A DNA stretch of 48,000 bases from Calothrix sp. MO_192.B10 (GCA_030065055.1 JASJDS010000083.1:1-48000), one strand, 5' to 3'; shown: positions 1-48,000, counted from the first letter of the stretch. A program made the numbers and translations. Notes: generated by a model from the letters alone, not told the origin.

Positions 1-1
1 T

Positions 2-190
<189 letters not shown>

Positions 191-230
191 TAATCTAGGG
201 GTTGGGATTTATCCCTGCTCGACAATCATC

Positions 231-264
231 AAAAACGCCTCCTGGGAACGGGGGGCGTTTTTTG
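231..264 (+). terminator. Rho-independent-type hairpin downstream of psbA
   Basis: AAAAACGCCTCC (231-242) pairs with GGGGGGCGTTTTT (251-262) around an 8-nt loop. The T-run continues to 263. Confidence 0.6.
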
Positions 265-448
265 TTGTGATGGGATTTTGAATTGCGATCGCCTTTTATA
301 TCATGTCCGGGTCAACAGTTATTATAAAAATTCGCGCAAAGACGCAAAGGCGCAAAGCAGTCTGCAAAGTTTTCATCGTAACTAATTAGGCAAACCTGAT
401 ATTATTGGTAATACTTAGGTGATTTATGAAAATAATTTTACCAATGGC

Positions 449-473
449 AAGGGCGCAAGCATTGCGCCCCTAC
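449..473. repeat. Dispersed palindromic repeat AAGGGCGCA-N5-TGCGCCCCTAC (copy 1 of 3)
   Basis: Near-identical copies at 4760-4784 (same orientation) and 45301-45325 (inverted). Stem is GGGCGCA/TGCGCCC. Confidence 0.8.
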
Positions 474-499
474 TGACTTTTGACTGACGCAAAGCGGTA

Positions 500-1372
500 C
501 TAGTACTTTTGTGGTACGAATTTTTGCATACACATAGGAGGGCGAATATAATCCATTGCTTTCTGTCGGGGAGGTAATTCGATCGGATTTGGTGTCAAAT
601 CTTCGTAGGGAATGATGCTTAGTAGATGGTTAATGCAGTTGAGGCGAGCCCTTTTTTTGTCATCAGCTTCTACAACATACCAGGGAGATAGAGTTGTGTC
701 CGTGGCAGCAAACATATCATCTTTTGCCTTGGAATATTCTACCCATCGGGCACGAGATTCCAAATCCATCGGGCTAAGTTTCCATCGTTTGGTAGGGTTA
801 TCAAGACGTTGCTGAAAACGTCGTTCTTGTTCCTCATCACTGACCGAAAACCAATACTTGACTAGGATAATACCCGATCGCTGTAACATATGTTCAAATT
901 CCGGACAGGAACGCAGGAACTCAACGTATTGTTCGTGGGTGCAAAAACCCATCACTCGCTCGACTCCAGCCCGGTTGTACCAACTGCGATCGAATAATAC
1001 TATTTCTCCTGCTGCTGGTAAATGAGCTACATAACGCTGAAAATACCATTGAGTTTTTTCTCGTTCAGTAGGCGTACCCAAAGCTGCAATCCGACAAACA
1101 CGGGGGTTCAGACATTCTGCAATTCGCTTAATTGCTCCACCTTTCCCCGCAGCATCCCTACCTTCAAAAACAACTACTACCCTTAAACCTTGATGTTTAA
1201 CCCATTCCTGAAGTTTGACTAATTCAATCTGAAGCCGCTTCAATTCTTTCTCATATACTTTTTTCTTGATTTTCTTCGGCTTTGATTGTTCTTGTACTGT
1301 TGAAGAAACCTTACCGTTACTAGCTATAACAGATTTGTCTTTCTGGATATCTTTAAATCTCTTTTTAGCCAT
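500..1372 (-). CDS. ppk2: Polyphosphate kinase 2 (PPK2 family)
   Basis: The translation has the PPK2 P-loop VVVFEGRDAAGKGG and PPK2-like downstream sequence (FDRSWYNRAGVERVMGF). The ORF is open to 1495, but I place the start at MAKKRF (1372) because the 41 upstream codons look non-coding. Confidence 0.85.
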   Translation of the reverse strand: MAKKRFKDIQKDKSVIASNGKVSSTVQEQSKPKKIKKKVYEKELKRLQIELVKLQEWVKHQGLRVVVVFEGRDAAGKGGAIKRIAECLNPRVCRIAALGTPTEREKTQWYFQRYVAHLPAAGEIVLFDRSWYNRAGVERVMGFCTHEQYVEFLRSCPEFEHMLQRSGIILVKYWFSVSDEEQERRFQQRLDNPTKRWKLSPMDLESRARWVEYSKAKDDMFAATDTTLSPWYVVEADDKKRARLNCINHLLSIIPYEDLTPNPIELPPRQKAMDYIRPPMCMQKFVPQKY

Positions 1373-1557
1373 AAACCGACCCTTAAAATCTGTGAGAGTT
1401 TCAACAATAATACGGGAGACACAGAAGTCTTTATTCCGAATCGGAAATTTCAGGAATCTTAACTTCGATTTTTTTGTTCCCCAGAGTGAAGTCAAAGGTT
1501 TGTTTGTCTAGATATATGTATTTGCTTAAATCCCCATCAGTCTTGGTAGATGGGGAG

Positions 1558-1670
1558 TATAGCACTACGTGCTAGGGAACAGGGAACAGGGAACAGGGAA
1601 CAGGGAACAGCAGGCTGTCAAAAGGTTTCAGGATTTAGAAATGTCCTAACCGCAGAGGCGTAGTGCTATA
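1558..1670. mobile_element. MITE-like element bounded by TATAGCACTACG...CGTAGTGCTATA, with internal (GGGAACA)x5 at 1575-1609
   Basis: Perfect 12-bp terminal inverted repeats. Two further copies lie at 45358-45464 (inverted relative to this one) and 45666-45765. Confidence 0.8.
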
Positions 1671-1955
1671 GAACTTTCAAAGCAAAGAGAAATGTTACAA
1701 AAATAAACGTGAAAAATATAAAATCACTTGTAGAGGGCACCATAAAGGTATATGATTACGAATATAAACAGATAAGTATTTACAATCTTTTTGATAAAGA
1801 GGTTTTATTTATGCTCGGTTCTGAATATGGTTCAGAGCCAAGTTAAATGTGCTTAGCAATAGATGTAGCTAGGCTGACAAGCACCGACCTCGTGAACAGT
1901 AATCAGGACACTCCTGTACGGTTTTTGCCTTTTTAGTGATAAGGGAGTTATTTGT

Positions 1956-2549
1956 ATGCGATTAATTTTTCTAGGGCCACCGGGAGCAGGTAAAAGTACC
2001 CAAGCTGCAATATTAGCGAAGCAATGGCAAATTGCACATATATCTACTAGTGAGATATTACCTCAGGCGATCGCTCGCAATACTGGGCTAGGCTTAAAAA
2101 TTCAAAATTATCTAGATGCAGGAGAAGTCGTTCCAGACAGTTTGCTTCTGACTGCAATACGAGAGCGTTTGACAAAGCCAGATGCTAAAAAAGGCTGGAT
2201 TTTAGATGGATTTCCCGGTAATTCGTCTCAGTTTGCAGAATTTGATCATTTGATCAACTCATTAGGACAGCCTTGCGATGGAGTGTTCTTGTTGTACGTT
2301 CCCTTAAACATTTTGTTGGAAAGGATGTTAAAGCGGGGTCTTCCAGATGACACAACAGAAAAGATTCTCAACCGTTTAGCAGTTTACCAAGAACAGGCTA
2401 GTTTTTTGATTCAGGAATATCGCCAACGTTACCCTCTAACAGTCGTAAATGGCGATCGCCCGATTGAAGCCATCACGCAGTTCATCCAAACCTCAATCCA
2501 TAGTGTCTACCCTGCGCCGAAGCCGTTGTTGCGTCTAAAGTACGTGTAG
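1956..2549 (+). CDS. adk: Adenylate kinase
   Basis: MRLIFLGPPGAGKSTQA P-loop and the GWILDGFPG motif typical of Adk. No zinc-lid cysteines. Confidence 0.85.
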   Translation: MRLIFLGPPGAGKSTQAAILAKQWQIAHISTSEILPQAIARNTGLGLKIQNYLDAGEVVPDSLLLTAIRERLTKPDAKKGWILDGFPGNSSQFAEFDHLINSLGQPCDGVFLLYVPLNILLERMLKRGLPDDTTEKILNRLAVYQEQASFLIQEYRQRYPLTVVNGDRPIEAITQFIQTSIHSVYPAPKPLLRLKYV

Positions 2550-2590
2550 CCGCACTATGGGCGGGTGACGGCGAGGAAAGAAAACAGACC

Positions 2591-3259
2591 CTAGGAAATG
2601 CTGGGTAGTTCACACAGGTGTTTTTCACCTTCACCAATCTGTCCCCTTACCCATTCCCTAATTGCTTGTCGGAAAACCCGTCTTCCTACCATGCGGTATC
2701 TTTCAATTAGTGATGGAATTTCTTGAATATTCAAATTAGGAAACACTAAACTTGTTTCTGTTGGGATATACTCCTCACCTTGCAATTGGTAAATTTTGAT
2801 TTCTTCAGCGTCATAACACCAAATTTCAGGCATACCTAACCGTGCATAAATAGGAAACCGATCTAATGATTTACTGGTAACATCAATTTCTAAAGCTAAA
2901 TCTGGAGGTGGGTCTTGATTTAAATCAAACTTCAGCTTACCTCGAATTAAGGCTTCATTTTGGAAGTAAAAACAATTATCAGATTCTATTCCAGCCTTTT
3001 TTAATTCTCTTTTCCAGGTAGTTGAACCGTAACACTCAAAATCTAATTCTAAAACTTCAGCTGCATCTTTGATGATGTCACCAATTATTTCTTTGTAATA
3101 CTCATGTTCTGGTAATGGAGTCATAATCTCTAATGTGCCATCATCGTAAGCGACCCTAGCTGCTCGACTTTCACCTAAATCTACTAATAAATTCTCAAAT
3201 TGTTGCCAACTGATATTGTAGAGAACTACCCGATCAGCGCGACGTTCAGTTAATAGCAT
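2591..3259 (-). CDS. Uma2-family (DUF820) putative endonuclease
   Basis: The N-terminal YNISWQQFENLL...DDGTLEIMTPLPEHE and later ALEIDVTS/YARLGMPEIW pattern match the abundant cyanobacterial Uma2 family. Confidence 0.8.
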   Translation of the reverse strand: MLLTERRADRVVLYNISWQQFENLLVDLGESRAARVAYDDGTLEIMTPLPEHEYYKEIIGDIIKDAAEVLELDFECYGSTTWKRELKKAGIESDNCFYFQNEALIRGKLKFDLNQDPPPDLALEIDVTSKSLDRFPIYARLGMPEIWCYDAEEIKIYQLQGEEYIPTETSLVFPNLNIQEIPSLIERYRMVGRRVFRQAIREWVRGQIGEGEKHLCELPSIS

Positions 3260-3376
3260 AATTCCTCGCAGTATCAGTGAGCAATCAATAGCAGTCAGTA
3301 ATCAGTGAGAAATTAAGTATATTGTTCAAACTTACCAACTAATGACTGACTAATATCACAATTTATCTTAATTTAT

Positions 3377-3489
3377 GGCATTGCTGAATTGAAATATGAA
3401 CTCGAAAAATCAGGTATCTTAAACTCTTATTTTCTGCGCCTGGAGTGCCTGGAGCGTGAGACAAATTCATCTGTTGATTCAGCAACGCC
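3377..3489. mobile_element. MITE-like element with GGCATTGCTGAAT...ATTCAGCAACGCC termini
   Basis: Terminal inverted repeats are seen directly. Related copies lie at 6286-6441 and 31337-31437, with a solo end at about 38918-38935. Confidence 0.7.
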
Positions 3490-3551
3490 TAATTTATTTT
3501 ATCAATGATGTTTAGAAAGTATAGTTGATTATTATACAAACCCTGCCCTTA

Positions 3552-4652
3552 CTAAAACCTCTGAATAGAAAATGGTTCAATCGCCAGGGAACTCTTGTGA
3601 TCCAAAATCAACTCCGACATAATTCGCCCCACCACTGGTGAAAGTTGGAAGCCGTGGGCAGAGAAACCGAAGGCGTGATACACGTTAGGTGCTTTCCCAC
3701 TGGCACCAATAACCGGAATGCGATCGGGCATAAATGCCTCCAACCCTGCCCAAGTTCTGACAATACGCACGTCAGTCATTCTAGGGAACAGTTCCTGGAC
3801 GGTGCGGCTGCTTTCACTGAGTTTTACAAAGTCAATTGCTGTAGTTTCTGCTACCATGTCATGGTCGGCAAGATAAGCCCCACCAATCAGCACCGTACCA
3901 TTGTGCATCTGTTTAAAAGACAACTTGCGGGAAGCTACACCCACTACTGGGTCGAGGAAATGGGGTAAACGCTCAGTCACCATCATCATTGGGGCACCGA
4001 CTTTTAGGGGCACTGGCTCATCTAAGTAGTGACAAATTTCCCCAGCCCAGGCACCAGCACAATTGACTAGTATGGGTGCATCAAATTTAGCTTGCTCTGT
4101 CACCACCCGCCAACAGTCCCCCAACCGATCTAACCCAATAACCCGGCAACCAGTGCGATACTCCACCCCCAGGGACTCAGCTTTACGGCGAAAGGCGGTG
4201 AGCGCGTGATAGGGACGGGCAAAGCCATCCCCGGCTGTATACAGGGCACCGACGCAATGGGGCGCAAGGGCAGGAACCAGTTGGTAGAGGCGATCGCGAT
4301 CGATAATTTGCTCATGGTCAAAGCCCAGGGAACTTACCAGGGCAGCCCTTTCCTCTAGTTTCTGTAAATCCCCTGCATTCTCTGCCACCCGCACCTGGCC
4401 AGTGAGTTTCACGTCACAGTCACTGCCCACCAGGGAATAGATATCCCGCCACATTTGGGCCGCCACCACCGCCAGGGGAATCTCTGCCGGATGGCGATTC
4501 AGCCGACGCAAACCACCCGCATTGACCCCAGAGGCATGGCGGCCAGGGCTGTTTTTTTCCACTACAATTACCTTTTGTCCACCCATAGCTAGGTGTAGAG
4601 CCGTGGAAGACCCCATCAAGCCACCGCCAATAATCACCACATCAACCTTCAA
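3552..4652 (-). CDS. FAD-dependent oxidoreductase, DAO family (HcnC / OoxB / sarcosine-oxidase-beta-like)
   Basis: N-terminal Rossmann motif VDVVIIGGGLMGSSTALHL and DAO-like length. The start codon is TTG at 4652, with AAGGAG supplied by the upstream octamer repeat. Confidence 0.85.
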   Translation of the reverse strand: MKVDVVIIGGGLMGSSTALHLAMGGQKVIVVEKNSPGRHASGVNAGGLRRLNRHPAEIPLAVVAAQMWRDIYSLVGSDCDVKLTGQVRVAENAGDLQKLEERAALVSSLGFDHEQIIDRDRLYQLVPALAPHCVGALYTAGDGFARPYHALTAFRRKAESLGVEYRTGCRVIGLDRLGDCWRVVTEQAKFDAPILVNCAGAWAGEICHYLDEPVPLKVGAPMMMVTERLPHFLDPVVGVASRKLSFKQMHNGTVLIGGAYLADHDMVAETTAIDFVKLSESSRTVQELFPRMTDVRIVRTWAGLEAFMPDRIPVIGASGKAPNVYHAFGFSAHGFQLSPVVGRIMSELILDHKSSLAIEPFSIQRF

Positions 4653-4676
4653 TCCTTCACTCCTTCACTCCTTCAC
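4653..4676. repeat. Octamer tandem repeat (TCCTTCAC)x3, STRR-like
   Basis: Three exact units abut the TTG start of the DAO gene. On the coding strand they read GTGAAGGA x3 and contain the only Shine-Dalgarno-like sequence. Confidence 0.85.
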
Positions 4677-4757
4677 TCCGAACTCCCTATTTTCAAGCTG
4701 TCCCCCACGGTCAAATCCCACAACCTGCGGATCTGAAAATGCTTTGTGACTAACTCC

Positions 4758-6257
4758 TCAAGGGCGCACGCAATGCGCCCCTACTCCTGAACTCCGAACT
4801 CCGAACTCCTTCACTCCCTCACTCCCAACTTCCAAGTTAGCTAGCTGGGCAATACTCAGAGGTCGTATCGGTGGACGTACCCGGAAGGGGGTATATTCAG
4901 AGACTGGGCGTTTGTTCTCGGCGGCGACAATATGGGCAACTGCTGGGGCGCACTGCCGTCCTTGACAGGGTCCCATACCACAGCGCAGATAAAATTTTAC
5001 CTGATTGGGATCAGTATGCCCTTCCCGCACTGCTTGGCGGATTTGCCCCGCCGAAATTTCTTCACAGCGACATACCAAGGTCTGGTCATCACGGGGGACG
5101 AGTAGTGAATTCGGTAGGCGGTATAAAGCTTCTAGGAAGGGACGAACTCGCAGGTCTTTCTGCATCCATTGGAGGTCATTTTTACCCATGCGATCGCGTA
5201 GCAGCTCCCCCTTGGGAGCATCGCGCTGTTGGCTGCTGATTATATCCAAGCTCCGAGCCGCTTCCAGGGCAGCTAAGCGTCCGCTATGTTCGGCACTACG
5301 GGCACCACCAATACCCGCATTATCACCGACTACTGCAATCCCAGGCACATTGGTGTTGCCCCACATATCCACCTGGGTTCGCCAACACTGCTGACCATCA
5401 TCCCAGATATGCTGACAACCAGCGGCTTTGGTAAGATTGGTTCTGGGAATCACACCAAAATGCACCAAGAGGTTGTCCGTGGCAATAGTCTCGCGCCTAC
5501 TGATCCCCGGCATATCCCAACCATATGACACCGCCTCAACTTGGTTGTCCCCCTGAGCCTCCAACCTGGAAATCCCGTAGTAGATTGGCACTCCACCTTT
5601 ATGTAAATCCAGGGTGTATTTTAAGCCACGATTAATGTAATTACCGGCTCCTAATGCCCTTGGTAAGCGGGGTGCGGCACGCCACAAATTACTGAGCGGG
5701 GAGAGTTCCAGCACCGCTTTCACCCATACCCCAGCCCGGAGATATTGCCAAGCAACCAGCAGTGGTAAAGGTCCAACACCGGCGATTACCGTGCCATTGG
5801 CGGGAACCACCCCAGAGGTTTTCAGCAATATTTGGGCGGCTCCGGCATTCATTACCCCCGGCAATGTCCAGCCGGGGAAAGGCACTGGACGCTCCATTGC
5901 CCCACTGGCAACTATCACCCGCTCGGCTTCAATTATGGATGCCTGACCATGACGCAGGATACCAATCTGTCGACGGGAATTCAAAGACCAAATAGTGGTA
6001 TTGGGCAAATACTTGGCTCCACTGGCACCAAATGCTTTGACCAAATCAGCACCTCGTTGGTAGTCTGCACCCAACAACGCTGACCTGTGTGCGGGGGTAT
6101 TGGTGATCCCCCGGTAAATTTGTCCACCGGGGGATGGCTGTTCATCAAGTACTACCACATCCATGCCCAAATTAGCAGCGGTGGTTGCAGCACACAGCCC
6201 ACCAGGCCCCGCACCAATCACCACCAGCTGATATGCTGTTGTGCATTTAATCTGCAT
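4758..6257 (-). CDS. FAD/NAD(P)-binding oxidoreductase with BFD-like [2Fe-2S] domain (HcnB / OoxA-like)
   Basis: YQLVVIGAGPGGL dinucleotide motif and a C-terminal CRCEEISAGQIRQAV...CGMGPCQGRQC BFD-type cluster motif. Start placed at MQIKCTT (6257), since the ORF extension to 6365 runs into repeats. Confidence 0.85.
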   Translation of the reverse strand: MQIKCTTAYQLVVIGAGPGGLCAATTAANLGMDVVVLDEQPSPGGQIYRGITNTPAHRSALLGADYQRGADLVKAFGASGAKYLPNTTIWSLNSRRQIGILRHGQASIIEAERVIVASGAMERPVPFPGWTLPGVMNAGAAQILLKTSGVVPANGTVIAGVGPLPLLVAWQYLRAGVWVKAVLELSPLSNLWRAAPRLPRALGAGNYINRGLKYTLDLHKGGVPIYYGISRLEAQGDNQVEAVSYGWDMPGISRRETIATDNLLVHFGVIPRTNLTKAAGCQHIWDDGQQCWRTQVDMWGNTNVPGIAVVGDNAGIGGARSAEHSGRLAALEAARSLDIISSQQRDAPKGELLRDRMGKNDLQWMQKDLRVRPFLEALYRLPNSLLVPRDDQTLVCRCEEISAGQIRQAVREGHTDPNQVKFYLRCGMGPCQGRQCAPAVAHIVAAENKRPVSEYTPFRVRPPIRPLSIAQLANLEVGSEGVKEFGVRSSGVGAHCVRP

Positions 6258-6285
6258 ATTACTCCCTTCCCAGTATAAGATTACC

Positions 6286-6441
6286 GGCGTTGCTGATTGA
6301 AAATATGAATTTACCTCACGCAAAGACGAGCCAGTGCGTTGGGCGGCTCCGCCGACTTGAAGCAACTGGCGTGCAAAGACGCAAAGTTACAAAGAAAAAT
6401 AAAGGTGATTTTGACGTTTCATATCCTGATTCAGCAATGCC
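6286..6441. mobile_element. MITE-like element (GGCGTTGCTGATTGAAAATATGAA...TTCATATCCTGATTCAGCAATGCC) flanked by an 8-bp direct repeat
   Basis: AGATTACC occurs immediately left (6278-6285) and right (6442-6449) of the element. Confidence 0.7.
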
Positions 6442-6622
6442 AGATTACCCATCTCCTCTGTCTCTCTATCCTCTGCGTTCTCTCTCTTGAAAAGTTGCTC
6501 TTGGGGGAAACCCCCTTAGACGCGGAGCGGCTTCGGTGTAGGGTAGACCGCACTTTTCCCTGCTTCCTCTGCGGTTTTTGAGCCATTAATCTATTTCGAG
6601 AGATAAGTCTCAAACTTTCTTC

Positions 6623-6655
6623 ACTTTTGACTTTTGACTTTTGACTTTTGACTTT
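6623..6655. repeat. Heptamer STRR (ACTTTTG)x4 plus a partial unit
   Basis: Exact tandem units, directly abutting the stop codon of the 2Fe-2S gene. Confidence 0.85.
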
Positions 6656-6939
6656 CATCCTACTCCCTGCTGGCGACGAATCTTCATACCTTCTGCAACC
6701 TGCACCTGACAGGCTTGACGATTGGGCAACCCGTCAATTTCCATCAAACACTCAAAGCACACACCCATCATACATAAAGGTGCGCGGGGTGCCCCTGATA
6801 TGGGAGTGGTGCGGGTATAACCCAAATTATGGACTAAAACTGCCGCTGCCACAGTCTCGCCCACAGGTACTTGAACATCCTCCCCTTCAATATTGACTGT
6901 GACTGTATTGCTATTTAATTCCCTCAGGTGCTTAAACAT
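6655..6939 (-). CDS. Small (2Fe-2S)-binding subunit (HcnA / sarcosine-oxidase-alpha-N-terminal-like)
   Basis: 94 aa with the cysteine pattern CMMGVCFEC...QAC, as in HcnA-type subunits. Confidence 0.8.
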   Translation of the reverse strand: MFKHLRELNSNTVTVNIEGEDVQVPVGETVAAAVLVHNLGYTRTTPISGAPRAPLCMMGVCFECLMEIDGLPNRQACQVQVAEGMKIRRQQGVG

Positions 6940-6960
6940 GATATTTTTGCTCCCCCAGCA

Positions 6961-8025
6961 TCAAAGCTTCACTTTCGATGCCAAACCTGGATGCTCAAAC
7001 ACCATACTCTGTTGTAGGTCTAGGTTTGTACCCTTTTGGTTTTCACGGGCTCGATTAAACATAGCCATAGCGATCGCTACATCAATATATGCCAAGCCAA
7101 CAGCATTGAAATATATCCGTTCAGTCTCCGATTCACGGCCAGGCTTTTTCCCTGATACCAATTCGTGTAAATCAGCATGGATATTACTGGCGTTAATCAA
7201 CCCTTCTTTATACATCCTACTTAAGGTCTGGGTACGATGGGTGACTGTTTCCCAATCGTCGCACACTATCTTATCTGCCTGCAATGCCACCTCAAACTCA
7301 TCCTCCCAGCCCCCCACATGGCTGTAGAAAGTACCTGGCTTCACCCATGCGGCCTTGAGTAGGGGAGCCTGGGCACTGGTGGCAGTCACCAGAATATCGG
7401 CATCCTCCATTGCCTTTTGGGCGTTAGTATTAACTGAGACAAACTCCATATCTGGATACAACTGTGAGAGTTCAGCAATAAACTGCTCCTCATGGGTGAC
7501 AGAGTGCTTTGCCGCTACCCGACACTGCTTGAGGCTGGGACATACTGCTTTCATGGCGATGAGATGCATCTTTGCCTGTTCCCCGGCACCAATGAAACCA
7601 ATTACTTCAGAATCCTGACGGGCTAAGTGTTTGGCAGCAATACCACCCATGGCCGCCACCCGCATATTTGATGCCAGAGTGCCCTCCATAACGCAGATAG
7701 GGAAGCCCGTCTCAATTTCTGACAGGATAAAAATGGCGGATAAATTTTGCTGTTCGTGCTGGATGGGATTCATGGGAAATACCGAAACCCATTTCACCCC
7801 GCACACCTTTTCATCCAGGAGGGTTGCGGGCAAACAGTTAATCCGTTCTTGGGTCGCCTGATTAAAAATCTGCACAATTTTCTCAGGAAAAATTACATGA
7901 TGCCTCTCAAATTCCATCATGGCTTTTTCGGCAATATCCATGACCATGCGAATATCGAAACAGCCGGCATCAAGCAGGTCTTCCTGAGATAAATAAGTGA
8001 AGCTAAGATGATGTTTATTACTCAT
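6961..8025 (-). CDS. Ornithine cyclodeaminase / mu-crystallin family protein
   Basis: 354 aa with a central GFIGAGEQA NAD-binding motif and overall OCD-like layout. It is the first gene of the operon, with a 21-bp gap to the next gene. Confidence 0.8.
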   Translation of the reverse strand: MSNKHHLSFTYLSQEDLLDAGCFDIRMVMDIAEKAMMEFERHHVIFPEKIVQIFNQATQERINCLPATLLDEKVCGVKWVSVFPMNPIQHEQQNLSAIFILSEIETGFPICVMEGTLASNMRVAAMGGIAAKHLARQDSEVIGFIGAGEQAKMHLIAMKAVCPSLKQCRVAAKHSVTHEEQFIAELSQLYPDMEFVSVNTNAQKAMEDADILVTATSAQAPLLKAAWVKPGTFYSHVGGWEDEFEVALQADKIVCDDWETVTHRTQTLSRMYKEGLINASNIHADLHELVSGKKPGRESETERIYFNAVGLAYIDVAIAMAMFNRARENQKGTNLDLQQSMVFEHPGLASKVKL

Positions 8026-8296
8026 GGATGGGGTTGATTTAAATTTGTTATCAAACAGATTTGATTATGATCAACACTAGATGGTTAACAAAATGTGTTA
8101 AACAATTTTTGTCAACCACTGACTACCCTACTAATTATTTATTTAATTCCCTGTATTTAATCTAAAATAATCATTTAGATTAATGTCAATATTTTTATAC
8201 AAAAGTTATTCTCTTAAATCTGAAAATTAAGCTATATATTATGATGGTTTTAATTAAAATGTAGATGTTTTTAAATAATAAGGTTTGTAAACTTTC

Positions 8297-8500
8297 ATGA
8301 ATAATTCAGCATCAAATAATCGTCATAATCATGAATGCTGTTTTTGTCGCAACTTCCAACTGGAAGGATACCAATGGGGTTATTGTGAATTGCTGAGTGC
8401 AAGGGTAAAAGGCAATTTAGATGCTTGTCACGCTTATATTCCACCCTTTACATCCAGCACAGATCACAAAAATGTTAGTGAAGAAGATAATCTTAACTGA
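8297..8500 (+). CDS. Small Cys-rich hypothetical protein (67 aa)
   Basis: The ORF carries ECCFCRNF...WGYCELL...CHAY, divergent from the OCD operon. No family recognised. Confidence 0.4.
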   Translation: MNNSASNNRHNHECCFCRNFQLEGYQWGYCELLSARVKGNLDACHAYIPPFTSSTDHKNVSEEDNLN

Positions 8501-8620
8501 TGTATAAGATTATTTGAAATTCTTAACATTTTCCCTATTTCAGACTGGGTTAGGCAGGGGTTTTAGACAAAAACTTGAATTGTTCTAGATTTAAATGCCT
8601 AGCTTCATATAGATTATTCC

Positions 8621-8684
8621 GTAGAGACACGGCGATCGCACAATGATTCTGTATACCGAGGGTATGCGGATGCCGTGCCCTTAC
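8621..8684. repeat. Single-unit hairpin element GTAGAGACACGGCGATC...GATGCCGTGCCCTTAC
   Basis: Its arms are related to the 64-bp unit arrayed at 42973-43356. Confidence 0.6.
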
Positions 8685-8697
8685 TATGGAGCTGAAA

Positions 8698-9018
8698 CTA
8701 AAGGTGTTTTTCTAGTGCATCACTAAAGGTTTCATAGGGAGCCTTGCCTATTAGACGTTCTACCTCCTCACCATTTTTAAAAATGAGAACAGCGGGAATA
8801 CTCTTAATACCGTATTTTTTAGCACTTTCTTTGTTGTCATCAAGACTGAGCTTCACAACTTTGGCACGACCTTCATATTCTTCTGCTAATTTGTCTATGA
8901 AAGGACTAATCAATTTACAAGGACCACACCAACTTGCTGTGTAATCAACTACTACAGGTCCTGAATACTTTAAAAGCTGGTCAAAATCACTATCTTGGAT
9001 GTAAGTGGCTGTAGTCAT
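8698..9018 (-). CDS. Thioredoxin
   Basis: 106 aa with the WCGPC active site and typical Trx length. Confidence 0.92.
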   Translation of the reverse strand: MTTATYIQDSDFDQLLKYSGPVVVDYTASWCGPCKLISPFIDKLAEEYEGRAKVVKLSLDDNKESAKKYGIKSIPAVLIFKNGEEVERLIGKAPYETFSDALEKHL

Positions 9019-9067
9019 GGGGAATTTTTTAACCTAATTACAAGTGTGAAAGCTTAAGTACGAAAAT

Positions 9068-9367
9068 TTAATACAATGCGTCTTCTTGGTGGGTTTGAAT
9101 TGTGCAGTCAGAAGTGGGGTAGGCAACGCAGGTGAGGACAAAACCTGCTGCAATTTGGTCATCATCTAAGAAAGCTTGGTCTGACTGATCTACTGTCCCT
9201 GCGATCATTTTGCCAGCACAGCTAGAACAAGAACCAGAACGGCATGATACTGGGAGGTCTATATCGTTTTCCTCCGCAGCATCAAAAATATACTGGTCGT
9301 CAGCCACATCAATAGTCTTGTCTAGTCCTTCGGCTTCGTTGACTAATTTGACTTTGTAAGTTGCCAT
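9068..9367 (-). CDS. Plant-type [2Fe-2S] ferredoxin (PetF/FdxH paralog)
   Basis: 99 aa, MATYKV...[13 protein letters not shown]...[16 protein letters not shown], carrying the four canonical Cys ligands. Confidence 0.92.
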
Positions 9368-9443
9368 ATGTTCGTCCTCTTACGGTAGAATAACACTTTG
9401 GGTAGATAACACTGGGAAATGGATAATTATTAACGAATATTTA

Positions 9444-10064
9444 CTAATCATCATATATCCGACATTCAGGTGCGTCAGGGTTGGCTGCACAATATTCATC
9501 AAAGGAAGTTTTGGCTGATATCATGGGTTCTGCCTTTTGATGGGCTGCTTCTGCTTGCAGCTCCTCTACCTCATCCCAAGCTGCGGCACATTCTTTGGAA
9601 TCAGTACCTTTAGCACTACAAATAGCGCGAGCTTCTTCAATTGATTTTTGAATTCTCTCTTTTAACAACAGTTCTTTTGGCCTTTCCACAAAGTCACTCT
9701 TTGTGAGGATATCGCTAATGGAGATGATGCCTAATAGTTTGTCTTTAATCACAGGTGCCCTGCGGATGCGAGTATTGGCGAATAACCGAGCTACATATTC
9801 CACACCTAAACTTGGATTGACCACAATGCAGGGTTTGGTCATAATTTCATAAACTCGCATTTGTTGGGGATCTTTGCCGTAAGCTGCTACCTTGTAGACA
9901 ATATCTGTCTCCGTGATCATGCCATAGGCATCATCCTCATGGCGACAATCTACAACCAAAGCCCGCAGTCCTTTCTCTTTCATTAGTAACGTTGCTTCAG
10001 CAACCGTGGCGGAACCACGAATGGTGACTACGTCTTTGGTCATAATATCTTGAGCTTTCATCAT
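9444..10064 (-). CDS. CBS-CP12 fusion protein
   Basis: An N-terminal CBS pair is followed by a C-terminal CP12 module: CSAKGTDSKEC, AWDEVEEL, CAANPDAPECRIYDD. Confidence 0.88.
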   Translation of the reverse strand: MMKAQDIMTKDVVTIRGSATVAEATLLMKEKGLRALVVDCRHEDDAYGMITETDIVYKVAAYGKDPQQMRVYEIMTKPCIVVNPSLGVEYVARLFANTRIRRAPVIKDKLLGIISISDILTKSDFVERPKELLLKERIQKSIEEARAICSAKGTDSKECAAAWDEVEELQAEAAHQKAEPMISAKTSFDEYCAANPDAPECRIYDD

Positions 10065-10192
10065 TACTAGATTCCCCGGTTATTGTGATTTGAGTTAATA
10101 AAAAAAGTCAATTCTTTAGGTCAATTCACTATTATCTTAGGTCATAAGCGATTCCTATTTTAATTAATTGCCAGTACTTTCTAATATTTTTA

Positions 10193-10513
10193 TTAGATAG
10201 CATAAATAGTCACTTGATTGGGAGATGAATTTGTTTTTGCTGACGAAATATGTTGAGCCACAGAGCTGACATTGTCTGGGTTATCTGCATTTGGATATCT
10301 AGAAATTATCTGATTTGGTCTACCTGGTGCGTAAGCTTCTACAACACGCCCATTTAGAGAACACATGACCATCAGATAGTCACAGCTTGGGCATTCTGTC
10401 TGAGTCAATTGCTCCTCCGGACATTTCATATAAATAGTTTGAGAACTGCTAAAGAAGTGCCGTTTAGCAAAACTACCGCAGTTAGGGCAACGAACTATTT
10501 GATTTTTATCCAT
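10193..10513 (-). CDS. Zinc-ribbon hypothetical protein
   Basis: CPNCG...CPSC pairs. I prefer the ATG at 10513 because AGGAGG lies 8 nt upstream of it. The ORF track starts at a GTG at 10522. Confidence 0.5.
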   Translation of the reverse strand: MDKNQIVRCPNCGSFAKRHFFSSSQTIYMKCPEEQLTQTECPSCDYLMVMCSLNGRVVEAYAPGRPNQIISRYPNADNPDNVSSVAQHISSAKTNSSPNQVTIYAI

Positions 10514-10706
10514 TGCAGCCACCTCCTATTAACATTCTCAGTTGTTCAATTCTCGATTGATTAACTGATTAATTCTTAATTAAAGTTTGTACCTACCCTA
10601 AGGGAATACTATGAGAACAGAGATGGGTTCAATCTAAAATCCAAAATTGTTTGACCCATAGAACCTGAGTTACCATATTGACAAAGATCACTTTATCCTA
10701 ACGAAT

Positions 10707-11087
10707 ATGACTGCTGAACAATCCCCAGGAAAAAAAATTTGGGAAAGGCTAGAACGGGGACGGAAACTTAAGGCGGCTCAGGGAGGTTATGCTGGCTATG
10801 GCTCACCTGCTTTTGGTCTCACTTCTGCGAATGGTGAACTTGTAGAAGAACCCCAGGAACAGCAAGTAATAGACTTGATTCGCCGTCATCATAAATCTGG
10901 TAAATCCCTACAACAAGTAGCCGACTGGCTTAATCAGCATGGTTATCAAACTAAGCGTGGTCACCAGTGGAAACGAATCTCCGTAAAGCGAGTTCTAGAT
11001 AGACTTTATGGCAAAACACCCAGAATATCTGGTGTGAATAAATCTAAAGAAAATTCTGCCACAGAAAGTAACTCTGAAAATGTGTAA
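10707..11087 (+). CDS. Recombinase-domain protein lacking the resolvase catalytic domain (serine-recombinase remnant or domesticated fragment)
   Basis: The stretch RGRKLKAAQGGYAGYGSPAFG...GKSLQQVADWLNQHGYQTKRGHQWKRISVKRVLDRLY matches the post-catalytic 'recombinase' domain of large serine recombinases. No N-terminal Ser-catalytic domain is present in any frame upstream. Confidence 0.65.
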   Translation: MTAEQSPGKKIWERLERGRKLKAAQGGYAGYGSPAFGLTSANGELVEEPQEQQVIDLIRRHHKSGKSLQQVADWLNQHGYQTKRGHQWKRISVKRVLDRLYGKTPRISGVNKSKENSATESNSENV

Positions 11088-11291
11088 ATAACCTGATAAT
11101 GTGCTAACAGGCGGGAGATGTAAGTTGCTAAATCATTTCATTAACCTTTAAGGAGCTAAAAGCTTATTTGGATAAAGCTTATAGGCTTATGCTTTGTTAC
11201 ATCCCTAATTGTAATTCTTAATTGTCATAATGTCTATTAGCGATCGCCAAATAAAACCAAATCAAGCCAAATCAAGCCAAACAAGTTAGCC

Positions 11292-12482
11292 ATGCAACTG
11301 GATGACCCGTTAATTTGCACCCCAATTATAGAAGCGGCTATTGACCATCAACCCTTGACTGTTTCTCCGGATACACCACTGGTGACAGTGATTGATTTAA
11401 TGCATAAAACTAGGGGCAGTAGTTGTATGGTCTCTACTGAAAAGGCATCTTCAAGTTTTCCTGCCATGCATGAGGCGCGTTCTAGTTGCATTTTAATCAC
11501 AGAGAATACGAAATTAATAGGTATTTTTACAGAGAGAGATATTGTACGGCTAACAGCGGGTGGGATTAACTTTGAAGCAGTCACAATTGGTTCTGTAATG
11601 GTAAAGTCGGTGATTACTCTGCCAAAATCGGCTTGTCAGGATATTTTTGCGGCTCTATTTTTGTTTCGTCGCTATCGGATTCGCCATTTACCAGTGGTAG
11701 GGGAAGAAGGTGAATTATTAGGGGTTGTTTCCCCAGAAAGTATTAGACGGGTATTACGCCCTGCAAATCTCCTCAAACTCAGGCGCGTATCTGAGGTGAT
11801 GACAACTAAATTGATTCATGCTCCAATGACAACTTCAGTCATGCATATCGCCAAATTAATGGCAAAGCATCAGGTTAGTTGTGTAGTAATTACTGAAGAG
11901 ATTGAGTCTGAGTTAGAGCATGTGGGGACTATTCCTGTAGGAATTATCACAGAAAGAGACATTGTCCAGTTTGGGGCTTTGCAGCTGGATTTGTCTCAAC
12001 TAAAGGCTGAAACAGTCATGAGTACGCCACTGTTTTTGCTTTCCCCAGAAGATTCTCTGTGGACAGCCCATCAAGAAATGCTGCGCCGTAACGTACAAAG
12101 ATTAGTTGTATCTTGGGATTGGGGCAAAGGTTTGGGTATAGTTACTCAAACTAATCTACTGCGAATATTTGACCCGATGGAAATGTATGGTGTGATTGAA
12201 ACCTTGCAGCATACAGTTCAACAAATAGAAACTGAAAAAGATCAAAATTCGTCTCATAATCAAGATCCATTAAAACAGTCTTTACCTACCGATAAACAAT
12301 CCAGTAACAGCCATGTAGAAACCTCCAATGAGTTACAAAACCTTCTATCTGGGATGAAAAATTGCCTGGAAAGCTTGGTTTGCGAACCCGATATATCTCC
12401 AGAAAAAAGGCAGAAAAAACTGATGTCTGCTTTAGCTAGGATTGAGAAACTGGAAAGTCTCGTACAAAAGTCAAGCTGTTGA
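11292..12482 (+). CDS. CBS-domain protein (two CBS pairs) with a polar / coiled-coil tail
   Basis: Repeated CBS signatures: GIFTERDIVR, HLPVVGEEGELLGVVS, GIITERDIVQ, LVVSWDWGKGLGIVTQTNLL. Confidence 0.8.
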   Translation: MQLDDPLICTPIIEAAIDHQPLTVSPDTPLVTVIDLMHKTRGSSCMVSTEKASSSFPAMHEARSSCILITENTKLIGIFTERDIVRLTAGGINFEAVTIGSVMVKSVITLPKSACQDIFAALFLFRRYRIRHLPVVGEEGELLGVVSPESIRRVLRPANLLKLRRVSEVMTTKLIHAPMTTSVMHIAKLMAKHQVSCVVITEEIESELEHVGTIPVGIITERDIVQFGALQLDLSQLKAETVMSTPLFLLSPEDSLWTAHQEMLRRNVQRLVVSWDWGKGLGIVTQTNLLRIFDPMEMYGVIETLQHTVQQIETEKDQNSSHNQDPLKQSLPTDKQSSNSHVETSNELQNLLSGMKNCLESLVCEPDISPEKRQKKLMSALARIEKLESLVQKSSC

Positions 12483-12665
12483 AACTCTCCCGCTCTCACA
12501 TAGTGTGCGCGGAACGCCCGTAATCGTAAGGAGTGTGGTGAGAGACAAGATTGCTCCACTAGAAAATAATACCAATTTCAAAAAAGAATGGGACAAATAG
12601 ATTCTTGTTCGGTGAGGTAGCATTGCTACATCTCTACCGAGTGATATCGTTTCTGGTTGCATCTG

Positions 12666-12783
12666 ATACCAAGTTGCGTTCTATCATAGTAGTTCGAGTC
12701 AATGAGATTGCTGCCTACCCTGCGGGAACGCTAAGAGCGAACGTCGCAATGACTGGGTACTATCTTTGAATGCAACTTAGTAT
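12666..12783. mobile_element. MITE-like element with ATACCAAGTTGCGTTC...GAATGCAACTTAGTAT termini
   Basis: Imperfect terminal inverted repeats of about 28 bp, read directly. Confidence 0.55.
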
Positions 12784-12835
12784 GAATTATAATTCCGATA
12801 TAAACGGATTTGATATGATGTGTTGCGATTATTTA

Positions 12836-12976
12836 TTAAATCAGTATCCAGCCATCTCCCTCACCATAAGCTGAGGCTTCTTGGGATTCATAGGGACAAG
12901 CCACAACGAATTTACCCTGGTAAAACGATTCTTCCCGGTAGGCAAGTCCCATATCACATAAGTGTTCGAGGCGCAT
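12836..12976 (-). CDS. Small hypothetical protein (46 aa), not in the supplied ORF track
   Basis: ATG at 12976 is preceded by AGGAG plus an 8-nt spacer. Translation: MRLEHLCDMGLAYREESFYQGKFVVACPYESQEASAYGEGDGWILI*. The stretch is visibly more GC-rich than its AT-rich flanks. Confidence 0.4.
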   Translation of the reverse strand: MRLEHLCDMGLAYREESFYQGKFVVACPYESQEASAYGEGDGWILI

Positions 12977-13230
12977 TTTATATACTCCTGTTTCTTGCTT
13001 TCACAAAATTAATTTATAAAGCGATCAGGAATAACTATATTAAATATTTTATATGTAACATTACTAATACTAATTCATAATTATTCTGCCACATCTGAGT
13101 CAACATATTTGGCATTGCTAACCAGGGCACTACTGAATGAATAAATGCGTCACCTATTTTACTGTGCTTTGACACATACCCAATGAATTATTAACTGTTA
13201 ATTGATGAATCAGCAATCCTTGTAATTTCT

Positions 13231-14544
13231 ATGACGACTACATTAGACTTGATTTTTCAACTTTGGCGACAATTTAAAAAGAAACTTCTTACATTCCTAT
13301 TTGTAGTATCATTAGTTACAGTATTGGTGGCACAAAGTTTTAGTCCTGCGATCGCACAATTGCCTCCACTAAATCCAGTATATCCAACTCCCCAAGTTCC
13401 TCAAGTTCCCCAAGTTCCTCAAGCTCCTCCAGTTCCTCAAGTTCCTCAAGCTCCTCTAATTCCTCCAGTCCCCCAAATACCCCGTCAGGAAATTCGTGGT
13501 GTATGGATGACTACCAATGATTTTAATGTACTCAAGTCTCGTTCCAAAGTGCTGGATGCTGTCACTAAATTACGCCGGTTGAACTTTAATACCATTTATC
13601 CCGTAGTTTGGAACTCAGGTTATACCAAGTATCCTAGTGCTGTGGCGAAGCAAGTTGGTATTCCCTTTTTCTTTCGCGGTAAAAATGGACAAGATATTCT
13701 GGCTGACTTGATAAATCAAGCCCATCGTCAGAAATTAATGGTAATTCCCTGGTTTGAGTTTGGTTTCATGACTCCCCTGACTTCAGAATTGGCTTTAAAC
13801 CGTCCCAATTGGCTGACACAGAAGCGGGATGGTAGTCAAACTTCTATTAGTGCTGCGGGTGAGGTTGCTTGGCTGAATCCTTTTCTCCCAGAGGTACAAC
13901 GGTTCATCACTAACCTCATACTAGAAGTTGTAACTAGATATGATGTTGATGGGATTCAGTTTGATGACCACATGAGTTTACCTCGTGAGTTTGGTTACGA
14001 TAAATATACTGTGGCTTTATATACCCAAGAAATGGAGAAAGCACCCCCCAGTAATCCTGACGATGCAGATTGGGTAAAATGGCGTGCTGATAAAATCACA
14101 GAATTTATGGTAAACCTAAACCAAGCGGTAAAGGCTAGAAAACCCCATGTGATTTTCTCTGTTTCTCCTAATTACTATGACTTTGCCTATAAATTACAAC
14201 TACAAGATTGGCTGGCTTGGGTACGCCAAAATATTGTTGATGAACTAGTAGTACAGGTTTACCGCCATAATCAACAGAGTTTTGTAGCTAAAATTTCCCG
14301 CCCAGAAATGGAAGAAGCCCAGCAAAGAATTTCCACCGGAGTCGGTATTATGGCTGGGTTACGTAATAAGCCGGTTCCCATGAGACAAATTCAATCCCAG
14401 GTAAGGGCTGCTAAAAGCCGTGGTTTGGGTGTAGTCTTTTTCTACTATGAGAGCTTATGGAAAAAAACTCAAGAAAGTACTCAACAGCGTCAAGCTGGAT
14501 TTAGAAATTTATTTCCTAATCCTGCACTCCGGGCGCGAATTTAA
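13231..14544 (+). CDS. Glycoside hydrolase family-10-like protein (GHL10/DUF187) with an N-terminal TM/signal segment and a (PQV)n linker
   Basis: IRGVWMTTNDFNVL...NFNTIYPVVWNSGYTKYPS...DGIQFDDHMSLP matches the GHL10 family. The hydrophobic N-terminus is followed by PQVPQVPQVPQAPPVPQVPQAP. Confidence 0.75.
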   Translation: MTTTLDLIFQLWRQFKKKLLTFLFVVSLVTVLVAQSFSPAIAQLPPLNPVYPTPQVPQVPQVPQAPPVPQVPQAPLIPPVPQIPRQEIRGVWMTTNDFNVLKSRSKVLDAVTKLRRLNFNTIYPVVWNSGYTKYPSAVAKQVGIPFFFRGKNGQDILADLINQAHRQKLMVIPWFEFGFMTPLTSELALNRPNWLTQKRDGSQTSISAAGEVAWLNPFLPEVQRFITNLILEVVTRYDVDGIQFDDHMSLPREFGYDKYTVALYTQEMEKAPPSNPDDADWVKWRADKITEFMVNLNQAVKARKPHVIFSVSPNYYDFAYKLQLQDWLAWVRQNIVDELVVQVYRHNQQSFVAKISRPEMEEAQQRISTGVGIMAGLRNKPVPMRQIQSQVRAAKSRGLGVVFFYYESLWKKTQESTQQRQAGFRNLFPNPALRARI

Positions 14545-14769
14545 GATGTAATTATAGCTTGGGGCGGGCATTCCTGCCCCCTGCTGATAACGACTGAACT
14601 TAAAATATTCTATTTTTTATTGACAAAAAATAAACAGAATACAAGCCGTGTGGATTTATTGGTGGGGAATCAAAAATTTTTTTGTGAGTTTCATTAGCCC
14701 TTCGATTTATCGATGGGGTAACTGATAAATGAAATGACAGTTTCTTGCCAAAACCAAGAGTATTTTAAA

Positions 14770-15093
14770 TTATTCGTTCTCTGGATCAAATAATTCTAAT
14801 AATCCAACTGTACCCACAAAAAAAGTATAAGCAGCGTATTTAAAGGCTATCTTATTCTTTCTTGGTGCAAAGTAAGCAGCTATTATCCCCTCAATCAAAT
14901 GTGCGCCAACAACAAAGCGGGCAAACCAAACAATAGGATGGAGACTCTCGGATATTTGTGTGGTCACGAAATTTGCAGAAAGATTCCATAGTTCTAGTCC
15001 AATGCCAGTCAGTATAAGAACTATCGATAGTAGTTTAATTGGCAGTAAGATTTGTTTATATCTTAATCTCATACTCGTACTTTCTGCATACAC
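14770..15093 (-). CDS. Small integral membrane protein (about 3 TM), hypothetical
   Basis: The ORF contains hydrophobic segments. An alternative start is MRLRYK at 15072. Confidence 0.5.
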   Translation of the reverse strand: MYAESTSMRLRYKQILLPIKLLSIVLILTGIGLELWNLSANFVTTQISESLHPIVWFARFVVGAHLIEGIIAAYFAPRKNKIAFKYAAYTFFVGTVGLLELFDPENE

Positions 15094-16175
15094 AATTGTG
15101 ATATTACTATCTAGCTAATAACCGCAATTAATAATAAGTTCAAGTTATACTACTAGAGGATTGGCGACAATATCGGGATTAGGAGCGATCGCTGTTGATA
15201 TTATTTCCGTGGACAAAAATCAATATTACGTAATTTTTTCAACTTTGGCTCTTCGGTACTTGTCATGGCGAATCATATCATAAAAAGCCTGAAATCCTTG
15301 TTAGATAATAAAAATGGGTATCTTACATTATCTTTGACGTTTTTGCAGCAATTTGGGCGTTTTATCCTTGACTTTAGCCTAAATTTTACATATTTAACTC
15401 ATAGCTTGCCATAGTACCTAGGGAAGAGCCTTAACTTATTAACATATTCTCCTATTTTTCTTCATCAAAACTTTACATAACTCAAAGCATATGCACGTGT
15501 ATAATTACACTTGCTGAATCAAAAAAGAATAAACGTATTAGGGTGTGCATCACTATTTGTATTCTACTATCAAATCTGAGGTGAGTCTAACCTATGGGGC
15601 ATTTATCTATCGTCAAACAAACTGAGCATCATCTTCACCTAGGTGGAGTCTTGCTGGCGAAATATAACTAATATAGGCGAACAGAAGTATTCAGTTATTT
15701 TTCGACAACATAACTAGCTGGGGAGTCGTAAAAGCTTTGGAATTTTACCAAAAAAGATTCTCAGCATTTTTAGCTGTTTACTTACTTTAGCTCCTATTAG
15801 CGATCGCGGAGCTAATAAAGTACCAAGGAAATAACTATTTCAGTAAATGCTGAGTCACAACTTTACCCAGGCATTTTCAACTAGTGTATGTGGGATTATC
15901 TACATCTTAATTAATCATGTATGACTTAGAAAACTGATATTTGCATGAAACCTGCAAAGCAAGGTAGGTCTCACAAGTATTCATGTCCACAAAAAACATC
16001 GCAGATTTGCAGACAATTTTATCTGCAAAAGTTGTTATTGTATCTAATTCGTAGTTCAGTCTTTAAATAAACAAAGTATAGAGATGTTCCAATTCTTGCA
16101 GATATAGCAAGATTTTACTCTGGCTAGAGCACTTGATTAATAACCTTCGACAAAACGTACTAGGGTGGTTTAGGG

Positions 16176-16985
16176 ATGCAAATGTTTGATGAAGTGGTGT
16201 TATTAGGGACTAGATTTCACAAGCTCAAAGTCGAGGAATTGATTGATTATACAGTAAAAGCAGCAAAGTTAAGCAAAAAAACCACTATCAGTAACGTCAA
16301 TGTTCGAGCAATGAACTTTGCTTATGAACTACCTTGGTACAAAGATTTTATCAATAAGTCAGATTTAGTCTTTTGCGATGGATTTGGCGTACTGTTAGGA
16401 GCAAAAGCTTGTGGCTGTTGTATGGATTCATCCCATCGCATGACTTGTCCGGACTACATTGAAAATTTGGCATTAACTTGCGAACGAGAAAATGTGTCTT
16501 TGTTCCTATTGGCAGGTAAACCAGGTACAGTAGACAAAGCTATTAGTAAACTAAAAGCGATCGCTCCGAACTTAAAGATTAAAGGACATCACGGATATTT
16601 TGAGAAGTCCGGGAAAGAAAATGCATCTGTAATTGAACAAATCAATGCATTTAAACCAGATATTTTGTATGTCGGCTTTGGGATGCCATTACAGGAAAAT
16701 TGGATTCAAAAAAACTTAGATAGAATTGATGCTAAAGTATTTTTACCTTTAGGAGCCTGTCTTGATTTTTATACAGGTTCAGTCTACAGGGGCCCGCGCT
16801 GGATGACCGATAACGGAATGGAGTGGTTGTCAAGGTTCTTCACAGAACCACAGAGGTTGTGGGAACGTTATGTGATTGGGAATCCATTATTCTTTTTGCG
16901 TTTATTTAAAGCATGGTTGAAAAAAGCTTTTAATAGCTACTACAAACATCTGTACAATCTTAATTCTATCGAGAAGCAAAGCTAA
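16176..16985 (+). CDS. WecB/TagA/CpsF-family glycosyltransferase (GT26)
   Basis: FCDGFGVLLGAK, GFGMPLQENWI and LPLGACLDFYTGSVYRGPRWM...MEWLSRFFTEPQRLWERY are family signatures. Confidence 0.88.
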   Translation: MQMFDEVVLLGTRFHKLKVEELIDYTVKAAKLSKKTTISNVNVRAMNFAYELPWYKDFINKSDLVFCDGFGVLLGAKACGCCMDSSHRMTCPDYIENLALTCERENVSLFLLAGKPGTVDKAISKLKAIAPNLKIKGHHGYFEKSGKENASVIEQINAFKPDILYVGFGMPLQENWIQKNLDRIDAKVFLPLGACLDFYTGSVYRGPRWMTDNGMEWLSRFFTEPQRLWERYVIGNPLFFLRLFKAWLKKAFNSYYKHLYNLNSIEKQS

Positions 16986-16987
16986 TC

Positions 16988-18415
16988 ATGTCTTATATAA
17001 CAATACCAACTACAACTTTTAAACCAGATATCAGGTCTCCGCGAAAAACCATCATACAAAGGGGATTCCCCATTAGACTTTTGCGGATAATTACCCTGAT
17101 TATGCTAGACGTTATGTCTCTAAATTTGGCATATAATTTAGCGATTGTCTATGGTAATAGTTCATATTTTACTCAACCAGATAATATTCCCTGGCAACTA
17201 CTGTTTGTCACAGTTAGTATTAGCATAAATGCGGTAAACAAATTATATTCGCCTGGAAAACAACGCCGTAATTATCTTGGTTTAATTCAAGCCATATCTC
17301 TATCTGAGCTTTTTTTATTGCTGGTTGTTTTTCTAGGTGGAGCAGATACATATTTATCTCGTTTAACTTTTCTTTTCTCTTGGCTTTTTTCAATAGCTTT
17401 TATTTGTACTGCTCGCTTTACTTTTGATGTGGCGGCTAATTTGCTTCGTAGCAAAGAAATTCTACTTCATTCTGCTTTCCTAATTACTGAGCCAGAAGAG
17501 AAAGATAAATATCTTCGGATAGTAGAGCAAGAGAATAGCTACACAGTCCAAGGAGTCGCCGAGCCTAGCTGTTTAGATTTAAAGAACCGAGAAGCAACTT
17601 TTGATTATCTACATAAACAAGGGATAGAGGAAGTTTTTGTTTCTTGGAACTCGATTAAAAATCGCCTATATATTTGCTGGAATTTCCATACATCCGGTAT
17701 TGTCTTGCGAATTTTACCAAATCAAATTGAAAGTTATCATCCAAAATCAGAAGTTGCCATGATAGGTGAAGTCCCTTGTATGACAATTCCAGGGCAGATT
17801 GTTACAGGGATTGATTTTTGGATCAAAAGGTTATTTGACCTGTGTGGTGCAACAATACTATTAATTTTACTTTCCCCTCTTTATTTGGGAATTGCGATAC
17901 TGATTAAGTTAGATTCCCCTGGAGCCATATTTTTTAAGCAAAAACGAGTTGGTTTGCATGGAAAGGAATTTCAAATTTGGAAATTTCGGACAATGGTTGC
18001 CAATGCAGAAAAATTGCAGGCCAGTTTAGAAGCAAAAAATCAAATTAAGGATGGTGTCTTATTTAAAATAAAAGATGACCCTCGGATTACAAGAGTAGGT
18101 AAATTTTTACGGTCTTACAGTTTAGATGAATTACCTCAAATCTTTAATGTTTTACTAGGGCAAATGAGTTTAGTGGGTCCTCGTCCTCTCCCACTAAGAG
18201 ATGTGGAAAAATTCCAAACTAAACATTTTATTCGTCAAGAAGTATTACCTGGGATTACTGGACTGTGGCAAGTTTCTGGTCGTTCTAATATTGATAATTT
18301 TGAAGATGGAGTCAAATTAGATATCTCATACATCGAGAATTGGTCATTTTGGTTAGATTTAAAAATTTTACTGGCAACATTTGAAGTAGTTTTACGAAAG
18401 AAGGGTGCCTACTAA
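16988..18415 (+). CDS. Polyprenyl-phosphate sugar phosphotransferase (WbaP/EpsL/HepC-like priming enzyme)
   Basis: N-terminal TM helices, then KRLFDL...PGAIFFKQKRVGLHGKEFQIWKFRTM...DELPQIFNVLLGQMSLVGPRP. Confidence 0.9.
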   Translation: MSYITIPTTTFKPDIRSPRKTIIQRGFPIRLLRIITLIMLDVMSLNLAYNLAIVYGNSSYFTQPDNIPWQLLFVTVSISINAVNKLYSPGKQRRNYLGLIQAISLSELFLLLVVFLGGADTYLSRLTFLFSWLFSIAFICTARFTFDVAANLLRSKEILLHSAFLITEPEEKDKYLRIVEQENSYTVQGVAEPSCLDLKNREATFDYLHKQGIEEVFVSWNSIKNRLYICWNFHTSGIVLRILPNQIESYHPKSEVAMIGEVPCMTIPGQIVTGIDFWIKRLFDLCGATILLILLSPLYLGIAILIKLDSPGAIFFKQKRVGLHGKEFQIWKFRTMVANAEKLQASLEAKNQIKDGVLFKIKDDPRITRVGKFLRSYSLDELPQIFNVLLGQMSLVGPRPLPLRDVEKFQTKHFIRQEVLPGITGLWQVSGRSNIDNFEDGVKLDISYIENWSFWLDLKILLATFEVVLRKKGAY

Positions 18416-18488
18416 TTATCGTGCCAAACAGAGGGTAAATAATCAATCAATTATCCATAAGTATCTATAACTCCAAAGAGAGTAAACC

Positions 18489-19214
18489 ATGAATCAATTA
18501 CTAACAAGTATCTATGAATCAAAATCAGTTCAAGATGAGAAAGGGAATATAATTAATCCTTTTCCTACAGCTACTCCTTACGAGATTGGAACACTTTTTG
18601 ATGAGTTAATCAAAAAAAATAATTTCCAAAGAACACTCGAAATAGGTATGGCTTATGGTTTATCTACAATGTTCATTTGTCAAGCTCATAAAGATAAAGG
18701 TTCGGGACAACATATTGCCATAGATCCAAACCAGAGTACTGAATGGAAATCCATTGGATTACTGAATATCGAGAGAGCGTGTCTCTCAGAGAATTTCCGT
18801 TTATTTGAAGCAAATTCCCATGAAGTTCTACCTCAGCTTTTAACTCAAGGAGAAAAAATAGATTTCGCCTTTATTGATGGCTCTCATCACTTTGATTATG
18901 CTTTGTTAGACTTTTTTTACATTGACAAATTATTAAAAGTAGGGGGATATATCGCTTTTGATGATATTTGGATGCCTGGAATCAGGAAAGTTTTGTATTT
19001 TATATTAAGAAATAGAATGTATGAAATTGTGAAAATCCGACCCCGTTCTAATTTGCGAAAACGGATACAGAGATATATAAAACGTTGGATTCAAAATCCC
19101 TTGGAAAGAGATTCCCAAGGCATAAAGCTTCTTCCTGACAATATTTGTGTAATCAAAAAAATTGCAGAAGAAAGTTCAGAGAATCGTCCTTGGAATTTCT
19201 TCAAACAGTTTTAA
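18489..19214 (+). CDS. Class I SAM-dependent methyltransferase
   Basis: TLEIGMAYGLST (motif I-like) and FIDGSHHFDYALLDF...GGYIAFDD resemble Methyltransf_24/O-MT-type proteins found in polysaccharide clusters. Confidence 0.7.
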   Translation: MNQLLTSIYESKSVQDEKGNIINPFPTATPYEIGTLFDELIKKNNFQRTLEIGMAYGLSTMFICQAHKDKGSGQHIAIDPNQSTEWKSIGLLNIERACLSENFRLFEANSHEVLPQLLTQGEKIDFAFIDGSHHFDYALLDFFYIDKLLKVGGYIAFDDIWMPGIRKVLYFILRNRMYEIVKIRPRSNLRKRIQRYIKRWIQNPLERDSQGIKLLPDNICVIKKIAEESSENRPWNFFKQF

Positions 19215-19405
19215 AGTTTTGTTTTGAGAGTGAGTATCTTAACAGCTAGACAATTATGTAAAATTGGTAAATACAAAAACCTGGCATTGCCAAATTATGG
19301 GATGATTTTGCCCAATTAGGAATGAGCCTTGGATGGTTTTATCCACCGATTCATTCCGCAAATATACAACTCCAAAAATCTTATTTAATAAATTCTGGCA
19401 ATTTT

Positions 19406-21607
19406 ATGGAAAACATGCAAGTAAAAGGCTATTTAGAGGAAGTCGATATTCAGCAATATTGGCTGGTTCTCAAGCGTCGTTGGTTAATTGCAGCAGCAGT
19501 GTTTTGTGCTTCAGTGGGATTATCTGGATTTGTTGTATTAAGACAAAAACCTCAATACCAAGCTAACGGAATGCTGCTTTTCAAATCAGATAGAATTTCA
19601 TCACTGACAAAAGCAGGGGAAAAAGTTGGCGATTTAGAATCTATCATGCGTGAGGGTAATCCCCTAGAAACCCAAGCTGTAATTGTCAATTCTGAACCGA
19701 TGTTGCAAGAAGTTATCAATACCTTAGGTTTGAAAGATGAAAAAGGTAAGGTTATTGACATCGAGTCGCTAAAAATTAAAGTCGAACCAATTGTAGGGAC
19801 AGACGTACTAAAAGTTTCTCACAACTCAGCAAATCCTGAATTAGCAGCAGCAGTTGTTAATCAGTTGATGAAAACTTATATTGACAATAACATTGCTTCC
19901 AATCGCACTCAAGTTATTGCTGCTGGTGAATTTATCAAAGAAAGGCTACCTTCTGCGAAAAGAGAGTTGGATTTAGCAGCAGAAGCCTTACGGCAATTTA
20001 GGCTTAAAAATAATACTGTTAATTTAAAAGAGGAATCTAGTGCTGCAATTGCTAATATTAGCAAATTAAACGAACAAATCAATCAAACTCAAACTCAGCT
20101 AGCAGATATCAAAGCCCAGGAAATGGAGATGAAAAGCCAATTAAATTTGGCTAGAGAACAGGCTTTAGAAATTACATCCCTAAGTCAGATACCTGGGGTA
20201 CAAGAAGTTTTAAACGAACAGCAAAAAGTGCAAGCCCAACTTGCCACTGTCCAAGGAAGATACACAGAGAACCATCCAATTTTAATCGACCTTAAGGAAC
20301 AAGAAATAGCTCTAGCTACTTTATTAAAGCAGCGTGTAGATGGGATTCTAGGAAAAAATAGGTCGTATATTTCCCCCAAAAATTTACAAATGGGGAAGAT
20401 TAAAGAGGAACTAGCAGGTCAATATATTCAGTTAACGACTCAAACCCAAGGATTAGACAAAAAACTACAAACTTTATTTAATCTTCGAGAAAATTATCAA
20501 AAAAGGCTGAGTATTCTCCCTAACTTAGAAAAATTCCAAGGAAATTTAGAACGCAGGTTATCTATTGCCAAAACTGACTACGAAAATCTGGCGACTAGAT
20601 TGCAAGAAATAGAAGTAGCAGAAAAGCAAACTATTGGTAATGCGAGAGTAGTTCAACCAGCAAGGGTTCCCAAGAAAACCATAATATCTAAAATGACAAT
20701 ATTGTTATTGGGAGGTGGTGTCTTTGTTGGTTCTTTATTGGGCGTATCCGCAGCATTCTTTGTCGATTTAATTGACAGAACTTTGAAGACTACTAAAGAG
20801 ATTGAGAAATTTTTTGGCTACACTATGTTGGGATTAATTCCCAAATTTGAAACTAATAATATATCTCCCTATTTGAAAATGATGGGAGATAATATATCAA
20901 ATCGCGTAATTGCAGCTTCCTCTCCCCGTACAGTGATTCATGAAGCATACCAAATGCTGCAAGCAAATCTGAAATTTATTAGCCATAAAAAAGTTCGCAC
21001 AATCGTTGTTACCAGTTCTGTCGCTGGTGAAGGAAAGTCAGAGGTTGCTGCTAACTTAGCCGGGATTATAGCTCAAACAGGACGACGAGTTTTGCTGGTT
21101 GATGCAGATATGCGTCGGCCATCACAACATCATCTGTGGGGTTCGATCAACTCATCAGGTTTAAGTAATGTGATTGTAGGTCAAGATGAATTTTCACTAG
21201 CTGTAAAAAAAGGCACTAATTATTTATCCGTTCTTACTGCTGGGGTTCAACCTCCTAATCCCTTAGCATTAATTGATTCTGACGGTATGGCATCTTTAAT
21301 AGAAAAGTTGTCTCAAGATTATGAGTACGTAATATTCGATACTCCTCCTTTAGCTGGTACTGCTGATGCGGCAGTACTTGGGAAAATGGTGGATGGAGTT
21401 TTGCTGGTAGCAAGACCGAAAGTGGTAGACTCAGCCAGTGCCGAAGCTGCTAAGTCACTTTTAGAGCGTTCTGAGGCAAATATTTTAGGAATGGTGACTA
21501 ATGGTGTCAATGTTAAGCAAGAGCCTGATAACTACTTTTATTATTCCGATTCCAGAGGAAATCAAGGGGTGAGTGACACAAACGTTGGAGAATGGGTGCA
21601 TAGATAA
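19406..21607 (+). CDS. wzc: Polysaccharide co-polymerase / tyrosine autokinase (Wzc/GumC-type, PCP-2a)
   Basis: It has an N-terminal TM, a long coiled-coil periplasmic region and a second TM. These are followed by a C-terminal kinase with Walker A SSVAGEGKS, VLLVDADMRRP and a terminal Tyr cluster NYFYYSD. Start placed at MENMQ, although the ORF is open from 19322. Confidence 0.88.
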   Translation: MENMQVKGYLEEVDIQQYWLVLKRRWLIAAAVFCASVGLSGFVVLRQKPQYQANGMLLFKSDRISSLTKAGEKVGDLESIMREGNPLETQAVIVNSEPMLQEVINTLGLKDEKGKVIDIESLKIKVEPIVGTDVLKVSHNSANPELAAAVVNQLMKTYIDNNIASNRTQVIAAGEFIKERLPSAKRELDLAAEALRQFRLKNNTVNLKEESSAAIANISKLNEQINQTQTQLADIKAQEMEMKSQLNLAREQALEITSLSQIPGVQEVLNEQQKVQAQLATVQGRYTENHPILIDLKEQEIALATLLKQRVDGILGKNRSYISPKNLQMGKIKEELAGQYIQLTTQTQGLDKKLQTLFNLRENYQKRLSILPNLEKFQGNLERRLSIAKTDYENLATRLQEIEVAEKQTIGNARVVQPARVPKKTIISKMTILLLGGGVFVGSLLGVSAAFFVDLIDRTLKTTKEIEKFFGYTMLGLIPKFETNNISPYLKMMGDNISNRVIAASSPRTVIHEAYQMLQANLKFISHKKVRTIVVTSSVAGEGKSEVAANLAGIIAQTGRRVLLVDADMRRPSQHHLWGSINSSGLSNVIVGQDEFSLAVKKGTNYLSVLTAGVQPPNPLALIDSDGMASLIEKLSQDYEYVIFDTPPLAGTADAAVLGKMVDGVLLVARPKVVDSASAEAAKSLLERSEANILGMVTNGVNVKQEPDNYFYYSDSRGNQGVSDTNVGEWVHR

Positions 21608-21661
21608 ATTGGATTACAGGCGATCGCGGTAGTCTATCAAAAATCAAAATTAGGGTGCGTA

Positions 21662-22249
21662 ATGGGTGTACAAATAAATTTTCCAGACAATTTATACCAA
21701 AAGGAAAAATATGTTCATTATAACCTCTGGCAAACATTAAAAGAAGATTGGATAGCCCACGGTAGCGACTGGACCAAACCAGGGTTTCGTGCTGTAGTCG
21801 TTCATAGATTTGGAGTTTGGAGGACAACAGTTAAATCTAAATTTTTGCAAATACCTTTGAAAATTATCTATGGGATGTTATACCGAAAAATACGCAATTC
21901 CTATGGAATAGAGCTATTTTATACCACACATCTCGGTCGTCGTGTGGTGATTGAACATCAAGGAGGAATAGTTATCCATGCCCATGCTTCTATTGGTGAT
22001 GATTGTATGATTCGACAAGGTGTGACTTTAGGAATGCGCTATCCGGAGCGACCTATGGACGCGCCAAAGCTAGGTAAAAATGTAGAGGTTGGTTCTGGAG
22101 CGGCGATTTTAGGTGATGTCACTATTGGAGATAATGCCAGAATTGGAGCCAATGCTGTAGTTTTGCAGGATGTTCCACCAGGAGCAACCGCTGTCGGTAT
22201 ACCTGCAAAAATCGTCTCACATCAAATATCTACCACTCCATTTCATTAG
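21662..22249 (+). CDS. Hexapeptide-repeat O-acetyltransferase (serine-acetyltransferase-like)
   Basis: C-terminal left-handed beta-helix repeats: IGDDCMIRQGVTLG...VEVGSGAAILGDVTIGDNARIGANAVV. Confidence 0.8.
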   Translation: MGVQINFPDNLYQKEKYVHYNLWQTLKEDWIAHGSDWTKPGFRAVVVHRFGVWRTTVKSKFLQIPLKIIYGMLYRKIRNSYGIELFYTTHLGRRVVIEHQGGIVIHAHASIGDDCMIRQGVTLGMRYPERPMDAPKLGKNVEVGSGAAILGDVTIGDNARIGANAVVLQDVPPGATAVGIPAKIVSHQISTTPFH

Positions 22250-22275
22250 TTTTGATGAGTCGCGGGTATTTTTTA

Positions 22276-22306
22276 GATCCCCGACTTCTTCAAGAAGTCG
22301 GGGATC
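22276..22306 (+). terminator. Perfect 15-bp-stem hairpin GATCCCCGACTTCTT-C-AAGAAGTCGGGGATC followed by TTTT
   Basis: It lies 27 nt after the acetyltransferase stop. The palindrome was read directly, and I recognise the sequence as a dispersed Nostocales repeat. Confidence 0.55.
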
Positions 22307-22309
22307 TTT

Positions 22310-22733
22310 TACCCCTCACAACTAATGGGAAAGACCACTAGTACTCGACCACATTAATTTTGCGGGGTGGACATCCAACCGCCAGGGACTCTAAGTCCCT
22401 GGCTAATAGCAAAAGTCCTATAAATAGGACTGATGCAATACCCCTCATAACTAATGTGGTAGACCACTAGTACTTCACCACATTAATTTTGCGGGGTGGA
22501 CATCCAATCCGCTAGGGACTCTAAGTCCCTGGCTAATAGCAAAAGTCCTATAAATAGGACTGATGCAATACCCCTCAGAATTAATGTGGTGGAACACTAG
22601 TACTCGACCACATTAATTTTGCGGGGTGGACATCCAATCCGCCAGGGACTCTAAGTCCCTGGCTAATAGCAAAAGTCCTATAAATAGGACTGATGCAATA
22701 CCCCTCATAACTAATGTGGTGGACTACTAGTAT
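22310..22733. repeat. Tandem array of 3 full plus 1 partial copies of a ~130-bp unit, each unit carrying three hairpins
   Basis: Unit starts (TACCCCTCA) fall at 22310, 22439, 22569 and 22699. Each unit has three hairpins: a ~40-bp imperfect palindrome centred on ACTAGT, CCAGGGACT-cta-AGTCCCTGG, and AGTCCTAT-aa-ATAGGACT. Confidence 0.9.
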
Positions 22734-22781
22734 TTAAAGTGCCTACCAATTAATTTTGAAAGTTATTAGGGTGTTAATTCA

Positions 22782-24023
22782 ATGCCAATTAGTCAATTGA
22801 TGATTTTTGTAACTGGTATTTTCCTGTTACTTATTTCTGTGATTTTAGTTATGATTTGCCTCTTGTTTTTAGTTGAATGTATTGCTGCTGTTTTACCAAG
22901 TAATACATCAATTAATCCTCTAATAAATAAGAGGAATTGGCAAGATATTCAAGTGGCAGTCTTAGTTCCAGCCCATAACGAAGAACTAACGATCGCTACC
23001 ACATTAGATCGATTAATCCCTGGTTTAAAACCACAGGATAGCTTAATAGTTGTTGCGGATAACTGTAATGATACTACAGCCGAAATAGCTCATGGCAAGG
23101 GTGCTACGGTGATTGAACGACACAGCCTAGAACTTAGAGGTAAAGGATATGCCCTAGATTATGGTTTAAAATATCTGGAGAAACAACCTCCTGATGCAGT
23201 TGTAATTATCGATGCTGACTGCACCGTCCACCCAGGAGCAATTGAAAAATTAAGTGAACATGCGATCGCTACAGGTAAACCAGTTCAAGGAACCTATTTG
23301 ATGACAACACCAACAGACTCTCAGTCATCAAAGAAACTTGTGGCTCAATTGTCCAATATCGTCAGGAATTTAGTGCGTCCCCGTGGATTAAATCACCTGG
23401 GACAGTCTTGCTTGTTAAATGGTACGGGTATGGCTTTCCCTTGGTCTGTGATTAGTCAAGTTAATCTGGCTACGGGTCATCTGGTTGAAGATTTAAAACT
23501 AGGTTTAGATTTGAGCATCGCTGGATATGCACCAGAGTTTTGTCAATCAGCCAAAGTAACTGCGTATTTTCCCCAGCAAGAACGAGCAACTAAAAGTCAA
23601 AAAACTCGCTGGGTACACGGTCATTTACAAACTATGGGGACTTACGTTCCACTTTTAGTCAAGCAAGCTGTACGTCAAAAAAGGTTTGACTTGTTGATTA
23701 GTACTCTTGATTTGTGCATCCCCCCTCTATCTCTACTAGCTGTCCTTTGGCTAGCAATAATGACAGTTTCTGTGCTGTTCGCCTGGGTGGGAACTTCATG
23801 GATACCTGCTCTACTCTCAGCAATAGCTGGATTGTGTTTTTTAACTGCAATTTTGACAGCTTGGGCTGGATTTGCAGCTCAGGAATTACCTTTAACCCAG
23901 CTTTTAATTATTCCTTTTTATGTGATGGGAAAAATTCCAGTCTACTTAAACTTCCTAATTAAACCTCAAAAGATTTGGGTACGTACCGAAAGGGATTATG
24001 AAAGAGAAACTGTTACTAGTTAA
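22782..24023 (+). CDS. Membrane-bound family-2 glycosyltransferase
   Basis: An N-terminal TM, then VLVPAHNEE...VVADNCNDTT...IDADC (DxD) and C-terminal TM helices. Confidence 0.85.
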   Translation: MPISQLMIFVTGIFLLLISVILVMICLLFLVECIAAVLPSNTSINPLINKRNWQDIQVAVLVPAHNEELTIATTLDRLIPGLKPQDSLIVVADNCNDTTAEIAHGKGATVIERHSLELRGKGYALDYGLKYLEKQPPDAVVIIDADCTVHPGAIEKLSEHAIATGKPVQGTYLMTTPTDSQSSKKLVAQLSNIVRNLVRPRGLNHLGQSCLLNGTGMAFPWSVISQVNLATGHLVEDLKLGLDLSIAGYAPEFCQSAKVTAYFPQQERATKSQKTRWVHGHLQTMGTYVPLLVKQAVRQKRFDLLISTLDLCIPPLSLLAVLWLAIMTVSVLFAWVGTSWIPALLSAIAGLCFLTAILTAWAGFAAQELPLTQLLIIPFYVMGKIPVYLNFLIKPQKIWVRTERDYERETVTS

Positions 24024-25239
24024 CCCTGTGATATTGCGAGAATTGAACGGTCAATTTGGTCTTGACGATCAAACCTGCCAAGATTTTACGCGCTGGACAG
24101 AAAATTTTGACCAAGTTGTTTTTGCTTGTATTACATTACCAGAGCATATACTAAACAAAAGTGATGCATCAACTGCCGGAACAAATTGGCAAGCGATCGC
24201 TGATTTGCCTTGTGCCCACAAAGTCGAATTGATACCCCTACCCTGGGCATACACAATGCAAAACTTTGTTCGGACATATGCAGCCACAAGAAAGTTATTG
24301 AAAGAAAAAATAGAAGAATGTAAATATCTTTGTTTTAATATTTGGGGATTGATTGGAGGTTGGGGAGCGATTGCTTGTTTAGAAGCTATTAAACAAGGGC
24401 GACCCTACGCTGTTTGGACAGATGCAGTGGAATACGAAGTTATTCATAGAACATTATCCAGTTTACCTTGGAAGCGTCGCATCAAAGAATTTTTAACCCT
24501 ACCTTTACTAAAGCCTTATCATCAATATTTAATTTCCAAAAGTGAATTAGGACTTTTTCAGGGTCAAGACTGTTATTTGGAATTTTCACCATTTAGCAAA
24601 CATCCCTATTGTGTTTACAACATTCATACACAGAAGTCCGACCAAATTGATATTTCTAGCCTGAACCGAAAAATTGATTCATTATTATCTGGAAGTACTT
24701 TGCAAATTTGTTATGCAGGACGTGCTGCTGAGATGAAAGGTCCATTGGACTGGCTTCGCAGCTTGCACCATATCCACACATTAGGGATCAACTTTCAAGC
24801 AACTTGGATGGGTTATGGTCCCCTTCTCTCAAAAATGAAGTCCCTAGCTAAAGATTTGGGCATTTGCGATCGGGTAAATTTAGTTGGTTTTGTGAGCGAT
24901 CGCCATCAACTATTACAAACTATCAGAGAAAGTCATATTTTTCTCTTCTGCCACAAAACACCGGAGTCTCCTCGATGTTTAGTGGAGTCATTGGTTTCTG
25001 GTTGTCCGATTGTTGGTTATAGCAGTGCCTATCCTTTAGGGCTTGTATCTGAAGATGGAGGTGGTGTATTCGTACCAATGAATAATTGGCAACAATTAGC
25101 AGAACAAGTGGTTGAACTCAATGCAGACCGCAATCGATTGAGTGAATTAACTCGCTGTGCAGCCCTATCTGGTCGGCATTTTGATGAAGAAACTGTCTTT
25201 CAAAGACGGAGTCAGTTGATTAAACAGTATATCAAATAG
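23998..25239 (+). CDS. GT-B (family 4-like) glycosyltransferase
   Basis: The C-terminal half has GRAAEMKG...FLFCHKTPESPRCLVESLVSGCPIVGY. It overlaps the upstream gene by 26 nt. Confidence 0.75.
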   Translation: MKEKLLLVNPVILRELNGQFGLDDQTCQDFTRWTENFDQVVFACITLPEHILNKSDASTAGTNWQAIADLPCAHKVELIPLPWAYTMQNFVRTYAATRKLLKEKIEECKYLCFNIWGLIGGWGAIACLEAIKQGRPYAVWTDAVEYEVIHRTLSSLPWKRRIKEFLTLPLLKPYHQYLISKSELGLFQGQDCYLEFSPFSKHPYCVYNIHTQKSDQIDISSLNRKIDSLLSGSTLQICYAGRAAEMKGPLDWLRSLHHIHTLGINFQATWMGYGPLLSKMKSLAKDLGICDRVNLVGFVSDRHQLLQTIRESHIFLFCHKTPESPRCLVESLVSGCPIVGYSSAYPLGLVSEDGGGVFVPMNNWQQLAEQVVELNADRNRLSELTRCAALSGRHFDEETVFQRRSQLIKQYIK

Positions 25240-25329
25240 ATTTTTCTATAATTACTGCGATTAATATCTAATTTCATGCTAATAGGCTTTTGAACTTACT
25301 TATCTATCTAATATTTGAGCAAAGGTTTA

Positions 25330-26565
25330 ATGATGCATAAAAGCCAAATAAAACTAACATTAATTAATACATATCAAGTTAAATGTCTCTCTCCGACAAA
25401 AGTCCAAATGGTAAGAAAATTTTTAGATGAAATGGTTCTATTTTCTCACCTTTGGCCGGGAAAGATGCGAGTTTTAGTTGAACAAGACCCGAATAAATCA
25501 GAAGTTATGCAAACGGTTGCAGTTAATCCTCGTCAATTACCATTTGATTTAGAAATAATATCTGCCAACCATCTGGGCCCTGCTACATTCTCCCAGAATA
25601 CATCAATTGTATATATTAGTGCGGGACATAAATATACCAATATCAGTAAATACTGCCAGATAGCTAATGTTCCCAGTATTTATTACTCCGAATGTACAGT
25701 GAATACTAGAAAGCAAATTAAAGCTTTGAATACAAATAATCCAATTCTGCGTTGGCGAAGAAATTTATGGGAAGAAAATCTAGAGAAGAAACTAGCACAA
25801 GCAATTAAAATAGCCAGCGGAGTCCATTCTAATGGAACTCCTACTTATGAAGTATATCGCCAAATTAATAGCAACGCACTTTTATACTTTGATAATCGAG
25901 TTCCTCAAGACTTACTAGCAAAAAATGAAGATATTCAAGCAAGGGCTAAAAATTTATGCGATCGCAAACAACCATTGCGCTTATGTTTTTCTGGTAGACT
26001 GGTAAAAATCAAAGGAGTCACAGATCTGATAGATATTGCTCATGAACTTCGGGAACTTCGGGTTCCCTACAAAATGTTTATCTGCGGTGATGGGAAGCTG
26101 AAAGACGAAATGCAGTCTCAAATCACTGCAAAAGGTCTGCAAAATTTTGTGCAATTAATGGGATCGTTGAATTTTCATTCTCAACTGATACCTTTTATCA
26201 AACATAATATAGATTTATTCGTTTGCTGTCACAGACAGGGCGATCCTTCCTGTACTTATTTGGAAACTATGTCTTGTGGTGTACCCATCATTGGTTACGC
26301 AAATGAAGCTTTTGCTGGAATTGTAAAATATTCCCAAGCTGGATGGTTAGTTCATATAGATGAACCAAAGTTAATGGCTAAGAAAATTGCGGAATTAAAT
26401 AATAATAGACCTATGATTAAAGAAATGTCATTTAAATCTCTAGAATTTGCCAGCAACCATTATTTTGAAAAAACCTATGAAAAACGTATAAATCATCTAT
26501 ATCAAACTTATTCTAATTTTTATCATACTCATATAAATAATAATATGTATATGACAAATTTTTAA
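25330..26565 (+). CDS. GT-B (family 4-like) glycosyltransferase
   Basis: FSGRLVKIKG...FVCCHRQGDPSCTYLETMSCGVPIIGY. ATG at 25330 is preferred over the TTG at 25315. Confidence 0.75.
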   Translation: MMHKSQIKLTLINTYQVKCLSPTKVQMVRKFLDEMVLFSHLWPGKMRVLVEQDPNKSEVMQTVAVNPRQLPFDLEIISANHLGPATFSQNTSIVYISAGHKYTNISKYCQIANVPSIYYSECTVNTRKQIKALNTNNPILRWRRNLWEENLEKKLAQAIKIASGVHSNGTPTYEVYRQINSNALLYFDNRVPQDLLAKNEDIQARAKNLCDRKQPLRLCFSGRLVKIKGVTDLIDIAHELRELRVPYKMFICGDGKLKDEMQSQITAKGLQNFVQLMGSLNFHSQLIPFIKHNIDLFVCCHRQGDPSCTYLETMSCGVPIIGYANEAFAGIVKYSQAGWLVHIDEPKLMAKKIAELNNNRPMIKEMSFKSLEFASNHYFEKTYEKRINHLYQTYSNFYHTHINNNMYMTNF

Positions 26566-26658
26566 CTGTATTAGATGGAAAAGATATCATTAAAACTTGC
26601 ATTTTTATGTCAATTTAATGCAGCTTTATGTCTGTCAGAAAAAATAAGGCATAGAAAT

Positions 26659-27915
26659 ATGTACAAATTTCTGAAACTTGCCGAAAGAATTTTTATAATC
26701 CTAGGATTAACAGTTTTTCTAGGTACATTATATAGATTCTCCGAAGTAGGTCTAATTCCGCAAAATTTAATCACATTAATTAAATATTCCACATGGGCAA
26801 GTATTGTTATTATCAATTGTATATTTTGGAAAGATAATCTCATTGCATTGAGACAAAATATCCTGTTGACAATATTAACTATATTAGTGTTATTATCATT
26901 CATCTGGTCAGATTTTCCCCGATTTTCATTAAATATTGCTATAGAAATTTTATTTATGAGTCTTTTGGGCTTGTATATTGCTCAAAGATGTAATTTAAAA
27001 GAACAAGTAGAAATTATTGCTTGTTGTTTATTAATACAAGCTTTTATGAGTAGTTTTTTTGCTGTTTTTTTCCCTGGAATTGGCATAGATAATGAATTTC
27101 ATCCAGGAGCATGGCAGGGTGTATTTGGGCAAAAAAATTCTCTCGGTAGTGTGATGGTTTTAAATTTATTGACATTTTTTACATTACCGAAGGAAAACTC
27201 AAATTTATATAAATACTTCGGTTTGATTTATTCATTACTTTTAATTTTTCTTTCAACTTCCAAAACCTCTCTGATTATATCCATCCTACTGATATTGATC
27301 GTTTTTTTCTATCAAAACTTTAGGTGGCGAGGGAAAATAAGTGTTATTTTCGCAAACTTAGGAATTTTAATTATAGGGTGCATAGCCTTAGTCACTTTAA
27401 CTTATTGGATAGAAATTTTGACTGGTTTAGGAAGAGACCATACTTTGACTGGGCGTACACCAATGTGGGGTATGATGATAGCGAAATTAATGGAAAGACC
27501 ATTACTTGGTTATGGACTTAGAGCATTTTGGGCTCCTAAAAGTCCACACGCAATTGAAGTTGGTCAAGTAATAGGAACTGGATGGATTCCATCTGGAGGT
27601 CATAATGGCTGGCTTGATTTATCACTTGATGTAGGCTTGATTGGTTTATCAATTTTTATCATTAATTATTTGATGACTTTTGCCAAAGCCCTGAAACTCG
27701 CTTATGGAACTCAAAAGCCAGAATATTTTTGGCCTTTAGCCTATCTCACTTATCTAGCGATGAATAGCGTTACAGAGAGTTATTTACTGACTCAAGGAAG
27801 CTTAATTTGGATTTTATATGTAACAGTTGTGGTCATGTTGAACAAAAAATATCCATCAAATAAAAATCAAATACACGATTTTTATTCAGGCACATTAGAG
27901 GGGATGAAACAGTGA
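26659..27915 (+). CDS. O-antigen ligase/polymerase-family membrane protein (Wzy-like), paralog 1
   Basis: A polytopic protein with a periplasmic-loop motif (GAWQGVFGQKNSLG) and a conserved block (TGRTPMW...GHNGWLDL). Start placed at MYKFLKL by alignment to the N-terminus of paralog 2, although the ORF is open from 26575. Confidence 0.8.
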   Translation: MYKFLKLAERIFIILGLTVFLGTLYRFSEVGLIPQNLITLIKYSTWASIVIINCIFWKDNLIALRQNILLTILTILVLLSFIWSDFPRFSLNIAIEILFMSLLGLYIAQRCNLKEQVEIIACCLLIQAFMSSFFAVFFPGIGIDNEFHPGAWQGVFGQKNSLGSVMVLNLLTFFTLPKENSNLYKYFGLIYSLLLIFLSTSKTSLIISILLILIVFFYQNFRWRGKISVIFANLGILIIGCIALVTLTYWIEILTGLGRDHTLTGRTPMWGMMIAKLMERPLLGYGLRAFWAPKSPHAIEVGQVIGTGWIPSGGHNGWLDLSLDVGLIGLSIFIINYLMTFAKALKLAYGTQKPEYFWPLAYLTYLAMNSVTESYLLTQGSLIWILYVTVVVMLNKKYPSNKNQIHDFYSGTLEGMKQ

Positions 27916-29171
27916 ATAAATTTCTCAGATTTGGCGAGTATATTTTTATTATTTTAGGATTAACTTTTTTTTCAGGAGCCTTTGGAATCAATTCTCTCGG
28001 TCTGATACTTCCTAGTTTTTTGATTACATTAGTCCGGTTTTTTATTTTGGGATGTTCAACTATTTTGATTTGTGTTTTTTGGCAAAGTACAATTAAAATA
28101 GTTAGCAGAAATATATTGCTATTTTTATTGTCAATCATCGCTTTTTTCTCTTTTATCTGGTCAGAATTTCCAGATTATACTCTGTCTAATGCCAGGGATA
28201 TTTGGATGATGACCAGTTTCTCCTTGTATTTTGCTAGTAGATTTAGTTTGAAAGAGCAAATAAAACTGGTTGCATATACTTTATTAATAGGAGGTATTTT
28301 AAGTATACTTTGTGCCCTAGGGCTACCTCAAGTTGGCAAACATATCACAGCTGAACATACAGGAGCATGGAAAGGTATATACGGACACAAAAATTCCCTT
28401 GGTAGTACTATGCTTTTAGGGTCTTTAACCTGCTTTTACCTACCCATAAATAACTTCAAAATATTTAAGTATTTCGGTTTTGGATTTTTATTTTTATTGA
28501 TGTTAACTTCTACATCCAGAACCGCATTAGTGTTGTTTGGTTTAATTCTATTAATCATGTTTATCTATCAAAGGTTTAGATGGAGGGGTAAGATAAGCGT
28601 AATTTTGTTAGATATGGGAATTTTGGTTTTAGGTTGTTTTACCCTAGGTCTTGTTAGCTATTGGGCAGAACTTTTAACCGGTTTAGGAAGAGACCCAACC
28701 TTAACGGGAAGAATACCTATTTGGAGTGTAATGATAAATAGATTAATGGAACGACCATGGTTGGGTTTTGGACGTGGAGCATTTTTCGCACCCCATAGTC
28801 CATATGCAATTGAAGTAGGTCAAGTAATTGGTTCAGGCTGGCATCCACCCCATGGTCATAATGGCTTTCTCGATTTGGCAATTGATTTTGGCTTGATTGG
28901 TTTGTCACTTTTTTTGATTACCTATTTCACTACTTTTACACAAGTTTTGAAACAAGCTTATGCAACTAGAAAACCTGAAGAACTTTGGCTGTTAGCTTTT
29001 ATGTTTTTCTTGATTTTGAATAATATTACAGAGAGTTTGTTATTGTACCAAACTAATTTATACTGGGTATTGTTTCTCACAATAGCTTTTACTGTCAATC
29101 AGGTAAAATTTGGTAAAGAGATGCCTGAAAAAATACAGATATCAAACTCTTCATATTTTGCTAGAAGATGA
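27912..29171 (+). CDS. O-antigen ligase/polymerase-family membrane protein (Wzy-like), paralog 2
   Basis: Its GTG start overlaps the upstream stop (GTGA). It is collinear with paralog 1: FRWRGKISVI, LTGLGRDPTLTGRIPIW, AIEVGQVIGSGW, GHNGFLDL. Confidence 0.8.
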   Translation: MNKFLRFGEYIFIILGLTFFSGAFGINSLGLILPSFLITLVRFFILGCSTILICVFWQSTIKIVSRNILLFLLSIIAFFSFIWSEFPDYTLSNARDIWMMTSFSLYFASRFSLKEQIKLVAYTLLIGGILSILCALGLPQVGKHITAEHTGAWKGIYGHKNSLGSTMLLGSLTCFYLPINNFKIFKYFGFGFLFLLMLTSTSRTALVLFGLILLIMFIYQRFRWRGKISVILLDMGILVLGCFTLGLVSYWAELLTGLGRDPTLTGRIPIWSVMINRLMERPWLGFGRGAFFAPHSPYAIEVGQVIGSGWHPPHGHNGFLDLAIDFGLIGLSLFLITYFTTFTQVLKQAYATRKPEELWLLAFMFFLILNNITESLLLYQTNLYWVLFLTIAFTVNQVKFGKEMPEKIQISNSSYFARR

Positions 29172-29219
29172 AAAAGACTAAGTGTAAATTACTAAATAAT
29201 TATTATAGGAGGTATTAAA

Positions 29220-30224
29220 TTGTATTCTATAGGAGTTGTGATTATTGGCAGAAATGAGGGCGATCGCTTAAAAAGTTGTCTGCTATCTGTGATCAAAGAA
29301 GGAAATACCATTGTTTATGTAGATTCTGGATCTACAGATGGTAGTGTTGCATTGGCTTATTCTCTAGGTGTTGCCGTTGTGGAATTAGATTTATCCATCC
29401 CCTTTACTGCTGCTCGGGCAAGAAATGCAGGGTGGGAATATTTGCTACAACACAGACCTGATATTGAGTTTGTCCAGTTTGTTGATGGAGATTGTCGGGT
29501 TGTAGAGGGATGGTGGGAAAGTGCGGTGAATGAGCTAGTTAACCAACCTCAAGTTGTGGTAGTATGCGGTCGGCGTAGAGAAGAATTTCCCCGTCACTCC
29601 GTATATAATCTCCTCTGTGATGTTGAATGGAATACCCCTATAGGAGAGGCTAAATACTGTGGTGGCGACTCGATGATACGAGTAGCTGCATTAAAACAAG
29701 CTGGAGGATTTAATCCAACCTTAATTGCGGGAGAAGAACCGGAATTATGCGTGCGTTTGCGTCGGAATGGTGGTAAAATTTACCGCATTGATGCGGAAAT
29801 GACATTGCACGATGCTTGCATTAACCATTTTAGTCAATGGTGGAAGCGATCGCTCCGCAGTGGTTACGGTTATGCAGAGGGTGCTTGGTTACACGGTGGT
29901 AGCCCTGAACGGCATTGGGTAAAGGAATGTCGTCGGATCTGGATTTGGGGCTTCATTTTACCTTTATTGACTGTGATCGCTTTATTGCCAACTAAAGGAT
30001 TGAGCTTACTGTTACTAGCAATAGCTTATGGTTACTTGTTTTACCGGGTATATTCTATGACCAGTAAAAAAGGTTGCGATCGGCAAACGGCTATTTTTTA
30101 TGCTCTGTTTTGCATCATCGATAAATTCCCGATGGTACAAGGGCAAATGAAATTTTATTTTTTGCGATTATTGAAACGCCAAAGCAAAATTGTGGAGTAC
30201 AAAAGTGCCCTTTCTGGCAGTTAA
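29220..30224 (+). CDS. Family-2 glycosyltransferase
   Basis: TTG start 8 nt after AGGAGG. Motifs VVIIGRNEGDRL...VDSGSTDGS...FVDGDC, with C-terminal TM segments. Confidence 0.85.
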   Translation: MYSIGVVIIGRNEGDRLKSCLLSVIKEGNTIVYVDSGSTDGSVALAYSLGVAVVELDLSIPFTAARARNAGWEYLLQHRPDIEFVQFVDGDCRVVEGWWESAVNELVNQPQVVVVCGRRREEFPRHSVYNLLCDVEWNTPIGEAKYCGGDSMIRVAALKQAGGFNPTLIAGEEPELCVRLRRNGGKIYRIDAEMTLHDACINHFSQWWKRSLRSGYGYAEGAWLHGGSPERHWVKECRRIWIWGFILPLLTVIALLPTKGLSLLLLAIAYGYLFYRVYSMTSKKGCDRQTAIFYALFCIIDKFPMVQGQMKFYFLRLLKRQSKIVEYKSALSGS

Positions 30225-30259
30225 TTGAAATTTAAATTATTTAATTGGGAAAATGAGTT

Positions 30260-31312
30260 ATGGGAACCAAACTTAAATCAGCAGTAATCGGTACGGGAGC
30301 AATTTCTAAGGAACATCTCAGCTTTTTATCAACCTCAGAACGGGCAAATTTAGTCAGTGTTTGTGACCTTTCTCCAGCATCGGCTAAATATGCAGCCCGG
30401 AGGTTTGGGGCAAGCTCTACTTATACTGATTATCGGCAAATGCTATCTGAGGTGAAGCCAGATATTGTCCACATTCTCACTCCTCCTCATACCCACAAAA
30501 AAATTGCCACGGATTGTTTAGAAGCGGGGGTTCACGTATTTTGTGAAAAGCCCATTGCCCCAACCTATGATGAATTTCAAGAACTTTGGCAGTTAGCACA
30601 ATCCCAGAGGTGCTGGTTAGTTGAAAATCAGAACTACTGTTTTAATGAGAAAATCTTAGCTATTAGTAGATTAGTAGCAGCAGGTATGCTGGGCGAAGTT
30701 CAGGAAGTGGAAGTGAGAATTGCTCTACCTGTGAGGGATGGAGGGGCTTTTGCTGATGAAAATTTACCCAACCCAATTCATCAACTTCCCGCAGGGGTAG
30801 TGCATGACTTTATCACCCATCTATGTTCTCTGGTAGTACGTTTTATCCCTGATTTTGAGCGGGTTAGTGCCGCTTGGAGTAATCACGGTGGTGGGGAATT
30901 ATTTAAATATGATGACCTAGATGCGATCGCTATTGGTAAGTCGGCCCATGCTCGGATTCGCTTCAGCAGCCATACCCTACCCAAGGCATTTAGTGTCATA
31001 GTCCGGGGTTCAGAAGGCTATGCAGAAACGGATTTATTCCAGCCATATTTACGTTGTGTTATTCCCCGTGCGGGAGAGGTGCTATCTCCACTGATTAATC
31101 ATTTTATGAATGGATGGGACTTGATTGGATCAACATTTGTCAATTTCCGCAACAAGATTATGCAAAAAACTCCCTATGAAGGGTTGCACCGGCTGTTAGA
31201 TAGAACCTATGAAGCACTAATTGAAGGAAAGACCCCACCTATTAGTTTTGAAGATATGGAACGTACTAATCGTTTGGTGAATAAGTTACTTCTAGAAACT
31301 GGTAGATTTTAG
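30260..31312 (+). CDS. Gfo/Idh/MocA-family NAD(P)-dependent oxidoreductase
   Basis: LKSAVIGTGAISKEHL Rossmann start and the CEKP motif (VFCEKPIA). Confidence 0.85.
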   Translation: MGTKLKSAVIGTGAISKEHLSFLSTSERANLVSVCDLSPASAKYAARRFGASSTYTDYRQMLSEVKPDIVHILTPPHTHKKIATDCLEAGVHVFCEKPIAPTYDEFQELWQLAQSQRCWLVENQNYCFNEKILAISRLVAAGMLGEVQEVEVRIALPVRDGGAFADENLPNPIHQLPAGVVHDFITHLCSLVVRFIPDFERVSAAWSNHGGGELFKYDDLDAIAIGKSAHARIRFSSHTLPKAFSVIVRGSEGYAETDLFQPYLRCVIPRAGEVLSPLINHFMNGWDLIGSTFVNFRNKIMQKTPYEGLHRLLDRTYEALIEGKTPPISFEDMERTNRLVNKLLLETGRF

Positions 31313-31336
31313 ATTGGGGGATAGTTTTATTTTCTC

Positions 31337-31437
31337 GGCGTTGCTGAAGAAAGATATGTATATCTCACGCAGAGACGCAGAGGCGCAGAGAGTAAGAGTT
31401 TTAAGAGGTTCATTAGTTCATCATATTGTGCAATGCC
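31337..31437. mobile_element. MITE-like element of the GGCGTTGCTGA...GCAATGCC family, carrying a CGCAGAG repeat core
   Basis: The termini and the CACGCAGAGACGCAGAGGCGCAGAGAG core are shared with copies at 3377-3489 and 6286-6441. Confidence 0.65.
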
Positions 31438-31482
31438 CTAACTGCGAATTACAAACTACTATTTAATGAGGTTGATGATTAA

Positions 31483-32559
31483 ATGAAATTATTAATTACA
31501 GGTGCTTCTGGTTTTGTTGGACAGTATGTAGTTGTCCAAGCACTGCGAAAAGGGCATCAAGTAAAGGCGGTAGTGCGTCCATCTAGTGACCTGAAAAAAC
31601 TACCTTGGTCAAATCATCCAGCCGTGGAGCTAGTCCGTCTAGACTTGCGCCGTCAAGCAGGTATTGTGGATGCTCTCCAGGATGTAGACGCAGTTATTCA
31701 CTTAGCAGCTGCTAAAGACGGGGACTTTTACACCCGATTTGCAGGCACAGTAATTACCACAGAAAATTTACTCAACGCTATGGTTGAGGCAAATATGATG
31801 CGTTTGGTTAATATTAGTACCTTCTGCGTATACGACTATCTTCGCATCCCATCCCGGACCACAATTAAGGAAGATTCTATCACTGAATGTGACCCGTTAG
31901 AGCGAGAAGAGTACACCCAAACCAAATTACTTCAAGAAGAACTGATTCAAGAGTTTCAAGAAAATCACCAGCACTCACAAGTCACAACCATCCGCCCCGG
32001 ACTGATATACGGACGAGATAATATTTGGAGTACCCTGCTGGGGGGTAAACTAGGTGGTAATCTCTGGTTGCGAATTGGTGGTTATGCAACTATGCCCTTG
32101 ACTTATATCGAAAATTGTGCTGATGCCATTGTTTGTGCGGCGGAGTGTCCCCAAGCGATCGGTAAAATTATCAATATCGTCGATGATAAGTTGCCCACTC
32201 AAAGGGCATATGTGAAGAAATTGAAGCGATATGCCCTACCCATACCGAAAACCATCCCCATAAATTGGACGCTGATGCGTAGCATTGCTTGGATATTTTG
32301 GAAATTCAATAAAGTTTTCCTCAAAGGACAGGCGCGATTACCTGGTATATTTAACCCAGTGATATTAGATGCCAGATTCAAACATTTTCGCTTCAGTAAT
32401 CATCGCGCCAAACATCTGTTAAATTGGACACCCAAGTATTCCCTAGATGAAGCACTCCAACGTATAAGTCGTAATGGTGACTTATTACAAGTATCTTCTA
32501 CCTCCCTTGCAGATACCGATGAAACAACAGAGGAGAGCTTATGCGGATTGCCTACTTAA
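31483..32559 (+). CDS. NAD-dependent epimerase/dehydratase (extended SDR)
   Basis: MKLLITGASGFVGQY glycine motif and a YTQTK (YxxxK) catalytic motif. Confidence 0.85.
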   Translation: MKLLITGASGFVGQYVVVQALRKGHQVKAVVRPSSDLKKLPWSNHPAVELVRLDLRRQAGIVDALQDVDAVIHLAAAKDGDFYTRFAGTVITTENLLNAMVEANMMRLVNISTFCVYDYLRIPSRTTIKEDSITECDPLEREEYTQTKLLQEELIQEFQENHQHSQVTTIRPGLIYGRDNIWSTLLGGKLGGNLWLRIGGYATMPLTYIENCADAIVCAAECPQAIGKIINIVDDKLPTQRAYVKKLKRYALPIPKTIPINWTLMRSIAWIFWKFNKVFLKGQARLPGIFNPVILDARFKHFRFSNHRAKHLLNWTPKYSLDEALQRISRNGDLLQVSSTSLADTDETTEESLCGLPT

Positions 32560-33830
32560 CTGGTGAGTATCCCAGGGTGACAGATACCTTTATCCAACGA
32601 GAAGTAATTGGTTTGCGGGAAATGGGTGTGGATGTCCATACATTCTCCATTCGCCGCACTGATGACACACACATGGTGGGAGAAGAGCAAAAACAAGAAC
32701 GCGATCGCACTTTTTACATTCTCCCTCCTCACCCAGTGAAACTACTATTTGCCCATGTTAATTTATTACTTGCTTGTCCGAAAAAATACTTGCAAGCGAT
32801 CGCCCTAGCTTGGTCTACTAGTCAACCTGGATTTAAGGGTGGACTGTATCAAATATTCTACTTTTTGGAAGCTGGTATCCTCGCTCAACAAATCAAAGCG
32901 AGGAACATTGCCCACCTCCACAATCATATTGCGGAAGCCAGTGGCACTGTAGCAATGATTGCGGCTGAAATGGGAGGATTTACTTACAGTTTTACATTAC
33001 ACGGGGCGTACATCTTTTTTAGACCATATCAATGGCGGCTTGATGAGAAAATTAAGCGAGCATTATTTGTAACTTGCATTAGTCATTTCGCTCGCAGCCA
33101 GGGTATGATATTTGCTCCTCCTGAAAAATGGCATCGAATGCATATCGTTCATTGCGGTATCGATCCAACTTTATTTCAACCAGTTACCCATAAGGGGCTA
33201 GGAAAACGCTTACTATTTGTAGGCAGACTGGCTGCTGCTAAAGGATTACCCATATTGCTGTCAAGCTTGGTAACATTACGCAAAAAACACCCAGATATTT
33301 TATTAACAGTTGTTGGTGATGGTGCCGAGCGGGGACAGTTAGAAAAAATGACTGCCCAGTTAGGCTTGACTGAAAATGTGAATTATGTGGGTTCTAAATC
33401 CCAAGCAGAGGTTAGAGATTATCTCCAACAAACAGACATTTTCGTCATGTCGAGCTTTGCTGAGGGATTACCAGTAGTCTTAATGGAAGCAATGGCAGCA
33501 GGTGTACCTGTAGTTGCTCCCCAAATTGCTGGTATTAGCGAGCTAGTGGAAAATGGAGTCAACGGCTACCTCGTCCCCCCAGGAGACTCTGTTTCCCTAA
33601 CCCACAGTATCGAACTATTACTGAATAATCCTGAAATCAGAGTAGCATTTGGTACTCAAGGTCGAGACAAAGTAGAAACAGACTTCAATATACGTAATGA
33701 AGTTTCCTGGTTACACCAACTGATGAATAGTGCTTTGCAAGGTGATATAGAACCCATTCGTCCAAATTACAAACCAGAGCAAGTTGCTCTCAACTCAAAT
33801 CTCGTACCAGAACATCTGTTAAGTTCTTAA
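32541..33830 (+). CDS. GT-B family-4 glycosyltransferase (WcaL-like)
   Basis: MRIAYLTGEYPRVTDTFIQREV N-terminus and C-terminal FVMSSFAEGLPVVLMEAMAAGVPVVA. It overlaps the SDR gene by 19 nt. Confidence 0.85.
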   Translation: MRIAYLTGEYPRVTDTFIQREVIGLREMGVDVHTFSIRRTDDTHMVGEEQKQERDRTFYILPPHPVKLLFAHVNLLLACPKKYLQAIALAWSTSQPGFKGGLYQIFYFLEAGILAQQIKARNIAHLHNHIAEASGTVAMIAAEMGGFTYSFTLHGAYIFFRPYQWRLDEKIKRALFVTCISHFARSQGMIFAPPEKWHRMHIVHCGIDPTLFQPVTHKGLGKRLLFVGRLAAAKGLPILLSSLVTLRKKHPDILLTVVGDGAERGQLEKMTAQLGLTENVNYVGSKSQAEVRDYLQQTDIFVMSSFAEGLPVVLMEAMAAGVPVVAPQIAGISELVENGVNGYLVPPGDSVSLTHSIELLLNNPEIRVAFGTQGRDKVETDFNIRNEVSWLHQLMNSALQGDIEPIRPNYKPEQVALNSNLVPEHLLSS

Positions 33831-33837
33831 GTAATTT

Positions 33838-35184
33838 ATGAAATCTGTAAAACAATTGGCAATCCGTGGAGCCATCTGGACTGTGATTGGTTTTGGAGGA
33901 AATTATCTACTGAGATTTGGTAATAATTTAGTTCTTACTCGTCTATTGCAGCCAGAATTTTTTGGTTTAATGGCTTTTGTTAATACCCTACGTATGGGTT
34001 TAACACTATTCTCAGATATTGGTATTGGTCAAAACATTATTAATAGTAAACGAGGAGATGAACCGAGTTTTTTAAATACAGCTTGGACTTTAAAGATTAT
34101 TCGCGGTTTTGTTATTTGGTTTGTTTGTCTGCTGATTAGTTTTCCCATTGCATTTTTTTATAATGACCAACGCTTACTGTGGCTAATTCCGGTTGTAACT
34201 ATATATTCGGTGTTAGACGGATTTAGTTCTACTAGTATCCATACACTGAATCGGCGTATGGAGTTAGGTAAGCTTTCCCTGTATGAATTAGTCTTACAGT
34301 TCTGTTATTTTTCTACACTCATCTTTTTTGTTTGGCTATATCCCAGTCTTTGGACTTTAGCTATAGGAACTTTAATCCCAGGTGTATATAGATTAGTTAG
34401 TAGCTATTGGTTAATTCCCAAATATTCTAATTGGTTTGAGTGGGATAAAGATGCTGTGAAAGAAATTCTTTCCTTTGGCAAATGGATGTTTCTGGCATCA
34501 GGATTTATGTTTGCAGCCGAACAAGCTGACTACATGATTTTAGGGAAATTACTCTCCTTTAAAATGCTGGGAGTTTACATAATTGCTTATACTTTGGCAA
34601 GTATACCGCGAGAAACTATTAAAGTACTGAGTAATAAAGTAATTTTTCCAGCTATTGCCAAACAGTCAGATTTACCAAGACATATTTTACGGGAAAAGAT
34701 TCTGACTCAGCGACGAATATTATTAATTGGATTTGCAATTTTCTTAGCAGCACTAGTTACTACTGGCGATTTAGTTGTATCTTTCCTCTACGATCAAAGA
34801 TATCGTGATGCTGGCTGGATAATGCCAATTCTATGCTGTGGAATGTGGTTCTCTCTACTTTTTTATACTATTAGTCCTGCTTTATTAGCACTCGGTAAAC
34901 CTTTATATTCTGCTCAAAGTAATTTTGCCAGATTCGCCATTATTGCCATAGCCGTACCTCTGTTATTTGAAAAGTTTGGTGTAGTAGGAGCAGTAATTGC
35001 GATCGCATTGAGTGATTTACCATTATACCTGACAAATCTTTATGGTCTATGGCGAGAAAAACTATTTTGTTTTAGTCAAGATATGGCTGCTACAGGCTTC
35101 TTTGTGGCAGTATTGAGTTTATTTTTCGTAATTCGCAATAATTTGGGATTCGGATTCCCAATCCAGCAACTAATAAACGGTTAA
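33838..35184 (+). CDS. wzx: Oligosaccharide-unit flippase (Wzx, MOP superfamily)
   Basis: About 12 predicted TM helices, and the N-terminus and length are typical of polysaccharide-biosynthesis flippases. Confidence 0.78.
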   Translation: MKSVKQLAIRGAIWTVIGFGGNYLLRFGNNLVLTRLLQPEFFGLMAFVNTLRMGLTLFSDIGIGQNIINSKRGDEPSFLNTAWTLKIIRGFVIWFVCLLISFPIAFFYNDQRLLWLIPVVTIYSVLDGFSSTSIHTLNRRMELGKLSLYELVLQFCYFSTLIFFVWLYPSLWTLAIGTLIPGVYRLVSSYWLIPKYSNWFEWDKDAVKEILSFGKWMFLASGFMFAAEQADYMILGKLLSFKMLGVYIIAYTLASIPRETIKVLSNKVIFPAIAKQSDLPRHILREKILTQRRILLIGFAIFLAALVTTGDLVVSFLYDQRYRDAGWIMPILCCGMWFSLLFYTISPALLALGKPLYSAQSNFARFAIIAIAVPLLFEKFGVVGAVIAIALSDLPLYLTNLYGLWREKLFCFSQDMAATGFFVAVLSLFFVIRNNLGFGFPIQQLING

Positions 35185-35229
35185 CTAGTCTCATAAACCC
35201 CCAGAAAATAAATTACCAAATCTAGTATT

Positions 35230-36027
35230 ATGCAACGTCATTTCATACTAACCAATGGGCGCAGTGGCAGTAACTATTTAAGAAGTCTTCTCAATCAACA
35301 TCCTCAAGTTGTTAATTATGGAGAGGTGTTGGGAGATTGGACTATACCTTATAAACTCCATCAAAAGTTTGGTCTAGGAGGTAGTTCATCCGCATCTTAT
35401 CTTGATTACATTTATAATAGTAAAGTCTTCTTTTACTTAGCTCAAGTTTATTCAGGATATTCTAAAATCCTCAAAAAAGAAAAAATAAACTTCAAAGTTA
35501 TTAAGCAAGTAAAAACCGTAGGGTTTAAGGATTTTAGTATTAATCTGAACCAAAGAAATCTAGAACAATACCTGAGTGAGAGGGAAGATATCTTAATAAT
35601 CAACCTCTTTCGTAGAAACTCTCTGAAAAGATTAATTTCCTTAGCATCTATGGAACGAAGTGGTGTAGTTGCATTAAGGAGTAATGATGTCAAAGCAAAA
35701 GGTTCAAGAAAACTCAATTTACCAACTGATAATCTGTTGCCGCAATTAAAAATATTTGAATCAGAGAAAAATCAACAATTTGATTTACTTAAGCAAATTG
35801 ATTCCCAGAGAATTCTCAATATTGCTTATGAGGATTATTTTTCCTCGGCTGCATCTCAAAAACAGTACAATCAGAAAATATTTGCATTTTTACAAGTTTC
35901 TGACATGAAGATTCAGACTAATCTAACTCGTATTTTGCCAGATCAACTTGCTGATAAACTGGAAAATTATCAAGAAGTTGCTCAAGCTTTATATGGAACT
36001 GAGTATGAACCTTACTTACTTAACTAA
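35230..36027 (+). CDS. Sulfotransferase (Stf0-like)
   Basis: A 5'-PAPS-binding-like loop ILTNGRSGSNYL and a 3'-PB-like INLFRRNSLKRLISLASME. Confidence 0.7.
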   Translation: MQRHFILTNGRSGSNYLRSLLNQHPQVVNYGEVLGDWTIPYKLHQKFGLGGSSSASYLDYIYNSKVFFYLAQVYSGYSKILKKEKINFKVIKQVKTVGFKDFSINLNQRNLEQYLSEREDILIINLFRRNSLKRLISLASMERSGVVALRSNDVKAKGSRKLNLPTDNLLPQLKIFESEKNQQFDLLKQIDSQRILNIAYEDYFSSAASQKQYNQKIFAFLQVSDMKIQTNLTRILPDQLADKLENYQEVAQALYGTEYEPYLLN

Positions 36028-36134
36028 AAATTGTTTTCATTAACTTATGTTACGTTAGCGATCGCCATTGTTCAATGTTCCTACATTTTTGGTAAATTGT
36101 ATTTCCTTAAATACAGTAGGAGTCTCAGGTCCCT

Positions 36135-37619
36135 ATGAGTACCATTGATTGGGTGGTTGTTGCAATTTATGCTATGATTGTGCTGGCGATCGGAATTGCA
36201 GCGAGTCGCAAGCAAAACAACACCGATGAATATTTCCGAGGATCGCGGCAACTACCTTGGTGGGCAGTAGGTTTATCAATTATTGCCACCTCTTTCTCCG
36301 CAGCTTCACTCCTTGGGGGACCTGGAGAAGGCTATAACCACGGTTTTCTATATCTACAGCTTCAGTTGGGTGACTTGATTGGTTATGGTTTAGTCATCTT
36401 ATTGTTTCTGCCATTTTTTGTGCGGCTTAACCTCACAACCGCCTATGAATATCTGGAGCAACGTTTCGATGCCAAAACCCGTTCCCTAGGCTCCCTGTGT
36501 TTTTTACTATTTGTCATTGCCCGGTTAGGGGGACTTTTATATGCAGCATCTTTGGTTGTCTCAACCGTTACCGGGCTTCCACTTTATCTAGCCATCTTGC
36601 TGGTAGGTATTGTATCAATTGCCTATACCGTTGCCGGTGGAATTACGGCAGTGGTTTGGACTGACGTACTTCAGTTTGCCATGATTTTTGTTGGCTTGGC
36701 TGCTGGTATTTGGACTGTTGTGTCAGGGGTTTCTGGCGGGTTTGGAGAACTTTGGGGCGCAGCAGGTGCAGGGGGAAAACTAGTGATGTTTAACCCCTCC
36801 TGGGAACCAGCATCAATTCGTTCACTACCCACAGCATTATTCGCCTATGGAATGCTTGCCTTTGGTGTGGCAGGAACAAACCAGCAATCTGTACAGCGTT
36901 ATGTCTCCTGTGCGGATGTGAACTCAGCCCGTAAGGCAATTTTTTTGGGATGGTTTTCTGGTTTTATTGGTGTTGCCGCTACCCTGTTGTTGGGGGTTCT
37001 TTTGTTTGGTTTTTATTCCCTTAATGCTGGGCTACCGGATGATATCAAACCAGATGGTATTCTGTCATATTTTATTGTCAATCAGGTGCCCCCTGGTGCT
37101 TCAGGATTTTTAGTGGCAGCTATCTTTGCTGCTGCCATGTCATCGATTGATTCGGCGCTTCATTCCCTTGCCACCTGTATGACAGTTGACTTTTACCAAC
37201 GTTACTCCCCATCACCACGGAGTGAATCTCAGTCCCTGAAGGTTGCCCAAGGTTTGATTGTGGTTTGGGGAGTTCTGGGTATTCTCTCAGCATTTTATGT
37301 TGCTTCAACGGGAGAATCCTTACTACCATTTCTGATTAAATATACTGCCATGTTTTTGGGACCATTGCTGGGAATTTTTCTCATGGGAGTTCTCTTTCCC
37401 CGCATTAATGCCACGGGAGCATTTTACGGCACCATTACGGCAGTTATCATTTTGGTGGTGGGTTCAGAAATCGGCTGGTTGGGTTTTCCGGGGATTTGGC
37501 GTTCTGCAATTATTGCCCCGGTTGCGATTATATTAGGTTTGGTGATTTCTCTACTTGGTGGAAAACCTGGGGAACGCTCCCTGGGAGGGCTTACGCTTTG
37601 GAATCAAAAAGACTCTTAA
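36135..37619 (+). CDS. Sodium:solute symporter family (SSS/SLC5) transporter
   Basis: About 13 TM helices, with an N-terminal YFRGSRQLPWW and the WTDVLQ motif typical of the SSS family. Confidence 0.85.
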   Translation: MSTIDWVVVAIYAMIVLAIGIAASRKQNNTDEYFRGSRQLPWWAVGLSIIATSFSAASLLGGPGEGYNHGFLYLQLQLGDLIGYGLVILLFLPFFVRLNLTTAYEYLEQRFDAKTRSLGSLCFLLFVIARLGGLLYAASLVVSTVTGLPLYLAILLVGIVSIAYTVAGGITAVVWTDVLQFAMIFVGLAAGIWTVVSGVSGGFGELWGAAGAGGKLVMFNPSWEPASIRSLPTALFAYGMLAFGVAGTNQQSVQRYVSCADVNSARKAIFLGWFSGFIGVAATLLLGVLLFGFYSLNAGLPDDIKPDGILSYFIVNQVPPGASGFLVAAIFAAAMSSIDSALHSLATCMTVDFYQRYSPSPRSESQSLKVAQGLIVVWGVLGILSAFYVASTGESLLPFLIKYTAMFLGPLLGIFLMGVLFPRINATGAFYGTITAVIILVVGSEIGWLGFPGIWRSAIIAPVAIILGLVISLLGGKPGERSLGGLTLWNQKDS

Positions 37620-37621
37620 AT

Positions 37622-37695
37622 TAACCCTTTTGTGTCACTCTGGAAAAAGAAAAACAAATGTAGGTTGGGTGGAACGGAGTGAAACCCAACAATAC
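37622..37695. repeat. Dispersed repeat TAACCCTTTTGTGTCACTCTGG...GTAGGTTGGGTGGAACGGAGTGAAACCCAACAATACC
   Basis: An inverted copy lies at 38720-38794, and a related full hairpin at 45467-45531. Confidence 0.75.
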
Positions 37696-38183
37696 CAATT
37701 TCTTCGGGTTAAAAAACCGCAGAGGCGCAGAGAACACAGAGGATAGAGAGGTTTAGGAGATAGGTAATCTTAAACCGAGAAGAGAGTAGCATAACGCACG
37801 CCCGCCATATTACCGGATGGTGCGTTACGCTACGCGGCAGGACACCCTACGTGTTTTTCAAAAATTTTGATTCTCCCCATTCGTAAAGCCCTTCCGGGCA
37901 TCAAAGAAACGCGGAGCGTCTCCGGAGGAGAAACGATACCGGCACTACAATAATTTAATATTTTTCAGGATGTCATCTGACAAAAAGGAGCTTATTTTTC
38001 CCTAACCTCTAGCTCAACCTAACCCCAATCTTGTTGTTATCCTTGTTGTCACCCCTTGAGCAAAAAGACTCTTAAATGAATGGCACTAAGTTAAACTGAA
38101 AGTCTTTAGCTGCAAGGGTTATTCTTTCAGCAGTTTCTTGTACCCAACTTGTAACAATTTCCATATCGGTATAAGTCTATTTT

Positions 38184-38489
38184 TCAGTTTGGCGGTGTAT
38201 CACCACGGTTGGGGTTTTCTAAATACTCCAAAATCCGATTGATATTTTCTTGCTGTTGATTGATGGTTAGCTGCTGCTGTTGCATGATTAACTGATGTCG
38301 GGTAGATATTTCTGCTAAACGGTTAACAGTTCGCTCTAATCTAGTTGTAGATTGAGAAGTAGCCCGTACCTCTCGCCTAACACCATTTTGAACTGTGCGA
38401 AGTAAATCTAGTTCATCAAGTATTTGCTCTAACTGTTCATCGATATTATCCAACCGTGTTGAAATGTCCTCTGGTTGTGAGTTAGTCAT
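38184..38489 (-). CDS. Small coiled-coil hypothetical protein (101 aa)
   Basis: The ORF shows a heptad-like pattern and a Q-rich stretch. No family recognised. Confidence 0.5.
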   Translation of the reverse strand: MTNSQPEDISTRLDNIDEQLEQILDELDLLRTVQNGVRREVRATSQSTTRLERTVNRLAEISTRHQLIMQQQQLTINQQQENINRILEYLENPNRGDTPPN

Positions 38490-38608
38490 TGGTAAAATAT
38501 CCTTAACAAGTTTTTTTGTTTTAGCTATCCCTATTAAAAGATAGTGTTTTTGTTTCTTATCCCTCTCCTAAGAAACCGTATTTGCTTCGGGCTTTTATGA
38601 ATTTAGGC

Positions 38609-38794
38609 GTAGGTTGGGGAGCCACTCTTGTGCGCGGGTGAATCCTGCGGATACGCTACGCGAGCCCCGCGTTGAGAGAAGTGGCGTTTGAGGGACGAAA
38701 CCCAACAACCAAAAACTTCGGCATTGTTGGGTTTCACTTCGTTCTACCCAACCTACATTTCTTTTTCTCTTCCTAGAGTGACAGAAGAGGGTTA
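38609..38794. repeat. Composite repeat: GTAGGTTGGGG...AAACCCAAC hairpin family plus an inverted copy of the 37622-37695 element
   Basis: The sequence is shared with 37622-37695 in reverse complement. It explains the spurious ORF 38595-38888. Confidence 0.75.
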
Positions 38795-38953
38795 TTTTAA
38801 AAACAGCTTGGTAATGAGGGGAAAGGAGGCTCCGTCTCCTGTTATCAGAGCTGGTGCAAGTTGTTAGGGTAGAATCGTTCTTCAACAATATCTAAAAATG
38901 TAAATTCATACTTCCATTCAGCAACGCCGGTTTTAGAGTTTTATAGCCGTTAA

Positions 38954-41362
38954 TTAACCCTCCTCGTTTAACCTATCCCGCGCCGCCCAAATCGCCTCGC
39001 GTACCTCACCTGCACAATCGCTACCCTTCACCTCGTGCCAAATGGTATCAAATTGATTTTCCCCTAAAACCCCCAGCATCCGTGCTAAAGCATTTCTATA
39101 AAAGTCAATAGAATCTTGAAAATGCTCAATAGCAATAGCTAAAGCACGAATATAAATTCGTAAAGCCTGAGAATAATTTGATTGCGCTTCTAACGCCCTT
39201 CCCCATTTAGCTAACGTTAATGAAGTCAGATACCAATCTTGGAATTGTTCATAAATACTAAAGGCTTGTTGATAATAGCTAATTGCTACCTCAAATTGCC
39301 GTTGTTCTTCGGCTACCATACCCAGTTGGTGATAGTCATTTGCAGCGTTGTACAAATCTCCTGCATCTTCAAATATTTTTAAAGCCTTAAGGTAATACTG
39401 CTGCGCTTGCTCAAATTTCCGTTCTAGATAAGCTACATTACCCAATTGATGATAATCACTTGCAGCCTTGTACAAATCCTCTGCATCTTCTAATATTTTC
39501 AAACTTTTGAGGTAATATTGCTGTGCTTGCTCAAATTGCTGTTTTTCTTCTGCTACCATACCCAGGTGGTGATATTCACCTGCAGCTTTATATAAATCCC
39601 CTGCATCTTCATATATTTTCAAAGCCTTGAGGTAATACTGCTGGGCTTGCTCAAATTCCCGTTGTACATAAGCTACATTACCCAATTGATGATAGTCACT
39701 TGCAGCCTTGTACAAATCCCCTGCATCTTCAAATATTTGCAAAGATTTAAGGTAATACTGCCGCGCTTTCTCATACTTCCCTTGTGCTTCAGCTATCCTA
39801 CCCAAATGGTGATATTCACCTGCAGCCTTGTACAAATCCCCTGCATCTTCAAATATTTGCAAAGATTTAAGGTAATACTGCCGCGCTTGCTCAAACTCCC
39901 CTTGTGCTTCGGCTACCCTACCCAAGTGGTGATAGTCACTTGCAGCTTTGTACAAATCTCTTCTATCTTCTTTGATTTTCAAAGCCTTGAAGTAATATTG
40001 ACGTGCTTGCTCAAACTCCCGTTGTTCCTCGGCTACCATACCCAGTTGGTGATAATTACTTGCAGCGTTGTACAAATCCCCTGCATCTTCAAATATTTTT
40101 AAAGCCTTGAGGTAATATTGCTGGGCTTGCTCAAATTTCCGTTCTAGATAAGCTATATTACCTAGTTGGTGATAGTTACTTGCAGCCTTGTACAAATCCC
40201 CTGCATCTTCAAATATTTTCAAAGCTTTGAGGTAATATTGCTGGGCTTGCTCAAATTGCCGTTGTTCTTCGGCTACCCTACCCAGTTGGTGATAGATGCT
40301 AGCACAACTGTAGGTATCCTCTAACTCTGATTCTATTTCTAAACATTGTTGATACAATTCTTTAGCCTGTGCAAATTGTCTCAATTTTAAGTAAGCATTG
40401 CCCAAGTAAAACAAAGCCGTAGCTTCATCATCCCTATTTTCTATATTTTGGGCAATATTTAACGACTGTTGATAATAAGTAATTGCTGTTTCAAATTGCC
40501 TTTGCTGAAAATATGTTTCTCCTAAATAATTGAAAATTTCACCTTGATACTTCCTATCTTTAAGACTCTCAGCGGCTTTTGTTGCTTCTTCTAAGTATAG
40601 CCTAGCTTTATCAGGCATCCTTTGATTAAGATAAGCAACCCCTAACTGCTGCAAAACATTACTATATCTACGAATATCTCCCTCTGGTACTTGATACCCA
40701 GTGGGTTTATATTCCATCAATAAACGCTCTAATAAATCAATGCGTTCTTGCTTTTCTTGTGGTTCTAATCTGTTGATAATATTTTCAGTATTGCGAGTCT
40801 GATTGAGAGCATTTTCTCTAGTTATCTCTGGTGTTTTAAACCGAAATACTCCCGAACGCCAAGCCCAAAAATCAGGAGCAAATTTAGCTAGGCGAGTAAT
40901 GGCATAGTCTGGTAAAATAAATAAAATAGGATGGGTAACTCTTGTTTTATAAGCATCGCGGACAAAATTCAAGTCTTGTAAAACTGGGGGATAGCTATCA
41001 AAAACCCCAATAGACTTTGCTAATCCCCGCACAATCAAAACTAATTTTTTATTTGCCTCTAACTGAATATTCGGTAATTCCTGAACAATCTCATCCCGCA
41101 GAAACCGTAAATTTTCATCAGGGAAATTGAGAATAGCAAACTGAATATTTTTACATTCCGGGTGATTTTGTAAACCCTCAATTAATAGGTCTACATCTGG
41201 GGGAAAATTAACCTCTACAAAACCAAGGGTGAACTTTTCAGCAAAATCTATAAAAGTCAGTAATTCAGCAAAAACTTCTTGATTGAGGGCGATAAACTGC
41301 CCAATTTCTGCACTACGCTCTCCCTGCAAGTGCGGATTGAAGTGCTTTTTGGAAGAACTCAT
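38954..41362 (-). CDS. TPR-array protein (802 aa) with an unassigned ~230-aa N-terminal domain
   Basis: From about aa 232 to 720 there are 12 or more TPR-like repeats, the central ones with an exact 40-aa period (FEQAQQYYLKALKIFEDAGDLYKAASNYHQLG...). The N-terminal domain has no motif I recognise. The ATG overlaps the upstream gene by 50 nt. Confidence 0.85.
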   Translation of the reverse strand: MSSSKKHFNPHLQGERSAEIGQFIALNQEVFAELLTFIDFAEKFTLGFVEVNFPPDVDLLIEGLQNHPECKNIQFAILNFPDENLRFLRDEIVQELPNIQLEANKKLVLIVRGLAKSIGVFDSYPPVLQDLNFVRDAYKTRVTHPILFILPDYAITRLAKFAPDFWAWRSGVFRFKTPEITRENALNQTRNTENIINRLEPQEKQERIDLLERLLMEYKPTGYQVPEGDIRRYSNVLQQLGVAYLNQRMPDKARLYLEEATKAAESLKDRKYQGEIFNYLGETYFQQRQFETAITYYQQSLNIAQNIENRDDEATALFYLGNAYLKLRQFAQAKELYQQCLEIESELEDTYSCASIYHQLGRVAEEQRQFEQAQQYYLKALKIFEDAGDLYKAASNYHQLGNIAYLERKFEQAQQYYLKALKIFEDAGDLYNAASNYHQLGMVAEEQREFEQARQYYFKALKIKEDRRDLYKAASDYHHLGRVAEAQGEFEQARQYYLKSLQIFEDAGDLYKAAGEYHHLGRIAEAQGKYEKARQYYLKSLQIFEDAGDLYKAASDYHQLGNVAYVQREFEQAQQYYLKALKIYEDAGDLYKAAGEYHHLGMVAEEKQQFEQAQQYYLKSLKILEDAEDLYKAASDYHQLGNVAYLERKFEQAQQYYLKALKIFEDAGDLYNAANDYHQLGMVAEEQRQFEVAISYYQQAFSIYEQFQDWYLTSLTLAKWGRALEAQSNYSQALRIYIRALAIAIEHFQDSIDFYRNALARMLGVLGENQFDTIWHEVKGSDCAGEVREAIWAARDRLNEEG

Positions 41363-42677
41363 TTTTTTTCACCACTGGATTGGGGTAATTCCATCGTTTA
41401 TTGCCGTTATATTCTAAAACTGAAGTATTAAACAGCATCAACTGACCAATATCATCTTTACTTATATCCTTACTAATACACACCTGGGCTAAATATTGAT
41501 AATCTTCTTCAGAAATAAACCTTTCAAAACTAAATTGCTGTTGTTTGACAGCATATGTAACATCTTCATCTGTAATTTGAGGATGCTTGCGAGTACTAGC
41601 AGTTTGACAAGCAGTTCGCATCATTTGCATTAACTGACGCACATGACCCCCACTGGCTTTTGCTAACTCTAATAATTCTTGCCGAGATGCAAACACAGCA
41701 TCAATATCTACACGCTTTTCTATTAAACTCGCTACAGCATCTAGTCCCGTTTGATTATATTTTAAATCACAACTATCCCGTTCAAATTCATAAATATCTA
41801 CCATTGGTACAATATGGGGATTACCATCAAACAAAGTGAGAGGATTTCTGGGGGAACACAGAATAGAAATTGGCACCGTATAAATAATAGTACAGTGCAA
41901 TTCTTGCAACTGAGCCGCGTAATCAAAAAACAAATGATTAGCAACTGCGGGTGAAACCCGATCCAGATTATCAAATATAATCAGTAAACCTTTATATTCC
42001 GGAGATTTATTTTTATATTTTTCTCTCAATTTAATGTAGGCATTATCCAGCAATAAATTAATATCTGCTTTTAAACGGGAGAGGTCTTTTTCTAAAGTTT
42101 GACGAATAGTATTTTTTTGCTTGTGAGAACCTTTAATTTGTGCCAACAACTTGACCATTAATTTAGCAATAAATGGTGCTTCTTGCTTTAGGGTTGCTTC
42201 CCCTTCAATGCTCACAGACTTCTCTACACTTTCTTCAGTCTCTTGAGTAACATCTTTAAACCAGTCTTCAAAATTACGTAAAAGCTGCTGATCAAACTTT
42301 AAACCTAATTTTCTCAGTTCAAATTCTACTTGTTTAATCACAATTAAATATAAATCTGTATAGCTGGCATCATTAATATCAGTTTCCTCATTAACTTCTA
42401 AATAAATTACATGATAATTTTCTTGCCATCGCTTTTGAATCTTTTTTAATTCCGTGCTTTTGCCACAACCACGATGACCAGTAAATAAAATAGTACTAAA
42501 ATCCGCAGGTTCTTGAAAATCTAAAATCGTACTCACATTATCAACCGCTGAAGTTTTCCGTACTGCTGATAAATCAACATAATATTTTTCAATTTCTATC
42601 CCTTCTAACGGTCCCAGGGTACATACTTGAAAAGCAGACTTGAGAGTATTAGCATGTTGATAATTAGATATACTCAT
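41313..42677 (-). CDS. P-loop NTPase (AAA+/ORC-Cdc6/STAND-like), 454 aa
   Basis: Walker A GHRGCGKST (aa 67-75), a Walker-B-like LLIIFDNLDR (aa 231-240), and a C-terminal helical region containing GGHVRQLMQMMR. Confidence 0.8.
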   Translation of the reverse strand: MSISNYQHANTLKSAFQVCTLGPLEGIEIEKYYVDLSAVRKTSAVDNVSTILDFQEPADFSTILFTGHRGCGKSTELKKIQKRWQENYHVIYLEVNEETDINDASYTDLYLIVIKQVEFELRKLGLKFDQQLLRNFEDWFKDVTQETEESVEKSVSIEGEATLKQEAPFIAKLMVKLLAQIKGSHKQKNTIRQTLEKDLSRLKADINLLLDNAYIKLREKYKNKSPEYKGLLIIFDNLDRVSPAVANHLFFDYAAQLQELHCTIIYTVPISILCSPRNPLTLFDGNPHIVPMVDIYEFERDSCDLKYNQTGLDAVASLIEKRVDIDAVFASRQELLELAKASGGHVRQLMQMMRTACQTASTRKHPQITDEDVTYAVKQQQFSFERFISEEDYQYLAQVCISKDISKDDIGQLMLFNTSVLEYNGNKRWNYPNPVVKKNEFFQKALQSALAGRA

Positions 42678-42937
42678 TGCAATTTATACTAACTATATAA
42701 GTAGCAGTTTCTCTAAATAAAATTTTAGGCGACTCTGCCTGTATTCTCTCAAGAAATACAGTACCTTGCAAGTGAGTGAAATATAGGAGTGGGGGAGTGT
42801 GGGGAGTGAAGGAGTGAAGGAGTGAATATGAGCCAAAACACATCACCTCATCATCCCATCATCCCAAGTGTGGGGAGTTATTTTTTGGATACTTAGCTAG
42901 AAATTCCACGCAAAATTTCGTTCACCTGTCCAAATTA

Positions 42938-43399
42938 ATACCAATTCAAATAATGTTTGCGACACATACATTCTTCGGGAGGGCACGGCATCCACCAAAT
43001 TTTAGTGTATGAAGTTATATTGCTGATGCCGTAAATCTTCGGGAGGGCACGGCATCCACCAAATTTTGGTGTATAAAGTTATATTGCTGATGCCGTAAAT
43101 CTTCGGGAGGGCACGGCATCCACCAAATTTTGGTGTATAAAGTTATATTGCTGATGCCGTAAATCTTCGGGAGGGCACGGCATCCACCAGATTTTGGTGT
43201 ATAAAGTTATATTGCTGATGCCGCAAATCTTCGGGAGGGCACGGCATCCACCAAATTTTGGTGTATAAAGTTATATTGCTGATGCCGCAAATCTTCGGGA
43301 GGGCACGGCATCCACCAGATTTTGGTGTATAAAGTTATATTGCTGATGCCGTGCCCCTACGAATCAATCATGTGTCGCATTGTTTTTGCAAATTGGTAT
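42938..43399. mobile_element. TIR-bounded MITE-like element containing six tandem 64-bp hairpin units (42973-43356)
   Basis: The outer ends are ATACCAATT...AATTGGTAT, with about 55 bp of imperfect inverted flanks. Unit starts (CTTCGGGAGGGCACGGCATC) fall at 42973, 43037, 43101, 43165, 43229 and 43293. Confidence 0.85.
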
Positions 43400-43461
43400 C
43401 ACTCAGATGAAAAGGGCTGTATAATTCACTATCCTACCCAATTGAGTTGGGGCGTAGGGAA

Positions 43462-45051
43462 CTAGGAAGATTGTTCCTTGTCAGAGGGAAAATTTGGCAG
43501 TTCAACAGATGCTAAGGATTTCCTTCCTTTAGGTGGACGTTGGGGATATATCACCGGTGAAGGAGAAGCCTGTTCTTCAGTATATTCATCCCAGGAATTA
43601 TGGGATTTAGCACTTTCTAGCGCCTCCAAAGGTGACACTTGGGGTACATCTGACCAATAGTCTTCTGCTGGTGTTTCTGCTATAGTTTCAACAATGGGCG
43701 CGATCGCACCATTATCTACGGTTTCCACAATGGGTACAATGGGTTTGTCCCCTGACTGACTATCTACCGCTGGTTCCACAACATCAGTTTCCTCCTCAGT
43801 TGCGGTTGGGAAAGGTGAATTATGATCCCCGTTGTAATTTGGCAGATTACTTGACTCAGGTTGAGCGATCGCTTCTAATAAAATAGATTGGTCTTGGTTT
43901 GCCAATAATGCTTGGATGGCACGATCTAATTTTTCATCCCATGGATGAGCTACAACTTCATCATCCTTTGTGGCAGGAGAATCAAAAGCTTCTGTAGATG
44001 ATTCCTCTGCTGATGGGGTAGTGCTGCTTGCAGGTGATGCAGGTTCAAATTCCCAATTGAGTGGTTGTGTAGCCTCAGCCTCTGCTTCTAACTCGGTTTC
44101 TATATCACTAGGTGATGACAAACATAATTCTTCCCAGGTATGATTCAAATCATCCGTACTAGATTCTGAATCTGCAGACCAAGGTTGAATGGGGTTGGTA
44201 TGGGAAAATAGTGAACTAACAGCTGGAGAACATCTGGGATTGCTATCAATGTTATGGTAATTGTTACCAGTGTCATCGAGGAAATCCCCCGTTGGCACGG
44301 GCGCATCCAAACATTTTTCCAAAGCGGCTTTAAATTGTAGTGTTTGTCGCTGCTGCCGCATTAATCTAGTACGTAATTCCCGGCAAGCATTTTCCGATTG
44401 CAATAAGCGATGGGATTGCTCGTCATAGTTGGTTTGAATTTCCGCACACTCCCTTTCCAATTGGGCAAGGCGTTGTTGACTTAGTTCTAAGTGTGCCTTG
44501 TAGCTTTCTACTAAACTTTCTTGGCGTTGATTGCCTTGTACCGCAGTGTCTAACTCCGCAAACAGAGTTTTAATCTGCTCTTGCGCTGCACTCAGTTCTT
44601 GGGTTTGTTGGTTGAGCATTGAGTCTTTGACACTGGAGCGTTTCTTCTGTAATTGCAAAGCCTCTTCTGTATCAGCCAAAACCCGCTTTAGTTCCTCCAC
44701 CTGATTATATAAATCATCATTATCAGCACGTAATTCTTGATTCAATGTCAGGAGTTTTTCAAACTCAGCATTAATTAGTGCTTGTTGTTCGCTATCGGGT
44801 TCAGCAACCCAGTCTGATTCAGATGTAGTTGTAGTTGTAGTTTTACTTATATTTTTATCTGTATCTATATCTATAATTAATGGTTCATCTTCCATTGCTT
44901 GGGCTGCTGGTGGCAATTGAGGAATTGCCCTATCTTGATGAGGTACAACAGAATAGAAAGGACACATCGCCTGTTCTGACTGTGGCGAATTATGATTATT
45001 CAAGGACTCCTTCGCAGTCTTGTTATTTGGGTTTTCAGCTTCATTCATCAC
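43462..45051 (-). CDS. Acidic coiled-coil hypothetical protein (529 aa)
   Basis: The ORF has a central coiled-coil of about 170 aa (LINAEFEKLL...LQFKAALEKCL), flanked by low-complexity D/E/S/T/P-rich regions. No enzymatic motif. Confidence 0.6.
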   Translation of the reverse strand: MMNEAENPNNKTAKESLNNHNSPQSEQAMCPFYSVVPHQDRAIPQLPPAAQAMEDEPLIIDIDTDKNISKTTTTTTSESDWVAEPDSEQQALINAEFEKLLTLNQELRADNDDLYNQVEELKRVLADTEEALQLQKKRSSVKDSMLNQQTQELSAAQEQIKTLFAELDTAVQGNQRQESLVESYKAHLELSQQRLAQLERECAEIQTNYDEQSHRLLQSENACRELRTRLMRQQRQTLQFKAALEKCLDAPVPTGDFLDDTGNNYHNIDSNPRCSPAVSSLFSHTNPIQPWSADSESSTDDLNHTWEELCLSSPSDIETELEAEAEATQPLNWEFEPASPASSTTPSAEESSTEAFDSPATKDDEVVAHPWDEKLDRAIQALLANQDQSILLEAIAQPESSNLPNYNGDHNSPFPTATEEETDVVEPAVDSQSGDKPIVPIVETVDNGAIAPIVETIAETPAEDYWSDVPQVSPLEALESAKSHNSWDEYTEEQASPSPVIYPQRPPKGRKSLASVELPNFPSDKEQSS

Positions 45052-45357
45052 TCGTCACCCACCAGCTTACAATTGAACAACAGCAACTACAGTGAAATTA
45101 CTCACATATGTTGTCTTATTAAATTCTACTTTACAAGACAATATTTGCTTTCCTCAACAAAAATCATTAATCATTAATGAGTTTTACTTATCTGGCTCGT
45201 TTTCAAACCGATGACGTTCAGTTTAAGGGATATTTGTGGTTGGTTTCAACATGGTAGTTATTGTATTGCAGCTAGCTTGAAAATAGTTCATCAGCGCGGA
45301 GTAGGGGCGCATTGCGTGCGCCCTTGAGTTACTCCCTTCCCGGCAGAAGATTACCTA

Positions 45358-45464
45358 TATAGCACTACGCCTGACGGGGCGCGGACATTTCTAAATCCTG
45401 AAACCTTTTGACAGCCAGCTGTTCCCTGTTAAGAGTTAAGAGTTCCCTAGCACGTAGTGCTATA
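45358..45464. mobile_element. TATAGCACTACG-TIR MITE, copy 2 (inverted relative to copy 1)
   Basis: Same termini and shared core (CTGTCAAAAGGTTTCAGGATTTAGAAATGTCC) as 1558-1670. The heptamer tract is replaced by GGGAACTCTTAACTCTTAACAGGGAACA. Confidence 0.8.
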
Positions 45465-45466
45465 AC

Positions 45467-45531
45467 GTAGGTTGGGTTGAACGAAGTGAAACCCAACGAT
45501 ATGCTGGGTTTCGTTCTTCAACCCAGCCTAC
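45467..45531. repeat. Long hairpin repeat GTAGGTTGGGTTGAACGAAGTGAAACCCAAC...TGGGTTTCGTTCTTCAACCCAGCCTAC
   Basis: The inverted arms were read directly. Same family as 37658-37691 and 38609-38760. Confidence 0.75.
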
Positions 45532-45665
45532 AATTTTTCGGTAATTTTATAGCACCGAAGGGAGTAACGCTGCGCTACGCGAACAGCAAGCCCTATTTAG
45601 ACAAAAAAGGGGAAGCCACAACGAACCTGAAGGGGTAAAAGTTAAGCTAAGCAAATTTGTGGAAG

Positions 45666-45765
45666 TATAGCACTACGCAATTAGGGCGCGGACATTGTTG
45701 AATGCAGCAAACCTATGAACAGTAAACTTATTACTTATTACTTATTACTTGCGCGTAGTGCTATA
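45666..45765. mobile_element. TATAGCACTACG-TIR MITE, copy 3, with a different internal heptamer tract (TTACTTA x3)
   Basis: Same 12-bp termini. The internal tract is CTTATTACTTATTACTTATTACTT. Confidence 0.75.
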
Positions 45766-45799
45766 CCTGAGCCATAGGCTAAGGTTGCTTCCTGTTCTC

Positions 45800-46750
45800 T
45801 CATGCCAATTTTGTCTCTTCTTCAAACTGCTTGACTGCATCCAATAAATAATCCATATAAGTACTAGCAACTATAGATAATTGTTTACCAGATGGATAGA
45901 CAAAATACCAATTCCGACGAATAGGAAAATGCTCCACATCTAAAATTGTAATTTCCTTTCTCTCGGCTGATGAAATTAAAGTGTGGCGAGATAAAACAGA
46001 AATACCTAATCCGCCGATAATTGCTTGCTTAATAGCTTCATTACTGCCCAATTCTAACTTGACGTTTACTTCCACATCATGATCATCGAACAGTTTTTGC
46101 ACTGCTCGGCGTGTTCCCGAACCAGGCTCCCGCATAATAAATTGTTCCCCATTTAAAGCCTGAATGGGAATGGGAATACTTTTTTGCTGGGCCAAAGGAT
46201 GATCGACTGGTGCTAAAACTACCAACGGATTTTCTAAGAATTGCCGGTGGGTGACATCCATATTTTCTGGTACTTGGGTCATGATATACAAATCATCAAG
46301 ATTGCTAGTCATACGCTCTAGCATTCCTTCATGATTTGTCACTTGTAGGGATATATCAATACCAGGGTAAAGTTGACAAAAAGGACCTAATAAACGGGGA
46401 ATAAAAAACTTTGCGGTTGTAATTACCGCTAAACGTAATTGTCCCTGCTTTAGCCCTTTTAAATCGGCTACTTTCATTTCAAATTGGGCTATGGTATCAA
46501 AAATTTGCCGACAAGTGGCAAATAATTCCCTGCCAGCCTCCGTTAAATACAGACGCTTTCCTACTTGTTCAAATAATGGCAATCCCACCGACTTCGTCAG
46601 CTGCTTGATTTGCATGGAAATTGTGGGCTGAGTCAGAAATAGCTCTTCCGCAGCACGGGTAAAGCTACCGTGTCGCGCCGCAGCTTCAAATACTTTTAAC
46701 TGGTGTAACGTTGCTTGATTCAAAAGATATGCTCCTTTGTCACGGGACAA
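45800..46750 (-). CDS. LysR-type transcriptional regulator of the CbbR/RbcR/CmpR group
   Basis: HTH region LHQLKVFEAAARHGSFTRAAEELFLTQPTISMQIKQLTK is nearly invariant in cyanobacterial CbbR-like regulators. Its position next to ccmO resembles what I recall for cmpR in Anabaena, which I have not verified. Confidence 0.88.
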   Translation of the reverse strand: MSRDKGAYLLNQATLHQLKVFEAAARHGSFTRAAEELFLTQPTISMQIKQLTKSVGLPLFEQVGKRLYLTEAGRELFATCRQIFDTIAQFEMKVADLKGLKQGQLRLAVITTAKFFIPRLLGPFCQLYPGIDISLQVTNHEGMLERMTSNLDDLYIMTQVPENMDVTHRQFLENPLVVLAPVDHPLAQQKSIPIPIQALNGEQFIMREPGSGTRRAVQKLFDDHDVEVNVKLELGSNEAIKQAIIGGLGISVLSRHTLISSAERKEITILDVEHFPIRRNWYFVYPSGKQLSIVASTYMDYLLDAVKQFEEETKLA

Positions 46751-47270
46751 GGTGAAGGGGAAAAGGGAAAATCTTGAGGGAAGAACAAGGTGTTGGGTGG
46801 TAAGGTAATGGAGAAATTATTCTAGACAAATGCCATTGGAAGCAATAAGTAGAATTGATGATTGCTTTAATTTTGCCCACGTACTTACCCTAAGCCCTGT
46901 CTCCTTTTTATCCTTGTTGTGACCCTGCGAGGGTAAATCCTTTACCCTGGAATCTTTTCCCTTCCCTTTCTTGCAAAAGTATATTCCTGCAAGAGGTCTA
47001 ATAAATAATGTAATACCTCTGAGGGATGGCAAACCATAGAATGCCATCACAATACACAACCCATAATTATAGAAAAAAATCTATTCTATTGATTTGAATA
47101 ATTGTATTTAACTTATGCAAGAAAGCAGTTATGATCGAATCAACAAGCAAAGTGTAAGATGCCTTCTTATCAACGTTGCACACCTTAACCCCCTGATAAT
47201 CAGTATATGGTAGTAATGATAGCTATCCTAACCTGATTCACAAAGGTGTGTACAACGTTTTTTTCTACTG

Positions 47271-48000
47271 TTAGTTTTCGTATGTTTCTTCTGTAACTTT
47301 GACAGGTAGTGTGTTTAAATCTGGCAACGCCAAAACCTCTTTTTCGGCGACTTGGTCTTTGATATTCACTGGTAAATTTACTGGCTGAAGTTGTTCCACC
47401 CAACAACTTGCTACTGGTAAAGTCTGTTCTAATTCATCTAGTGGTCGAGGAATCACCATGACAGCATTTAACTCCCCAATGCTCTCTGCTTCGTACATTC
47501 CCGCCTCAACCGCTACTGCAACATTAGCTACAGAACCACGAATAATGGCCGTACACAAACCAGCACCAATTTTTTCATACGCTGCTAACTGGACATCAGC
47601 CGCTTTTAACATCGCATCTGCGGCTCCCACCATTGCCGGAAATCCCCTGGTTTCCACTAAACCTATGGCTTGGTTACTCAGGCGACTATAACTCCCACCT
47701 TCCGCAATTTCATGTAGACGACTGGTAATTGGTAATACTACACTCAGATTGGGATCGGGTCGGGGAATTACCAAACTGGAAACAAACTGATCGAATTGTT
47801 TGGCGGTTCGTTCCCCGGATTCCACTGCTAAACGGACATCGGCAATCCCACCCCGAACGATCGCGGTACAATGACCATTACCAATCTTTTCATAGCCAAT
47901 TAAGTGAACCCCAGCAGATTTGAGCATCATATCTGCCGTACCCACAATGGCTGGAAAACTATGGGTAGATACCAATCCTAAGGAACTGTCTTGGAAATAA
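47271..48000 (-). CDS. ccmO: Carboxysome shell protein CcmO (tandem BMC domains), 5' end outside the window
   Basis: Two BMC domains: SFPAIVGTADMMLKSAGVHLIGYEKIG... and GFPAMVGAADAMLKAADVQLAAYEKIG.... The frame stays open upstream of the listed TTG through 47999 (...YFQDSSLGLVSTHSF), so the gene is truncated by the window edge. Confidence 0.85.
   Translation of the reverse strand, partial: YFQDSSLGLVSTHSFPAIVGTADMMLKSAGVHLIGYEKIGNGHCTAIVRGGIADVRLAVESGERTAKQFDQFVSSLVIPRPDPNLSVVLPITSRLHEIAEGGSYSRLSNQAIGLVETRGFPAMVGAADAMLKAADVQLAAYEKIGAGLCTAIIRGSVANVAVAVEAGMYEAESIGELNAVMVIPRPLDELEQTLPVASCWVEQLQPVNLPVNIKDQVAEKEVLALPDLNTLPVKVTEETYEN

What the first reader, a model, noticed from the sequence alone, without database searches (positions are those of the whole stretch)
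38954..42677. Overlapping P-loop NTPase + 802-aa TPR-array gene pair: candidate split STAND-like sensor / conflict module
Two minus-strand genes overlap by 50 nt (NTPase stop at 41313, TPR-protein ATG at 41362 inside AAAAAAAATGAGT), which implies co-transcription and probably coupled translation.

Gene 1 (454 aa) has Walker A GHRGCGKST, then a charged helical insert of about 155 aa. After that come a Walker-B-like strand LLIIFDNLDR and a helical C-terminus (ELAKASGGHVRQLMQMMR) resembling an AAA+/ORC-Cdc6/STAND lid.

Gene 2 has an N-terminal domain of about 230 aa with an alternating strand/helix pattern (FVEVNF, LVLIVRGL, PILFILPDY). That domain has no Walker A and no motif I can place. It is followed by a long TPR array and a helical C-terminus of about 100 aa.

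NTPase plus TPR sensor is the established architecture of STAND/NLR-like proteins, including antiviral Avs-type proteins. Here it is divided between two polypeptides, and no recognisable effector (nuclease, protease, TIR, Sir2) is visible. The unassigned N-terminal domain of gene 2 is the only effector or adaptor candidate and could be a degenerate NTPase-like fold. The pair sits between MITE pile-ups, which is an accessory-like context.
Basis: partly seen in the sequence, partly recalled or inferred. Interest (0 to 1): 0.72.

Follow-up and report, generated by a model that had tools for sequence, protein, structure and literature searches.

The report
Split ATPase plus TPR sensor pair
Two overlapping cyanobacterial genes encode an active ATPase and a partner made of a dead copy of the same kind of ATPase fold fused to a long, fast-evolving repeat array; the pair looks like an immune-receptor-type switch split over two proteins, but its function is untested.

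Summary

**Gene 1** is a soluble KAP-family P-loop NTPase. Its confident model is closest to archaeal Orc1/Cdc6: an AAA+ core with a helical insert of about 130 aa, a lid with an invariant arginine, and a winged-helix-like end.

**Gene 2** starts with a domain that has no Pfam match. It folds as an AAA+ core but has no Walker A and no Walker B acid, so it is a pseudo-ATPase. Thirteen 40-aa TPR units follow.

**Pairing.** The genes were adjacent in 40 of 40 loci with downstream DNA, down to 48% identity. One is a Parabeggiatoa MAG. In 37 loci gene 2 starts 41–59 nt inside gene 1.

**Evolution.** Rates rise from gene 1 to the N-domain to the TPR region. One Dolichospermum strain carries a recombinant TPR half (dS 0.40 against 0.017).

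**Variants.** Rare relatives add a CHAT domain, apparently inactive, or a NACHT domain.

**Against a defence role.** Loci are not in defence islands or viral contigs, and this version has no effector.

**Verdict.** This is an uncharacterised split NLR/STAND-like switch. A conflict role is plausible but unproven.

The parts
41313..42677 (-). Gene 1: 454-aa soluble KAP-family / Orc1-Cdc6-like AAA+ NTPase
   Evidence: ORF. Pfam KAP_NTPase 31 bits against a cutoff of 20. AF2 pLDDT 86, pTM 0.88. Best Foldseek hits are archaeal Orc1/Cdc6 over the full length.
42453..42479 (-). Walker A, GHRGCGKST (aa 67-75, K73)
   Evidence: G67, H68, G70, G72 and K73 are invariant in 30 homologs.
41994..42395 (-). 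Helical insert of about 130 aa inside the NTPase core (aa 95-228), charged, with no transmembrane segment
   Evidence: All-helical in the AF2 model. The maximum 19-aa hydropathy within the insert is 0.78.
41958..41990 (-). Walker B strand, KGLLIIFDNLDR (aa 230-240), KAP-type hhhhDxLD[RK]
   Evidence: D236 and D239 are invariant. Strand 230-236 in the model.
41592..41753 (-). AAA+ lid (aa 309-362) with the GGHxR sensor-2-like arginine R347
   Evidence: G344 and R347 are invariant. Weak Cdc6_lid and Orc1/Cdc6 TIGR02928 matches at aa 337-381.
41316..41570 (-). C-terminal winged-helix-like domain (aa 370-454)
   Evidence: Three helices plus short strands in the AF2 model. Foldseek alignments to Orc1/Cdc6 span the full query length, about 480 columns, which would include their winged-helix domain.
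41313..41362 (-). 50-nt overlap: gene 2's ATG lies inside the 3' end of gene 1, in the +1 frame
   Evidence: Sequence. An overlap of 41-59 nt in the +1 frame is conserved in 37 related loci.
38954..41362 (-). Gene 2: 802-aa protein with a pseudo-AAA+ N-domain, a TPR array and a short helical tail
   Evidence: ORF. TPR_12 x10, E 5e-78.
40703..41362 (-). N-terminal pseudo-AAA+ domain (aa 1 to about 220) with no Pfam family
   Evidence: AF2 pLDDT 82, pTM 0.76. Foldseek hits ORC2, Orc4, RFC, NSF, Sir3 and Rif2 at E 4e-5 to 1e-3. No Walker A in this domain in any of 80 diverse members. The family has 1525 representative clusters.
39095..40654 (-). TPR array, 13 units of 40 aa (aa 237-756)
   Evidence: Register shown. 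Pfam TPR families.
39290..40295 (-). Core of near-identical TPR units (120-nt unit x 8.4 copies, 81% identity)
   Evidence: TRF. Variation among units is concentrated at predicted concave-face positions, with dN/dS 1.41 there against 0.25 elsewhere.
38957..39094 (-). C-terminal helical tail (aa 757-802) with the motif LGENQF...W...AIW
   Evidence: A similar tail is present in distant members P0245 and P0382. It is poorly conserved overall.

Best explanation
This is a two-gene, co-transcribed and probably translationally coupled module. It encodes an ATP-driven molecular switch of the NLR/STAND type, split over two polypeptides.

**Gene 1** supplies the active nucleotide-binding module. It is a soluble KAP-family P-loop NTPase with an Orc1/Cdc6-like layout: an AAA+ core with a helical insert of about 130 aa, a lid with a sensor-2 arginine, and a winged-helix-like domain.

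**Gene 2** supplies the sensor. A catalytically dead AAA+-like domain is inferred to dock on gene 1's ATPase, as inactive subunits do in ORC- or RFC-type hetero-oligomers. It tethers a 13-unit TPR array whose concave face binds a ligand, most likely a protein or peptide. Ligand binding is inferred to control ATP-dependent assembly of the complex.

**Output.** This version has no enzymatic effector. The output would be scaffolding or sequestration, DNA binding through the winged helix, or recruitment of an unlinked effector.

**Likely role.** The most likely biological role is sensing of non-self (phage or foreign cells) in filamentous cyanobacteria.

**Shown:** the domain identities, the dead active site, the conserved pairing and overlap, and the faster and recombining evolution of the TPR region.

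**Inferred:** the physical interaction, ligand control, and the conflict role.
For: **Domains**
- Gene 1 matches KAP_NTPase above threshold. Walker A, Walker B and R347 are invariant. Its fold is closest to Orc1/Cdc6.
- The gene 2 N-domain has an AAA+ fold. It lacks Walker A in 80 of 80 diverse members, and its Walker-B-equivalent strand KLVLIVRGL has no acidic residue.

**Pairing**
- The genes are adjacent in 40 of 40 loci, down to 48% identity and across phyla.
- The overlap is conserved in 37 loci.
- Pairing is also kept in variants whose partner carries CHAT or NACHT.
- One read-through fusion of gene 1's C-terminus to the N-domain exists, P0163.

**Sensor-like evolution**
- Conservation falls from gene 1 (96%) to the N-domain (91%) to the TPR region plus C-terminus (83%) among close pairs.
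- TPR number varies, giving gene 2 lengths of 404-1096 aa.
- Variation among repeats sits on predicted ligand-facing positions.
- One Dolichospermum strain has a mosaic allele: the N-domain has dS 0.017 and the TPR half has dS about 0.40, next to a gene 1 that is 100% identical.

**Accessory behaviour**
- Nostoc PCC 7524 keeps only an orphan N-domain relic.
- Two loci came from one Nostoc MAG (L039 and L040), and two gene 2 homologs are named from single Nostoc strains. These may be paralogs or strain mixtures.
- A copy occurs in a gammaproteobacterial Parabeggiatoa MAG.
Against: - No effector is present in this or most versions: 77 of 80 members are N-domain plus TPR only.
- The one CHAT lineage has its catalytic Cys replaced by Gly, SAGETG.
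- Loci are not in defence islands. Neighbours are ordinary signalling, transport and metabolic genes.
- No copies of the pair were found on viral contigs; only one weak N-domain-like match turned up.
- There is no significant PADLOC system match.
- Gene 1 is unusually conserved for a defence gene (70-88% across orders).
- Seven of eight Dolichospermum samples share one identical gene 2 allele.
- The profile-profile comparison of the N-domain with gene 1 is not significant.
- No complex model or experiment supports the proposed docking.
Confidence: 0.45

Rival explanations
1. A non-conflict regulatory or assembly machine. The ATPase and its TPR adaptor act as a chaperone, scaffold or signalling complex for an endogenous cyanobacterial process, and the TPR array binds cellular clients.
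For: - Gene 1 and the N-domain are under strong purifying selection across orders.
- Loci are chromosomal with partly conserved synteny. A GAF-PAS cyclase lies divergently upstream in Nostoc and Scytonema, and DUF3352 lies nearby in Dolichospermum and a Synechococcales MAG.
- There is no effector, no defence-island context and no viral copies.
- A single gene 2 allele is shared by 7 Dolichospermum samples.
Against: - The pair has been lost or decayed in Nostoc PCC 7524.
- It was detected in only 42 species' genomes of the reference set, although the search was pattern-limited.
- It has been transferred across phyla to Parabeggiatoa.
- The TPR half evolves fast and recombines.
- Relatives are fused to CHAT and NACHT domains, which are typical of conflict systems.
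Confidence: 0.3
2. An Orc1/Cdc6-like DNA-binding ATPase: an initiator or transcription regulator in the manner of MalT or AfsR. Its winged helix binds DNA, and the TPR partner modulates it.
For: - The best structural matches are Orc1/Cdc6 over the full length, which would include the winged-helix domain.
- There are weak Cdc6_lid and TIGR02928 matches.
- MalT-like TPR and AfsR TPR profiles hit gene 2.
Against: - All Orc/Cdc6 sequence models score far below threshold (24 bits against 181).
- No origin-like or mobile-element context is present, and flanks differ between genera.
- No recognisable HTH or DNA-binding Pfam domain was found.
- TM-scores are only about 0.4.
Confidence: 0.12
3. Gene 2 is a filament-forming cytoskeletal TPR protein orthologous to Anabaena All4981, and gene 1 corresponds to All4982 or All4983.
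For: All4981 is a TPR protein of about 650 aa that is co-transcribed with two upstream overlapping genes. An accidental 240-bp (two-unit) deletion occurred in its TPR region (PMC7002697).
Against: - The overlaps in Anabaena are 4-bp ATGA, not about 50 nt.
- Peptides encoded by the published internal primers for all4981, all4982 and all4983 (SPELAA, SDGGGK, VAAFIG) are not visible in this window's two proteins. None of the four primers matches the window or the 42 loci at 3 or fewer mismatches, and the looser matches are at chance level.
- The closely related Nostoc PCC 7524 has only an orphan relic of this family.
Confidence: 0.04
4. The two ORFs are expressed as one fused STAND-like protein, by ribosomal or transcriptional slippage on the A8 run at the junction.
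For: The A8 run lies immediately before gene 2's ATG, with gene 2 in the +1 frame. One database protein, P0163, reads through from gene 1 into the N-domain.
Against: - The A8 run is unique to this window. 37 related loci have GTGAAGCAAAATG at the same place, and distant ones have a 4-nt overlap or gaps of 9-207 nt.
- P0163 joins the two at gene 1's stop codon, not at the A-run. It starts mid-gene, so it is more likely a damaged copy.
Confidence: 0.03

Closest known systems
STAND / NLR-like NTPases with TPR sensors (for example MalT, AfsR, Avs-type and fungal TPR NLRs)
   Same: - An NTPase module with a core, a lid and a winged helix is combined with a C-terminal TPR array.
- The array is internally repetitive, varies in copy number and evolves fastest.
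- Relatives are fused to CHAT or NACHT domains.
   Different: - The NTPase and the sensor are on separate polypeptides.
- The NTPase is KAP/Orc1-Cdc6-like rather than NACHT, NB-ARC or SWACOS by sequence.
- The link between them is a dead AAA+-like domain.
- There is no N-terminal effector.
KAP family P-loop NTPases (Pfam PF07693; includes PifA. The link to Tmn-type defence proteins is from my own knowledge; the held Tmn paper calls Tmn YobI-family)
   Same: - Pfam gathering score is met.
- It has Walker A and the hhhhDxLD[RK] Walker B.
- A large insert lies inside the NTPase core.
   Different: - The insert is soluble and charged, with no transmembrane helices.
- No match to a Tmn model was listed in the PADLOC scan.
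- It has an obligate pseudo-AAA+/TPR partner.
Orc1/Cdc6 and other hetero-oligomeric AAA+ assemblies with inactive subunits (ORC, RFC; Sir3 and Rif2 as dead AAA+ folds)
   Same: - Both proteins have Aeropyrum ORC2 (1w5t) as their best structural match.
- An active ATPase is paired with a degenerate one.
- Gene 1 has a lid and a winged-helix arrangement.
   Different: - Sequence models score far below threshold.
- There is no replication-origin context.
- The partner carries a TPR array.
- TM-scores are only about 0.4.
iSTAND component of MoxR-vWA ternary conflict systems (Kaur et al. 2020, PMC7159879)
   Same: A catalytically inactive AAA+/STAND-like domain is used as a component of a multi-protein NTPase system that is enriched in multicellular bacteria, including cyanobacteria.
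   Different: There is no MoxR or vWA partner here. The active partner is a KAP-like NTPase. No Pfam or sequence link to iSTAND was detected.
TPR-CHAT proteases (for example Csx29 of type III-E CRISPR; named from my own knowledge)
   Same: The Parabeggiatoa-type variant of gene 2 is N-domain + TPR + CHAT.
   Different: The CHAT domain in that variant lacks the catalytic cysteine (SAGETG). The window's protein has no CHAT domain at all.

Membership tests
KAP family P-loop NTPase (PF07693) | Profile match at or above Pfam's gathering score | tested here: met
   31 bits against a cutoff of 20, E 2e-7, aa 46-250. PF07693 is precomputed for most homologs. Coverage of the profile is partial (positions 6-172 of 293).
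KAP family P-loop NTPase (PF07693) | Walker A plus a Walker B followed by a DxLDR-type motif | tested here: met
   GHRGCGKST and IIFDNLDR. G67, G70, G72, K73, D236 and D239 are invariant in 30 sequences. That DDLDR is the KAP signature rests on my own knowledge of Aravind et al. 2004.
KAP family P-loop NTPase (PF07693) | Insert within the P-loop domain carrying transmembrane helices | tested here: not met
   An insert is present (aa 95-228, all helical). It has no hydrophobic segment: maximum 19-aa Kyte-Doolittle 0.78 in the insert and 1.18 in the whole protein. This is therefore a soluble variant.
STAND NTPases (NACHT, NB-ARC, AAA_16, nSTAND) | Profile match at or above the curated score | tested here: not met
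   NACHT 17.9 against 26.7, AAA_16 20.3 against 32.6, nSTAND_NTPase5 16.9 against 34, NPHP3_N 17.7 against 24.8.
STAND NTPases (NACHT, NB-ARC, AAA_16, nSTAND) | NTPase core, helical lid and winged helix in one module | tested here: inconclusive
   The model has this layout, but so do Orc1/Cdc6, which are the best hits. No STAND structure is in the top 50.
STAND NTPases (NACHT, NB-ARC, AAA_16, nSTAND) | Repeat sensor (TPR, WD40 or LRR) C-terminal in the same polypeptide, with an effector at a terminus | tested here: not met
   The TPR array is on the second protein, and no effector domain is found in either protein.
Orc1/Cdc6 AAA+ initiators | Family profile match (TIGR02928, PRK00411, Cdc6_lid) | tested here: not met
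   TIGR02928 24 bits against 181, PRK00411 14 against 354, Cdc6_lid 19.6 against 27. The resemblance is by fold only, E 1e-6 and TM about 0.4.
AAA+ ATPase (gene 2 N-domain) | Walker A GxxxxGK[ST] and a Walker B acidic residue | tested here: not met
   No Walker A occurs in the N-domain of the window protein or of 80 diverse members. The beta-1 region reads GFVEVNFPPD and the beta-3 region reads KLVLIVRGL. The fold matches AAA+, so it is a pseudo-ATPase.
Known anti-phage systems (PADLOC-DB 2.0) | Significant match of either protein to a system component | tested here: not met
   The best hits are mad8 at 1.4e-6 (P-loop region only) and a generic 'TPR' model. No Tmn or Avs models were listed. 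Pif was not checked by name.
All4981 filament-forming TPR protein family (PMC7002697) | Orthology of gene 2 to All4981 and the same operon geometry | tested here: not met
   Anabaena has 4-bp ATGA overlaps against about 50 nt here. Peptides translated from the published primers are not visible in the window's two proteins, and none of the four primers matches the window or the 42 loci at 3 or fewer mismatches. A direct alignment was not possible because the sequence was not retrievable.
TPR repeat proteins | Multiple TPR profile matches | tested here: met
   TPR_12 at 5e-78 with 10 stretches, and TPR_1, TPR_2 and TPR_8 with 12 stretches each.

The most novel reading that the evidence does not exclude
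The pair is an effector-less, split NLR-type receptor. A dead AAA+ domain serves as the adaptor between a conserved ATPase 'engine' and an exchangeable TPR 'cassette'. Strains swap TPR cassettes by recombination. The system would mediate self/non-self (kin or allorecognition) or phage sensing in multicellular cyanobacteria, and it has spread to filamentous sulfur bacteria.
Probability: 0.18. Interest if true: 0.8.

Novelty: new variant of a known kind. Interest (0 to 1): 0.55.

Why it matters
If the model is right, NLR/STAND-type switches can be built from two polypeptides joined through a pseudo-ATPase domain. That arrangement lets a slowly evolving ATPase be combined with rapidly changing sensor arrays.

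The gene 2 N-domain defines a large family with no Pfam model: 1525 representative clusters at 50% identity. Naming it would annotate many 'hypothetical TPR proteins' in cyanobacteria.

The family is concentrated in filamentous, multicellular bacteria. It therefore bears on the proposed link between multicellularity and NLR-like conflict systems.

If the pair instead turns out to be a housekeeping adaptor-ATPase, it would still be an uncharacterised, strongly conserved cyanobacterial machine.

Tried and rejected
1. **All4981 orthology.** I pursued it through the paper and its supplements. I rejected it on operon geometry and on the primer evidence: the primer-encoded peptides are not seen in the window's proteins, and no primer matches at 3 or fewer mismatches. 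The All4983 primer matched one position in several Nostoc loci at 5 of 21 mismatches, which is about the number expected by chance.
2. **Programmed frameshift or slippage at the A8 run.** Rejected, because the run is not conserved.
3. **Homology between the gene 2 N-domain and gene 1's ATPase domain.** The hhalign comparison was not significant (probability 1%), although the only aligned stretch pairs the two Walker-B strands.
4. **Sequence-profile searches of solved structures.** Nothing significant for either protein.
6. **Viral contig scans.** No copy of the pair was found.
7. **Defence-island test.** A census of 104 neighbouring ORFs showed no enrichment.
8. **Hypervariability between strains.** Only two gene 2 alleles were seen among eight Dolichospermum samples, so the variation is episodic recombination rather than constant hypervariation.
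9. **CHAT as the missing effector.** This is weakened by loss of the catalytic Cys.
10. **Rfam scan of the locus and flanks.** No hits.
11. **Literature searches for a description of this pair.** None found.

Full report
**Observation**

The two minus-strand ORFs exist exactly as reported: 41313..42677 (454 aa) and 38954..41362 (802 aa). The junction reads ...GGTGAAAAAAAATGAGT.... Gene 1's TAG is at 41313-41315 and gene 2's ATG is at 41362, giving a 50-nt overlap with gene 2 in the +1 frame. Gene 2's reading frame opens only two codons before that ATG, so there is no alternative start. G+C content of the region (0.35-0.40) is not unusual for the window.

**Gene 1**

- Pfam places it in KAP_NTPase above the gathering score (31 bits against 20).
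- NACHT, AAA_16, nSTAND5, NPHP3_N and Cdc6_lid all score below their cutoffs.
- NCBIfam gives only sub-threshold hits, to the Sll1717 family and to Orc1/Cdc6.
- PADLOC gives nothing convincing; the best hit is mad8 at 1.4e-6 over the P-loop region.
- In an alignment of 30 homologs spanning 48-88% identity, several features are invariant or nearly so. These are Walker A (G67, H68, G70, G72, K73), the KAP-type Walker B (D236, D239 in IIFDNLDR), T267, R322, and the GGHxR arginine R347.
- The AlphaFold model is confident (pLDDT 86, pTM 0.88). It shows an AAA+ core interrupted by an all-helical insert (aa 95-228), a lid, and a three-helix plus hairpin C-terminus.
- Foldseek against the PDB returns archaeal Orc1/Cdc6 over the full length as the best hits (1w5t at E 1e-6, also 1fnn and 2qby). 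RuvB, RFC and TnsC follow. No STAND structure is in the top 50.
- There is no transmembrane segment.

Gene 1 is therefore a soluble member of the KAP-like NTPases with an Orc1/Cdc6-like layout, and it looks catalytically competent.

**Gene 2**

- Residues 1 to about 235 have no Pfam, NCBIfam or PADLOC match.
- They are strongly conserved, with motifs RFLRDEI, KKLVL, YPPVLQDLNFVRD, PHPILFxLPDYA and APDFWAWRSG.
- A profile of this domain finds 1525 representative clusters (E <= 1e-3) among 1.84 billion proteins. The domain is essentially always at the N-terminus of proteins of 400-1000 aa.
- Its model (pLDDT 82, pTM 0.76) is an alternating beta/alpha domain followed by helices.
- Foldseek hits are all AAA+ proteins: ORC2 1w5t at E 4e-5, Orc4, RFC, NSF and ClpC. 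The catalytically dead Sir3 and Rif2 AAA+-like domains are also among them.
- The position where Walker A would sit reads GFVEVNFPPD. The Walker B-equivalent strand reads KLVLIVRGL. None of 80 diverse family members has a Walker A in this domain.

The rest of gene 2 is 13 TPR units of 40 aa (aa 237-756). Eight are near-identical, seen as a 120-nt unit x 8.4 copies at 81% identity. A short helical tail follows.

**Pairing**

A scan of one genome per species found 42 loci encoding gene 1 relatives. They come from Nostocales, Coleofasciculaceae, Microcoleus, Acaryochloris, Synechococcales and one Candidatus Parabeggiatoa MAG.

- In all 40 loci with downstream DNA, a gene 2 N-domain homolog follows immediately. 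The window's other neighbours (the 529-aa and 101-aa ORFs) are not conserved.
- In 37 loci gene 2's ATG lies 41-59 nt inside gene 1 in the +1 frame. Distant loci have a 4-nt ATGA overlap or gaps of 9-207 nt.
- The A8 run before the ATG is unique to this window. Others read GTGAAGCAAAATG, so it is not a conserved slippery site.
- Two divergent N-domain proteins with extra domains also sit directly after clear gene 1 orthologs of 61% and 56% identity. They are P0355 (N-domain + TPR + CHAT) and P0262 (N-domain + TPR + AAA_16/NACHT + TPR).
- The Parabeggiatoa partner is also N-domain + TPR + CHAT. Its CHAT catalytic cysteine is replaced by glycine, SAGETG.
- Among 80 diverse members, 77 are N-domain + TPR. 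Five carry a second, Walker A-bearing NTPase after the N-domain.

**Evolutionary behaviour**

- Gene 1 is very conserved, at 70-88% identity across cyanobacterial orders.
- Among locus pairs whose gene 1 is at least 95% identical, the N-domain averages 91% and the TPR region plus C-terminus averages 83%.
- Gene 2 length ranges from 404 to 1096 aa.
- Within the window's own array, dN/dS among the eight core units is 1.41 at the six positions I assigned beforehand to the concave face of helix A. It is 0.25 elsewhere. The numbers are small, no significance test was done, and the position mapping rests on general knowledge of TPR structure.
- Two Dolichospermum genomes have gene 1 100% identical at the nucleotide level and an N-domain with dS 0.017. 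The TPR half has dS of about 0.40 and a 40-residue indel. This points to recombinational replacement of the sensor half rather than point-mutation divergence.
- Against constant hypervariation, seven of eight samples carrying that gene 1 share one identical 571-aa allele.
- Nostoc PCC 7524 keeps only an orphan 195-aa N-domain relic, with no NTPase or TPR gene next to it.
- Two loci came from one Nostoc MAG, and two gene 2 homologs are named from single Nostoc strains. These may be paralogs or strain mixtures.

**Context**

- Neighbourhoods are ordinary chromosomal genes. They differ between genera but are conserved within Dolichospermum.
- A census of 104 neighbouring ORFs from 16 loci plus the window shows no recurring defence genes. 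It found PAS/GAF cyclases, which lie divergently upstream in Nostoc and Scytonema. It also found Uma2, two methylases (one fused to a BsuBI-type endonuclease), phycobilisome genes and ABC transporters.
- The pair is absent from 2.9 million viral contigs, apart from one weak N-domain-like match.

**Known counterparts**

All4981 of Anabaena PCC 7120 was the obvious candidate. It is an essential, filament-forming TPR protein co-transcribed with two upstream genes (PMC7002697). However, its overlaps are 4-bp ATGA. Peptides encoded by the published internal primers are not seen in this window's proteins, and no primer matches the window or the 42 loci at 3 or fewer mismatches. I could not fetch the All4981 sequence itself, so this rejection is strong but not absolute.

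I found no description of this pair in the conflict-system literature I could search. That literature does describe inactive STAND components and TPR sensors in multicellular bacteria.

**Interpretation**

The best-supported reading is a split NLR/STAND-like switch. An active KAP/Orc1-Cdc6-like ATPase is coupled to a TPR sensor through a pseudo-AAA+ adaptor domain. The coupling is obligate by gene order and probably translational.

The physical docking, the ligand control and the output are all inferred. A conflict role (phage or non-self sensing) is favoured by several points:
- the fast-evolving and recombining TPR half;
- loss and transfer events;
- the CHAT and NACHT variants;
- the bias towards filamentous bacteria.

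It is weakened by other points:
- no effector is present;
- the CHAT domain appears dead;
- the genomic context is ordinary;
- gene 1 is very highly conserved.

I give the conflict-sensor model about 0.45 and a non-conflict adaptor-ATPase machine about 0.30. An Orc/Cdc6- or MalT-like DNA-binding role gets about 0.12. The All4981 and frameshift ideas each get below 0.05.

**Verdict**

The family assignment should be KAP/Orc1-Cdc6-like rather than STAND. The module is an uncharacterised variant of a known kind of system, of moderate interest.

Noticed in passing
window 42972-43352: A tandem array with a 64-nt unit x 6.0 copies at 97% identity. It lies in the 785-nt gap upstream of gene 1. The unit contains an internal inverted repeat (GGCATC...GATGCC). 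It is absent from all 53 fetched loci, occurs only here in the window, and has no Rfam match.
   Followed up: partly
window 37616-37707 and 38709-38800: A 92-nt inverted-repeat pair, 84% complementary, flanks the 101-aa coiled-coil ORF 38184..38489(-). These are MITE-like copies whose translation produces the 'NVGWVERSETQQ' pseudo-ORFs at 37555..37746(+) and 38595..38888(-).
   Followed up: partly
window 39647-40102 (+): This 151-aa plus-strand ORF is an antisense artefact of the TPR repeat array, not a gene.
   Followed up: yes
window 43462-45051 (-): A 529-aa acidic, low-complexity and coiled-coil-rich ORF lies upstream of the pair. It is not conserved next to the pair in any related locus.
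   Followed up: partly
L055/L056/L058 about 6095-6564 (Dolichospermum): A DUF4258/DUF2283 small gene pair, toxin-antitoxin-like, lies immediately downstream of gene 2 in the strains with the 571-aa allele. It is absent from the strain with the recombinant 604-aa allele. The indel therefore coincides with the allele difference.
   Followed up: no
L004, L007, L014, L046 upstream of gene 1; L016; L028: A GAF-PAS adenylate/guanylate cyclase lies divergently upstream of the pair in several Nostoc loci and in Scytonema PCC 7110. Tolypothrix has a PAS-GAF-GGDEF protein there, and Coleofasciculus has a PAS histidine kinase. This could be shared synteny or a functional link.
   Followed up: partly
L048 2982-4640 and L038 10965-13268: A DUF3352 protein lies near the pair both in Dolichospermum and in the most divergent Synechococcales locus, which has 48% gene 1 identity.
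   Followed up: no
P0163 (Scytonema sp. NUACC26): This 434-aa database protein reads through from the C-terminal half of a gene 1 homolog into the gene 2 N-domain. It is either a natural fusion or a damaged copy.
   Followed up: partly
window 16176-35184 (+): A long run of about 15 same-strand genes lies upstream in the window, ending with a sulfotransferase-like ORF and a sodium:solute symporter-like ORF. I did not examine it.
   Followed up: no
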